From Thermoguttaceae bacterium (lineage in GTDB: Bacteria > Planctomycetota > Planctomycetia > Pirellulales > Thermoguttaceae), in the NCBI GenBank assembly GCA_045599865.1, contig JAZRWW010000024.1:17212-81211 (forward strand): a stretch of 64,000 bases of DNA, given 5' to 3'. A model generated the notes under the pieces. That model worked only from the letters and a program-made list of their open reading frames with translations, was not told the DNA's origin and searched no databases. The position numbers were made by a program, and so were the translations under genes. How positions within the stretch are numbered: position 1 is the stretch's first letter; each line of letters starts with the position of its first letter. Shown in pieces: positions 1 through 64,000 of the stretch.

Positions 1-122
1 TCAGGCGTGCCGGTAACGCGGCAAAAATTCGCATAGGAAGCGACGACGTGCGAATCGTCGATTTTGAGCTGAGGACGGACTGCTGTTGGGGCGGCGTTTT
101 CTTTTTCTTTATTTTCCGGCAC
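1..122 (-). CDS. Partial CDS (first 41 codons; continues off the left edge), DUF3467-like small protein
   Basis: The minus frame is open from the window edge to GTG at 122-120. AAGGAG lies 8 nt upstream of the GTG. The translation VPENKEKENAAPTAVRPQLKIDDSHVVASYANFCRVTGTPE resembles the '...YAN...' N-terminus of DUF3467 proteins. Only a fragment is visible. Confidence 0.4.
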   Translation of the reverse strand, partial: MPENKEKENAAPTAVRPQLKIDDSHVVASYANFCRVTGTP

Positions 123-325
123 GGCGGTTTCTCCTTAAACCTGTGTTTAGCGTCGCGCAGATTCGATAAACTAACAAACGTTTAGCGAATCTCGACAAGC
201 GACTTGTTGCGCGTTTGGCGTTTTATAATACAATACCAAAACGCATATTGTCCTGTAACGCGCGTCATTATCGTTAATAGAGGCGTTTTTGGCAATAGGA
301 AAAAGGTAAAAAGCTGGAAACGAAT

Positions 326-835
326 ATGAAGAATATAAAAAACGCCGTATCGGAAGACAATTCAGGACGAGCGACCTTTTCTAACGACGGGGGCGTTAAT
401 AACCAGAATTCTTTGACGACGTTGGAAATACCGGGCGTGTGTTCTATTCCGTTGTCCGAAATTGAAATAACTTACGCGCGTAGTTCGGGACCGGGGGGAC
501 AAAACGTCAATAAAGTTTCAAGCAAGGCGCGTTTGCGTTGGAATTTAAATTCCGGACGTTTGGATTCCGAAATAACCGAACGCTTTAAGACGTTGTATCC
601 TTCGTGGACGACCGCATCGGGCGACGTCGTAATCACGAGTCAAATTTCACGCGACGCGCCGAAAAACAAAGACGCTTGCTTGAGGAAATTGAAAGACGCG
701 CTTCTGAAAGCGTCGAAAAAGCCAAAGAAACGCATTCCTACCAAACCGACTTACGGTTCGATCTTGCGCCGACTTGATTCGAAAAAACGTCTTTCGGCGA
801 AGAAAAGAGAACGAGGACGAGTCGATTTAGAGTAA
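326..835 (+). CDS. arfB: Alternative ribosome-rescue factor ArfB (peptidyl-tRNA hydrolase, RF-1 domain with GGQ)
   Basis: 169 aa. It has the GGQ motif 'SSGPGGQNVNKVSSKARLRW' and a basic C-terminal tail (KKPKKRIPTKPT...KKRERGR), as in E. coli YaeJ/ArfB. Confidence 0.85.
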   Translation: MKNIKNAVSEDNSGRATFSNDGGVNNQNSLTTLEIPGVCSIPLSEIEITYARSSGPGGQNVNKVSSKARLRWNLNSGRLDSEITERFKTLYPSWTTASGDVVITSQISRDAPKNKDACLRKLKDALLKASKKPKKRIPTKPTYGSILRRLDSKKRLSAKKRERGRVDLE

Positions 836-1088
836 ACGCGTTCTTTTGTTAATTTTTAAGGGAAAAAGCGCCTATGTGTTTTTTTTTGCGTTCTTTTTCC
901 TTCTTTTTTTATCATTCTCTTGAAACGTCGACCCGCCGCGTTTATAATAATGGGAGGAACACGTTTGGGGAATTTACAACCCTGTAAATAGTAAAGCAAA
1001 CGTCCGAGATATTATTCGGTATTGGAATTCATTTGAGTTTAACGACGCCGAAGGGGGGCGAATCCTTTTCGCGCAAAACGAGGTGTAA

Positions 1089-2759
1089 TTGTCAATGACG
1101 ACTGAAATAGAAAAAAACGCCGAACAACAAGCGGATTCGGGATTGCCGATGAGTCCGAAATGGGATCCGGAAAAACTTGCCGCTGAAAGAGCCGAACTTC
1201 AACGTTTAGAAACGTTGCCGTTGAACAAGCGTTCTTGGGGGTATGTCAAGCGAACAGGTCCGGGGTTGTTGCAAAGCGCGATGACTCTTGGCGCGGGTAG
1301 CGCGACGGCCTCCGTACTCGCCGGCGCTTCCTTTGGATATAAATTGCTTTGGGTTCAACCCCTTGCAATGTTTTTAGGCGTAATGATGTTGGGCGCGCTT
1401 TCTAACGTCGTCTTAACGCGAGGAGAACGACCATATCAATCTTTCTGTAAAGAAATATGGAAGCCGCTCGTTTTTCTGTGGGCGCTTGGAACGATTTTGT
1501 CGTCCGTCATTTGGCATTTTCCACAATACGCGTTGCTGGCCGGCGCAGGGCGAGACTTGGCCTCTATGGCTGGATTGACCGTTACTAAAGCAATACCCGA
1601 AGGAATGCCGCAAGTTATTGATTTCCTCGGGTTTAAAATTAGCGCCGGTATTACCCCGCTAGGGTTTGTCGTAAGTTTTCTCGTCGGCGCTTTTATTCTT
1701 GCAATGAATATTATCGTCGTCTTTAACTACGGCAAGGGCGCTAAGGGCGTTAAAATTTACGAACGCTTCTTGCGCGCGATGATCGCCTTAGTCATTATTT
1801 TCTTTTTACTCGTCTGCGTTTTAAATATTGGACGCGTCGACTGGATGGAAGTTGTTAAAGGCTTTTGCGGTTATTATGGGTTCCCGAAAAATCCCGCGAC
1901 GGGTTCCGTCGATTCGGCTACCGTCCTGCAAGTCTTAGGTATGTTGGGCGCCGCCGTCGGCATCAATATGACGTTCCTTTACCCTTACTCGCTCTTAGCG
2001 AAAGGCTGGGGCGCCGAACATAAAAAGCTGGCGCGTTGGGATTTGGGCATGACGATGTTCCTGCCCTTTATGATCGTCACCTCTTTAATCATTATCGCGA
2101 TGACCGTAACGGGCGTTTATAACGGTTCCGACGCCGTTCAAACTGGTTTGACGCCTCTTGGAGCTGCGGAGGCGTTCCAAGGCATACCCGGAGGACGCGT
2201 TATTTTCTGTCTCGGATTGATGGGGATGTGCGGAGGCGCCGTCAGCGTTCATATGGTCGCTTGCGGATTCACGATGTGCGAAATGCTCGGACTGAAAATG
2301 ACGCAAAAACGTTTCAGACTCTTTGCGTTGACGCCTTGTATTGGTTATTTAGGCGTCGTCGTTAGTTTGCCGATGTGGTTCCCGGTCGTCGCGTCCGCCG
2401 TATGCTTTACGATGTTGCCGATCGCGTATTTTATCTTCTTCTATTTGAACAATAAGAAGAGCTATATTGGCGACTCCGTTGGCAAAGGCGCAAAACGCGC
2501 GATTTTCAACGTCTTCTTGGTAATCGCGTTGATTTTTGCATGCGTTGGATCGTATATTTCGTTGCAGAAGAACGTCTTTAGTAAATTTGCGCCTAAACCT
2601 GCCGACGTTTCTCAGCAAGAGGCGAAGCAGGAGGATGAAAAGAACGTCGGGGAAAAGAACGTCGAGGAAACGCAAGCGACCAAGAACGTCGGCGACGTTT
2701 CAACCGGCGGCGCTTCGACCGACGGCGCGTCGTATGGAGAGGCGACGAACAAGAATTGA
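1089..2759 (+). CDS. Nramp-fold (LeuT-fold) membrane transporter with a non-canonical binding site
   Basis: 556 aa and polytopic. 'GPGLLQSAMTLGAGSATASVLAGASFGYKLLWV' aligns by eye with MntH 'GPGFL..DPGN....AG.QFGY.LLWV', but DPGN is GAGS here. The TM6 'MPH' region reads 'GINMTF'. The C-terminus is a low-complexity tail (EKNVGEKNVEE...). Confidence 0.6.
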   Translation: MSMTTEIEKNAEQQADSGLPMSPKWDPEKLAAERAELQRLETLPLNKRSWGYVKRTGPGLLQSAMTLGAGSATASVLAGASFGYKLLWVQPLAMFLGVMMLGALSNVVLTRGERPYQSFCKEIWKPLVFLWALGTILSSVIWHFPQYALLAGAGRDLASMAGLTVTKAIPEGMPQVIDFLGFKISAGITPLGFVVSFLVGAFILAMNIIVVFNYGKGAKGVKIYERFLRAMIALVIIFFLLVCVLNIGRVDWMEVVKGFCGYYGFPKNPATGSVDSATVLQVLGMLGAAVGINMTFLYPYSLLAKGWGAEHKKLARWDLGMTMFLPFMIVTSLIIIAMTVTGVYNGSDAVQTGLTPLGAAEAFQGIPGGRVIFCLGLMGMCGGAVSVHMVACGFTMCEMLGLKMTQKRFRLFALTPCIGYLGVVVSLPMWFPVVASAVCFTMLPIAYFIFFYLNNKKSYIGDSVGKGAKRAIFNVFLVIALIFACVGSYISLQKNVFSKFAPKPADVSQQEAKQEDEKNVGEKNVEETQATKNVGDVSTGGASTDGASYGEATNKN

Positions 2760-2770
2760 TTCGTTAAAAT

Positions 2771-3460
2771 TTGGCGCAAGACGATGCGCGTGTTTGGTGG
2801 AGGCTTGCGCCGATGACGGTTTTTTATTTCTGTGCGGCTACCTTTCCGCTTGCTTTGTATTTTATAGCGCTTGCGCTGATGCAAGCGCGCTCGAAATTCT
2901 TAGTAGTCGACGGTAGACGCGATTTTCTTGGACTGGCTTTTGCGACAAGCGGTCTGTTTTTTATCGGACCGGGACAACTAATGGCTCCGTGGGGCGCTTG
3001 CGAAGTTTGGGGCGCGTACGTTTGGGCGCTTGTCGCGCTTCTCTATTTTCTGGTTGCGTCTATAGTCGGCGCGGTTTCGAGAACGCGTTTGGTCGTTTAT
3101 AACGTTTCGCGTTCCGCGTTGCGTTCCGCCTTGACGCTTGCTTCGTTGAATTTGGACGTCGACGCGCGTTGGGACGGAGATTCGCTCAATTTGCCTAGTT
3201 TAGACGCGCAGTTTTACGTCGACGAGCGTGGGACGGGGCGCGTCGCCGCTCTTGTCGCCGTGAAAATGGGGAACGCCGCGACGATTTGGACAAACTTGGC
3301 GCGCGAACTGAGAACGCGTTTAAAGGAAACGACTTCAAAGTCGCGAATTTGGATTCTGTGGCTGATTGTCGGGCTTACGTTGCTTGGCGCGGACGGCGCT
3401 TGTTGTCGTTGGCGTTGCGACGAACTTAAAGAAGCCGTCGCTTTTTACCTTTCCTTATGA
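2771..3460 (+). CDS. Hypothetical polytopic membrane protein
   Basis: 229-aa ORF with several hydrophobic helices, filling the gap between neighbouring genes. The start is uncertain (TTG at 2771 or ATG at 2813). No motif recognised. Confidence 0.4.
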   Translation: MAQDDARVWWRLAPMTVFYFCAATFPLALYFIALALMQARSKFLVVDGRRDFLGLAFATSGLFFIGPGQLMAPWGACEVWGAYVWALVALLYFLVASIVGAVSRTRLVVYNVSRSALRSALTLASLNLDVDARWDGDSLNLPSLDAQFYVDERGTGRVAALVAVKMGNAATIWTNLARELRTRLKETTSKSRIWILWLIVGLTLLGADGACCRWRCDELKEAVAFYLSL

Positions 3461-3491
3461 CGCGTTTCAACCGCTTTCGCCGAGGTGTGAA

Positions 3492-4814
3492 ATGAACGAC
3501 AGGAATGAAAATTGGCCGAACGACTCGCTCGTCTTTTCGGCGCGAACCGACGTCGGTATGAGACGTTCGAACAATCAAGATTCTTACTGCGTTTCTCCCG
3601 CGCCGACGCCTCGTTTGTGGCGAAGCAGAGGGCATCTATTTGTCGTGGCGGACGGCATGGGCGCTCACGCGGCCGGAGAACTTGCAAGTCAAATTGCGAC
3701 GACGGTCGTTTCGCAGTCTTATTTGAAACGAACGGACGAACGACCAAGCGACGCGTTGCGAAACGCCATTCTTGAAGCGCACAAAACGATTCAACAACGC
3801 GGACAAAGCGACGAAGCGTTTCACGATATGGGAACGACTTGCGACGCTTTGGCGCTGACTCCAGAAGGCGCTTACGTCGGACACGTCGGCGATAGCCGCG
3901 TTTATCGCCTGCGCAACGGCGTTTTTGAACAAATTACTTTTGATCACAGTTTAGTTTGGGAAGTTAAGCGCTATCCAGATTTACACGCGCAATATCGTCG
4001 TTGGGACTCTATACCGAAAAATGTGATTACGCGTTCTTTGGGTCCTACCGAACGACTGGAAGTCGATATCGAAGGTCCCTTTCCAACGGCGCCCGGCGAC
4101 GTCTTTTTGCTATGTAGCGACGGTCTTTCCGGTCAATTTGAAGACGCCGAAATTGGACAGATTCTCGAACTTTTCCAACCGGAAGAAGCGACGGAAGCGT
4201 TGATCAATTTCGCGAACTTACGCGGCGGATCAGATAATATTACCGTCGTGGTTGCGCGTGTGAAATCTAACCCTTCTTTTAAAGACGAAGAACAAAACGT
4301 TGAAAAAAACAATAAGGTCTATGAGAAAAAAAAGCCTATTTCTGGAACGGTTTGGACTCTTTTAGGATTGGCGTGCGCGACGTTGTTTGTCGCGTTGATC
4401 GTCGGTTTGGCGCGACGTTTTGACCAAACGGGGATGATCGTCCTCGTAATTTCTCTTTTGGCGTCTTTGACCTGCGGATCGTTGTTTTGTTATTTTGCGC
4501 GAAAGACGTTGTTTGCGTCGAATAAAAGGGAAACTTCGCAAGAAAGATTGGGCGCCGGTCCGTATTCGCGCGTTTCGGCGGAGCCAAGTCTTTTATTTGC
4601 GGAAAAAGTCGAGGACGTTTGTTCGCAGTTGTGCGAGGCGGTGCGAGCGCAACCCGTGTTTGAACCAGATTGGGACGGCGTGTCGAAGGCGAGAAATTGG
4701 GCGGTGGAATCGCTAGAAAAGAAGGATTTTGCCGCTTCGTTACGCGCCAATATTAGCGTCGTAAACTATATTATGCGCGAACTGAGAAAAATTAAGACTG
4801 CTAATAAGGGGTAG
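3492..4814 (+). CDS. PP2C-family Ser/Thr protein phosphatase with two C-terminal TM helices and a ~100-aa tail
   Basis: PP2C motifs: 'RSNNQDSY', '[15 protein letters not shown]', 'GDSRVYRL', 'CSDGLS', '[10 protein letters not shown]'. These are followed by two hydrophobic helices ([43 protein letters not shown]). ATG 3492 was chosen because the longer ORF (from 3366) overlaps the upstream gene. Confidence 0.8.
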
Positions 4815-4926
4815 GACGACTTGTCGTCGGCGCCCGTTGACGATTCGAGATTTTTTTTTAAACTGTAGGGACGTCGTTTCGTCGGCGACGTGGAGAAAGC
4901 GACGGCGTATAAGAAAGAGATTCGAT

Positions 4927-5694
4927 ATGTTGGCAAAGCGAGTTATTCCTTGCTTGGACGTTTGCGGCGGACGCGTCGTCAAAGGGACAAATTTTGTTAA
5001 TTTGCGCGACGCGGGCGATCCTGTTGAAGTCGCGCGACGTTACGAACGAGAGGGCGCCGACGAATTAGTCTTTTTGGATATTACCGCAAGCCACGAAGAA
5101 CGAGACGTGATTGTCGACGTGGTGCGAAAAACCGCCGACGTCGTGTTTATGCCTCTGACGGTCGGCGGCGGAATAAGAACCGTCGACGATTTCAGAAAAA
5201 TTTTGAACGCGGGCGCCGACAAAGTGTCTATTAATTCGTCGGCGGTGAAGACGCCCGATTTGATTAACGCCGCCGCGGAACGTTTCGGAAGTCAATGCGT
5301 CGTCGTTAATATTGATCCGAAACGCGTTATACGGGATGGGAAAGAATTCTGGGAAGTCTTTATCAACGGCGGACGCTTGGGAACGGGATTAGAAGCCGTC
5401 GCTTGGGCGCGCGAAGTCGAGAAACGAGGCGCCGGAGAAATCGTGCTGACTTCGATGGACGGCGACGGGACGAAGAACGGATATGACTTGCCGATTTTAA
5501 AAGCGGTTGCGGACGCCGTGAAGATTCCCGTCGTGGCAAGCGGCGGCGCGGGAGAGCCGAAACATTTCGTCGAGGCGATCGTCGAAGCGAACGCTTCCGC
5601 CGTTTTAGCCGCCAGCGTTTTTCATTACGGTTTGTATTCGATCGCCGAAGTAAAAGAAGCGATGTGCGAGGCGGGCGTGCCCGTGAGAGTTTAA
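4927..5694 (+). CDS. hisF: Imidazole glycerol phosphate synthase cyclase subunit HisF
   Basis: '[55 protein letters not shown]' and '...SGGAG...' match HisF along its whole length. The start is set at ATG 4927, the conserved N-terminus. Confidence 0.93.
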
Positions 5695-5823
5695 CGTTGC
5701 GGCGGCGTTAATAGTAAGGACGATCGTAAGACTGACGATCAAACTTCTATTGACGCCTTGCGCGGCGAAACGAGTCGGCGTTGCAATGTTGATTGGTTTT
5801 ATAGTAAAGAAAAGAGCGTGTTT

Positions 5824-6966
5824 ATGTCTTCCGTCGAATTGCCTGATCGCGTGTTAAAAAAGAGAAAGGAACTCGAAATTGACCGACTGTTTCAAGCGTT
5901 GGTCAAACTTTCGGGCAGCGACCTTCATCTGAAGGTCGATCGACCTCCTTACGTGCGCGTTAAAGGCTCTTTGAGAACTTTGAATCGCGGTCCGATCGAC
6001 GACGAAGAAATGAATCGCCTCATCTTTCCGATGATGGACGAACGTAATCGCAAAATTTATAACGACACCGGCGGAGCGGACTTTGCGCATACGTGCGTCG
6101 TCGACGGCGTTACTTGGCGTTTCCGCGTCAACGTCCTTACGCAAATGGGACACGTAGGTTTGGTGGCGCGCCGTATTAACAATTTTATTCCAGAGTTGGA
6201 AAAACTGCATATTCCGTCGGTTTTGTACGAGTTGTGCAAATATAGTCAGGGAATGATCTTGTTAGCCGGCGTTACGGGGTCGGGTAAGTCGACGACGATC
6301 GCTTCAATGCTCAACTGGATCAATAAGAATTATAACAAGCATATTCTTACGCTTGAAGACCCTGTTGAGTTTATGTTCACAGAAGAGAAATGCTTAATCA
6401 ATCAACGGGAGATTGGGCAAGACGTCTGCGACTTTGAAGTCGGAATGAAGCACGCCGTCCGTGAAGACCCGGACGTTATGTTGGTCGGGGAAATGCGCGA
6501 CCGCGAGACGTTTGAAACCGCGATTCACGCCGCTGAAACGGGGCACTTGGTTTTCGGTACTATTCACGCGTCGACGGCTCCGTCGACTATCGGACGTATT
6601 CTCGACCTTTTCCCCGCGAATATGCACAAAGCGATCAGAAGCGCGATCGCGATGAATATGAAGGGGATCGTCGCTCAAAAATTATTGCCGTCTATTTTGC
6701 CGGGCGTTCAACGCGTTCCAACCTGCGAAATTATGATCGTCAACAACGTTATTCGCAAGTTGATTCTCGAAGGAGAAGACGAAAAACTGGGCGACGCTAT
6801 TCGTATTCAAGCGCAAGAAGGAATGCAAGACTTCACGATGTCCTTGAAGTCGCTTGTTCAAATGAAGAAAATCGATCGCGCGACCGCATTCGAAGTCGCG
6901 CCGAATATCGAGTCCTTGAAGATGGCTCTTAAGGGGATCGAAGTTAAAGAACCGGGTATTCTGTAA
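5824..6966 (+). CDS. pilT: PilT/PilU-family type IV pilus retraction ATPase
   Basis: Walker A 'GVTGSGKSTT', Asp box 'LTLEDPVEF', Walker B 'DPDVMLVGEMRD' and His box 'TGHLVFGTIHA' are all intact. Length is ~380 aa. Confidence 0.85.
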   Translation: MSSVELPDRVLKKRKELEIDRLFQALVKLSGSDLHLKVDRPPYVRVKGSLRTLNRGPIDDEEMNRLIFPMMDERNRKIYNDTGGADFAHTCVVDGVTWRFRVNVLTQMGHVGLVARRINNFIPELEKLHIPSVLYELCKYSQGMILLAGVTGSGKSTTIASMLNWINKNYNKHILTLEDPVEFMFTEEKCLINQREIGQDVCDFEVGMKHAVREDPDVMLVGEMRDRETFETAIHAAETGHLVFGTIHASTAPSTIGRILDLFPANMHKAIRSAIAMNMKGIVAQKLLPSILPGVQRVPTCEIMIVNNVIRKLILEGEDEKLGDAIRIQAQEGMQDFTMSLKSLVQMKKIDRATAFEVAPNIESLKMALKGIEVKEPGIL

Positions 6967-7087
6967 AGAATTTGCCATAAGTTCTTTGGGACGCCTCGAC
7001 GGCGCGTTCCAAACATTTTTAGATAGAAACGTCTTGCTTCCACTAGGCGTAAGTTTAGTGGGCTCCGTGAACTTTGTTGGTAAAAAA

Positions 7088-8929
7088 ATGCAAAAGATAA
7101 AAAATAGCGTTCGTTGGACGGCTTTGTTCGTTCTATCTACGATCGTTCTAGTGTTACTAGCCGAGCCGACTTGGGCCGGAGAATTTGCGCAACAGGCAAA
7201 GGACGCTACGACTAACGGTTGGCGCGGCGGACGTGGCGTTTCTATTTGTCCAATTAAGCTGGGCGTTCTCTTGATCTTCTATTTGGCTTGGGTTGCGACT
7301 TCGGGCTGGTGTAATAACGATTCGGAAAAATTAGGCGATCCGGATCAGTCCTACTGGAACGGACTAAATATGATCGCTTTTGGCGCCGCAATATTAGTCG
7401 CGCTGTTTGTGCCGATCTTTTGGGTCGGCATGCCCCTTGTCGCCGTCGCTTGGTTGGTTGCGATTTTTATCTATATTAAGACGCGAAATAAAGATTTGCT
7501 TGACGCCGACAAGGTGATGACTCCAGGTCATATTATTTTCTGGTTTAGAACGCGCGTACTCAAGCAAAAAGTCAAGCCGAAGCCAATGGCTTACGAAGGC
7601 GGCTCGGAAATTCAACTTGAAGGAACCGGTCTTAATCTCGACGAACGCACGAAGCTCACGCGTACCGTAAATTCGCGAAATTTCAACGGCGCCGCCGGGT
7701 ATAATCTATTCCGCGAACTATTGTATCATGCGTTGCACGCGCGCGCTACCGAAGTTATGATCGATTTCGGCGCTGAAGAAACCAAGTTTCAATATCAAAT
7801 AGACGGCGTGTATCATCCCGTCGAAGACGCGTTCAAGAAACCGTGGGTTCGTGAAGACGCCGACGACGTGGCGCAAGCCGTTAAAATCTTGATTGGAGGG
7901 AACCCGCAGGATCGGAGAGGACGTCAGAGCGGCGTCTTTAAAATCTTGTACGACAAGAATAAAAAAGGCAAGCCGAATGTTTGCGAGGCGAAGCTGGATA
8001 CTGCCGGAACGCCGACGGGAGAAATGTTCAAAGTCTCCTTTATGTTTGGAAAATCTAGCTTTAAAAACATTGACGAAATCTGCGACGATCCAGAGCGTCA
8101 AAACAAAATGCGATCGGTTATTAATGCCGATCACGGGTTGGTCGTATTGGCTTCCGCCCCTCATCAAGGTTTGAAAACGATGACGACCGTTATGTTTAAT
8201 ACGGCCGACCGTTTTACGCGCGACTTCTCCGCCGTTGAAGACGTTCAACATCCATACGAGTTTATTGAAAACATTACGACGACTAAATACGATTCCTCGA
8301 AGGGCGAGACGCCTATGACCGTTCTGCCCGACGTTTATTTCAAGGAGCCGAAAGTCGTTTTGATTCGCGATATGGTCAACTTGGACGCTTGGCGTTTGGC
8401 TTGTGAGGAAGTGAAGAACGACCGTTTGATCATCACCACGCATCGAGGAAAGGATTCGGTTTCAACGATTATCGAACTGCTAAAATACGGCGTCGATGCA
8501 AAAGAGTTGGCGGATACGCTTCATTCGGTAATTACTCAACGTCTCGTGCGTAAACTTTGCGACGACTGCAAAGAGGATATTAAACCGAACCCGACGATTT
8601 TAAAACAGTTGGGATTGGATCCGCGAACGGAAAAAATTTACAGAAAACGCGTTCACGAGCCCGTTGAACCCGGACAACGCGATTATTATGTTCCGTGCGA
8701 AGAGTGTCGCGACATTGGATATAAGGGACGCGTCGCTATTTTTGACGTGTTGGAAATCACCGACGATATGCGTCAAATTATCGCGGCGGACGTCGACTTA
8801 GCGCGAAAAGCCAACGCGTTGCGCCAAGCCGCCTTCAAATCGGGTCAACGTGGGTTTATTGTAGACGGCGCGAGATTGGTGAAGGAAGGCGTTACGTCTT
8901 ACGAAGAATTGGTTCGTATGTTAAAATAA
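7088..8929 (+). CDS. Membrane-anchored GspE/PilB-like protein with degenerate ATPase motifs
   Basis: N-terminal signal/TM plus ~3 further TM helices. The GspE-like core follows: 'ATEVMIDFGAEETKFQYQIDGVYHP', the tetracysteine motif 'CDDCKE...CEECRDIGYKGRVAIFDVLEI' and a C-terminal 'EGVTSYEELVRM'. Walker A reads 'ASAPHQGLKTMTT', Walker B reads 'EPKVVLIRDMVN' and the His box reads 'DRLIITTHRGKD'. Confidence 0.7.
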   Translation: MQKIKNSVRWTALFVLSTIVLVLLAEPTWAGEFAQQAKDATTNGWRGGRGVSICPIKLGVLLIFYLAWVATSGWCNNDSEKLGDPDQSYWNGLNMIAFGAAILVALFVPIFWVGMPLVAVAWLVAIFIYIKTRNKDLLDADKVMTPGHIIFWFRTRVLKQKVKPKPMAYEGGSEIQLEGTGLNLDERTKLTRTVNSRNFNGAAGYNLFRELLYHALHARATEVMIDFGAEETKFQYQIDGVYHPVEDAFKKPWVREDADDVAQAVKILIGGNPQDRRGRQSGVFKILYDKNKKGKPNVCEAKLDTAGTPTGEMFKVSFMFGKSSFKNIDEICDDPERQNKMRSVINADHGLVVLASAPHQGLKTMTTVMFNTADRFTRDFSAVEDVQHPYEFIENITTTKYDSSKGETPMTVLPDVYFKEPKVVLIRDMVNLDAWRLACEEVKNDRLIITTHRGKDSVSTIIELLKYGVDAKELADTLHSVITQRLVRKLCDDCKEDIKPNPTILKQLGLDPRTEKIYRKRVHEPVEPGQRDYYVPCEECRDIGYKGRVAIFDVLEITDDMRQIIAADVDLARKANALRQAAFKSGQRGFIVDGARLVKEGVTSYEELVRMLK

Positions 8930-8973
8930 AGAAATCGTCGCTTTCAAAGCGGCTGGAATATAAGGCGGTTAGA

Positions 8974-9558
8974 ATGACGACTTTTTTCATACTTAGCGGG
9001 ATTTTAGGTATTGGCGTGCTAGGGTTCTGGCACAAAATGAAGCTGTGGACCGTTACTATTATTGGCTTCAATTTGCTCTTTGCGACCTTGTTTGCTATCG
9101 GACTGTTTGAACCGATTGCAAATATAGCGGACGGCTCGTTGTCGATGATGGCGTTCTACAACGACATGCTTGTGTTTCTGTTGTTGTTTGCGATTATTCT
9201 GACGGTATTAATGATCGTTACTAGTAAAATCTCGAAAGTTGACCTCTACTTTAGCGAGAAAACCGATAAGATTGCCAAATGGATCGTTTGTCTTGTGGTC
9301 ATTCTTTCCTTTTGCGGTACTGGAGCCTTTGTCTTTTTCGAGACGATGCCCGAAAAGCCGCAGTCTCATAACGTCTTGCCGTCGATGAAAGTTCTCGACT
9401 TTATGGCGAAAGGTTCTTTGAAGCCGTTGATTGGAAGCACGACGTGGGATACCGCCGATTTCGTTCAACGTCAGTATAAGCGAAACGCGGGCGTGTATGA
9501 GGCGACGATGGAAGAGCAAACTTGGAAATTTGACGGAGATTCGCCGAACGCGCAGTAG
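8974..9558 (+). CDS. Hypothetical membrane protein (about 4 TM helices plus a soluble C-terminus)
   Basis: 194-aa ORF, co-directional and closely spaced after the GspE-like gene. It has a hydrophobic N-terminal two-thirds. No motif recognised. Confidence 0.45.
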   Translation: MTTFFILSGILGIGVLGFWHKMKLWTVTIIGFNLLFATLFAIGLFEPIANIADGSLSMMAFYNDMLVFLLLFAIILTVLMIVTSKISKVDLYFSEKTDKIAKWIVCLVVILSFCGTGAFVFFETMPEKPQSHNVLPSMKVLDFMAKGSLKPLIGSTTWDTADFVQRQYKRNAGVYEATMEEQTWKFDGDSPNAQ

Positions 9559-9652
9559 GGACGCGAAAACGCGCGCGGGACGCGTTTCGTTCGATTCTTT
9601 CGTATTTTCATTTTTCTGCGGCGAACAAGAGAAGTTTAGTAAGGCGTTGGCA

Positions 9653-10510
9653 ATGGCTAATAAAAAAGCGTTGGAAAAGACGACGGGTTCTTTGTTTGAG
9701 ACGTGGACTCCAAACGAATCGTCGAAACTTGACGAGACTGGGCAAATTGCTGAAATCGTGTCGAAGCGTATGTCTGGAGTCGCGGTCGCCGCGTTTGCCG
9801 TTTCGATTTTAGCCCTGACTTCTTTCGTTCACGTCGGTTTTGTTTGCATCGCCGTTTTGGCGATTCTGCTTGCGCTTGCCGCCGTTATGGCGATCGCGTC
9901 GTCTGGCGGAGAGTTGGCCGGAAAGAAAATTGCACGTTTGGCCTTGGTCTTAGGAATTGCGTGCGTGATCGGCGGTCCTTACAAGAATTACGTGTATCGC
10001 GCCGATTTCGAACGTCAAGCCGATCAGTTTTTTAGCTACTGGATCGACGCGGCGTTAAAAGGCGATATTACCGAACTTTCGACCCTTGGAAGTCCTTATT
10101 GGAGTCGTCCGCCTATCACTGGAGAAAAAGACAAGGTTAGTTATTGGATTCGCTTGAAGGGCGTCGACGACGAAGAACCGCATCACCGTATGCATTCGCT
10201 GATGGCTAATACGGTTTTGTTGACGTTAAGTAAGTTGGGCGAACAAGGAGGCGTTAAGTCGTCCTTTTATAAAACGTCTAAAACGGTTCTTACCGGCGGT
10301 ACGGAGGAAACGAGTCGAATATACGCCTTTACGACTATTCCGAAGGACGAACACGATAAGAAACAAACGTTTTTTGTCACTTTAGCCGCGCGAAGAAATT
10401 ATTCGAAGACCCCGGAAGGAGAAAAGCGAGTCGGTTGGTCGGTTCTCACGTCGGAATGGGACGTAATGAAGCTCAATCCCGACGGGACTCCTTTGGAAAA
10501 CGGCGATTGA
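9653..10510 (+). CDS. Hypothetical membrane protein, DUF4190-like double-TM N-terminus plus unknown C-terminal domain
   Basis: The start is set at ATG 9653 (MANKKALEK) because the longer ORF overlaps the previous gene. The TM pair 'GVAVAAFAVSILAL...IAVLAILLALAAVMAIASSGGELAGKKIARLALVLGIACVIGG' resembles DUF4190. Confidence 0.45.
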   Translation: MANKKALEKTTGSLFETWTPNESSKLDETGQIAEIVSKRMSGVAVAAFAVSILALTSFVHVGFVCIAVLAILLALAAVMAIASSGGELAGKKIARLALVLGIACVIGGPYKNYVYRADFERQADQFFSYWIDAALKGDITELSTLGSPYWSRPPITGEKDKVSYWIRLKGVDDEEPHHRMHSLMANTVLLTLSKLGEQGGVKSSFYKTSKTVLTGGTEETSRIYAFTTIPKDEHDKKQTFFVTLAARRNYSKTPEGEKRVGWSVLTSEWDVMKLNPDGTPLENGD

Positions 10511-10605
10511 GTCGTCGGAACGCGTTGAATTACGCGCGTCTCGACGACGAGCGTTGAGACGCGCGCGCGGCGGCGGTTTGCGACGAGCGGCTAGGATCGA
10601 GCGTA

Positions 10606-12948
10606 ATGTTTAATTATCGCGACGTACTTGATTCTGAAGGAATAATCGCGCGACGACGTCCTTCGTATGAACGTCGCGAAGCGCAGTTGATTATGGCGTC
10701 GGAAGTTGACGCCGCGATTCGCGAGCGTCGTTCTCTTGCGATCGAGGCGGGAACCGGCGTCGGTAAGAGTTTTGCGTATCTTGTTCCGGCTATTCTATAC
10801 GCCGTTGAGGATCAAGTTCGAGCTTTTCAGTCGGAAGACGAAGGAGAGAACGAGTTAGTTTCTTGCAACGAGAACGGCTCTTGTTTGCAAACGGATTCTC
10901 GCGTTTTCGAGACGGAGCCTCGATCAAACGACTTTGACGTCAATAAGTCGCGACGCCCCGAGGCGTTGGGCGCACGTGAAACGGGCGATTTGTTGTTTGG
11001 CGACGAGGAACAAATTGACGACGTGCGAAGAGTCGTAGTTTCGACTCATACGATTAGTCTTCAGGAACAACTTTTCGAAAAGGACGTTCCTTTCTTAAAT
11101 TCTATTTTGCCTTTCGAATTTACCGTCGCGCTTGCCAAAGGACGTTCGAATTATCTGTGTCTTCGTCGATTTGGCAATGCAATGCGACGCGGTAAAGACG
11201 GTTTTCTTTTTGAAACGAGCGAGTCCCGCGAGTTTGCGCGGTTGAAAGAATGGAAGGAAAAAACTGCAGAAGGTTCGAAATCGGAGTTGGTTCCTATTCC
11301 AAACGCCGAAATTTGGAACGAAATATGTTGTGAAAGCGACAATTGTTTGGGACGAGCCTGCAAATATCGTAACGACTGTTTCTATTATCGCGCGCGTCAA
11401 CGTCTAAAAAACGCGCAAATTGTCATTGTCAATCACGCGCTTTTATTCACCGATTTGGCGGTTCGAGGCGAGGGCGGTTCAATTTTGCCCAATTACGACG
11501 TCGTGATTTTTGACGAAGCTCATACGATGGAACAAGTCGCTGCGGAACATATTGGGATCGAATTAACTCAATATGCGGTCGATTATCTCTTAACTCGATT
11601 GTATAACGACCGAACTAACAAAGGTTTTTTGGTTGAAGAATCCGAAAGAGCCTGCTGGGGCGTCGAGAGGGAGACGGTCGTCGAGGCGACTAAATTAGTC
11701 GACGATTGTCGAATACGCGCGGAAACTTTTTTTGACGAGTTGAACAGATGGCTTGAAGCGCGCCCCGGTTCTAACGGACGAGTTTTTGAAAAAAATATCG
11801 TTCGAAACGGTTTAGGCGAAGGATTAGATTCGTTAAAGAAGGCGTTGCGACGCGTCGCCGATCTGATCGAGGATAAAGACCGGCTAGCCGAATATAAAGC
11901 GGCTTGCGAACGCGTCGATAGGGTCGCTTGCTTGATTAAGGGATGGCTGGAACAAATTGACGACGGACTTGTGTATTGGCTTGAACGCGCCAAATCGCGA
12001 GATCGCGTCAATATTATTATGCGCGCCGCGCCCGTCGACGTCGCCGCGTTTTTACGTGCTCGACTTTTTAATCTTGTTCCGACCGTTATTGCGACAAGCG
12101 CGACGCTGACGACCGTCGGACGAAGGACGGGAAAAAGTCGCGCTAGGACGCTTTGTCAGATCAACAATTCGACCGAGGATAAGGAAGAGGGCGACGGCGC
12201 GGAAAAAGAAACGGAAGAAACGCGCCTTGCGTTCAAGTTCTTTCGAGAACGCGTTGGAATGACCGGCGTTCGCGCGCGCGCGTTGGGAAGTCCTTTTGAT
12301 TACCGAAAGCAAATGACGCTGGTTTTAGCCAAGGGACTAGAATTAAGTCTTTTGGAGGCGTCGCGCAAGGGAATTGACGAATCGGAACTAGGCGCTTTGA
12401 ACGAACGCAGACTTTGGAGCGCGTTGGAAGAATACGTCGAGGAAACGGACGGAGGGGCGTTTGTGCTTTTTACGAACGTTTCTCAAATGCGACGCGCTAC
12501 AGACGCCTTTACGTCGACCTTGGCAAAAAAGAATTATCCTTTTTTTTCACAGTCGGACGGAACGCCGCGAAGCGTTATGGTGCAACGTTTTAAAGAAAGC
12601 GAACGAAGCGTTCTATTTGGCGTCGATAGTTTCTGGCAGGGCGTCGACGTGCCGGGCGCGACGTTGCGTAACGTGATTATTGTGAAATTCCCATTTCTTG
12701 CGCCCGATCAGCCGCTCGTTGAAGCGCGTATCGAGGCGATTAAGGAACGAGGCGGGAACCCTTTTAGGGACTACCAACTTCCTATGGCTATTTTGAAGTT
12801 CAAACAGGGCGTCGGAAGATTGATTCGAACGAAAAGCGACGTCGGGCAAGTCGTCGTATTAGACGAGCGCGTCCATACGAAATCTTACGGACGCGATTTT
12901 TTATACGCTTTACCCGACTGTAAACTACGAGTCGACGTCTTTAAATGA
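10606..12948 (+). CDS. dinG: DinG/XPD(Rad3)-family ATP-dependent DNA helicase with Fe-S cluster domain
   Basis: Walker A 'EAGTGVGKSFAYLVPA' and a DEAH box 'VIFDEAHTMEQ'. A Cys cluster 'LCLRRF...CCESDNCLGRACKYRNDCFYY' is present. C-terminal motifs 'SATL', 'VLFGVDSFWQGVDVPG' and 'FKQGVGRLIRT' are also present. Confidence 0.8.
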   Translation: MFNYRDVLDSEGIIARRRPSYERREAQLIMASEVDAAIRERRSLAIEAGTGVGKSFAYLVPAILYAVEDQVRAFQSEDEGENELVSCNENGSCLQTDSRVFETEPRSNDFDVNKSRRPEALGARETGDLLFGDEEQIDDVRRVVVSTHTISLQEQLFEKDVPFLNSILPFEFTVALAKGRSNYLCLRRFGNAMRRGKDGFLFETSESREFARLKEWKEKTAEGSKSELVPIPNAEIWNEICCESDNCLGRACKYRNDCFYYRARQRLKNAQIVIVNHALLFTDLAVRGEGGSILPNYDVVIFDEAHTMEQVAAEHIGIELTQYAVDYLLTRLYNDRTNKGFLVEESERACWGVERETVVEATKLVDDCRIRAETFFDELNRWLEARPGSNGRVFEKNIVRNGLGEGLDSLKKALRRVADLIEDKDRLAEYKAACERVDRVACLIKGWLEQIDDGLVYWLERAKSRDRVNIIMRAAPVDVAAFLRARLFNLVPTVIATSATLTTVGRRTGKSRARTLCQINNSTEDKEEGDGAEKETEETRLAFKFFRERVGMTGVRARALGSPFDYRKQMTLVLAKGLELSLLEASRKGIDESELGALNERRLWSALEEYVEETDGGAFVLFTNVSQMRRATDAFTSTLAKKNYPFFSQSDGTPRSVMVQRFKESERSVLFGVDSFWQGVDVPGATLRNVIIVKFPFLAPDQPLVEARIEAIKERGGNPFRDYQLPMAILKFKQGVGRLIRTKSDVGQVVVLDERVHTKSYGRDFLYALPDCKLRVDVFK

Positions 12949-12981
12949 CGCCGCGTAATACGATAGATTGCGTTGAATACG

Positions 12982-14496
12982 ATGAATTTTTATATTGAAA
13001 CCGTCGGTTGTCAGATGAACGCGTTGGATTCCGAACTTGCATCGGCGGAACTGATTTTAGCGGGTTGGAAAAGAACTGAGACGCGAAAAGACGCAAGTTT
13101 AATTTTATTCAACACGTGTAGCGTTCGCGAACATGCGGAAGAAAAAATATATAGCGCGTTGGGAAGACTGAAACATTGGAAGACGCAAAAGCCCGACGCT
13201 TTAATCGCCGTGATGGGCTGTATGGCGCAAAAAGATCAAACGACGATTTTTAAACGCGCCCCTCAGGTCGACGTCGTAGTTGGACCGGGGCAAATCGATC
13301 GATTAGTCGCGCTTGTTTCAAACGCCGCCGCGACGAGGATTCAACAAATAGCGGTCGGCGTGGATCGATTCGGGAATAAAAACAATCCGATCGCCGCGCG
13401 CGATTCTTTTCGACAATACGACCCCAAACGCCTGCCTTCCGTTCGACCGCGCGTCTTTCAGGCAATGGTTCGCATAATGTTCGGTTGCAATAAATTCTGC
13501 TCGTATTGCGTCGTTCCAAGCGTCCGCGGACCGGAACAGTCGCGACCGCCCAAGGACGTTTTGAACGAGATTCGCGCCCTTGCCGATCAAGGATGCGTAG
13601 AGGTCGTGCTTTTGGGACAAACGGTCAATAGTTATCGTTACGTTGAAGGCGAAAATACGACTCGACTTGCCGATCTGCTTGTAGAAATAGATAAAATACA
13701 AGGAATTCGTCGCGTTCGATTTGTTAGTTCTTATCCGACCGATATGACGGACGATTTACTTCAAGCGGTTCGCGATTTGCCTACTTCGACGCCTTTTTTA
13801 CACGTGCCCGCGCAACACGGGGCGAACGACGTCTTGAAGCGTATGCGCCGACGGTATTCCGTTGAAGAATACAAAGAAATGGTCGACAAAATCTATGCGA
13901 CTATACCGGGCGCCGCTATAACGAGCGATTTCATCGTCGGCTTTTGCGGAGAGACGGAAGAGGAATTTCAAAAGACCGTCGAGCTGGCGCGTTATTCGCG
14001 ATTTAAAAACAGCTTTATTTTTAAATATTCCGAACGACCGGGCAACGAGGCCGCGTTGAAGTTTAGGGACGACGTGCCCGAGGAAGTCAAAAAAAGGCGA
14101 AACAACGAATTACTCGCCGTTCAAAACGAGATTAGTTTGGCGTGGAATAAGTCCTTTTTGGGAAAAACTGTCGAGATTCTTGTGGAAGGTCCTAGTAAAC
14201 GCGAGGCAAAGAACGCAAACGCCGACGAAGGATTGTATGCGGAAGAAGCGCCGCGTGAAGCGACCGTCGATACGACGGGCGCCGTTGCGCCTATTCCAGA
14301 ACGCAGATCGAATCTCGTTTCTACCGACGACCTATTGGCTTCCGTTCGGAAGCCGTCAAGCGACTTTGTTCAGTTGACGGGACGTACTGTTTGCGATAGA
14401 ATCGTCGTTTTTGACGGTCCGACTTCTCTAATCGGAACCTTCCAACGGGTCAAGATAACCGACGTCGCGCCCTTTACTTTAATTGGAGAAATTTAA
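12982..14496 (+). CDS. miaB: tRNA-2-methylthio-N6-dimethylallyladenosine synthase MiaB (radical SAM methylthiotransferase)
   Basis: UPF0004 N-domain 'FYIETVGCQMNALDSE...NTCSVREHAE...GCMAQ', radical-SAM motif 'GCNKFCSYCVVP' and a C-terminal TRAM-like region. An alternative TTG start lies at 12973. Confidence 0.85.
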   Translation: MNFYIETVGCQMNALDSELASAELILAGWKRTETRKDASLILFNTCSVREHAEEKIYSALGRLKHWKTQKPDALIAVMGCMAQKDQTTIFKRAPQVDVVVGPGQIDRLVALVSNAAATRIQQIAVGVDRFGNKNNPIAARDSFRQYDPKRLPSVRPRVFQAMVRIMFGCNKFCSYCVVPSVRGPEQSRPPKDVLNEIRALADQGCVEVVLLGQTVNSYRYVEGENTTRLADLLVEIDKIQGIRRVRFVSSYPTDMTDDLLQAVRDLPTSTPFLHVPAQHGANDVLKRMRRRYSVEEYKEMVDKIYATIPGAAITSDFIVGFCGETEEEFQKTVELARYSRFKNSFIFKYSERPGNEAALKFRDDVPEEVKKRRNNELLAVQNEISLAWNKSFLGKTVEILVEGPSKREAKNANADEGLYAEEAPREATVDTTGAVAPIPERRSNLVSTDDLLASVRKPSSDFVQLTGRTVCDRIVVFDGPTSLIGTFQRVKITDVAPFTLIGEI

Positions 14497-14507
14497 ATCG
14501 AATAAAC

Positions 14508-14919
14508 AACGTTAGTAATCGTTCACGCAATTTGCTGATCAAGGTTTGCGTTCGAACCGACGGCGCTAGCCGTCGCGCGATAAGCCGCCCGTCGCGACGG
14601 GCGGATCGACCCCGCCGAAAACCCGTCCGTTATCAAAGCGAAATTATCCGACAAACCCAAAAACTCCCGTTTACGGAGAACCGAGTTTGTCGGAAGAATT
14701 AGCGTTTGAAGGTTCTGCGAAAAAAATACGAACTTTCAAACGACGCGTCGACTGTAAAAAACAAAAAATCGTTTGCGCAACGTCAAACGAACCGCCGATC
14801 CGCCCGTCGTTGACGGGCGGATCTTGTCGCGCGCCGCTTGCGCGGCGATTCCTACGCGACGGTTATTACGAAATTAACGCGTCGCTTTGTATAACTTTCC
14901 GTGAACGCTTACCAACGTT
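14508..14919. repeat. Palindromic hairpin-rich intergenic element (imperfect inverted duplication; MITE-like or structured RNA)
   Basis: The termini AACGTTAGTAATCGTTCAC (14508-14526) and GTGAACGCTTACCAACGTT (14901-14919) are 17/19 inverted repeats. The arms carry mirrored GC hairpins: GCCGCCCGTCGCGACGGGCGG at ~14584-14604, versus GATCCGCCCGTCGTTGACGGGCGGATC at 14797-14823. There is a second hairpin in each arm. A central long hairpin is CCGACAAAC...GTTTGTCGG at 14648-14694. Confidence 0.6.
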
Positions 14920-15041
14920 AGATTTACTTGTACTGCAAACGTTAGGAAACGTCGACGCGAAGAACGTCGACGTTTATTTTTGGACGTTTATTTCAAGAGC
15001 GCGAGAAGCAAAGAACGCAAGAAACAAAAAACGCAAGAAAC

Positions 15042-15074
15042 AAAAAAAAACCGAGAAGTCCTAAGACTTCCCGG
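15042..15074 (-). terminator. Intrinsic terminator downstream of tRNA-Ile (bidirectional shape)
   Basis: Hairpin CCGAGAAGTC-ctaa-GACTTCCCGG (one mismatch). It is flanked by A9 on the plus strand, which reads T9 after the hairpin on the minus strand, and by TTTT on the other side. Confidence 0.6.
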
Positions 15075-15097
15075 TTTTCCCAAGGAAACAAACTCAG

Positions 15098-15172
15098 TGG
15101 GCGCACATGGATTCGAACCATGGACCTCGTCCTTATCAGGGACGCGCTCTAACCAAACTGAGCTACGCGCCC
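15098..15172 (-). tRNA. tRNA-Ile (anticodon GAU)
   Basis: The reverse complement GGGCGCGTAGCTCAGTTTGGTTAGAGCGCGTCCCTGATAAGGACGAGGTCCATGGTTCGAATCCATGTGCGCCCA folds into a complete cloverleaf. The acceptor is 7 bp with one G-U pair. The anticodon loop is CTGATAA and the T loop is TTCGAAT. No CCA is encoded. Confidence 0.93.
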
Positions 15173-15303
15173 GTCGCTTGCCGCTTAACCCAAACGACAG
15201 GAGTATTATAGTCGCGTTCTACTTTAGCGCAAGGGGCGCGCAAAAATTTTCTTCATTTTTTTGCGCGCCACTTTGATCAACTTCTAAGAGAGTTGTTTAA
15301 CAA

Positions 15304-16665
15304 TTATTTCCACGCTTCAAGATAACGCGCGAGCTGATGCATATCGCTGCCGATTTTAATCGGACGCGGATAAGCGCGCAGTTTGCTCATATTGATGAGT
15401 TCTTCAAAAGCGGGGAAAGAAAGACCCATAGGATCGGAGCCGCTGTTGACGGAAATCATCACGCCGTTCAGACCTTTTTCACACAAAGCGCGGTAACAAC
15501 CGACGCCAATTTGACTACCGACGCAGACGTCGTAAGCGGTCGGTTGGTTGCAACGTACTTCGTAGCCAAATTGAAGACCGTTGAATTTTTGGCTCTTGCC
15601 CGTGCGGCGTTTGTATTCTTCCGCCATCAGACGACCAAGACGAGAAGAATACTTCAGTTGCGAAACGGGGAAGTGCCCGAAAGTATCCGGCTTAAGCGAG
15701 ACGTATTCGTCGTGCGAAACGCATTTTTCAATTTCGGATTGGGGAAGGAATTCCGCGACGCCTTCGGAAATGACGGCGACGAAACCCTTTTGACCCTCTT
15801 TTTGACGCGCCATAAAGACGTCGACCAAGTGATTGACGACGTGCGACATATCGACGATAGCGCGCATTACGGGCTTGCCCTCGGCGTCGAGAACTTCTTT
15901 GCCCGTCTCGGGATCGAGCGTGACTTCGGTCGTTTTCCAACTTTCTTCAATATCTTCAAGACCGACCACCGCGCTGGCTTCGCCCGCGATCGCAGCTCCG
16001 TAAGCAAGCCAAGCGGCCGCGCGTCCCATAAGCTGACAAACGAAACCCGCGCCGGCCGCCGCGCTGTCGGAAAGAAGATTGCGAATTTCTTTCGCAAGCA
16101 TCTCGACGGCGCTGAAGTAACCGAACGTGAAGGGAATGCCTTCGTAATCGTTGTCGATCGTTTTCGGAAGGTGGACGACCTTGATGCGCTTGGCGCCCGC
16201 CGGCTTGCGATCCATATACAACTTGAATTTCGCGGCGGTCGTCAGCGTGTCGTCGCCCCCGATAGAGACGAGCGCGTCGATTCCGAGCGAACAAAGCGCC
16301 TTGTAAACCGTTTCCATCGGAGCCGTCTTTTCGGGATTGTCGAGGTCTTCGGGCGTCTTGAGCGCTTTGCCCGGATTAGCGCGAGCGGTGCCGATAACGA
16401 TGCCTTGACGCGTGCGCAGACCGTCGGCGACCGTCTTGTCAAGACGAACGTAGGCTTCGCCTTCTTGGAGAACGTCGCCGTCTTTATAGTCGACGAGGTG
16501 CGAATAACCGTTCAGCATCCCGTAAACTTCGACGCCCGCGCGTTTGAAACAGAGCGCCGCGCCGCCGATGACCGCGTTGGCTGCGGGAGCGGGACCGCCG
16601 GAGAATAAGATCGCGACTTTTTTGACGTCGGAGTTGAGTCGCGCTGGACTGGATAAAGACGACAT
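15304..16665 (-). CDS. pfp: Pyrophosphate-dependent 6-phosphofructokinase (PPi-PFK)
   Basis: PFK family motifs: 'VAILFSGGPAPAANAVI', 'IGGDDTLTTA', 'LPKTIDNDY', 'MGRAAAWLAY'. GGDD rather than GGDG at the phosphoryl-donor site is the PPi-type signature. ATG 16665 has GAAAGG 7 nt upstream; the longer ORF starts at TTG 16689. Confidence 0.8.
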   Translation of the reverse strand: MSSLSSPARLNSDVKKVAILFSGGPAPAANAVIGGAALCFKRAGVEVYGMLNGYSHLVDYKDGDVLQEGEAYVRLDKTVADGLRTRQGIVIGTARANPGKALKTPEDLDNPEKTAPMETVYKALCSLGIDALVSIGGDDTLTTAAKFKLYMDRKPAGAKRIKVVHLPKTIDNDYEGIPFTFGYFSAVEMLAKEIRNLLSDSAAAGAGFVCQLMGRAAAWLAYGAAIAGEASAVVGLEDIEESWKTTEVTLDPETGKEVLDAEGKPVMRAIVDMSHVVNHLVDVFMARQKEGQKGFVAVISEGVAEFLPQSEIEKCVSHDEYVSLKPDTFGHFPVSQLKYSSRLGRLMAEEYKRRTGKSQKFNGLQFGYEVRCNQPTAYDVCVGSQIGVGCYRALCEKGLNGVMISVNSGSDPMGLSFPAFEELINMSKLRAYPRPIKIGSDMHQLARYLEAWK

Positions 16666-17542
16666 ATCAAACCTTTCTTGTGAAAGCAAACACGTAATTC
16701 GACCGACGCGAAACTTACGTCGACGCGATTTATTTTATAAGCGGCGCCGACTTGAATTCTCGCATCGACGCTACTCTATTCATTCTATTATAATTGGAAA
16801 AAATTTCAATCGGGCGGGAAAAATATGACGAGCTTTTCGACAAGAAATAGAACAAAGAACGCGCGCGTTATTGACGTTTTGTTGAAATTTGACGACGTTG
16901 TAGTACTTGTTAGGAACAAAAAAAAGGTTGAAGCGTCAAAACGATAGGGAGCCGTTTGATTGGAGAGTCAAAGGCTAAAAAACCGATATGAACCCGTTTT
17001 AAAGAATCTATTGCGCCTAGTTAATAGATTGCTTATTTAACGATTTTTGTTTGATTGGAAAAATTGGCATATCCTTGTCAACTATCAAACGAAACGCATA
17101 GGACGATAAAAATTTTTTATTTTTTTATGGTATTTTTTTGTTTCTTGCGTTAAACTAGTTGAAAATACGTCTCAATAGGCGAAGAACGCTCGCTAGGCGT
17201 CGCGCTCGCGTTTTATCGGTTTTAGGTCGAGAAACGCGGGACGAGGCGGCGAGCGATGACGCCTTGCCGTTTCGACGTTGATCGCGTCGAAACGGGACGC
17301 CGCGGAACGCGTCTTTTTCCCTTTGATTAAGAAACGCGCAGCGCGGGTCGGGATTTGACGACTTGCGCGGGGCGTCGCGCTTTTTCGGTCGGTAGTTTTG
17401 GCAAAATTAGACGGTAGGTCGATCTGTTCGGCAAAAGAGAAAATAGACTCGCGGCGGCGTCGGTCGCGTCGCTAGCGTTTGCGAACTAGGAGAAGGATCC
17501 GCTCCAAATTTCGCGCCGCGCACGGTTATTATATACGAAGGA

Positions 17543-20500
17543 ATGAAAACTATGTCGCATTCAGGTAAGCGTTTTCTGTCCGGTCTTGTGAATCGCGTTT
17601 TTAGCACGAATAACAACGAATCGCGAGCGACTGCTAAGCGTCGCGAACGTTCTCTTTCGGCGCGTCGGTTGGGAATGGAACCGTTGGAAGACAGGCAGTT
17701 GCTTGCCGTCGATCCGATTCTTATGGGCGCCGCCGCCGAAGCCGACTCAGTCTCGAACCCGGAAGAAAAGCTCGATTTGATCGACGTTTCGAGCGTGGCG
17801 CCCGCCGAAGCCGATATTGCGATCGCCGATCTGGAGCCGACGATTACGGTGAATTCCGCTACGGTAAATTCCGCGTTGCAAGACGCTGTTCCGCAAACCG
17901 GCGCGTTGGAAAATTCCGACGTCAATTCGACGCAAACGCACCTTGTAAACGCCGATATTTCCGCGCGTTTGAATCGCATTAGTTGCGACGAAATGGGGTG
18001 GGCGGCGACTCTTTCGAATATGTTGACGTACACGGGGTGGAGCGTTTCGTCCGTCGTCGATCCCGCCGATACGACCGAATCGCCCGAACAACAAACGTTT
18101 GACTATTTTACTGATTCGTTTACGAACGCGACCTCTTCGATTTACTATGCGTACGCTTGGTTTATGGGAGGATCCGCCGAATACGTCTATCAGGGCGACT
18201 ACAATTATTCGCAACTTTATTCCGACGATACGCACGGAGGGTTGTTTACTACGAAATCCGGCGAATGGCGCGAATATTCCTACTATATGAAGGAAATTAA
18301 AGCCGCCGATATCGCCTCGCCTCTTTATGGAATTTCGACCGACTATCTCGACAATAATTACGCCGTCGGCGTTGAAGTTCATTATGCGGACGCTCTTGGC
18401 AGAGACGTTGTCGAGCCTAGAAGTTCCGGCGTTCCTATGAAAAGCTGGCTTACGTATTGGGGATACGAGTACGATCCAACGTATAACGAAAGGGACAAAG
18501 AATATTTTACCGCCGTTTATATGTCGAATCCCGATACTGGCAAAGTTGAACGAATGAGCGTTCAGTGGGACAACTTTTTGAACGCGTACAAATTCACGAA
18601 CTACGATCAATCTACGGGGCGAACGCCTTACGTTTATTCGTTTACCGTCTTGCAACGTATGCCGGGGTACGGCGTTTTGATTCCCGACGCCTATGAGCCG
18701 AACAACGCGCCCGCCGATTTTGAAAAAGGGACGTTGTCTGATCTCGGCGTTATCGACGTCGTGACTCCAAGTTCGCAAAGCGGAACGTCTGCTAACGGCA
18801 ATACGTTTACTCTTGAAAAATTAACGCTGTACGCGCAAGGGACTGAAGACGGAAAAGTTGCCGCCGACCCCGTTGATTTTTACAAGTTTGAATTGACTCA
18901 AACCGCCTCGCGTTCGGATAGCGTCGTCGTTGAATTTACGAACGACTATCTCAATTTCCCTCTGAAGGCGACGTTATACTCCTGCGCCGACGACGGCGAC
19001 GCCTTGCCGATCGACCCCGAAGAATATGGTATGGCGAACGGTTTTTACGACGCGTCGACTTCGAATTATACGAAGTATACGATCGGCGAGGACGGAAAGA
19101 TCTATTCCGAGGTCGTATATCAAAAGACTATTAAACTTACCGGGCTGACCGCAGGTAAGTATTATCTGCAAGTCGAGTTCGAAGACGGAGCGGTCGGCGG
19201 CGTCAATAGCGGATATAGCGTGACTTTTAACGCCGGTTACGACGACGTGTATGAAACGAACAACTCGTTCGCTGAAGTAAACGAGGCGCCCGTTTCTACT
19301 CCGAAGAATCCGACTTCGAATCTTGGCGTCGTATTAGGAAACGTCCAAATTAGCGACCTTGTCTTGAAACAATACAGTAAGGACTTTAGTGAAACCGACT
19401 GGTATCGTTTTGAAACGACTGCGACGGGGGACGCGAATAGCGGCGTTAGACTCTTCTACGAGGCGACATACGCGCAAGACAACGACAGCGACCTCGATTT
19501 GTATCTATACAAAGCCGACGAATCGTCGACGACAGGCTATAAATTAGTCGGAAAAGCCGTCGAAACGAAGGACGATTTCGTTAGTATGAAAGGTATGGAA
19601 CCGGGCGTTTATTACGTCAAGGTCGTGGGATTCTATGAAGCCGGCAACGTTGAGTATAAGTTGGGAATCAACGTCGCAGCTAGCGACAATATCGACGTCC
19701 GACCAGAGGTTCCGTCAAGTTACAACTGGGCGGCGCCTCTTGTCGTTTCGTCGGAAAAATACGTTCCTAATTCTTCCGAAACGTATGAAAGCGAAGTCGT
19801 TATCGGCTTGGATGGAAACGTTTACTGGAATTATGCGTTTGCCGTCTACGGTTCGGAAAAAGCTGACGAACAAAAGATTACGCTTGGTTTGTTCGTAAAC
19901 GGCAAGCGCGTTGAAGAAGACTTGTTGATTAAACAAATTAGCAAGTCCGATTTAGACGACTCAATGAAAAAGTCCCTGCTCGAACTCTTTACGACGGGCA
20001 AGTCGATGGGCGCGGGCGAGAGCTTCGTCGTCTCCAATTTCAATTTGGGAAAAATCGGCGAAGAGGGAACCGTCGCGTCGCTGTTTGGCGCTACGGCGCA
20101 AGCGAAGAATTCGATCGTTGTCGCTATCAATCCGGATAATTACGAATTTGGTGAAAATTTCGGAAAGATCAAGAAGGTTAAAGGGGAAGAACGTCAAGTT
20201 ACGCTTGCGTATAACGCTACCGACGGCGAATTTTATGACGGTTCTACTCCTGTCGTTATTCCTAAGGGCGAAACGATCGAAGTGTATCGCAACGGTAAAT
20301 TTGTCGACGAAATTACTTATGGCGTCGACAAATTCAAGTTCCAAGACGGCGATCTCGTGCTGACTACCGTTTCCGACGTTCAGTATCAGGTTGATACGAC
20401 TTCCTATGTTCTGAAAGAAGAGCCTGTCGTTAAAGAGTATGTCGTCGACAACAACTTCTCTTCGACGTTTTTCTTTGTCAACGATTTGCGTGAAGACATA

Positions 20501-23500
20501 TTTGCGCCGAACGCCAGCATCGCCGACGTCGTAAATAATACGAACCCGAGCCAAAATAATCCCGATCTTGGCGTCGCCAATATCGAAAATCTGACCCAAG
20601 AAGAAGGGACTGATCGTTGGTATCGTGAGATTAACGACCTTGTGATTACCGGAGAAACGGACAAAAACGGAAATTATATTTCCGATTGGTTCAAATTTGA
20701 GTTGAAGAGCGGCAAAGAACGCAATTACGAAGAAGCGTTCGTTGAAATTCTTTTCAACCAAGACGAAGATATTAAGGAACGTGAAAAAGCCGACCTTGAT
20801 CTCTATCTGTACAAAATTGTTCAAGACGATCCGAACGTTTCGTTTGACGAAGCTTATGCGGCTGGAGCTTATAAGGTCGTTTTGATCGGTAGTAGCAAGG
20901 GCGTCGGCGACGAGGAAAGAATTAACTTTTTCGAAGTCGGACAAGACGGAAAGCGAACTTGCAAACTTGACGACGGAACCTACTTCATTCGCGTCTCTGG
21001 ATTCAATGGAAACGCGGGACGGTACTCGCTCAGACTGGATGGTTTTACGACTCCGACAAATATCGAAGTTACCGATCCGAGCGAATACTTTACGGACGAC
21101 AGCGTTTCCGTCGTCAATTCCGTCGCTACGTTGAATTGGAAGACGCCCGCGACAGATTTCGTTTCGAGAGTAACTATCAGTTATCGTGAAGTAGGCGCGG
21201 AAAAATGGAAGATCGCCGATTATTTCAAGGCGTCCGCGAAGTCTTGTAAGATTGCCGATCTGAATCCCAATACCGAATATGAATTCCAACTGACCGCCGA
21301 GAACTCGTTTAGTTCTAAGAGCGCGAGCGTAAAGAAGACGACCGATAATTTCCTGAACGAAACCGTCTATCGCGCCATTATCGTCGGCGTTTCCGATTAT
21401 CCGGGAACCGCCGCCGACTTAGTCGCCGCGTCGAACGATGCGAAAGCCATTCGGGATAAGTTGCTCGAAGACCCGCAGTGGGCTTCGGAAAATATCGTCT
21501 TATTGACGGACGCCGAAGCGACTCGCGACGCCGTTCTCAACGCGTTTGAAACAATGAAGTCCGTTTCGGACGACAACGACGTCTTGTTCTTCTACTTTGC
21601 CGGATCTGGCACGAGCGCGTCGATCGGCGGAAAGTCGGTCGGTTATCTTAAGACTTTTGGCAGTTCGCGCAAGGAATATTTGTCGAGCGAAGATTTGTTA
21701 AAAGCCGCCGAATCCGTCGCCGCCGGTTCGAAACAGTTCATTCTTGACGCGGGTCAAGTCGCCAAAGACGTCGAGCAAACCGCGATCGATTACGACGCCT
21801 TCATTAAGGCGCTAACCGCTTCCAAAGTCAACGGAGATTCTGATCGCGTCGCGCAAACGACCGTGTTGACTTCGGGGCAGAGCGGAACGATTTCCTCCGA
21901 AGGAACCGGCAATCGTTCTATCTTCAATCGAGCTTTAACCGAAGCGATCGACTTCTACAGCTATTACGAAGAAGAAGAAAAAACGGACGAAAGTTCCGAT
22001 CCGGCGCCGGAAAAGGAGAACTTTGAGAAGGAAGACTCCGAAGAAGAGAAAATCTTCGATGAAACGGATCGTACTCGTGTCAATTACTCCTCGATTTTCG
22101 ATTACATAAGCAAGGATATTCGCGTCGTCGCTTATGAAATGGTTCCGACGCTCGCGTCTAGCGATTCCGAAGACGCCGTGATTATGAACGGATATTGGAA
22201 CGAAAAAGACGCCTTCAATAAAGAATGGCTTGACGCCGGGGCGATCGTCGTTACCTCGACGGTCGACGTGGTCGACGCGCGCGATGGAAAGGTTTCGTTG
22301 CGCGAAGCCGCTAATTTGATCGGAAGCGAGATTCCGCGTGAAGAAGAGCTTGCCAATGGCGACGTCTTTGCGCTTGGCGGCGGTTCGACGATTAAGATCG
22401 GAGTCACGGAAGGACGCCTAGTAGACGACGTGGAAGTTGCGTATTCGAACGGAGGATTCAGAACGAACGGAACTTGCGTTTTGCAAGTCGGAGAAAAGAC
22501 CGTTGAATTCAATAAGATCGGCAACGTTGTCTCTTGGACGCAAGAAGATTGGGAGTCCGGCGCCGTCGTTTTGACCGACGAAGAAGGACTTGCCGTCAAA
22601 GGACTCGAATACCTTCTCGACGCGACTATCAGGTCTACCGTCGTCGATAAAGAAGAATTTACGATTCCTCGTCGTCTCAAGGAAGGCGACGTTCTGACGA
22701 CGGCGCTGGAAGGCGGAAAAGAGTACGTCGTAACCAAGGTCGGGAACGTCTATAAGTTGGTTGCCGAAGACGGTTCGATTTATTCGAAAACGACCGGGCT
22801 TTACTACAAAGAGTCGCCGGTTACTATTTCTACGCAGATTAAGATCGAACAGTTGGTCAAGATGACGAAAGTTGTTTTTGCCGACTCGTTGGCGGGTCAA
22901 GCGTTGACTACGGATCGATCCGGCGGAGCGATCGTCTTTGAAAACGGCGGGATCGTCGACGCTACTTCGTTAAAGGGCGAATTGGCTATCAGCGGCAAAG
23001 GAAACGACGGAACCTTGATTCGTATTGCCGGAAACGAGCTTGTTACGTTTGTCGGATTTAAGATTACTAACGTTAAGGGAACCGCTGTTAGCGTCGACAG
23101 AGGCGCTAGTTTCGAATTGGCGAACTCTCTGATCTATCGAAACGGCGGCGCTGACGAAGCGTTGATTGACAATCAAGGGAGCGTTTCGTTTGTCAACTGT
23201 ACCGTTGCGAACAATAAATCGACTCTTGTCGCCGGATCCAACGTTCTTTTGACGAACTCCATTGTTGCGCTTAATGATTCTGTCGACGGTTTTGTATACG
23301 GTGAAGACTCGATCGTGTCGAAAAACGATCCGGGCTTTGTCGATGCGGAAAACGACGATTACCAACTGACCAAGGATTCGAAAGCCGTCGATATTGGCGT
23401 CAATTCTGGTATTAAGTTGCAAAGCGGATTTGTGCTTGAGTTTGATTTGGCGGGCGACGAACGTATTGGAACCGCCGGAACTATCGACGCGGGCGCTTAC

Positions 23501-26500
23501 GAGTTCGCCGTTGCGGAAGAAGACCGCGAAACTCCTTCGACCGTCGTGACGACTCTTGAAGATATTGTCGATCCGACCGACGGCGAGATTTCGCTGCGTG
23601 AAGCGATCGCCTACGCAGGAACGACGTATCAGGCGGAATCCGAACTTAAGGAAGGCGAGGTCGTTAAAGGTATTGACGGCGCCGAATACGAAGTTAAGAA
23701 GGGAAGAATCGTTTCCTTCGAAGGCGTTTCCGCCGTTCAGAAAGGGACGTATTACACTGTCGAGGGCGTTTATGTCGTCGACGCATACGGCGAATACGCC
23801 TTGTTGGAAGAAGGAACTAAAGTTACGGTCGACAACGGACTAACGGCCACCGTCGTCGGAAAGAAACTGCAATACGCTTCCGGCGTGCCCGTCGAAGAAG
23901 GCGCTTTGATTACGACTGAAGACGGAGTAGTCGGAAACTTGTCTTACGGCGCGGTAACCGACTTTGTGAACGGACGTCAAATTATCGTCAACTTAACGGC
24001 GAGCGTAATCGACCCGACGACTCCCGTCTCTACTTTTGACGAGGGCGCGTATATTCTGACGTATCAAACCGGCGGAAACTTCAAAGCGACGCTTAAAGTT
24101 ACGACGACCGATTCGAGTCAGCAGTCGACGACGACCGAATTTGAAGCGACTTTCAAACTTGTCGCGGGCGTTCCCTTCACGTTTATTGGAATCGAAGGGG
24201 AAGAAACGATCCTTGAAGATTCCGGCGTTATCGCGAGAGAACGCGCCGTCAATTTGGAAGACGGAAATTATACGCTCGTCAACGACTTAACTGAAAAAAT
24301 CGAGGGCAAGGTCGTCGTTATTTATCAAGCGGGCGCGCAATTTACGTTGAAGCGCGGCGTCTTTGCCGACGCCGACGGAGACGTCGTAAACTTGCCTAAG
24401 GGAACCGAGCTTTATTCTTCCTCCGGCACGGTCGTGTTCCAGTCTTCGAATTTTATTCCGAAGTACTTGAAAGAAGGAACGGTTCTGATTTGCGACGACG
24501 GAACGATTAAGCTCTATAAAGAGGATTTGACCGTTTACGAGGAAATTACGCTTGGCAAGACGATTACCTTCAAAAAAGGACTTGCAAGCGGGACGATTTC
24601 GTTGGAAAAGGGCGCTATTCCCGTCGAGCGCGCGGTTACGATTAACGCGTCTTTGATCGGAGGGTTGACGATCGACGCGCATAAGGCGAGCCGCGTCTTT
24701 ACGATCGACGCTTATCGCGAGGCGAATGCAAACGCTTACGTTAATTTGAGCGGCTTCACGTTGATAAACGGCGATTCGACCGCAGGCGGTTTGATTTACG
24801 TCGAAGAAGGATCGAATTTGAGGCTGACCGATTCTACGCTGGCTGATTCTTCCGCCGACGAAGGCGGCGCGATTTACAACGCAGGTAAGCTCGTTTTCGA
24901 GGGCGCCTCGAAACCGACTTCGATTAGCGCCGTCGATTCGATCGACGGCGGCGCCGCGATCTATAACGTTGGAACGCTGAACGTTACGAACGTTTCGATC
25001 GACGGCGCGCGCGCGCGTAAAGGCGGCGCCGCGATCTATAACGGAATCGGCGCCAGCGCGACTTTGGCCGGAGTTAAAATTACGAACGCCAAAACTGACA
25101 CCGACGGCGGCGCCGTTTATAACGCCGGTACTTTGACGATTTCGAAGTCTTCAGAATTGACTTCGAACAGCGCGACCAACGGCGGCGCCGTTTATAACGT
25201 CGGCGTCTTCACGTCGGTCGGCTCGAAGTTCCAAGACAACAAAGCGACGAACGGCGCCGCGATTTATAACGCGGCGGGCAAGACTTCCTTGACGACCGCC
25301 AATATTCTTGGCAACGTCGCTCAAGAGTACGGCGGCGCGATTTTTGACGCCGCGCAATTCTTCGCCACGCGCGCCGTTATTGCAAATAACGACGCTAAGG
25401 GCAACGGAGGAGCTGTTTATTCTAACGGTTCGACGACGGTCGTCGACTCGCTGATCCTTGCGAACGGTTCCGAAGAGACAGTCGGCAATTACGCCGTTTA
25501 CGGCGATTCCGCGACGGCGTTCTTTACGAACGATACGATCGTCGGCAATAAGCAAGCGGGCGTTTGCCTTAAAGACGGCGTCGGCACGAGTAGATTTTAC
25601 AATACGATCATTGGCGACAACGTCGGTTTTGATTTTGTCGGAGATTCCGCTGATTTCGACGTCAAATACAGTATGGTTCAAACGACCGACGAGATTCTTG
25701 ATGCGACAAATCCTGGTTACGCGCCGTCCTTTACGAAGTTCGACGTTGCGACCGATTGGTCCGAATGGAATTTGCGTCCGGCGTCTGGTTCGGCGACGAT
25801 CGACGCGGGATCCGTCGATTACGCTTGGTATTATAATTTTAGCGGAGTCAAAACGGCGTTGACGACCGATTTTGTAGGCAACGCGCGCTTGGACGGCGAC
25901 AACGTCGACATTGGCGCTTACGAAAGCGGCGTTACTCAGGAAACCGCTTCGACCGTCGTTACGACCCTTGAAGATATTCTCGATCCGACCGACGGCTTGA
26001 TTTCGTTGCGCGAAGCGATCGGGTACGCCGCGTCCGGCAAGACCGTGGCGGATAGAACGGTTACCTTCTCGAGCGATCTGTTCTCGTTGTCGAGTTCCGC
26101 GACGGTTGAACTTGAATCGACGATCGTTATTGGCGGAAACGTGATTGTTACTTCCGCGTATGTCGACGAATTTGGCGACTCCTCTTATTGGGATATTACC
26201 GTCGCGAACAAAAATTCCGACGCGACGCTCTTTGTCGTCGACGGCGGAGCCGACGTCGAAATGCGCGGCTTGACCTTCACGAAGGGGCGCGCGACCGGCG
26301 ATCATACGAGCGGCGGCGCCTTCATTATTCGCGGCGGTTCGACCGCGTTGGTTGATTGCGTCGTTACGGGCAACGTCGCGGATCGCAACGGCGGCGCCGT
26401 TTATATGACGGACGGAACGTTCTTTGCCGTCAATTCCTTGTTCTACGAGAACGCGGCTAGTTCCTCGCGCGGTTACGGCGGCGCCTTCTGCATCACGGGC

Positions 26501-29500
26501 GGACAGGCCTATCTTTACAACTGTACGATCGCCGACAACACGGCCGGCGTTTACGGCGGCGTCTTTGCCAGCGACGGCTTGGTCGTTTTGGCAAACTCGA
26601 TCGTCGCGCGAAACGGCGGCGCGCAAAACGTCGACGTTTACGCGACGAACTTAGACGCGCACGCCAACTTGATCGGCGCTATGGACGCTTGGAAGTCCGT
26701 CGGAGGATTCAACGGAAACATCGTCGGAATTCCTTCTTCGCCCGTCGATCCGAAGTTTGTTGATTTTGAAGCGAACGACTTCTCGTTGCAAAACGATTCG
26801 TTGGCGGCAAACGCCGGACTCAACGCCTATGCGTTTGGACCGGACGGCGTGAGACTCAAGTTCGATTTGAACGCCGACGAGCGTATTGTCGGCGGAGTCG
26901 TCGATATGGGCGCGTTCGAATCTCAATACGCCGTCGACGTTCCTTCGACCGTCGTTACCACTTTGGTCGACGTCGTAGACCAGACCGACGGTTTGATTTC
27001 CTTGCGTGAAGCGATCGAGTACGCCAAGCAGCTCAAGACTCCGATCACGTTTGATTTGACCGAACAAGGAGACGACGATAAGAGCGATAAGGATAAGAGC
27101 GATAAGGATAAGAGCGACGAGGAATTTGAAGGTCAAGCCGAAATCCGTTTGGAAGGCGCCGAAATTGAAATTACCGACGACGTGATTATCGACGCGTCCA
27201 ACCTTAAGGGCGGCTTGACGATTTTCGGCGGCGATTCCCGTATCTTTAACGTCAACGGCGCCAAGCTCACGTTAAAGAACGTCGCCTTAACGGGCGGATA
27301 TGAGACTCGCGGCGGCGCGATCTATATGTCGAGCGGCGAATTGAACCTTACAAACGTTCTGATCTACGGCAACGACGCCGACGAAGAAGGCGGCGCGATT
27401 TACGCGAAGAGCGGCGCTGGGACTTTCCTGAACACGACGATCGCGGGCAACGACGCCGGAAATTATCAAGGCGTCTATTTCAACGGAACGTTGAATTTGC
27501 AAAACACGATTATCGCCGCGAATGCGAAAGAAAGTTCCGTCGCCGATTACAACTTCGACTTGAGCGTCAACGGCAAAATTACGTCGATCGCGAGTATCGT
27601 CGGTTTGGCGTCGAACGCCGTTGCGAATAATTTCAACGGAGTCAACGGCAACGTTTACGGTTCCGGCGAAAACATTGTCGATCCGGGCTTTGTCGCCGCC
27701 GAATCAAACGATTTCACCTTGACGCAAGATTCGATCGCCGTCAATACCGGCTCCAACCGCTTGATTGGTCAGCCCGGCTATTACGCGTCGATTCTGCAAA
27801 CGTCTTCCAACGCCGCTTATGTGCGCACCGATTTTGCCGGCGATCAACGTTTGGTCGGAAGCGCCGTCGACGTCGGCGCGTATGAATTCCAAACGGCTAC
27901 GGAGAATCCGTCGGTCGTCGTGACGACCTTGGACGACGTCGTGGATGCGTTCGACGGCGAGATTTCGTTACGCGAAGCGCTCGAATACGCGGGTTCCGCT
28001 TACGTCGTAGACGGCGAAGTAACTAAGGTTGGACGAACGATTACCTTTGATTCCGCGTTGGCGAACGGCGTGATTAAGCTTCAAAGTACTCTAGAAATTA
28101 CCAAGTGCGTTACGATCGACGCGACGGATTTGCAAGGTTCGTTGACTCTTGCCGCCGACTTTGAGGACGGACAAGACGGGTTTAACGCGTTGACGTTGAA
28201 CGCGGTCGCCGACTCGGTTCAAAGCGAGGTCTACGTTTGCGGTCTAGGAATTACCGGCGGTAAATCCGACTACGGCGCGGGCGTTTATCACCTTGGCGGC
28301 GACGCGACGTTGCTTAACTGCGCGATTTATGGAAACGAAGCGAATTACGGAGCCGGCGTCGCTTCCGCCGCGTCGAACGATTTTGACGCGTCGAGTAGTT
28401 TGCGCCTTGTCAACGTTACCGTGACGAAGAACGACGCCAAGGGCGCCTACGGCGGCATATGGACGCGAAGCGCTGAAATTACGTTGCATAACACGATCGT
28501 CGCCCAGAACACGACGAATGGAGAAAACGGCGCCGATATTTCTATTTCGAACGTTGGAAGTATGCTTTCTTCGATGATCGGAATCGCGTCGGGAACCTTC
28601 GCGCGAGAATACGACGGCGAGAACGCCAATATCGTGGGAACCGCCGATTCTCCTGCGTCTCCCTCCTTTAACGACTACGAGAACGACGATTTCACTTTGG
28701 CGCGCGACGCCGACGGCGTGGTCTCCGTCGCTGTCAACGCGGGCGACAACACCTTGTGCGTCTTGGCCGACGGCTCCGTGCCTACTATGGACGCCGGAAA
28801 TTCCGCTCGTATCGTCGGCGGCGTCGTCGATATGGGCGCGTTCGAGTCTGAACTTGGTCCTACGGAGATTCCGAACTTGATGGTTACGACGGCGGAAGAC
28901 GTCGTTGATCCTTACGACGGTTTGATCTCCTTGCGCGAAGCGACGATTTACGCGAATAGCTACGGTTTGGCCGGCACGATCTGCTTTGCCGAAAGATTGA
29001 GCGGCTCTACGATCTATCTCAACGAAACGTTGAGATTGTCCAACGATATTACGATCGACGGACTTGCGAACGGCGTCGTCGGCATAACGTTGACGACAGC
29101 CGATTCAGTCGAGGATCAACGTATCCTGTTGGTCGACGGCGGCGCGACGGTTATTAACGGTCTCACGATCACGAATCGTTATTCGGAACGCTTGCGAAAC
29201 GGCGGAACGTTGAATATCGAGCAGGGCGGCGCGGTTTATGTTCGCACGGGGACGCTTGCGCTCTACAATACGCTGATGACGGACAACGCCGCCGAATCCG
29301 GCGCCGCGATTTACGTCAACGAAAACAGCGCTTCCGCGACCGTTACGATCGTCAATTCGACGATCATCGCCAACGTCGGACTTACCGACGACGTTGTTAA
29401 AGGCGCCGCAATTTACAGCGAGCGGGGCGTCGTCAATCTTTGGAACACGATCGTCGCGACGAACAAGCTAGACGACGGAACTCTTGCGCAAGACGTTTAC

Positions 29501-32500
29501 AAAGGTTCCGACGTCTCTTCCGTCGACGTCGCGACGAAACGCGACACGGTGACGATCGCCGACGTTCCCGAGTACGAAGACGCGATTTGGACGTTCGTCA
29601 ACGGCGACGAGGTTCGTTACAATTACCAGACGTTGACCTATCAAGACGGCGAATTCTATACGCGCTACGGCGAGAAAGTTACGTTTGCGATCGAAGACAC
29701 TATCTCCGCAGGACAGACGGTCGAATTGGAGTATCGTTCGACCGGCGGTTCCAACGGTTGGTTTATCGAAGGCGTCGTTTACGACTTGGCTCCTCAGACG
29801 GGCGACACGTTCCAATGGACGAATTCTGCGACTGGTCAGACGTCGACGCTTTACTACTATAACGGGGAGTATCGACTCGGGTCGATGGGCGGAAAAGCCG
29901 TTTCCTTTACGGATGGCGATCGTCTAGTCGCAACGGCGCGCGTCAGTCTCGAATATCACGTCGACGGATTCCATCGTTTGAACGTCGTTCAGACTTCGAG
30001 CGGTTGGTTCCGTAGAGACTATAATTTGACGACGAGCGCCGCCGTCGAGTACGCGCAACAGGTTTTGGACGCCTTGCGTCAAGATTTGATTTATCAAACG
30101 TCTTATACGAAGGTCGTCAACGGCGTTAAGGTTACCTATCCGATTAAATCGGCGAGCGTCGAGATTACCGGGTATTCGGCGGAGGTGCGAACAGACTTGT
30201 TGCATTATACCGTCGACTATACCTATGCCGCCGCGTATACTTACGAGACGGAAGCGGGCGTTACCGTTCTCAATACGTTTGTTTCGATTTCCGATTCTCT
30301 CGCCTCGTTGACGTCCGGCGCAGGTTCCTTCATTGGAACGACGAGCAAGCCGTTGACGCGAGACGCGGAAGCGATGTTTGTCGACGCCGAGAACGGCGAT
30401 TACCATTTGACGAACCTGTCCCTTGCGACAAACGCGGGCAACAACTCGTATTTCAATCAGGGTACGATCAACGGAACGTTCGACTCGTTGGATATCGAGG
30501 GCAATCCGCGCGTTTACTATACGACGGTCGATATGGGCGCGTTCGAAAATCAGGAAGCGAAAGATTCGCCGATCGTCTCGATTTCCGGCAAGTCCGTGAC
30601 GTTGCAGGTTACGACGGGCGAAGACGACGTGGACTCGTCTGACGGCGTCACTTCGTTGCGCGAAGCGTTGCTGTTGGCAAATTCGCTTTACGAACGCGGA
30701 TACGAGAACGTTACGATCAACGTTAGAAGCGCCTATAAGATTACTTTGGACAGGTCGTTGGGCTCGCCGATTATTAATGCGCCGGTCGTTGTGAACGGCG
30801 CGTGTGCGACGATCGATTGCAATTCCGCAAGCAACGCCTTCGTCGTCGACACGGACGGCAAAGTCGTCTTGTCGAACTTGATTATTACGAACGGCGCGCT
30901 CACTTCCGGCGCCGGCGTTAAGCTGACTTCGGGCGACCTGACTCTTTCGAACTGCTTGATTTACGGTTGCGAAGCGACCGTTAAAGGCGGCGCGATTTAT
31001 ACGGAATCCAATGGAACGTTGGCGTTGTACAATACGACGATCGCCAAGAATGTCGCCGTTGACGGTTGCGGCATATACGGCGCCAAGGGTTCGAAAGTCG
31101 AGTTGTACAATTCGATCATAGCGGAAAATCGTTGCTCGGAGACCGGCGTCGACGTTACCGACGTCTCGTTCTACGGCGACTTTGCGATCAACGCCTCCTT
31201 GATTGGCAACGCCGGTTCGGAAGCAAACCAAAAAGCCTTGCTCGCCAAGTCGGTCGCGTCCAAGATCGGTTACGGCGTCGACGACAAGGTCGACCCGCTC
31301 TTCGTGAAGGCGAACGACGGAAACTTCAGAATTTCCGCAACGTCGAGTCCGGCGAAAAACGCGGGTTCGTCCGAGTACGTTTATCCGAATTCGCGCGATT
31401 TGGACGGAAATAACCTTAGCGGCGCCGCGTCCGTTAGTATGGGCGCGTATCAGATAGGTACGGAAGCGCGTTCGACGATCGTTACGACGCTTGAAGACGT
31501 CGTGGATCCGACCGACGGTTTGATCTCTTTGCGCGAAGCGGTCAATTACGCTTCCGACAACATAGCCGGAGCCGGTTGCGGCAGTATTGACAATAGCTCG
31601 TACAATACCGAAAACGCAATGAACAATCCGAGCGTTTATAGCGCGACTTACTACTCGCCGATTACCTTTGACGAAAGTTTGGCGGGCGGCACGATTAAAT
31701 TGCACGCCGGGATAACGTTTGACAGGTTGTCGGGTTCAGGCTCCGTGTACGACACTCTGATTGACGCCTCGGCATTGAGCGGATTGGGCGGTATCACGAT
31801 CGATTGCTCGGAAATTGTCGGAGGAACGGGCGGAGCGGTCTTCCAAGTTATTGGTCAAGGCGATCCTACCAACGGCATATATATGCCGGTTCATCTTGAC
31901 GTTCGCAACGTGAATATTGTCGGTTCTGGACGAGGAACGGCGTTTTCCGCGAATATGTACGGGATGGTAACGTTGCGCAACTGCTTGGTCGCCGGATTTG
32001 GCACGGGCGTTTCCGTCGGCGACAACGATAGCGATCAAGCTGGCGTCGCGCATATTTACAACACGACGATCGACGGAAATATTGTTGCGAGTGGTCCGAT
32101 CTTCGTCTACAATTCGTTGATTACGGGTCAGGCGCAGATACCTGTTACGCAAAATAATCCGGCGTATCGACGCGTCGATTCGTATTCGTCCTTTATCAAC
32201 GGATATAGCGGCTTGGCGCGACTCTACGGTTCCTATAAGTCGGGAACGGTAGAGGATCAGTTTGTTGATTATGCGAACGGCGACTATCGTTTGAACCCCG
32301 TGTCACTTTGCGTCAATAGCGCCGACGCCGCCTACGTTCAGACGTTGCAACCGACTCACGCGTTTGGCGAGGTCGATTTGAACGGCAATCCGCGTATTTA
32401 CTCCATCGTTGATATTGGTTGTTATGAATCGACTTACCTTGATATTCCTTCGACGACGGTAACGACGACTGAAGACGTCGTGGATCACAACGACGGTTTG

Positions 32501-36915: not shown

Positions 36916-36946
36916 TCAAACGCTTGTTCGGTTCAACGTCGCCATA

Positions 36947-37630
36947 TTAGAAGACGTCGAGAACAAAATGTTTTCCTTCGTGGAAACGACGCGCGTTCGG
37001 ATAGTAATTTTGCCAACGCGGATTATATCGCGGAACGCTCATATCGGGCGCGCCAAAGTTCTGCGGATAATATCCGTAAGGATAATTTCTAAAACGCGCC
37101 CAATCCTGCATCGAACCTGTCGGGTTGGCGTAGGGCGAAGGGGCGACGATTTCGCGATTCGCGGAACGAGAGCCGAGTCTTCCTCTACGAGCGGCGGAGA
37201 AAGCGACGCCTCGACCGCCGACTCTTCCAAAACCGATTTCTCGATCGACGCCCCTTCCAAAACCGACTCCTCTAATTCCGACTTCGTAACATTCCTCGCA
37301 CGGACCGTAAACCTGCGCGACTCCGGCGCCTCCGCTAACGACGCCTCCGCTAACGGCGAATCCGGCGGGCGCGACCGCTTGGGCGACAGCATCGACGGCG
37401 GGCGCGGCGTCCGCGAGATTTTTCACTTCGTCAAGTTGTTGAACGCCGTAAAGAACGTCGGCGTCTTTGGCCTCTTCAATAACGGGAGCGTCTTCAACCT
37501 CGGCGATTTCCTCTTGAACCGTAACGGCGGAATCGACGTTTTCGGCTTGCGAGTCTTGGGCGTAGGCGTTTGACGCGACGAAACCTAACGTCGCAACAAC
37601 AAACATACCGAACAGCAAATTCGTTTTCAT
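36947..37630 (-). CDS. Secreted hypothetical protein (signal peptide, Gly/Arg-rich centre, Tyr/Pro/Asn-rich C-terminus)
   Basis: Signal peptide 'MKTNLLFGMFVVATLGFVASNAYA'. GGAGAA SD site upstream and its own terminator downstream. No family recognised. Confidence 0.55.
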   Translation of the reverse strand: MKTNLLFGMFVVATLGFVASNAYAQDSQAENVDSAVTVQEEIAEVEDAPVIEEAKDADVLYGVQQLDEVKNLADAAPAVDAVAQAVAPAGFAVSGGVVSGGAGVAQVYGPCEECYEVGIRGVGFGRGVDREIGFGRVGGRGVAFSAARRGRLGSRSANREIVAPSPYANPTGSMQDWARFRNYPYGYYPQNFGAPDMSVPRYNPRWQNYYPNARRFHEGKHFVLDVF

Positions 37631-38081
37631 ATAGGATTCTCCTTAAGTTTTTCGCCGCCGAAGGCGACGTACAACGCGTCGATAAAACAGCGCCGCTTTT
37701 TGCGGGCGGCGAAAACTTGGTTTTCAATCGAACGTAATTGACTAAAGTTCTAGTTGCATCGTCTTGCCTGCTGCCGCAGAGCTTAACGCAAAGAACCCAG
37801 CTTATCCTCCTTGTCGTCAATCTTAATCTTGTTGTTGATATTATAAAGGTTCTTTTTTTTTATTTTTTTCACGACCGCGCATAAAAAAACGTTGCGCTTC
37901 CCAAAATCGAAAAAGGCGTTACAATACAAACCTAAACGCTTGACGTCGGGCGTTTATTTTTTGAGCAAAACGTTGAAGCGTTTGTCGTTTAGACTTGCGC
38001 CGCGTTTTGTTTTGTTTTGTTTATTCCGACATATTTGGGCGCTAACGGGGAGCGCTAAGAAATCGCTTCTGGAGGTCGTCA

Positions 38082-38483
38082 ATGTTTTCCGTCGCTCGTG
38101 ATTTTTCCTTTTCCTATGGACATCGGCTTTATCGTTACGAGGGCAAGTGCCGCCGTCTTCACGGACATAACGCTCTAGCGCGCGTCATAGTCGATTGCGA
38201 GGAACTTGACGAACGAGGAATGGCTCTTGATTTTGTTAATATAAAAACGTCGATCGGAAGCTGGCTTGACGAAGAGTTTGATCACCGCGTTTTATTGTCG
38301 AAAGAAGACCCGCTGGCAAAGACGTTGCTTGACGTCGGCGAGCCCGTCGTACTTTTCGACGGGAATCCGACTGCTGAACTTCTGGCGAAAACGATTTTTG
38401 AGCGCGCGCTTTCGTTGGGGATGAACGTCAAACAAGTAGATTTTTGGGAAACTGAAAAATGTCGCGCGACGTATTCGCGCTGA
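38082..38483 (+). CDS. queD: 6-carboxy-5,6,7,8-tetrahydropterin synthase QueD (PTPS family)
   Basis: 'FSFSYGHRL...CRRLHGHN' zinc/catalytic motif and 'LDHRVLL'-type segment ('FDHRVLLSKEDP'). Length is 133 aa. Confidence 0.8.
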   Translation: MFSVARDFSFSYGHRLYRYEGKCRRLHGHNALARVIVDCEELDERGMALDFVNIKTSIGSWLDEEFDHRVLLSKEDPLAKTLLDVGEPVVLFDGNPTAELLAKTIFERALSLGMNVKQVDFWETEKCRATYSR

Positions 38484-38498
38484 AAAACGGGCGTAAAA

Positions 38499-38858
38499 AT
38501 GAGCGTAACAAAACTAACTTGCATTGTTTGTCCGCAAGGTTGTTCTCTTGAGGTCGATTCTGAAGCCGGAACCGTCGTCGGTAATTCCTGCAAGCGGGGC
38601 GCGGCGTACGGACTTGCCGAAACGACCAATCCGACGCGAACGCTGACGACTACCGTTTGCGTCGTCGACGACGACGGCGCGCGCGTCGATATGGAGCCCG
38701 TTCGAACGGCGCGTCCTATTCCAAAATCGCTTATTTTCGCCGCGATGAAGGAAATCGACGCGTTGCGCGTCAAGAAGCCGATTCGTCGAGGCGACGCTCT
38801 CCTTGTCAATCTTCTAGGAACGGGCGTCGACGTGGTCGCTACGCGAGATTTACCGTAG
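38499..38858 (+). CDS. DUF1667 domain protein
   Basis: 'LTCIVCPQGCSLEV...VVGNSCKRGAAYGLAETTNPTRTLTTTV' matches the DUF1667 Cys pattern. Confidence 0.6.
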   Translation: MSVTKLTCIVCPQGCSLEVDSEAGTVVGNSCKRGAAYGLAETTNPTRTLTTTVCVVDDDGARVDMEPVRTARPIPKSLIFAAMKEIDALRVKKPIRRGDALLVNLLGTGVDVVATRDLP

Positions 38859-38906
38859 GGCTTCCGTCGGCATATGCGCTTTTATTGAAAAACAAAGGAT
38901 TGTAAA

Positions 38907-40166
38907 ATGAACGATCGCAAGCGTGCGATTATTATTCCAGACGGATTTGCGGACGATCCGCTCGACGCGTTAAACGGACGAACGCCAATGCAGTTTGCTT
39001 CTACTCCGAATCTTGACGCGTTGGCGCCGCGCGGCGCGCAAGGACGTTCGCACAACGCGCCCGAGGCGTTGACGCCGGGTTCCGACGTTGCGACGCTCGC
39101 CTTGCTGGGATACGACCCGCTGGAGACGTATACGGGACGCGCGCCCTTGGAAGCGGCGGCTCAAGGAATTGAACTTGGCGCAAACGATTGGGCTTTTCGT
39201 TGCAATTTGGTTTGCCTTGAAGACGGCGCGATGAAAGATTTTACCTCCGGGCATATTTCTACGGCGGAGGCGACGGAACTTTTGTCGGGCGTTCAACGCG
39301 AGGTAGCGCCAGAATGGAAAAACATCGCCTCGGAATTGGGCGGAACCGTCGAGTTTTTACCGGGAGTCGGTTATCGTAATTTGGCGATATTTCGTCCCGA
39401 TTCCGACGCGCGACCTTTTCCGTTTGACTCGACGACGAAGACAGTTCCCCCTCACGACTATACGGGGCGTTCGATTCTTGACGTCCTTCCTCAGGGCGCA
39501 GGAAGCGAAGCCGTTTGTCGTTTAATGGAACTGTGCGCCGAATACCTCAAAAAGTCCGACGTAAACGCGCGGAGAATCGCCGAAGGCAAAACGCCCGCGA
39601 CGGATTGTTGGCTTTGGGGACAAGGCAAACGTCCGAAGTTGACGCCCTTTACGGAAGAATATCGTTGGGGCAAGGGCGCGATGATTACCGCCGTCGATCT
39701 ATTGCGCGGAATTGCGCGAGGTCTTGGCTGGTCGATAATCGACGTTCCCGGCGCCACCGGGTACGTCGACACCAATTTCGCGGCTAAGGGCGAATACGCG
39801 GCTCGCGCGTTGGACGAATACGACCTTGTTTGCGTTCACGTGGAAGCGCCCGACGAATCGGGGCACGAAGGAAGCGTCGAAAAGAAGATTTACTCCCTTG
39901 AACAGATCGATCAAAAGACCTTGCCGCCAATTCTCGACAAATTGCGAACGTTTGACAATTGGCGCTTGTTGATTTCGCCCGACCACCCGACGCCCGTCGC
40001 GATCAAGACGCATTCTCGCGGCTGGGTTCCTTGGGCGATTTTTGGTTCCGACGTTTCGGGCGACGGATTCGCTTCCTACGACGAAACGACGGCGGCTTTG
40101 TCTTCTCGTTTTTATCCTCAAGGACGACAATTAATGGAGCTTTTTTTAAGGGGCAATTTGCAATGA
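38907..40166 (+). CDS. apgM: Cofactor-independent phosphoglycerate mutase, archaeal-type (ApgM family)
   Basis: 'IIPDGFADDP...TPNLDALA', 'PGSDVATLALLGYDP', 'VHVEAPDESGHEG' and 'SPDHPTP' are metalloenzyme-superfamily ApgM motifs. Confidence 0.75.
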   Translation: MNDRKRAIIIPDGFADDPLDALNGRTPMQFASTPNLDALAPRGAQGRSHNAPEALTPGSDVATLALLGYDPLETYTGRAPLEAAAQGIELGANDWAFRCNLVCLEDGAMKDFTSGHISTAEATELLSGVQREVAPEWKNIASELGGTVEFLPGVGYRNLAIFRPDSDARPFPFDSTTKTVPPHDYTGRSILDVLPQGAGSEAVCRLMELCAEYLKKSDVNARRIAEGKTPATDCWLWGQGKRPKLTPFTEEYRWGKGAMITAVDLLRGIARGLGWSIIDVPGATGYVDTNFAAKGEYAARALDEYDLVCVHVEAPDESGHEGSVEKKIYSLEQIDQKTLPPILDKLRTFDNWRLLISPDHPTPVAIKTHSRGWVPWAIFGSDVSGDGFASYDETTAALSSRFYPQGRQLMELFLRGNLQ

Positions 40167-40945
40167 CGCGCTATTTTAACGTATTTACGACGACATTGTT
40201 AGCCGTATGTTTGACGTCGTGTCTGTTTAGCGAAGGCGTTCGCGCGGAAAATTCCAAAGAGTCTAAGCCGGTTTACGACGCGATCGCCGGTTCTCAAGCG
40301 GACGACGACAAATACGAATGGACGTCTCTTTTCGACGGTCAAACTTTGAAGTATTGGATCGACCTCAAAGACGCGGGCGACGACGTCGTTAGGGTTAAGG
40401 ACAGCGAGCTTATTCTTGGAATGGGACCGACGACGACTTCGATTCGATTTGACGAGGACGGCGCCGATTTTAAGTTTCCGCGCGAGAATTACGAACTTGA
40501 ATACGTCGCGCGTCGCACGTCCGGCTCCGATTTCTTCGCCGCCGCGACCGTTCCTATCGGGGAAAATTACGCGACGTTTGTAAACGGCGGCTGGGGCGGC
40601 TTTGTCGCCGGTATTTCAAGCGTAGACGATATGGACGCTTCGGAAAATTCGACTTCGTCGTTTTATAATTTCAAGACGAATCAGTGGTATCGATTCCGCG
40701 TTCAAGTTACCAAGCGCGTTATTCGCGTATGGATCAACGACGAAAAAATAATCGACTATGCGATCGAAGGACACTCCTTGAAGACGCGTTTCGAAGTTTC
40801 GCGTTGTCAGCCCCTTGGTTTCGCCAGTTGGGTTAGCGAAGGCGTTCTTAAAGTCGTTCGTTTTCGTATGCTTAACGAAGACGAGCTTAAGGATATGAAC
40901 GCTAAAGCCGACGCGACTCCTCAGCCCTTTAACTGGGGAAAATAA
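40163..40945 (+). CDS. Secreted DUF1080 (3-keto-disaccharide hydrolase / LamG-like) family protein
   Basis: Signal peptide 'MTRYFNVFTTTLLAVCLTSCLF'. Motifs 'WTSLFDGQTLKYW...VKDSELIL' and 'NQWYRFRVQVTKRVIRVWINDEKIIDY'. The ATG overlaps the apgM stop (ATGA at 40163-40166). Confidence 0.6.
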   Translation: MTRYFNVFTTTLLAVCLTSCLFSEGVRAENSKESKPVYDAIAGSQADDDKYEWTSLFDGQTLKYWIDLKDAGDDVVRVKDSELILGMGPTTTSIRFDEDGADFKFPRENYELEYVARRTSGSDFFAAATVPIGENYATFVNGGWGGFVAGISSVDDMDASENSTSSFYNFKTNQWYRFRVQVTKRVIRVWINDEKIIDYAIEGHSLKTRFEVSRCQPLGFASWVSEGVLKVVRFRMLNEDELKDMNAKADATPQPFNWGK

Positions 40946-40964
40946 ATCTTTTTCCTAGCGCGCG

Positions 40965-41372
40965 TCAAGCGTCGTTTTCAAAAAATAATCGGATTTCTCG
41001 TTCCGCCGCCTCTTGGGAGTCTGAAGCGTGAACGAGATTTTCGGTATAGTCAAAAGCGAAATCTCCTCGAATCGTGCCGGGCGCGGCTTCCAACGGATTT
41101 GTAGCGCCGACGATTTTTCTTGCAATTTTGACGGCGTTTTCGCCCGTCCATATCGACGCAAGAACGGGACCTCGAGTCATATACGCGACAAGTTCTTGAA
41201 AATAGGGCCGGGCTTCTAAGCTCTCGTAATGACGCCGCGCTAATTCGCGGGAGGCGACTTTCCACAAAAATCTTTTGGGACGCAAGCCTTTACGTTCAAA
41301 GCGCGCTATGATCTCGCCGACGAGTCCTCTTTCCAACGCGTCGGGCTTAAGCATTATAAACGTTTCTTCCAT
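40965..41372 (-). CDS. ndk: Nucleoside diphosphate kinase
   Basis: 'ETFIMLKPDALERGLVGEIIARFERKGL', 'GPVLASIWTGENAV', 'GATNPLEAAPGTIRGDFA' and the active-site 'NLVHASDS'. ATG 41372 was chosen; the ORF track starts at an upstream TTG. Confidence 0.9.
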   Translation of the reverse strand: MEETFIMLKPDALERGLVGEIIARFERKGLRPKRFLWKVASRELARRHYESLEARPYFQELVAYMTRGPVLASIWTGENAVKIARKIVGATNPLEAAPGTIRGDFAFDYTENLVHASDSQEAAEREIRLFFENDA

Positions 41373-41487
41373 TTTTCTTATTTTTTGGGGCGTTCGGCGC
41401 CCCGTCGTCGTCTTCGCTTGGATCAAATTGTAATTTTATTGCGCGCGTTTGGACGCGAGGCTTTAAAACGACCGACGTTTGCACGCC

Positions 41488-44061
41488 TTATTTTGATTTT
41501 CGGTCAAGTTCGTTTGGCGTAATGTTCGCGCTTCCAATAAAAACGTATTTAGTTTGATCGGATTGTTCCTTGCCCGTCGTTGAAACAAGGAAAAATTCAA
41601 ACGTCAGTTTGCCGTTTAACGTCGATTCGATCACGCGCGTTGCGTTTTGCAAACCGTCTTCCGTTGAAACGTAGTCGGAATCGTATGGAAAAGTCGAACT
41701 CGTCCGACGGCTAAAGTAATCCGTCAAATCCGTTTCCAACGTTTCTTTGTCAAGGATCGTTTCAGTTCGAATTACTTGGCTGTTACGCGTAAATCTTATT
41801 TTAAACGCGTCGACTTTTTCCGCTTTTAGGGCGAAAATAAACACGATCGATTTTTTTCTTTCGTCCATTTGCGAATCGACGGTAAACGCGCTTGACGTCG
41901 CGTCGGATTTCAGAAGAACCAAAAGCGCCGGACTATGTTTCGGATTACGAGCCGGATCGTAATAAGACAAGTCGTTTGGAACCGCCAGCGGCAATAGCCC
42001 TTCGTTTGACAACGCAATAACGGAGGCGACGTTTGGCGTTCCTTTTAACAAATCAAATTGGCAAGGTTTGAGCAGTTGTTCGTATTTTGTTTCGGCGACA
42101 AAGTCTTTTTCCGTTCCGTTTGGCGCGGACAGAAAGATCGACCATCTCAGCCGACTCGAGCGAAGAAAATAATTTCTTGTCGCTTCGTCCGACATATGAA
42201 AAATCAAGGTTCCCAGCGGATCGATTTCGATCGTAAAAGAACCGTTTTGTTCGTTTGTTTTGGAGTCGACCGTTTTGAAAACAACTTTTGTCGAATTAGA
42301 CGACTTGCCTCCGGAAAAATCAAATTCTTGTTTGTTGTTTCGGCGTCTTGAATCAAGCCATTGACGTTCGCCGTTTTGATCGGGCGAAAGATCGCAAGTT
42401 ACCGACAATTTGCCGTTATATTTTTGACATAGATTCAGAACTTCTGAAAAAAGTTCTTGCGAATTTTCGTCTATTTCTTCGTCTAACGTCCAAGCGCTTG
42501 AATCTCCCTTGCGTTGGAAGACGCCGAAATCGACCGTGAATTTACGAGCGACGACCGAATCTTGAAAATCGACGATTTTTTGATACTCTTCCGACGTTAA
42601 AAATGGGGATTGAGAGACCGACGCTTCCGAAGGAATTGGAAATAAGGCGCTAAGATCCGTTCCCCCGTCGACTCCTTTGGGGCTCGAAGCAGAATCGGAG
42701 AGTTCGTTTGGCGTCTCTTCGAGGGAAGCGACGTTCGGGTCGTTTTCTTTATCGTCTTCTTTTACGTTCTCTTCTTCGTTGACGGCGCCTGGTTCGTTTA
42801 TTTTTTCCTTTTGAGATTCGGAGGATTGGTTTGAAACGCTATTTTGATCGGTCGAAACTATTGCGTCGTCGCTAGATTGCGAGACGTCCAGATTAACGGA
42901 TGGTTCCGACGTGGCGAGCGTTTCGTTTTGCGGAATAATTTCTTGAAGATTCTTCGTTTGTTTTGAAGCGCCGTCGGCGAGAACGATTCCAAGCGTAATT
43001 AACGCCGCCAATGCGAGGAGACCTATCGATGCGCCGCCGACAAGACGCCAACGCTCGCGTTCAAGAATTTTTTTCGTAAATGACGCCGGCGAATTGTACG
43101 CCGCAGGACGCGCTTGCATTCCTTTTTCTGGTTTCGTATTTTTTTCTTGGATTTCCGCTTTGGAATCGTCGAGGGCGTCGAAACTATCCTCTTGACGCTC
43201 GAACGCGGACGGGGCGTCGGCTGAAGAGGACGAAACGGAATTGTCGCGCGTCAGCTTTCTTGCGACGTTGATTAAGTTGGACGCTTGAGGAAACGAATCG
43301 ATCGTTTCCTCCGCCGACGTTATGCGCTTCGACGTTAGATCAAGAATAAGCGCGTCGGGAATTGCGCGCAACGCTTGCGATTCGCTAGAACCGACTATTG
43401 TAGCTTTCCACTGACAACGGACGCCCGGAGGCGTCTTTGCGTAGTACGTTGAAAAAGTCGCTTGCCAACGCATAGCGGGCGAGAGAAGCGACAAGGCTTC
43501 TTGATATAATTTCAAGACGTCGTGTTCTGGACGAACGATCAATACGACGGGACGATCCGCGTAGACCGTAGAAGCCAACACGCCCGCCCAGCCTGAATCG
43601 CCGGTGATTTTTTTCCATTCTTCACAGGAGCCTGTTATAGACGCGATTTGAGGCAGTTCAAAAGACTTGTCGAATACTTGCGGTTCTTCTTCCCAGCGTT
43701 TGTCAAATAATCCCGGTTCTGAAAAAAAAACCGTCGGTCCAGCTTCGCGTAATTCAGTTGGTTCTAGAATCAGATGACAGGCTATTTTGTTGTTTCGATC
43801 ATTATAATCTAGGCCCGCGTCGGCTATTCTGGATAGAACGCGTAAAGTCGTTTCTCCGTCGTCTAATAGAACGTGCGAATATACGATCGGGTTTTGCGAA
43901 ACTTGTTCCTCGTCGACGAAGAGTCGGCGATATCCCGAAAAAGCCTCGAGCGCGGCGATCATCCTTTCCGAAAGATTGCGGGAACAAGCGACGGTGCAAA
44001 ACCCAAACGAACCTTCTTTTATTCCTTTGGGCGCCGACGTGTAAACTAATTTGAACGCCAT
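41488..44061 (-). CDS. 857-aa single-pass membrane protein: GAP1-N2-like N-terminal domain, TM, acidic/Ser-rich linker, unknown beta-rich C-terminal domain
   Basis: The N-terminus 'MAFKLVYTSAPKGIKEGSFGFCTVACS...DAGLDYNDRNNKIACHLIL' fits the 'YTS..G..G..GF...S...DYsgR.gN..aH.l' signature. One TM helix 'WRLVGGASIGLLALAALITLGIVLA' is preceded by basic residues. A low-complexity stretch of about 150 aa follows, then ~370 aa with no motif I recognise. Confidence 0.65.
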   Translation of the reverse strand: MAFKLVYTSAPKGIKEGSFGFCTVACSRNLSERMIAALEAFSGYRRLFVDEEQVSQNPIVYSHVLLDDGETTLRVLSRIADAGLDYNDRNNKIACHLILEPTELREAGPTVFFSEPGLFDKRWEEEPQVFDKSFELPQIASITGSCEEWKKITGDSGWAGVLASTVYADRPVVLIVRPEHDVLKLYQEALSLLSPAMRWQATFSTYYAKTPPGVRCQWKATIVGSSESQALRAIPDALILDLTSKRITSAEETIDSFPQASNLINVARKLTRDNSVSSSSADAPSAFERQEDSFDALDDSKAEIQEKNTKPEKGMQARPAAYNSPASFTKKILERERWRLVGGASIGLLALAALITLGIVLADGASKQTKNLQEIIPQNETLATSEPSVNLDVSQSSDDAIVSTDQNSVSNQSSESQKEKINEPGAVNEEENVKEDDKENDPNVASLEETPNELSDSASSPKGVDGGTDLSALFPIPSEASVSQSPFLTSEEYQKIVDFQDSVVARKFTVDFGVFQRKGDSSAWTLDEEIDENSQELFSEVLNLCQKYNGKLSVTCDLSPDQNGERQWLDSRRRNNKQEFDFSGGKSSNSTKVVFKTVDSKTNEQNGSFTIEIDPLGTLIFHMSDEATRNYFLRSSRLRWSIFLSAPNGTEKDFVAETKYEQLLKPCQFDLLKGTPNVASVIALSNEGLLPLAVPNDLSYYDPARNPKHSPALLVLLKSDATSSAFTVDSQMDERKKSIVFIFALKAEKVDAFKIRFTRNSQVIRTETILDKETLETDLTDYFSRRTSSTFPYDSDYVSTEDGLQNATRVIESTLNGKLTFEFFLVSTTGKEQSDQTKYVFIGSANITPNELDRKSK

Positions 44062-44505
44062 AGCCGTTTTATCCTGTTGTTGTTTCGTTATTTCGACCGT
44101 CGAGGAGAACGTCTTGTGTTTTTTGAACGATTTAAACGTTTAGACCTGTCGCCAAGTTAATTGACGGAGGTTATGATTTATCGACGATAACTCGCCGTAC
44201 TTACAAGGTCGACAAGAACAAGACGCCGAAACAAATCAAATTTTAACGTTTTTTATTTCGTAATGTGAAAACGCTATGCGTCGAAATGAAGAAATAAAGC
44301 GCGTAATCGATCGTTCTATTGTCGTTTTGGACGTCTTTGAATTTAACGCCGACTAGTCGAGACGCGCGACGAATTAACTTGACGAACAATATTGCCAACC
44401 TACGACGAGTAAAGTCGATTCTTCTTGTTTAATTTGCGTCGCGCTGGAATTTCAAACGAACGTTGAAATTGACGCCGTTCCGCTTTTTTTAGCGCGGATA
44501 CTTTT

Positions 44506-45441
44506 TTAATGCGAATTGGGTAGTAATTTTGCGACAAAGGGCGCCAGCAAGCCCGCCGTCTGCGCCGCGCTTAACGATTGAAACGTCGCGCGTCCCGGCC
44601 CCGTAACTACCGTGTCGAAAACGCCTTCGCCGCCGAAAAGCATATTTTTGATTCCTTTGACGAACACGACGTCGACCGTGCAAGTAGCGTCCATCCACGC
44701 CAGCGCGCCAGTGTCGCAAGTTACTCGTTCTCCAGGCTGAAGATCGTATTCGACCGGGGCTCCGTCGATTTCCAAAAAAACGACGCCCGGTCCCGTCAAT
44801 TTTTGCATAAAGAAGCCTTCGCCGCCAAAGAACCCGGTCGTCAATTTTTTCTGAAAGAAAGTTTCCAACGTAACGCCGGGCGAGGCGGCAAGAAAGGCTC
44901 CTCGCTGACAGACGACTGATTCGCCTTGCGCAAGTTGACGCGCGACGATCGCGCCGGGCAGTTTCGTAGCAAACGCGATTTCCGAAGGCGACTGCGCAAC
45001 GTAGGTCGACATAAAGAACGTTTCTCCGTTGACCATTCGTCCAAGCGCTTTTAAAAAGCCGCCTTGAGCGTTGTTAGACGTTTCGACGTTTCCTTTCATC
45101 CAGACGCGTCCGCCGGAGGAACTGTAAACGGAACGTCCCGAATCGAGATAACATATAACGTAAGGAACGTTCCCTCCGCCAATGTAATAGTCTAAAAAGG
45201 GCGTACGAATAACTCGCGGATCGTTGGAGTCGCGAGGGGCGCGTTCGCCTCCGATATTTGAGGCCGGCGGCGCGACTGGACGACCTCCGAACACGATTCC
45301 TTGCACGTTGTCGCAGGTCGTCTCTTTTCCTTCGACCCAAAGACGCGTTTTTGGGAAGATTACGCCTGACGCGGCAAGTTGAAAAAGTTCCGTCGACGTT
45401 ATGTCGCGTCGACGACCGTTTTGTTCAATCTGAAGTCGCAT
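44506..45441 (-). CDS. AIM24/TIGR00266 (DUF124) family protein with N-terminal GYF_2-like domain
   Basis: The C-terminal ~230 aa read 'LDSGRSVYSSSGGRVWM...ETFFMSTY...GESVVCQRGAFLA...GFFGGEGFFMQKLTGPGVVFLEIDG...LQPGERVTCDTGALAWMD...LFGGEGVFDTVVTGPGRATFQSL', which is typical of AIM24. The N-terminal 'ITSTELFQLAASGVIFPKTRLWVEGKE' is GYF_2/DUF4339-like. Confidence 0.7.
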   Translation of the reverse strand: MRLQIEQNGRRRDITSTELFQLAASGVIFPKTRLWVEGKETTCDNVQGIVFGGRPVAPPASNIGGERAPRDSNDPRVIRTPFLDYYIGGGNVPYVICYLDSGRSVYSSSGGRVWMKGNVETSNNAQGGFLKALGRMVNGETFFMSTYVAQSPSEIAFATKLPGAIVARQLAQGESVVCQRGAFLAASPGVTLETFFQKKLTTGFFGGEGFFMQKLTGPGVVFLEIDGAPVEYDLQPGERVTCDTGALAWMDATCTVDVVFVKGIKNMLFGGEGVFDTVVTGPGRATFQSLSAAQTAGLLAPFVAKLLPNSH

Positions 45442-45585
45442 TTTAGACCGTTATAAGATTGTTTGAAGAATTGTTTCCACTTCTTGATAAAAGCAAAGCT
45501 TTGGTTTGACAAGAGTCGACCGTTTTACGGCGTCCGATCAAACCAAAGCGTCTATTTAACGCGTCAAAACGCGTCGTCGAAAGAA

Positions 45586-48500
45586 TCAGTCTTCGATAAC
45601 GAGACGAATTCCGACGTTGTGAACTTTCTGCCAAGGCAAGTACGCTTGACGGAAGGAAGAACCGGCGATTTTCGGACGATCCGCCCAAGAGGCGCCGCGC
45701 GCGACTTTACGCGCCGAGGCGTCGAGGTCGTTGCGCCCGTCGGCGTCGTTATACGGATACGCCTTGTAATCGGAGCGGGTCCATTCGGCGACGTTTCCGA
45801 TCATATCGTACAATCCCCACGCGTTCGGGAGATTCTGCGCGACGTAGTCGACGATGAACCAATGATCCTTGAATCGATTATCGCGGAGCGGGAAGACGCT
45901 GTTTTCCGGGTAATCGTGTCGGACGTGGATCGTCGCCCCGTTTTCCCACATCGTGTAAAGTCGTCGACGGTCGGCGTCGGCAAGGTTCGCGTATTTCGAG
46001 AAGTCGGCTTCAAACGAACCGAAATAGAACTTTTCGGCGCTACCCGCGCGAGCCGCCCATTCCCATTGCGCTTCAGTCGGCAACGCGGCTTTGACGCCCT
46101 TTTCTTCGTTCAACCATTGAACGAACCTTTGCGCTTCGTTCCAGCTGACGCGCGCGACAGGCTGATTCGGGTGATTCGCGATATAACCGGGTACGATGTG
46201 GTCTTTGCCGTGTTCCTCGATGTAACGCGTGTCGTGTTCGGGATCAAACGCGGCGTATTGCGCGTTGGTGATCTCCGTCTTGCTCATCCAGAAAGGCTTG
46301 TCGACGACGATTTCCGCGCGCGGATTTTCGTCGGCGCAACCGTCAAGCGATCCCATTACGAATTTTCCGGATGGAATACGAACAAATTCAACGTTTACGC
46401 CGTCGGCAAGTTCGACCGTCTTTGTCGCGGCGCCATTCGCCAACGCTTGCTTTTGCATCGCTTTAGCGGCGGCTTCGTCGAACGCCCAATCGTTTTTGAG
46501 ATCGTCGGTCGGCTTGACGTATTTTTCCGGCTTGACAAATTCCGGCGCCGGTTTCGCTTGCATCGCGGCGAGGAGTTGGTCGTATTCGCTTTCGACGTCG
46601 ACGGCGGCGGATTCCGCGTACAATTCGGAGAGTTCAAGACGTCGTTTCGCTTCGGGCTCGTTGCCCCACTTGCCGCGCCACGGCGCGTTGAAATCGATCC
46701 AGTTGACGATCAAACGCTTGGCTTCGTCGTCCAATTTGACGTTGTAGTGTCCCTTTTCCAGCATTTGGACAAGTTCGCTCGTCGACGCGTGGTATTCGTA
46801 GGGGGGCAAAACGTCCATATCCGTTTCCGGACCAGGACGACGTACGAACGGGTGAATATTGTTGTAGGCGCTTCCCGCGTCGGCAAAGGACGGACGATCC
46901 GTTTTGGAGCCGTCGTGGCAACCGATGCAGTATTTCTTCACGACGCGGTGATAAAGGTCGAGTTCAAACGTAATCGAACGACGGGGACCAAGATATTCTT
47001 GAATTTCCACAGGTTCGTGACGCGAAGCCTCTTTCAAGACCGACTGCGTGGCGTCAAGTTGCGACTCGTGGCAACCGTTGCAACTGACGTTTTCACCCGG
47101 CATACCGACGAACCAACTGCGGAAGAGTTGCACGGAAGCTCCGTTTTTATCGACGGGAAGCAACGCGACGGGCGTATTCGCCGGAATCTTAAAGAACGCG
47201 GAACCGTCCTTTTCGACGGGCACGTAACCGAGCAAGCGTTTAATGTCCCAGCTGCTTTGAACGCCGACGGATTCGTGACCGCCGGTGTGCAAATACGCGA
47301 AGTGATACGCGAAGACTTTCAAGCCGACGATTTCGCCTTGAGGAACGTTTTCCGTGCCGAAGCCGTTGTAGACGTCCGTAATGAAGACCGTCGCTTCTTT
47401 GTTTCCCTCTTCGACGCGATTAGGAAGAACCGGCGGGAGATCGCGTTCGACAAGAGGCGTCGGGAAGAAATATCCCTTGCCTTCGACGATCGCGATCGGC
47501 GTCATATTGTCGAACGTGTCGACAAGATAAAGACCGTAAGTACCGGGCGCGCCGTCGATTTCGCAGTTGACAAGAATGTAGTTCTCGCAAAGGGGATAGG
47601 GGAAGACGAAGTTATACTTTAAGCCGGTCGACTGCATATCCAGAACGTTGCCTACGACGTCGCGTCCGTAACCGGGAATTTCCGCGACAAAGCCGGTCTT
47701 TTCGGCGGGAAGTACTTCAGGATGACAGTCGTATTGAGTATTTTCCGGTCCCCATTCGAGCCCGGTGGGATGGAAGCGGAAAGGATACTTGCGCGCGATC
47801 GTCGGATCGATAATAAGCAAACGTCCCGTGTCGCCGCGTCCGTGGTGCCCGGAGCCAATTCCGACGATCTTGGAAGAATCGGGGAACTCGCGCGCGTGTT
47901 TGAACGCGGTTGGGAAGAAGGAGCCGGAGCCGTAAAGTTCCGCTTGATTTGTGCCGTCCGGATTCATATGGAACAGAATTCGGCTGTAATAGTGCATAAT
48001 GTCGCTGTATTCCCAGCGCAGATACATAATACGACCGTTTTTCAAGGGGGTCGGATGCCAGTCGGAGTCTTGCTCGTAGGTGAGTTGACGTACTTTTTTC
48101 GTTTCCGGGTCGATCAGATAAATATTCGCCATCGGGTCGGAACCGTTGATACAGGGCAAGCCTTGTTTTCCGGCGTTCGAACAGGCGACGACTTTGCCTT
48201 CGGGCGTGTAGCATGAATCGAAGAAGTCGACGTCGGGCTGATCGGTAGGCGAGAGCGTTTTGAGCCCCGTGCCGTCCGCGTTGATTTCGAAAATAGCCCA
48301 ACGTTGGTTGTCTTCCGAAATCGACGAGAACATAATTCTTTCGCCGTCCCAGTTGAGTTCGGGCTCGAGAATCGGTCGCCCCTTTTCCGGCTTGTAAATC
48401 GACGTGAAGGTCGGATTATCGGAACGCAAATCGGAAAGGATTCCAAGCTCGGCGTCCCAGCCGCCCTTAGAAACTTTGTCGATCGTCATAAAGTCGTCGC

Positions 48501-48840
48501 CAACGGCGGGAAGACGCGACGTTTTCACGACGACAAGTTCCAAGTCGTCAAGTTCGGGCAACGCAAGGAGCGCTTTACGACGGAATTGCGCGAACTTCGC
48601 TTGCCACGCTTCGTCTTTCGGTTCCGCTTTTTCAAGCTCGTCTAATTCCGCCAAGTAGGCTTCGCCGTCCGCGTAATCGTCGCCGAACTGCGTAATCATA
48701 TCGTTAATAGCGCGACGAACAGATTCGACCGTGTTCATTGGTCGATCGTTGTCGTTGCCGGGAAATTGCCTCGCTTGTGACGTCGGCGCAAATAGCGCAA
48801 GCGACGCGATCAACGCGACGGCGTAAAGCATACGTTTCAT
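45586..48840 (-). CDS. Secreted multidomain protein: TolB-like beta-propeller region, two CxxCH haem-c motifs, C-terminal SUMF1/FGE (formylglycine-generating enzyme-like) domain
   Basis: Signal peptide 'MKRMLYAVALIASLALFAPTSQA'. 'DGERIMFSS...INADGTGLKTL' propeller-like repeats. 'CNGCHE' (nt 47065-47082) and 'CIGCHD' (nt 46913-46930). FGE motifs 'FVRIPSGKFVMGS', 'PVARVSWNEAQRFVQWLN', 'LPTEAQWEWAARAG', 'GLYDMIGNVAEW', 'RGASW' (nt ~45586-46400). Confidence 0.75.
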   Translation of the reverse strand: MKRMLYAVALIASLALFAPTSQARQFPGNDNDRPMNTVESVRRAINDMITQFGDDYADGEAYLAELDELEKAEPKDEAWQAKFAQFRRKALLALPELDDLELVVVKTSRLPAVGDDFMTIDKVSKGGWDAELGILSDLRSDNPTFTSIYKPEKGRPILEPELNWDGERIMFSSISEDNQRWAIFEINADGTGLKTLSPTDQPDVDFFDSCYTPEGKVVACSNAGKQGLPCINGSDPMANIYLIDPETKKVRQLTYEQDSDWHPTPLKNGRIMYLRWEYSDIMHYYSRILFHMNPDGTNQAELYGSGSFFPTAFKHAREFPDSSKIVGIGSGHHGRGDTGRLLIIDPTIARKYPFRFHPTGLEWGPENTQYDCHPEVLPAEKTGFVAEIPGYGRDVVGNVLDMQSTGLKYNFVFPYPLCENYILVNCEIDGAPGTYGLYLVDTFDNMTPIAIVEGKGYFFPTPLVERDLPPVLPNRVEEGNKEATVFITDVYNGFGTENVPQGEIVGLKVFAYHFAYLHTGGHESVGVQSSWDIKRLLGYVPVEKDGSAFFKIPANTPVALLPVDKNGASVQLFRSWFVGMPGENVSCNGCHESQLDATQSVLKEASRHEPVEIQEYLGPRRSITFELDLYHRVVKKYCIGCHDGSKTDRPSFADAGSAYNNIHPFVRRPGPETDMDVLPPYEYHASTSELVQMLEKGHYNVKLDDEAKRLIVNWIDFNAPWRGKWGNEPEAKRRLELSELYAESAAVDVESEYDQLLAAMQAKPAPEFVKPEKYVKPTDDLKNDWAFDEAAAKAMQKQALANGAATKTVELADGVNVEFVRIPSGKFVMGSLDGCADENPRAEIVVDKPFWMSKTEITNAQYAAFDPEHDTRYIEEHGKDHIVPGYIANHPNQPVARVSWNEAQRFVQWLNEEKGVKAALPTEAQWEWAARAGSAEKFYFGSFEADFSKYANLADADRRRLYTMWENGATIHVRHDYPENSVFPLRDNRFKDHWFIVDYVAQNLPNAWGLYDMIGNVAEWTRSDYKAYPYNDADGRNDLDASARKVARGASWADRPKIAGSSFRQAYLPWQKVHNVGIRLVIED

Positions 48841-48958
48841 TGATAGGAATCCTTTGTGTTGTGAACGGAAGGTCGTTGGAGAACGAAACGAGCGAAACGC
48901 GCTCGAACGCTTGAGCGTTTATTGTAACATAACCAAGGGAGTAAGTAAAGGAAAAGGA

Positions 48959-50353
48959 CTAATTTTTAATTTTACTTTCGATAAACGTTTCCACGCTTTG
49001 CATCGAAGAAGCGCCAAAACAATAACGTTGAATAGACCTCAACGTGGGCATATCCTTCAGCGTTTCTAGTAGATAATCATAATTTGCCGATAAAGGCTCG
49101 TTTGGAAAACGGGTCGCGAGGAAACAACGTATTGAATGAACGCATTCGCCGATTCTTCCGGCGTCTTGTCCTTCTTTCCAGCCGTCGTTGCGTCCCTCTT
49201 TCCAGCCGTCGTTACGTCCCTCTTTCCATGCTTCTAAACGCAACTCTTTATCCCACTGAGCGCCGTATTTTTTCATAGCGCTTTCATAATATTCCTGATC
49301 CAATAGCTCGATCATTTGTTTTTCATACTCCTTGTCTTTCATCTCGTCGGCGAGACGTTCAAATTCCCGAGGCTTGGGCGAACGTTTCCAACTAACGCAG
49401 GCTTTAGACCAATACCCAAGTAAAGCCAACAGAAGTTGATACGAGGAATTGTCTAATTTAACGTCGCGCAAATCGCCGAAAACGTCGAGTATGTCGGCGT
49501 CTTTCAATTTAGGATTTTTGCCGAATTGCAAGTTTTTGAGAAAAGCTTTCGTCATCGGGCGAACGTCGAGCGAATTGACGTCGACGCTCTGAACGTCGAA
49601 GAACACGACGTCAAAATCGGGAACGAACGCTTCTAATTCGGCTGGAAAGGAACAGACTTCTTTTAATTTTTTCGGTTTGGTTCCGGCGCGGTCGTAACAA
49701 CCGATCACGACCGGGATCGGACAAACGAGTTTTTTCAGACCCGATTGCGTTCGTTTCGCGTTGATCAACTGATATTTTAAATACAACGCGACATATTCAA
49801 GAAGTTGAACGGCAAGAAACGGATCATACGACGACTTATGCTCGAAAAAGAACGCGTAGACGCGCTCTTCGTCCCTTGCAAGATTTTTCACGTTGTAAAT
49901 CAAGTCGGAAATATGCGCGATTCCGTTGCGATCGACCTGTTCTTGTTGCGTCGGCTGGAGCGTGTTCCAGTCGACGTCGGTCGCGTTTGTCGCAACGCGC
50001 AACAGATCGGCGGCGATCGTTAAATCTGTCAACGCCGCGACGACAAGGTTGTTATGACGACTAAACTTGACTTCGTATTCTTGCAAATCGGGCGCAAAAA
50101 GCGAGCCGCGCGTTAAAAGCGTCTCGCGACGCAACGCCGTTTCAAATAGGTCGGGCGAATCCCAATCGCGCCACGACAATACAAAATCAAGAACGCGCCT
50201 TTGAAAGGCGTTCGAGTCGTTTGTCGAGTTTTCGAGAGATTGACGACGCGCGACTAGGTTTGTCCTTGCTCGTTCGAGTTCTTCCCACTCTTGAGTTTGT
50301 TCTTCTTCCATCGTTGCAACGTTCTGATTCTTATGTGAAAAACGCCAAAACAA
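48959..50353 (-). CDS. Rpn-family recombination-promoting nuclease / PD-(D/E)xK putative transposase-like protein
   Basis: 'ISDLIYNV....RVYAFFFEHKSSYDPFLAVQLLEYVALYL' fits the Rpn core (sDlly.v...illEhQS..d..m..Rll.Y). The C-terminal 'WKEGRNDGWKEGRNDGWKEGQDAG' repeat is like the EG-repeat tail of this family. The start is uncertain (50353 or ATG 50311). Confidence 0.55.
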   Translation of the reverse strand: MFWRFSHKNQNVATMEEEQTQEWEELERARTNLVARRQSLENSTNDSNAFQRRVLDFVLSWRDWDSPDLFETALRRETLLTRGSLFAPDLQEYEVKFSRHNNLVVAALTDLTIAADLLRVATNATDVDWNTLQPTQQEQVDRNGIAHISDLIYNVKNLARDEERVYAFFFEHKSSYDPFLAVQLLEYVALYLKYQLINAKRTQSGLKKLVCPIPVVIGCYDRAGTKPKKLKEVCSFPAELEAFVPDFDVVFFDVQSVDVNSLDVRPMTKAFLKNLQFGKNPKLKDADILDVFGDLRDVKLDNSSYQLLLALLGYWSKACVSWKRSPKPREFERLADEMKDKEYEKQMIELLDQEYYESAMKKYGAQWDKELRLEAWKEGRNDGWKEGRNDGWKEGQDAGRIGECVHSIRCFLATRFPNEPLSANYDYLLETLKDMPTLRSIQRYCFGASSMQSVETFIESKIKN

Positions 50354-50585
50354 AGCGTAGGAACTACAATAACGCTTTTGTTTTGAATTATACGCGCAGC
50401 TATGGGAAAAGTCAAGAAAAACGGAGACTTTTCTTAATTATTCCGTTTGCGCGCAAGGGAACTTACGGCGTCAAACTGGGATTGTTTAAGGAAGGAAGAG
50501 CAAAACAAACGCAAACGCGTCGTCGCGAAAAAAGTTTTTCTCGCGACGACGTATAGATCGCATAAATCGGAGCAAAACGACTAAA

Positions 50586-51629
50586 TTAGAACAACGCTTC
50601 GCCGCCGCCGGATTTGGAGCCGCCTTGTCCGGCGGTGAACATCGCGCTCGCGCGCGTGAACGTCGCGTAGTAGACGTTCGCGTTGCACGTTTCGCTCACG
50701 AAGTGAACGGAACCGTCGGACATACAAGCGTTGAGACCGCCCGGATGGAAGCTGTGCGGCGTGCGCGAATCGGATTGACTGTAGGAAAGACAGTTTGGCG
50801 GAAGATTTGCGACGTTGCTGTGCGTATAAATGGCGTACCCGTCGGACCAGTGTCCTACGGCAATGAACGGATTGACGGAGAAACTGGTATGAATCGCGGA
50901 AGGAAGTCCAACGCTGGAAAGTTCGATAAACATAAACGTGTGAGACGTGCCGTCGGTGATCGCCGCCATATCGCAACGGCTATTGCACCAGAAAAGTCCT
51001 TGGAAAGGACCGCGAGCGGTGTCTTGGTTTCCGACGGTAATGCCGATGTTTTCAGTCGTGGTGCGTTCGGGAAGCTCGGCTCCGCCGTTGCACGCGTAGT
51101 CTTTTTGGGAACCGATCGGCGCGACGGATTTCGGCGTGGAAGGACAACGGAAAATTTCGGGAGCGTTTGATCCGGCCTCTTTGTTTACTTCGTCGCCGCA
51201 GGTCGGACTGGCGGCGCTGTGTCCCCATCCCTCGGCATGAACGCAATAGTTCGTATAGGCGCGTCTTGTAAAATCGATCGTGTCGTAAAGACCCGAACCT
51301 TCGATGTAAGGAAGGATAAAAGCCGGCCAGCCCGTCATACCGTGGTAAACGCCGCCCGCTTCGCATCCCAAGCCCGTCCCTGTGAGAGGGTTGGCGCTAT
51401 TATTCGCGTTGAAGAACGTACTGCCCGGACAAAAAACTTTGTTCGTGTCGTGGTAGTTTTGCATTGCCAACCCGAGGTTTTTCAGGTTGTTCGTGCATTG
51501 CATACGACGCGCGGCTTCTCGAGCCGCTTGAACGGCGGGAAGAAGCAGTCCGATTAAAATACCAATGATCGCGATAACGACCAACAGTTCAACGAGCGTA
51601 AAACCGCTCGATCGACTCGAACTTTTCAT
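50586..51629 (-). CDS. DUF1559 protein with type IV prepilin-like N-terminal methylation motif and H-X9-DG C-terminal motif (paralogue A)
   Basis: 'GFTLVELLVVIAIIGILIGLLLPAVQAAREAARRMQCTNNLKNLGLAMQNYHD' plus C-terminal 'HPGGLNACMSDG' (H-X9-DG). Confidence 0.88.
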   Translation of the reverse strand: MKSSSRSSGFTLVELLVVIAIIGILIGLLLPAVQAAREAARRMQCTNNLKNLGLAMQNYHDTNKVFCPGSTFFNANNSANPLTGTGLGCEAGGVYHGMTGWPAFILPYIEGSGLYDTIDFTRRAYTNYCVHAEGWGHSAASPTCGDEVNKEAGSNAPEIFRCPSTPKSVAPIGSQKDYACNGGAELPERTTTENIGITVGNQDTARGPFQGLFWCNSRCDMAAITDGTSHTFMFIELSSVGLPSAIHTSFSVNPFIAVGHWSDGYAIYTHSNVANLPPNCLSYSQSDSRTPHSFHPGGLNACMSDGSVHFVSETCNANVYYATFTRASAMFTAGQGGSKSGGGEALF

Positions 51630-51966
51630 TTGAATTCTTTCTTGAAAAGGAATTATTTTTATTAACAGTAAAATACGCCGCCGTCAAGCTCCGCTTGAAT
51701 ACGTAGCGCTAACGTCGGCAAAACGGCGATTTCATATGAATCACGGAACCAAGACTCCGTTGTAACCGATTCTTGAACGCTTTATGCAAAGAACGCGTTA
51801 GGGAAGCTTTTAAAAGTATTGCTGAAACGTTAAAAGAGCCGCTTTTTAACAAAAGCACGGAAAAAAAACGCCGCCGTAAAAAATTGTTTCTTTGTTTAAA
51901 ATCCAACTCTGTTTTTCTTTGCGGCGTTTCTTCCCTTAGAAAATCAGCGCGAAAGAATCGTGGATT

Positions 51967-52380
51967 TTATTCGAATTTAACTTCGAATTTCGAGTCTTTG
52001 CCCTTAATATCGACCTTCAGTTTGTCCGTTCCGGTAAAACCGTACTTTGCAATCATATCGGCGTATTCTTCAGGGACGGGCGTAACGGTGGGATCAGAGT
52101 CCCAATAAACGGTAACGGTGTTGGAACCGGGTTTGACGCCTTTTTGCGTGCCGGTATGCCACGTTTCGAAGGAACCGGCGTCGTCAATAATTTTGCCCAT
52201 GCTTGGTCGACTGCCGTCGTCGTTCTGAAATTCGATGTGGAAGGTGTTGGGCAACGGTTTGCCTTGATAGGTTACCTTACCCGAAAAAGGAACGACTTCA
52301 TAAGGAGCCTTGGGCTTGCAACCGCAAACCAAACAAAGAGCGCCGACGCCGGTCGTCGCTAAGAAAGAACGTCTGTTCAT
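51967..52380 (-). CDS. Small lipoprotein (transthyretin/carboxypeptidase-regulatory-like) commonly paired with DUF1559 genes
   Basis: 'MNRRSFLATTGVGALCLVCGCKPK' is a signal with a lipobox Cys. It is followed by 'VPFSGKVTYQGKPLPN', a beta-sandwich-like sequence. Confidence 0.55.
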   Translation of the reverse strand: MNRRSFLATTGVGALCLVCGCKPKAPYEVVPFSGKVTYQGKPLPNTFHIEFQNDDGSRPSMGKIIDDAGSFETWHTGTQKGVKPGSNTVTVYWDSDPTVTPVPEEYADMIAKYGFTGTDKLKVDIKGKDSKFEVKFE

Positions 52381-52480
52381 TTGTATATTCCGATAACGTT
52401 AGGTACTTGAAGACGGACGTCGCAAAGGCAAAAAACGACTTTGCGACATAATTGAACAATAAAAGACAAAGGCGCGACGA

Positions 52481-53551
52481 TTAGAACAGCGCTTCGCCGC
52501 CGGCCGACTTGGCGCCGCCTTGTCCGGCGGGGAATATCGCGCTTGCGCGCGAATACGTCGCGTAGTAGACGTTAGTGTCGCACGTCTCGCTGACGAAGTG
52601 AACGGAGCCGTCGGCCATGCAAGCGTTGAGTCCTCCGGGGTGGAAACTGCGCGGCGTGCGCGAGTCTTCGTAACCGTAGGAAATGCAGTTAGGCGGAATA
52701 TTCATTACGCCGGATTGCGTATACAGGGCGAACCCATCGGACCAGTGTCCTACGCAAATGAACGGATTGGCGGAAAAACCGACTACTTTCGCGGCGGGAA
52801 GCGAGACGCTGGAAAGTTCGATAAACATAAAGGTATGAGAGGTGCCGTCGGTGATCGAAGCAAGGTCGCAACGACTATTGCACCAGAAAAGTCCTTGGAA
52901 AGGACCGCGTTGGTTGTCTTGATTACCGACGGTAATACCGATATTTTCGGTCGTGGTGCGTTCCGGTAATTCGGCGGCGCCGTTGCACGCATAATCTTTC
53001 TGAGATCCGATCGGCGCGACGGAGGTCGGGGTCGTGGGGCAACGGAAGACTTCGGGGGCGTGCGAACCGGCCTCTTTATTTACTTCGTCGCCGCAGGTCG
53101 GATTGGTCGTGCTGTGTCCGTAACTGTTGGTGCCGTGAACGCAGTAATTAGTGTAGGCGCGTTTGGTGAAGTCGATAGAACTGTAAAGAGCCGAACCCTC
53201 GACGTAAGGAAGAATGAACGCCGCCCAGCCCATCATACCGTGATAGACGCCGCCCGCTTCGCAACCCAACCCCGTCCCTGTGAGAGGATTGGCGCTGTTT
53301 TTGGCGTTGAAAAACGTACAACCGGGACTGAACGTCTTGTTCGTGTCGTGATAGTTCTGCATCGCCAACCCGAGATTTTTCAGGTTGTTCGTGCATTGCA
53401 TACGACGCGCGGCTTCTCGAGCCGCTTGAACTGCGGGAAGCAAAAGACCAATTAAGATACCGATAATCGCGATGACTACCAATAATTCGACGAGAGTGAA
53501 AGCGTTATTTCTTGCCCCCCCCCCCCGTTTTAACATTTGTTTAAGAGACAT
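52481..53551 (-). CDS. DUF1559 / H-X9-DG prepilin-like protein (paralogue B)
   Basis: 'AFTLVELLVVIAIIGILIGLLLPAVQAAREAARRMQCTNNLKNLGLAMQNYHD', with 'HPGGLNACMADG' at the C-terminus. Most positions match paralogue A by eye. Confidence 0.88.
   Translation of the reverse strand: MSLKQMLKRGGGARNNAFTLVELLVVIAIIGILIGLLLPAVQAAREAARRMQCTNNLKNLGLAMQNYHDTNKTFSPGCTFFNAKNSANPLTGTGLGCEAGGVYHGMMGWAAFILPYVEGSALYSSIDFTKRAYTNYCVHGTNSYGHSTTNPTCGDEVNKEAGSHAPEVFRCPTTPTSVAPIGSQKDYACNGAAELPERTTTENIGITVGNQDNQRGPFQGLFWCNSRCDLASITDGTSHTFMFIELSSVSLPAAKVVGFSANPFICVGHWSDGFALYTQSGVMNIPPNCISYGYEDSRTPRSFHPGGLNACMADGSVHFVSETCDTNVYYATYSRASAIFPAGQGGAKSAGGEALF
53515..53526 (-). repeat. G12 homopolymer (C12 on the plus strand) within codons 9-13 of DUF1559 paralogue B
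   Basis: Counted directly: cttgCCCCCC|CCCCCCgttt. The coding strand reads AAA CGG GGG GGG GGG GCA (K R G G G A). Confidence 0.95.
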
Positions 53552-54132
53552 CTAAAAACCTCGCATTGGTACGAAAACGCCAAGGCGCTGAAAACGTTGC
53601 GACAAGGCTATACTTCATCTAGCGTCGTATTAAAGACGCACAGCACGCTAGTATAATTGTATATTGTTCGACGCTAACTGTCAAGGCAAGGGATAAATAT
53701 AGTCGTCCGTCTCTTTTCTGTGTCTATGCTACGATACGACGGGGCTCATACGTTCGTCTAAGAACGCGATTTGAGGAACGCGCGTTTAGGAACGTCGATA
53801 TTGTCGTTTTTGAAATGACAAAATAAAAGGAATGTTGCGATTAAGAGAATAATTCCTACGGAAGTTGTTGGAAAAATATGTTTTTTTCAAGAAAAAACTT
53901 GTCAAGTCGGAAATCTTTTGTTAATCTAGTACTTTAGTCGGTATACAAGCGCGGATTTTGGCTTGCGTTTTAGGAGACGCCGGACAAGGGCGAAGTAGCG
54001 CGCAATTTCGTCGGACGTCCTCAAAGGCGTTTGGCGCGGCGTTTTGACCGACGCGACGTCGCTCGGTTCGTCCTAGAACGAGAGTTTTTCGCGCGCGACG
54101 CGATAGGAAGAAAACCTGATAGAGGATTTAAA

Positions 54133-55614
54133 ATGAAAGTTGATAGTGTCTCGTTGCGTCGAGTCAATTCGGCGTTTGGAGTCGTCAAGACGCTGATGTG
54201 CGCGTTCCTTCTGCTGGGAATTTTCACCTGCTTCGCGCCGCAAGGAATGTGCCAGAATAACAATAACAACAATAACAATAACAATCGAAACAATAACAAC
54301 AATAATAATAACAATAACAACAATAACAACAATAACAACAATAATAACAACAACGGCAATTCCTATTCATACGTCGATTCCGGGGACTATGGATACAGGC
54401 GCGGTTATCGTAGTTCGGTCGGCGGCGTAATGATCGATGCGACCAGCGTTTTGCGTTCCGCCACGCAAGAAGAATTGCAACTTTCCGTTTCCGATTTGAA
54501 GTCGCAAATGGAAGCGATTCCGAGCGATTTGAACCAAGCGAGCGCGTCGCGTAAGATTTCGTTGCGCCGTTTGAACGAGTTTGTCGCTTCTTGTCGCGAA
54601 GCCGGAAAAGCTCTTCCAGATTCCGCGCGTTATCTTGGCGGTTTAACCTCGATCGATTACGTTGTCGCCGTTCCTGAAGAGAACGACGTTTATCTTGTCG
54701 GATCCGCCGAGCCTTGGACGATCGCCGAATCGGGCGAAGTCGTTGGCGTCAAGTCCGGCAAACCGATCTTCCAACTTGAAGATTTGCTCGTCGCTATGCG
54801 CGTAACGAGCGCCGAGAAGAGCGAGTTGATTTCTTGTTCGATCGATCCGACTCCTGAAGCCTTGAAACGTCTTGCCGCTCGCGACAATATCGCCGACGTC
54901 GACGCCAATATTGCGGCGATGGGCGAAATGATCGTCAATTTCACCGGCGCGCCCGCCGAGAGTCGTTTGGCGAACGTTTTGGTTGCCGCCGACTATCGAA
55001 TGAAACGCTTGAGCCTTGGATTTGACGAAGCCGCGATTAAGAATTTTGCTAGTTACTTTAGTATGGTTAAGCGCGGTTCCGGCGCTTCCGGGCAACGTTT
55101 CTGGATGGAACCGAAATACGACGCGCTCTATCGCGATTCCGAATCGCTTGTATGGAAGGTTTCCGATTCTTCCGTGGACGTGTTGACGGAAAGCGAATAC
55201 GTTTCCGCGAACGGCGTTCGTAAAGCGAATGATCGTAAGGATCCTGCGGCGCAACGTTGGGCTTCTAATATGACGCGTCGTTACGACGAGCTAGCTAAAG
55301 CGGAGCCAGTCTTTGCAGACGCCAAGAATTGTATGGACGTCGCGCTTGTCGCCGCGTTGATCTATCGCGAGAACCTGTTGCAAAAAGCCGGTTGTTCTAT
55401 CGACGAACTCGCTAGAGTAGAAACGTCCGAATACGTGGCGCCGGTCGCCGTTCAAAGCGATTCGCTCGTTCGCGCTTCGAATCGTTCCGTCGCTTCCGTT
55501 ACCGGCGGCGTTTTGATCGATCCTTGGAAAACGCTCGAGAACAACGTTAAGGTAGACGAAAAACTCGACGGTTTCGTGGTCGCGTTTAACGGTTCCAATT
55601 GGTACGCCGACTGA
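54133..55614 (+). CDS. Secreted hypothetical protein with post-signal poly-Asn tract
   Basis: ATG 54133 is preceded by GAGGA. Signal peptide 'VVKTLMCAFLLLGIFTCFAPQGMC'. N10-R-N22 follows, then a ~420-aa globular region. It may belong to a planctomycete-specific DUF, but I cannot confirm this. Confidence 0.65.
   Translation: MKVDSVSLRRVNSAFGVVKTLMCAFLLLGIFTCFAPQGMCQNNNNNNNNNNRNNNNNNNNNNNNNNNNNNNNNNGNSYSYVDSGDYGYRRGYRSSVGGVMIDATSVLRSATQEELQLSVSDLKSQMEAIPSDLNQASASRKISLRRLNEFVASCREAGKALPDSARYLGGLTSIDYVVAVPEENDVYLVGSAEPWTIAESGEVVGVKSGKPIFQLEDLLVAMRVTSAEKSELISCSIDPTPEALKRLAARDNIADVDANIAAMGEMIVNFTGAPAESRLANVLVAADYRMKRLSLGFDEAAIKNFASYFSMVKRGSGASGQRFWMEPKYDALYRDSESLVWKVSDSSVDVLTESEYVSANGVRKANDRKDPAAQRWASNMTRRYDELAKAEPVFADAKNCMDVALVAALIYRENLLQKAGCSIDELARVETSEYVAPVAVQSDSLVRASNRSVASVTGGVLIDPWKTLENNVKVDEKLDGFVVAFNGSNWYAD
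54256..54354 (+). repeat. (AAY)n trinucleotide tract encoding N10-R-N22
   Basis: 33 consecutive codons, of which 32 are AAT/AAC (mixed) and 1 is CGA. Confidence 0.95.
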
Positions 55615-55704
55615 CGCGTAGTTGCGTCGACGTTAAGGATTGACGCCGTAACGTCGACCTTTATAACGTAAAGTTGCGACGAATCGATCGTAGCAAATAA
55701 TTAC

Positions 55705-55733
55705 GACGCGCGTTTTTGGACGCGCGTTTTTTT
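55705..55733 (+). terminator. Intrinsic terminator after the poly-Asn protein gene
   Basis: CGCGCG-tttttgga-CGCGCG (self-complementary stems) followed by T7. Confidence 0.6.
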
Positions 55734-55874
55734 ATTTCTTGCGAGATTTTTATTGTAATTTGTCCTCGTCTTGAAAGAAAAAATAGGGTCGTTATAATTT
55801 GCGCTAGGAGACGCGTTGACTTAACGGCGCGCCCTTCGGTAACTTTAAGACCTAAAAAGAAAAGGTTTTCCGCG

Positions 55875-57371
55875 ATGTCTGAGAAAAAATACGATATTGG
55901 TTTGATGGGTCTGGCCGTTATGGGGCAGAATCTTGTGCTTAATATGGTCGATCACGGTTTTGACGTCGCCGTTTTCAATCGAACGACGAGCAAAGTGGAC
56001 GATTTTCTCGGAACGGAGGAAGCCAAATCGAAGGGCGACAAGTTGACGGGCGCGTATTCGCTGAAGGAACTTGTCTCGAAATTGAAGTCGCCCAGAAAGA
56101 TTATGCTAATGATTAAAGCCGGGGACGCCGTGCCCGCGCCGGAAATGAAGTTGTATCCGGAATCCTCGGCCGTCGACGCCGTAATTGAAGAATTGGTTCC
56201 TATGCTCGACAACGGCGACGTGATTATCGACGGCGGCAATACGCAATTCAAAGACACCGAACGAAGAACGCGTTACCTTGCGGCGCTTGGCGTTCGTTAT
56301 ATTGGAACGGGCGTTTCCGGAGGCGAGGAGGGCGCGCGTCGCGGTCCGAGTATGATGCCCGGCGGCGATCCCGCCGCGTGGCCGCTCGTCAAGCCGATTT
56401 TCCAATCGATTTCAGCAAAAGTTGGTCCGAATAAAGACGTTCCCTGTTGCGAATGGATCGGAGATCGCGGCGCCGGACACTATGTTAAAATGGTGCATAA
56501 CGGCGTCGAATACGGCGATATGCAACTGATCGGCGACGCGTATTGGGTTCTCAAGAACGCGCTTGGCGCCACAAACAAAGAACTCTACGAGATTTTCGCC
56601 GATTGGAATCGATCGGAACTCGACAGTTACTTGATCGAAATTACCCGCGATATTTTCACGGTCGACGATCCAGAAACGGGCGATCCTCTTGTCGATAAAA
56701 TTCTCGACGCGGCCGGCGCCAAGGGCACGGGCAAGTGGATGAGTCAACTTGCGCTCGACCTTGGCGTTCCTAGCACGTTGGTAACCGAAGCCGTTTACGC
56801 GCGTTCGATTTCGTCGATGAAAGCGCAACGCGTCGCCGCGTCCGGCGTCTTGGAAGGACCGAAAAACGTCAAATATCAAGGCGATCGCGCCGAGTTTGTT
56901 AATCAAGTGAAACAGGCGTTGTACGCGTCGAAAATTTGCAGTTACGCGCAAGGATTCGTTCAAATGCAGGCGGCCGCGAAAGAATACGGATGGGAACTCG
57001 ACTACGGCAAGATCGCTTTGTTGTGGCGAGGCGGTTGCATTATTCGCGCGGTCTTTCTTGAACGTATTAAAGAAGCGTTTGACGAAAACCCGAATCTTGA
57101 AAACTTGTTGCTCGCGCCTTATTTCAAAAACGCCGTCGAAAGCGCTCAAGGCGCTTGGAGAAACGTCGTGAAAACAGCCGTTGAGTTGGGGATTCCCGTT
57201 CCGGGGTTCTCGACCGCGCTCACCTATTTCGACTCCTATCGTTCCGAACGCTTGCCCGCCAATTTGATTCAGGCGCAACGCGACTATTTTGGAGCGCACA
57301 CTTACAAGCGCGTCGACAAACCCGGCGAAGGTTCTTTCCATACCGATTGGATTAACGTGAAAAAATCGTAA
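55875..57371 (+). CDS. gnd: 6-phosphogluconate dehydrogenase, decarboxylating
   Basis: 'IGLMGLAVMGQNLVLNMVDHGFDVAVFNRT' Rossmann N-terminus, 'IIDGGNT', 'GTGVSGGEEGARRGPSMMPGG', 'HYVKMVHNGVEYGDMQLI', 'LIQAQRDYFGAHTY'. The start is set at ATG 55875. Confidence 0.92.
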   Translation: MSEKKYDIGLMGLAVMGQNLVLNMVDHGFDVAVFNRTTSKVDDFLGTEEAKSKGDKLTGAYSLKELVSKLKSPRKIMLMIKAGDAVPAPEMKLYPESSAVDAVIEELVPMLDNGDVIIDGGNTQFKDTERRTRYLAALGVRYIGTGVSGGEEGARRGPSMMPGGDPAAWPLVKPIFQSISAKVGPNKDVPCCEWIGDRGAGHYVKMVHNGVEYGDMQLIGDAYWVLKNALGATNKELYEIFADWNRSELDSYLIEITRDIFTVDDPETGDPLVDKILDAAGAKGTGKWMSQLALDLGVPSTLVTEAVYARSISSMKAQRVAASGVLEGPKNVKYQGDRAEFVNQVKQALYASKICSYAQGFVQMQAAAKEYGWELDYGKIALLWRGGCIIRAVFLERIKEAFDENPNLENLLLAPYFKNAVESAQGAWRNVVKTAVELGIPVPGFSTALTYFDSYRSERLPANLIQAQRDYFGAHTYKRVDKPGEGSFHTDWINVKKS

Positions 57372-57437
57372 TTCAAACAAGTTGAACGTCTTGCGACGCG
57401 TTGTTGGACGACGCGCGTTGATCGTCAAAATCTCGAA

Positions 57438-57477
57438 ACTTGGCGTTTGGCATACTAACGGACGCCAAGTTTTTTTA
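57438..57477 (+). terminator. Intrinsic terminator of gnd
   Basis: ACTTGGCGT-ttggcatactaacgg-ACGCCAAGT followed by T7. Confidence 0.75.
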
Positions 57478-57597
57478 TTGCTTGACTCGTTCCAACAAAT
57501 TTTCGCTACTGCGTTTTGACAAATTGGATTTGTTTTCTTTCGTAAAATCCGGCGCTCGTTTTGGGTAAAAACGTAAATTCTCAGATCAAAACCCCTC

Positions 57598-57626
57598 TTG
57601 ACAAGGATGACGGAAAGTTTATTATA
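57598..57626 (+). promoter_or_regulatory. Candidate sigma70-like promoter upstream of the pyrophosphatase gene
   Basis: TTGACA (57598-57603), a 17-nt spacer, then ATTATA, with TATAAA 2 nt further on. It lies ~190 nt upstream of the ATG. This is sequence resemblance only, and planctomycete promoter rules are poorly known. Confidence 0.3.
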
Positions 57627-57815
57627 AATATAATGGTTTAATTTCGGTTGAAAATTTCGTAAAAACCTTAAGTTTTTAAGGAATTTGAACTGAACGTTCT
57701 CGTCGTTCGGAAAGATTTTTTTCGTTGCGTCGAGCGTGAAATTCGACTCAAATATGCTAACGGCGACGCCGTAACGCCGTCGTGAAACAGTCATAAATGG
57801 GGAGACCTTTCCATT

Positions 57816-60626
57816 ATGAAATTCTGTAAACGATCGTTTAATATTTTATCTTGGGGCGTTCTTGTTTTAGCCTTTGCGTTCGGGACAAACGGCTCTTTTT
57901 CGAAGTTCGCATATTCACAAGACGTTGCTCCCGACGCCGTTGTAAACGTCGATACTGCAAACGCCGACGCCGCGCCGAACGCCGAATCGCAAAGCGTTCA
58001 AGCGGCGATCGAGGTTACGAACGTCGATTCCGTTCCTAGCGCGTCCGACGCCCAATCCGACGGACGAATTGGCTTTTTTTCTTCTCTATTCGGTTATCTT
58101 TGGATCGTCGCGTTGCTTTGCGCCGTCGCGTCCCTTTATTTCGCTTTGCGTTTTTATAAGGAGATGAAGCTGAAGGATGAAGGAACGCCCGAAATGATTA
58201 AGATCGCCGCCGCTGTTCGTAAGGGAGCGCGAGCGTATCTTAGACAACAATACAAAGTCGTCGCGGTCTTCTTCGTCGTTATTTGGGCTCTTTTGATGTG
58301 GCTCGCTTGGGGACCGGGCGTGCAAAATAAAATCGTTCCTTGGGCGTTCCTAACGGGCGGGTTCTTTTCGGGTCTTGCCGGTTGGTTCGGTATGAAGACG
58401 GCGACTTGGGCTTCTTCGCGAACGGCGGCAGGCGCTCAAAAGTCTTTGAACGAAGGACTTCAAATCGCGTTTCGATCCGGCGCCGTTATGGGGCTTACCG
58501 TCGTCGGACTTGGACTTCTCGACGTCGTTCTTTGGTTTGGCGTCCTTTATTGGATATTCCCGCTGTTTCATTGGACGATGGAACTGACGGAAATTACCGT
58601 CGTTATGCTTTGCTTTGGCATGGGCGCGTCTTCGCAGGCGTTATTCGCGCGCGTCGGCGGCGGTATTTATACGAAGGCGGCCGACGTCGGAGCGGATCTT
58701 GTCGGCAAAGTTGAAGCCGGTATTCCCGAAGACGACCGACGCAATCCCGCGACGATCGCCGACAACGTGGGCGACAACGTGGGCGACGTCGCCGGCATGG
58801 GCGCCGACTTGTACGAATCTTACTGCGGGTCTATTCTTTCCGCCGCCGCGTTGGGCGTCGCCGCTTACGCCGGTATGGGCGCCGATACGAAAACGCAGAT
58901 GTGCGCGCTCTTCCTTCCTATTTTTCTTGCCGCGATCGGGATTGCTTTGTCGATTTTTGGCGTTTTTCTCGTCAAGACCGATGAAAAAGCCGACCAAGGA
59001 ACGTTGCTCAAAGCGCTTGGCAAGGGCGTTAATTTGCCTTCGCTTATTATTGCCGTTTTTTCGCTTGTCGTTTCGCTGTTGATGTTGCCCGGTTCCGCGA
59101 AATGGGCGGGCGCGTCGGTCGTCGTCGGGCTTTTAGCCGGTTGGTTGATCGGAAAATGGACCGAATATCGAACTTCCTACGAATACAAACCGACGAAAAA
59201 TATCGCGCGACAAGGACGCACCGGCGCCGCGACCGTTATTATCTCCGGTATCGCCGAAGGCATGTATAGCGTTTGGGCGCCCGTCGTTATCGTCGGCGTC
59301 GCGACGATACTTTCCTTTGGTTTTACGACCGGCTTTGATTTCACGAACGTTAAAACTTTTTCGCTTGGTCTTTACGGCGTGGGCGTCGCGGCCGTCGGAA
59401 TGCTTTCCACGCTTGGCGTCACTCTTGCTACCGACGCTTACGGACCGATCGCGGACAACGCGGGCGGAAACGCCGAGATGTCCGGTTTGCCGGAAGAAGT
59501 ACGCGAGCGTACCGACGCTCTTGACTCGCTTGGCAATACGACCGCCGCGACGGGCAAAGGTTTTGCTATCGGGAGCGCCGCGTTGACGGCGTTGGCTCTT
59601 TTGGCGGCGTATGTAGAAGAAGTTCGCGTCGGATTTGAACGATGGGGCGCCTCGGAAGTCAAACGACTTGAGACGAACGATTCGAACCAACCCGGTTATT
59701 ACAAGATTTCCGACAGTTTTGTGCTTTATTATCCCGGCAAAGAACTTGCCGAAGCGCAAAAAGCGGAATACAAAAAGACTGGGCGCGAGTGGTTCCCCGA
59801 AACGTATCTTGTCCTTCCGAATCAGGCGAAGAATCCGAACGAGGATTCGCCGATTTACCGAGGAGCCGCGACGACTTGGAAAGAGTCGAACGAAAAGTGG
59901 GCGAATTTGAATTGCGCCGACGCGCCCGCGTTTATCGACGCGGAAGTCGCAAAAGCCTGTCCGTTTGTGCCCGCGACTTCAAGCGAAAAGCCGGAGATGA
60001 TTCGCGTGAAGTCGGCGACGATGGCGGATTGGATGAATTACTATTCGTGTAATTTGATCAATCCGAAGGTTCTTGTCGGCGTCTTCCTTGGCGCGATGAC
60101 CGTTTTTGTTTTCGGCGCTTTGACGATGCTTGCCGTCGGACGCGCCGCCTCGGGTATGGTCGAGGAAGTGCGCCGTCAATTCCGCGAAATCGACGGAATT
60201 ATGGAGTATAAGAACGACCCCGACTACGAACGTCCCGTCGCGATTTCAACGCGCGCCGCGCAACGCGAGATGATTATTCCGTCCTTGTTAGGGCTTGTTA
60301 TGCCGATCGTCGTCGGTTTGCTTCTTGGCGTTACGGGCGTTTTAGGTCTGCTCGTCGGCGCATTGACGACCGGATTCTGCGTCGCCGTCTATATGGCGAA
60401 CGCGGGCGGCGCTTGGGACAACGCTAAAAAATACGTCGAATCCGGCGCCGAGCCGGAACTTGGCGGCAAGAAGTCCGAAACGCATAAAGCGACCGTCGTC
60501 GGCGACACCGTCGGCGATCCGTTCAAAGACACGACTGGACCGTCTCTTAACATTATCATCAAGTTGATGAGCATGGTTTCCGTCGTCGCGGCGGGATTTA
60601 TCGTCGCATACGGAGGATGGTTCTAA
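57816..60626 (+). CDS. hppA: Membrane-bound ion-translocating pyrophosphatase (K+-dependent-type signature), with N-terminal extension and a large loop insertion
   Basis: 'GGIYTKAADVGADLVGKVE', 'DNVGDNVGDVAGMGADLYES', 'GNTTAATGKGFAIGSAAL', 'EVRRQF', 'DTVGDPFKDTTGPSLN'. At 936 aa it is longer than the usual ~660-800 aa. Confidence 0.9.
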   Translation: MKFCKRSFNILSWGVLVLAFAFGTNGSFSKFAYSQDVAPDAVVNVDTANADAAPNAESQSVQAAIEVTNVDSVPSASDAQSDGRIGFFSSLFGYLWIVALLCAVASLYFALRFYKEMKLKDEGTPEMIKIAAAVRKGARAYLRQQYKVVAVFFVVIWALLMWLAWGPGVQNKIVPWAFLTGGFFSGLAGWFGMKTATWASSRTAAGAQKSLNEGLQIAFRSGAVMGLTVVGLGLLDVVLWFGVLYWIFPLFHWTMELTEITVVMLCFGMGASSQALFARVGGGIYTKAADVGADLVGKVEAGIPEDDRRNPATIADNVGDNVGDVAGMGADLYESYCGSILSAAALGVAAYAGMGADTKTQMCALFLPIFLAAIGIALSIFGVFLVKTDEKADQGTLLKALGKGVNLPSLIIAVFSLVVSLLMLPGSAKWAGASVVVGLLAGWLIGKWTEYRTSYEYKPTKNIARQGRTGAATVIISGIAEGMYSVWAPVVIVGVATILSFGFTTGFDFTNVKTFSLGLYGVGVAAVGMLSTLGVTLATDAYGPIADNAGGNAEMSGLPEEVRERTDALDSLGNTTAATGKGFAIGSAALTALALLAAYVEEVRVGFERWGASEVKRLETNDSNQPGYYKISDSFVLYYPGKELAEAQKAEYKKTGREWFPETYLVLPNQAKNPNEDSPIYRGAATTWKESNEKWANLNCADAPAFIDAEVAKACPFVPATSSEKPEMIRVKSATMADWMNYYSCNLINPKVLVGVFLGAMTVFVFGALTMLAVGRAASGMVEEVRRQFREIDGIMEYKNDPDYERPVAISTRAAQREMIIPSLLGLVMPIVVGLLLGVTGVLGLLVGALTTGFCVAVYMANAGGAWDNAKKYVESGAEPELGGKKSETHKATVVGDTVGDPFKDTTGPSLNIIIKLMSMVSVVAAGFIVAYGGWF

Positions 60627-60778
60627 GAGATTTTTTATCGACCTGATTCCGTTTTAACGTTCGGACGATAGCGTCCGAAAAACTTCAAACGTCCGAATTC
60701 GTTTTTCCTAGGAATTACGTTATTCGGGCGTTTTTCGCTTAATAGAGGCGCGCGTCGCTTGACGCCGACTCAAAAAAG

Positions 60779-62809
60779 TTGTATACCATAGAAACGCGTT
60801 TAACGTTGAACGCGTTGTGGTTTAGTTATACGATAAGCAGGGAGTTTTCTTTGGGCGCGATTCCTTCAGGCGCAAAGCGATTTTTTGATCGTTGTCTTCC
60901 TTTCACGACAAACGGAAGATTGGCGAATTGGTCGTATGAGTTGGATCGAGTCAACGCGCTCGAGCCAAAATTTCAAAAATTGAACGATTCCGAATTGCGA
61001 AAGTACAGTCTGTCTTTACGCTATCGAGCGAGAAGCGGCGAGCCGCTGGCGCGACTGTTGCCGGAAGCGTGCGCGCTGGTGCGCGAGGCGGGAAATCGAA
61101 CGATCGGCATGAGGCACTTCGACGTACAGATTCTCGGCGGCGTCGCGATTTTCAATCGTTCGATCGTCGAAATGCAAACGGGCGAAGGCAAGACTCTTAC
61201 GGCGACGGCGCCTATGTATTTGCGCGCGTTGGCGGGCAAAGGCGCGTTGTTGGCGACCGTCAACGATTATCTTGCCGCGCGCGACGCCGAATTGATGGGA
61301 CCGATCTATAAGGCGCTTGGTATGAAGGTCGGCGTTATTCAGACGCAACAACCGACCGACCAACGGCGTCAAGCCTACGATTGCGACGTTACATACGGCA
61401 CCGCTAAAGAGTTTGGATTTGATTTTTTGCGCGACAGGCTTCTTTTGCGTCGTATTCGCGAAGGTCAGACGGACTTGCTCGGCGCGATGTTGCGCGAACA
61501 ACGCGACACGAACGAAAAACCGACGCAACGCCAAGAACCCTATTTCTGTCTAGTAGACGAAGCCGACTCGATTCTAATCGACGAAGCTAGCACGCCGCTT
61601 ATTATTAGCGCGTTGCCTACCGACGAGCAAAAACAGGAAGTCGAAGCCTACAAATGGGCGGCGGATTCTATTTACGAATTTATTGAAGACGAAGACTATA
61701 CTTACGATCACGAAAAAAGAGAAGTCGAATTGACGCGCGAAGGTCGGCTTAAAGCGCGACGTCTACCTAAGCCGGACGCGATGAATTCGACGGGACTTTA
61801 TCATATTTACGAATACGTTAAGCGCGCTATCAAGGTCGATCGCGAATTTCACCTTGATCAACAATACGTCGTTCGCGACGGCGAGATCGTTATTGTCGAC
61901 GAATTTACCGGACGACTAGGCGAAGGACGCAAGTGGCGCGAAGGCATTCACCAAGCCGTCGAAGCGAAAGAGGGCGTCGAAATTACTATCGCGACTGGAC
62001 AGGCGGCGCGCGTTACCGTGCAAGACTTTTTCTTGCGTTTCAACCATTTGGCGGGTATGACGGGAACCGCGCGAACGTCGAAAGCGGAACTCTCGCGAAT
62101 TTACAAGTGCCACGTGATACCCGTTCCGACAAACCGACCGCCGCGACGCGTTAAATTGCCGACGCGCGTTTTTGCGTCGGAACGCGCCAAGTGGAACGCG
62201 ATCATTGAGGAAATTTCCGATTTGCACAACGCCGGACGTCCCGTTTTGGTCGGTACGAGAACGATCGACAAGTCCGAAATCTTGTCGGGACTTCTTACCG
62301 AACGAAAATTCGAACATTGCGTTCTTAACGCGAATCGTATTGCGGAAGAAGCGGAAATTGTCGCCGACGCCGGTCGTTGGGGAAAAATTACCGTTTCCAC
62401 GAATATGGCCGGTCGAGGAACCGACATTAAACTGCCCCCGGAAGTTTTGGAAATTGGGGGCTTAGACGTCGTTTGCACTGAAGTTCACGAGTCCGCGCGC
62501 ATCGACCGACAGTTGATCGGACGTTGCGGACGACAAGGCGATCCGGGCTCTTATCGGCAATACCTTTCTTTGGAAGACGAAATTTTGGAGAAGGCGTTCG
62601 GTCCTAAAAAAGCGGACAAAATTAAAGCGAAGGGAAAGAAAGACCCCGACAAGGAAATGCCGGAAAAAGTCGGGTTGTTCTATCGAGCCCAAAAAAAGGT
62701 CGAAAAAAAGAACTATCGCAACCGAAAGACGATGCTTTATTACGAAAAAGAACGAAAAAAGATGCAACGAGGAATGGGGCAGGATCCGTATTTGGACACG
62801 CCGAACTAG
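60779..62809 (+). CDS. secA: Short SecA paralogue (SecA2-like; DEAD motor, preprotein cross-linking domain (PPXD) and start of the helical scaffold only)
   Basis: 'GMRHFDVQILGGVAIFNRSIVEMQTGEGKTLTATAPMYLRAL', 'TVNDYLAARDAE', 'CLVDEADSILIDEASTPLIIS', 'LAGMTGTA', 'TNMAGRGTDIKL', 'GRCGRQGDPGSYRQYLSLEDEIL'. The protein ends ~75 aa after motif VI. The start is uncertain (TTG 60779, or TTG 60851 after GGGAG). Confidence 0.8.
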   Translation: MYTIETRLTLNALWFSYTISREFSLGAIPSGAKRFFDRCLPFTTNGRLANWSYELDRVNALEPKFQKLNDSELRKYSLSLRYRARSGEPLARLLPEACALVREAGNRTIGMRHFDVQILGGVAIFNRSIVEMQTGEGKTLTATAPMYLRALAGKGALLATVNDYLAARDAELMGPIYKALGMKVGVIQTQQPTDQRRQAYDCDVTYGTAKEFGFDFLRDRLLLRRIREGQTDLLGAMLREQRDTNEKPTQRQEPYFCLVDEADSILIDEASTPLIISALPTDEQKQEVEAYKWAADSIYEFIEDEDYTYDHEKREVELTREGRLKARRLPKPDAMNSTGLYHIYEYVKRAIKVDREFHLDQQYVVRDGEIVIVDEFTGRLGEGRKWREGIHQAVEAKEGVEITIATGQAARVTVQDFFLRFNHLAGMTGTARTSKAELSRIYKCHVIPVPTNRPPRRVKLPTRVFASERAKWNAIIEEISDLHNAGRPVLVGTRTIDKSEILSGLLTERKFEHCVLNANRIAEEAEIVADAGRWGKITVSTNMAGRGTDIKLPPEVLEIGGLDVVCTEVHESARIDRQLIGRCGRQGDPGSYRQYLSLEDEILEKAFGPKKADKIKAKGKKDPDKEMPEKVGLFYRAQKKVEKKNYRNRKTMLYYEKERKKMQRGMGQDPYLDTPN

Positions 62810-62854
62810 AATCGCGGTCGTTTACTCGCGTCGTTTTTTACTATTTAGCGCCGC

Positions 62855-62899
62855 CGCGTTCGTTCCGTTTACGGGAATGAACGCGTCGCGTTTTCTTTT
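62855..62899 (+). terminator. Candidate terminator between convergent secA-like and nqrF genes
   Basis: Long imperfect hairpin CGCGTTCGTTCCG-ttta-CGGGAATGAACGCG followed by a T-rich run (gttttctttt). Confidence 0.4.
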
Positions 62900-62906
62900 G
62901 GCGCGA

Positions 62907-64000: not shown

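Follow-up and report, generated by a model that had tools for sequence, protein, structure and literature searches.

GAP1 proteins fused to C-terminal transmembrane (TM) segments have been described, as have planctomycete GAP1 systems that are coupled to GYF proteins (Kaur, Burroughs, Iyer, and Aravind, eLife 2020; PMC7159879). The usual planctomycete operon encodes a DO-GTPase, GAP1, a protein of ∼970 aa, a GYF_2/TM protein, and a MotA/ExbB-like protein. The window analyzed here, 64,000 nucleotides of a Thermoguttaceae bacterium (GCA_045599865.1, contig JAZRWW010000024.1, positions 17,212 to 81,211), carries a GAP1-family gene, P0001, with 127 homologues, which are mostly 750–1000 aa long and which, among the matches listed, all contain GAP1-N2 and all but two GAP1-M. 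Relatives of P0001 occur in 37 of 201 order-level genomes, and each of the 20 order-level loci that were fetched has a DO-GTPase immediately upstream (19 by phmmer, the 20th by tblastn). A Pfam scan of the neighbours at 13 of these 20 loci, covering 121 of 185 ORFs, detected DO-GTPase2 in six, GYF_2 proteins in 10, and MotA_ExbB in six, with some of the GYF_2 neighbours fused to Trypsin_2 or vWA. Against the PADLOC-DB 2.0 defence models, the canonical operon proteins gave weak matches only (e.g., the MotA-like protein vs. ZorA, 4.9e-5), and P0001 and its upstream neighbours P0002 and P0003 matched no family at E ≤ 0.01.

P0001 belongs with the GYF-linked GAP1-N2 system of Kaur et al. (2020; PMC7159879) and does not represent a new module. 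It shares with that system a GAP1-N2 plus GAP1-M head and a C-terminal TM fusion with a variable extracytoplasmic domain, and its relatives are found directly after a DO-GTPase and beside GYF fusions with a TM region or with trypsin. It differs in that the gene is not part of a GTPase operon and that the extracytoplasmic domain is not a cadherin and matches no Pfam family; FNIII is likewise without a Pfam match in the ∼970-aa operon protein. As to a GAP1-C-type third domain, Pfam at E ≤ 1 detected none and adds only weak LolA and P30 matches, and the head model shows just the helices at residues 250–276 ahead of the disordered linker. The gene and its parts are as follows.

41488..44061, minus strand: GAP1-family gene P0001, 857 aa; ATG ORF with Pfam GAP1-N2 and GAP1-M; dN/dS 0.19 against the orthologue in genome G379
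43648..44061, minus strand: GAP1-N2 domain, residues 1–138, longin-like lobe of the head model (PF20013, E 7.2e-23, 81.6 bits vs. cut-off 24)
43366..43626, minus strand: GAP1-M domain, residues 146–232, alpha/beta lobe of the head model (PF20014, E 1.4e-9, 38.5 bits vs. cut-off 24)
43051..43221, minus strand: cytoplasmic juxtamembrane linker, residues 281–337, predicted disordered (pLDDT <50 in the head model)
42961..43050, minus strand: single TM segment, residues 338–367 (Kyte-Doolittle scan, peak 2.48)
42595..42960, minus strand: acidic/Ser-rich spacer, residues 368–489 (from sequence; residues 471–482, the first 12 of the C-terminal model, have pLDDT <50)
41491..42594, minus strand: extracytoplasmic alpha/beta domain, residues 490–857, lineage-restricted (structure model)
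43722..43730, minus strand: T9 run in the coding strand, Phe-Phe codons (T7 in G379)

The 857-aa ORF proposed in the first-pass annotation is real, and the N-terminal sequence quoted there matches the translation. Its suggestion of a GAP1-N2-like N-terminus is borne out by the Pfam match, which extends the assignment to GAP1-M, a domain not named before. The scan found one hydrophobic segment in P0001 and a segment of the same kind in P0005, P0006, P0007, P0010, and P0012. The motif KKILERERWR precedes the TM segment of P0001 on its N-terminal side and, by the positive-inside rule, fits an N-in orientation. Hydropathy, structure model, and fold search agree with the single N-in helix and the C-terminal domain of unassigned fold that had been claimed. 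The spacer is acidic and Ser-rich as stated, but about 120 aa long (368 to ∼489) rather than ∼150 aa, and the C-terminal domain has the expected size of ∼370 aa, but its model is mixed alpha/beta and not purely beta. The T9 run is likewise present, encoding the FF of "TVFFSE", and it is unremarkable because the window has 13 homopolymer runs of at least 8 bases.

The C-terminal domain is modelled with a pLDDT of 82.8 and a pTM of 0.81 and has no convincing fold match among PDB structures; at E ≤ 1e-3, a search of 1.84 billion representatives retrieved only eight clusters for it. At 18–25% identity, it recurs in GAP1s that the genus encodes in operons. This rare domain, predicted to fold confidently and without a known fold, may sense a ligand or the envelope.

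The only full-length P0001 orthologue in 261 family genomes is that of G379, which has 93% identity and the same synteny. These two genomes alone have the gene away from its operon, flanked by a GYF_2-like AIM24 gene and ndk. The genus loci are otherwise tandem operons in which a DO-GTPase directly precedes every GAP1 sharing the C-terminal domain, the 93%-identical orthologue being the exception. In a quick maximum-likelihood tree, the relocated clade (P0001, G379, and the more distant P0006 and P0007; SH-aLRT 100) is nested in the genus clade of GTPase-linked GAP1s (SH-aLRT 99), and genomic context for this clade covers the window and G379. The gene should be annotated as a membrane protein of the GAP1-N2 family that is paralogous to GAP1 from the DO-GTPase system and has been relocated.

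Loss of the operon could in principle have left a functionless, decaying remnant, since none of the operon partners turned up in the assembly and degraded operons do occur elsewhere, for example the G084 locus with its multiple frame breaks. This is very improbable given that intact full-length ORFs persist in four lineages down to 56% identity and that both the head and the C-terminal domain of P0001 yield confident models. The gene is under purifying selection, with a dN/dS against the G379 orthologue of 0.19 overall, 0.13 in the head, and 0.17 in the C-terminal domain; the highest value among the five parts of the gene is 0.48, at residues 246–337. Across 76 GAP1 heads, 15 columns are invariant, and P0001 keeps every one of them.

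The surroundings of the relocated gene consist of housekeeping or unrelated genes, and neither a companion variable-repeat (FNIII) protein nor lineage-specific partners of the system were found near P0001.

44506..45441, minus strand: P0002, GYF_2-like plus AIM24 protein, 311 aa (AIM24 PF01987, 3.6e-61); a neighbour and not a shown partner
45586..48840, minus strand: P0003, protein with an HZS_alpha middle domain and an FGE-sulfatase domain, 1084 aa (Pfam)
40965..41426, minus strand: nucleoside diphosphate kinase gene (ndk), downstream of GAP1 (Pfam NDK, 8.4e-50; syntenic in G379)
44240..44269, minus strand: promoter-like site TTCACA-18-TAAAAT in the AIM24-GAP1 gap (10/12 consensus matches; consensus match only)

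The 444-bp gap to an upstream AIM24 gene on the same strand (44062–44505) was described correctly, as was the character of P0002. The latter reaches 99.8 bits against TIGR00266 (cut-off 96.6), and its N-terminus, in which GYF_2 stays below the Pfam threshold (best E 0.09; weak matches in 9 of 16 orthologues) and the two Trp conserved in GYF_2 are replaced, aligns with true GYF_2 domains over 31 columns at 93% probability (hhalign profile-profile comparison, E 3e-7). In addition, GYF_2 scores above the cut-off at the same position in 13 of 14 more distant family-level AIM24 homologues.

An undescribed module had been proposed here, and the two genes might form one, the GYF domain docking AIM24 onto GAP1 as its output, in an arrangement analogous to that of the GYF-trypsin, GYF-vWA, and GYF-TM proteins in canonical operons. 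Such a pairing would suit the GYF_2-like N-terminus of AIM24, the standing of GYF_2 proteins as hallmark neighbours of this GAP1 subfamily (10 of 13 loci), the common strand, and the adjacency kept in G379. We nevertheless consider the module unlikely. The adjacency occurs in just two species and, with GAP1s 93% identical between them, effectively amounts to a single event; of the 12 other AIM24 loci of the genus, none holds GAP1, though GAP1 operons sit on other contigs of those genomes, and the recurrent neighbour of AIM24 is instead the HZS_alpha/FGE-sulfatase gene, with a P0003 orthologue upstream on the same strand at 11 of 12 loci. The 13 of 14 family-level homologues with GYF_2-AIM24 fusions are encoded on contigs other than those with GAP1 matches. 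A promoter-like site in the gap also argues against a single unit, its second hexamer falling in a block conserved with G379, but it is a consensus match only and the count of such sites in the gap region (five) is close to that in shuffles (3.1 ± 1.9). The survey of neighbourhoods for linked partners turned out against AIM24, with DO-GTPase and GYF proteins recurring beside the relatives and a DO-GTPase-led operon in all 20 order-level loci, and the gene should not be labelled as part of a novel sensor-effector pair with AIM24.

The adjacent GTPase reported as missing is missing indeed, Pfam finding none within the neighbourhood of the window. The cognate DO-GTPase, the ∼970-aa protein, and the GYF/TM gene were not found by tblastn in this assembly, nor was a MotA-like operon partner found in this genome; as the assembly is incomplete (92.6% complete, 358 contigs), absence of the cognate GTPase is not proven. 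The relocated GAP1 might act without a GTPase, either as a membrane-anchored decoy or regulator that titrates canonical partners or as a stand-alone envelope sensor whose DENN-like head is a protein-binding platform. The gene is conserved and constrained even though its operon partners were not found, and short GAP1 proteins (N2 and M only, 402–434 aa) among housekeeping genes in another genus indicate that uncoupling from the operon recurs. On the other side, the cognate DO-GTPase is still encoded elsewhere in all five other genomes with GTPase-less GAP1 loci that were checked, the family-invariant residues kept in the head would fit retained partner binding, and the incompleteness of the assembly weakens the argument from absence; a GTPase-free role is judged improbable, though less so than a partnership with AIM24.

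The only DO-GTPases of this genome are on contig C199, in a distant HSP70-type GAP1-N2 system where a GAP1 is flanked by two DO-GTPases and accompanied by HSP70 and HSP70-vWA genes. This system matches the HSP70 theme of PMC7159879, and its GAP1 has N2 and M domains as in P0001, but it belongs to a different GAP1 subfamily with different partners. No link between the C199 GAP1 and P0001 was found by BLAST or phmmer, and with a GAP1 too distant for BLAST, cross-talk of P0001 with the C199 GTPases, judged from sequence, is doubtful.

The head of P0001 is modelled with a pLDDT of about 95 over residues 1–280 and resembles DENN modules at the level of fold. Foldseek matched it to DENND1A/B-Rab35 (E 2e-5, probability 1.0), and an independent search of 48,161 chains ranked DENND1A (Z 7.7), DENND10 (Z 7.6), and TagF (Z 6.9) first, each alignment spanning head residues 1–275 and the next-ranked row having Z 5.3. 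DENND1B aligns with the head at Z 8.2 (rmsd 4.8, 227 aligned, within model residues 1–276); Z values of the DENN matches thus run from 6.9 to 8.2, on a scale where the structure-comparison tool rates values below 8 as middling. Residues 1–143 match a Lokiarchaeal longin (Z 5.3) and residues 145–271 the C-terminal DENN lobe of folliculin (Z 4.4), and, at fold level only, the head has the longin lobe first and the central alpha/beta DENN lobe after it. The two-lobed architecture is that of eukaryotic DENN modules (DENND1A/B-Rab35 GEF, DENND10, folliculin/FNIP, and C9orf72-SMCR8) and of bacterial TagF, which is regarded as DENN-like, and the GAP1 family is also genetically coupled to GTPases. In contrast to these modules, P0001 has no clear d-DENN lobe, just two helices at 250–276 between the alpha/beta lobe and the disordered linker, and the GAP1 partner is a DO-GTPase, not Rab, Rag, or Arf. 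Neither sequence nor profile similarity links the head to DENN modules or TagF, with no DENN-family Pfam match in P0001 at E ≤ 1 and no phmmer match of residues 1–280 to PDB sequences at E ≤ 1. The DENN-like fold of GAP1 is a family-level lead from structure models; at somewhat below even odds, we tentatively suggest homology between the GAP1-N2 plus GAP1-M head and the DENN module, which would give prokaryotes a DENN homologue with genetic coupling to a TRAFAC GTPase of its own, the DO-GTPase.

DENN-GTPase pairs are thought to date from the rise of eukaryotic membrane traffic. No prokaryotic DENN was found in the literature other than by fold, and the main text of the 2020 paper that defined the family mentions none of DENN, longin, roadblock, and TagF (PMC7159879). 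A 2026 preprint notes unpublished systems in which profilin-longin-like domains are associated with GTPases, so the DENN-GTPase idea may be partly anticipated.

The most probable reading, to which we assign a probability of roughly 0.6, is that the gene encodes a single-pass membrane protein, paralogous to the GAP1 subunit in a planctomycete GAP1-N2-type GTPase-centric system but diverged and relocated. The variable extracytoplasmic domain would sense an envelope or extracellular cue, the TM helix would relay the signal to the DENN-like head in the cytoplasm, and the head would act on a DO-GTPase from another locus as its platform or regulator. For the sister species this partner could be the DO-GTPase of its canonical operon, and in the present genome either the GTPases of the distant HSP70-type system or a GTPase missing from the assembly. 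On this reading, P0001 would add a further or alternative sensor subunit to a conflict/signalling system rather than form a module of its own with AIM24.

The locus shows that, in these little-studied conflict/signalling systems, GAP1 sensor subunits can move out of the operon and yet stay under selection, which implies that they act in trans or have a role independent of a GTPase. The predicted DENN-like fold of the head offers the family a testable mechanism, in which GAP1 may act on the DO-GTPase as a platform, GEF, or GAP, and it may also bear on the origin of DENN modules. If the homology is true, planctomycetes and other GAP1-bearing bacteria would have a membrane-anchored DENN-GTPase pair, and the stray P0001 would be a receptor-like DENN protein in which a TM helix joins an extracellular sensor domain to a DENN head.

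The 857-aa protein encoded in the window is a variant of the GAP1 subunit of the already known GAP1-N2 system, with an AIM24 gene as its neighbour but not as a supported partner, and the genes concerned are the following:

41488-44061, minus strand: GAP1-family gene (ORF), 857 aa, ATG start
44506-45441, minus strand: AIM24 gene (ORF), 311 aa, 444 bp upstream of the GAP1 ORF on the same strand
45586-48840, minus strand: HZS_alpha/FGE-sulfatase gene, 1084 aa, with a signal-peptide-like N-terminus and counterparts among loci L138-L149

The first-pass annotation had recognized a GAP1-N2-like N-terminus by eye, and this call is correct, since Pfam places GAP1-N2 at residues 1-138 (E 7.2e-23), followed by GAP1-M at residues 146-232 (E 1.4e-9). 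The single transmembrane (TM) helix is recovered by a hydropathy scan as one segment at residues 338-367, and the basic residues preceding it point to an N-in orientation of the protein. The acidic/Ser-rich spacer after the helix is present, with a length of about 120 aa instead of the ~150 aa first estimated, and the C-terminal domain does span ~370 aa, with a model that is mixed alpha/beta, not purely beta. The upstream AIM24/TIGR00266 protein beyond the 444-bp gap and the T9 run in the coding strand, which codes for a Phe-Phe pair, were both borne out, the latter as a minor feature; a role of this run as a phase-variation site was rejected, as it is T7 in the orthologue of family genome G379 and one among 13 runs of at least 8 bases in the window. 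Positions 40800-45700 gave 0 matches to Rfam at E<=0.1, small ORFs within the AIM24-GAP1 gap included nothing notable, and a sequencing-run search listed no RNA run, and DNA runs only with small shares (<=0.18).

A homologue search returned 127 matches, mostly of 750-1000 aa, and all of the 123 listed contain GAP1-N2, with GAP1-M in all but two. Source names among them include Thermoguttaceae, Pirellulales, and Planctomycetia bacterium, as well as Rosistilla, Stieleria, and Lacipirellula, and among the matches listed, an alignment along the entire protein is obtained only with P0005 (92% identity), P0006 (75%), P0007 (56%), and P0010/P0012 (30%). At the order level, 37/201 genomes have a match, each time through the GAP1 head. 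The protein had been put forward as part of an undescribed module, a proposal not supported by a neighborhood survey of homologues, where a DO-GTPase-led operon was found in 20/20 order-level loci sampled from these 37 genomes: phmmer places a homologue of the ~435-aa DO-GTPase immediately before GAP1 in 19 loci, and tblastn locates it in the remaining one, which has frame breaks. A Pfam scan of GAP1 neighbors, covering 13 of the 20 loci and 121/185 ORFs, found DO-GTPase2 in 6/13 loci, MotA_ExbB-like proteins in 6/13, and GYF_2 proteins in 10/13, including two with a Trypsin_2 fusion, one with vWA, and several with DUF4190 TM regions; a ~970-aa protein without any Pfam match usually lies immediately 3′ of GAP1. 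This planctomycete GAP1-N2 theme is already described in the text of PMC7159879, which also states that GAP1 frequently bears C-terminal TM segments with extracellular domains. The MotA/ExbB-like protein at L045 15287-16252 and its equivalents weakly match Zorya ZorA in PADLOC (best E 4.9e-5), and the canonical system may contain a proton-channel-type component. In locus L155 (G084:C5, 2300-9900), which has a canonical operon (DO-GTPase, GAP1, ~970-aa protein, GYF/TM), the GAP1, ~970-aa, and GYF genes are split into several frames, through either decay of the system or errors in the assembly. At L054 (G171:C1), a RepC-like replication protein gene (14766-17021) lies 3.6 kb from the canonical GAP1 operon, so a plasmid-like or integrated element may be the carrier of this operon.

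At the family level, matches occur in 105/261 genomes, including 19/31 of the genus, where the usual arrangement is a pair of operons in tandem, separated by 10-15 kb. Genus GAP1s with a C-terminal domain like that of the window protein (18-25% identity) are each encoded immediately 3′ of a DO-GTPase. The sole full-length orthologue among the 261 family genomes (93% identity) is that of G379, where the synteny of the window is retained (QueG, ndk, GAP1, AIM24, HZS/FGE, a YhgA-like transposase gene, and a DUF1559 gene). In a quick maximum likelihood tree of 58 GAP1 heads, the window protein, its G379 orthologue, P0006, and P0007 form one clade (SH-aLRT 100), which nests within the GTPase-linked GAP1s of the genus (a clade with SH-aLRT 99). 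The window gene is thus a relocated paralogue, derived from an operon-encoded GAP1. Metagenome contig scans for the context of P0007 and for the relocated clade found no relative in either scan. The YhgA-like transposase (Transposase_31) gene at 48959-50353 (minus strand) adjoins the HZS/FGE gene and is 89% identical in G379, so it is no recent insertion marking the GAP1 rearrangement. The relocated gene is maintained: its dN/dS against G379 is 0.19 for the whole gene (0.13 in the head, 0.17 in the C-terminal domain, and 0.48 in the linker), which lies between the extremes seen for flanking genes (0.04 and 0.30), and all 15 columns invariant across 76 heads are kept.

The window copy lies apart from any DO-GTPase gene. 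In G379, the canonical operon is present on another contig. A tblastn search of the assembly holding the window (G000; 4.65 Mb, 358 contigs, 92.6% complete) with three DO-GTPase, three ~970-aa, and two GYF/TM queries found nothing except a weak match to the GTPase on its contig C199, and two MotA-like queries matched nothing but a single distant gene of the MotA/ExbB family, and that weakly (26-30% identity). A flank of the G379 operon (95% identical) maps inside contig C254 of G000, which runs on into unrelated, partly repetitive sequence; this suggests that the canonical operon is not at the C254 site, a statement confined to that site because the assembly is incomplete. GAP1 loci lacking a GTPase recur in the family, in G299 (LigT, GAP1, ~970-aa protein, GYF, MotA) and G446 (HemC, GAP1, ~970-aa protein). 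Two other genomes encode short GAP1 proteins (402-434 aa, N2 and M only) in housekeeping surroundings (RibD, sigma-70, GDP-mannose dehydratase), with the cognate DO-GTPase on other contigs:

L151 8114-9418 (G442): short GAP1 ORF
L152 9830-11038 (G444): short GAP1 ORF

A cognate DO-GTPase is encoded elsewhere in the genome in 5/5 cases checked (G299, G446, G442, G444, and G379), which supports action of GAP1 in trans with the DO-GTPase as the general solution.

The second GAP1-N2 gene of G000 belongs to a separate locus:

C199:1-17036: HSP70-type GAP1-N2 system (L003), with partial HSP70, HSP70-vWA, a 1081-aa double-zinc-ribbon protein, DO-GTPase, GAP1 (N2 and M), DO-GTPase, and two ~900-aa proteins

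This is a complete, textbook GAP1-N2 system of the HSP70 type, in which the two ~900-aa proteins are paralogues of 878 and 928 aa with 31% mutual identity, neither with a Pfam match. Its GAP1 is too distant from the window GAP1 to be linked to it by genome protein search (E<=1e-5) or tblastn (E<=1e-3). Neighbors in the window include DUF1559/N-methyl proteins, DUF1598, and HZS_alpha/FGE-sulfatase proteins, which together with the source names of the homologues mark G000 as a planctomycete assembly. A giant 5266-aa ORF, the giant protein of the first-pass annotation, occupies 17543-33343 (plus strand), and a phosphoglycerate-mutase ORF (38907-40166) overlaps a 3-keto-disaccharide-hydrolase ORF (39959-40945), both on the plus strand, by ~200 nt as listed; the Pfam match of the latter starts at residue 120, so its true start is probably further downstream.

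A partnership between AIM24 and GAP1 is not supported. AIM24 orthologues sharing this N-terminal domain are encoded by 14/31 genus genomes, and GAP1 is nearby in 0/12 fetched genus AIM24 loci. An HZS_alpha/FGE-sulfatase orthologue (82-91% identical) lies upstream of AIM24 on the same strand in 11/12 loci, within 350 bp in six and at 1.3-4.7 kb in the rest, and these two genes look like a conserved pair; paralogues of the HZS_alpha/FGE-sulfatase gene are found in G000 on C172, C22, and C281. The GYF_2-like label given to the AIM24 N-terminus falls below the Pfam threshold and is favored by hhalign (93% probability, E 3e-7, against GAP1-operon GYF_2 domains); with GYF_2 above the cut-off in 13/14 more distant AIM24 homologues, the domain is probably, judged from such profiles, a diverged GYF_2. 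The GYF link between the AIM24 protein and GAP1 systems is suggestive, but the two genes came to lie side by side in a single recent event. Within the gap between them, a promoter-like site (a consensus match only) lies inside a block conserved with G379. Complex prediction for the GAP1 head (1-337) with GYF-AIM24 scored 0.00 against a mark of 0.32, without controls, and speaks neither for nor against pairing. One genus member carries three tandem GYF_2-like AIM24 copies and a fragment (L142, G374:C35, 8282-11495), and AIM24 gene triplets occur in several further family genomes.

The C-terminal domain is without an assignable family, as had been stated. Its model (pLDDT 82.8, pTM 0.81; alignment of 15 sequences) found no convincing PDB match by Foldseek (best E 1.9e-4, TM <=0.2), its profile had 0 matches among PDB sequences, a comparison with the ESM Atlas yielded no usable match, and a search of 1.84 billion representatives brought up no more than 8 matching clusters. 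Ig-like V domains (best Z 5.1, model residues 25-195, VIA wide search) were within noise, and weak signals for LolA (Pfam E 0.024; Foldseek E about 1e-2) were judged insufficient.

The head is modeled with a pLDDT of about 95 over residues 1-280 (alignment of 76 sequences). Its best Foldseek matches are DENND1A/B-Rab35 GEF complexes (E 2e-5, probability 1.0), with TagF, folliculin/FNIP, C9orf72-SMCR8, and DENND10 also among the best. VIA-align of model residues 1-276 gave Z scores of 8.2, 7.7, 7.6, and 6.9, values that the tool itself rates as middling, and a Foldseek-independent search of 48,161 chains ranked DENND1A, DENND10, and TagF as the top three, followed by a Lokiarchaeal longin domain (Z 5.3). 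Because these matches are coherent and cover both lobes, a DENN-like architecture is the best reading of the model, with GAP1-N2 as the putative longin lobe and GAP1-M as the putative DENN lobe; Pfam and a search of PDB sequences gave no sequence-level support for DENN families. In the literature searched, GAP1-N2 was found only in PMC7159879 (2020), whose main text nowhere mentions DENN, longin, roadblock, or TagF, and a search on bacterial or prokaryotic DENN returned nothing relevant. A 2012 paper takes DENN and d-DENN to be confined, as far as known, to the DENN module, and it traces longin to prokaryotic MglB-like domains; unpublished longin-like partners of GTPases, belonging to anti-selfish-element systems, are noted in a 2026 preprint. 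The analysis shows the family membership of the window protein, its origin from the operon, selection on its gene, and the predicted fold. In the proposed mechanism, the extracytoplasmic domain of the GAP1 protein would sense a cue, the DENN-like head would regulate or scaffold a DO-GTPase encoded elsewhere, and the outputs further down would be the canonical ones. Of the leads, the predicted DENN-like head is the one of most interest, and it would hold for the whole GAP1 family.
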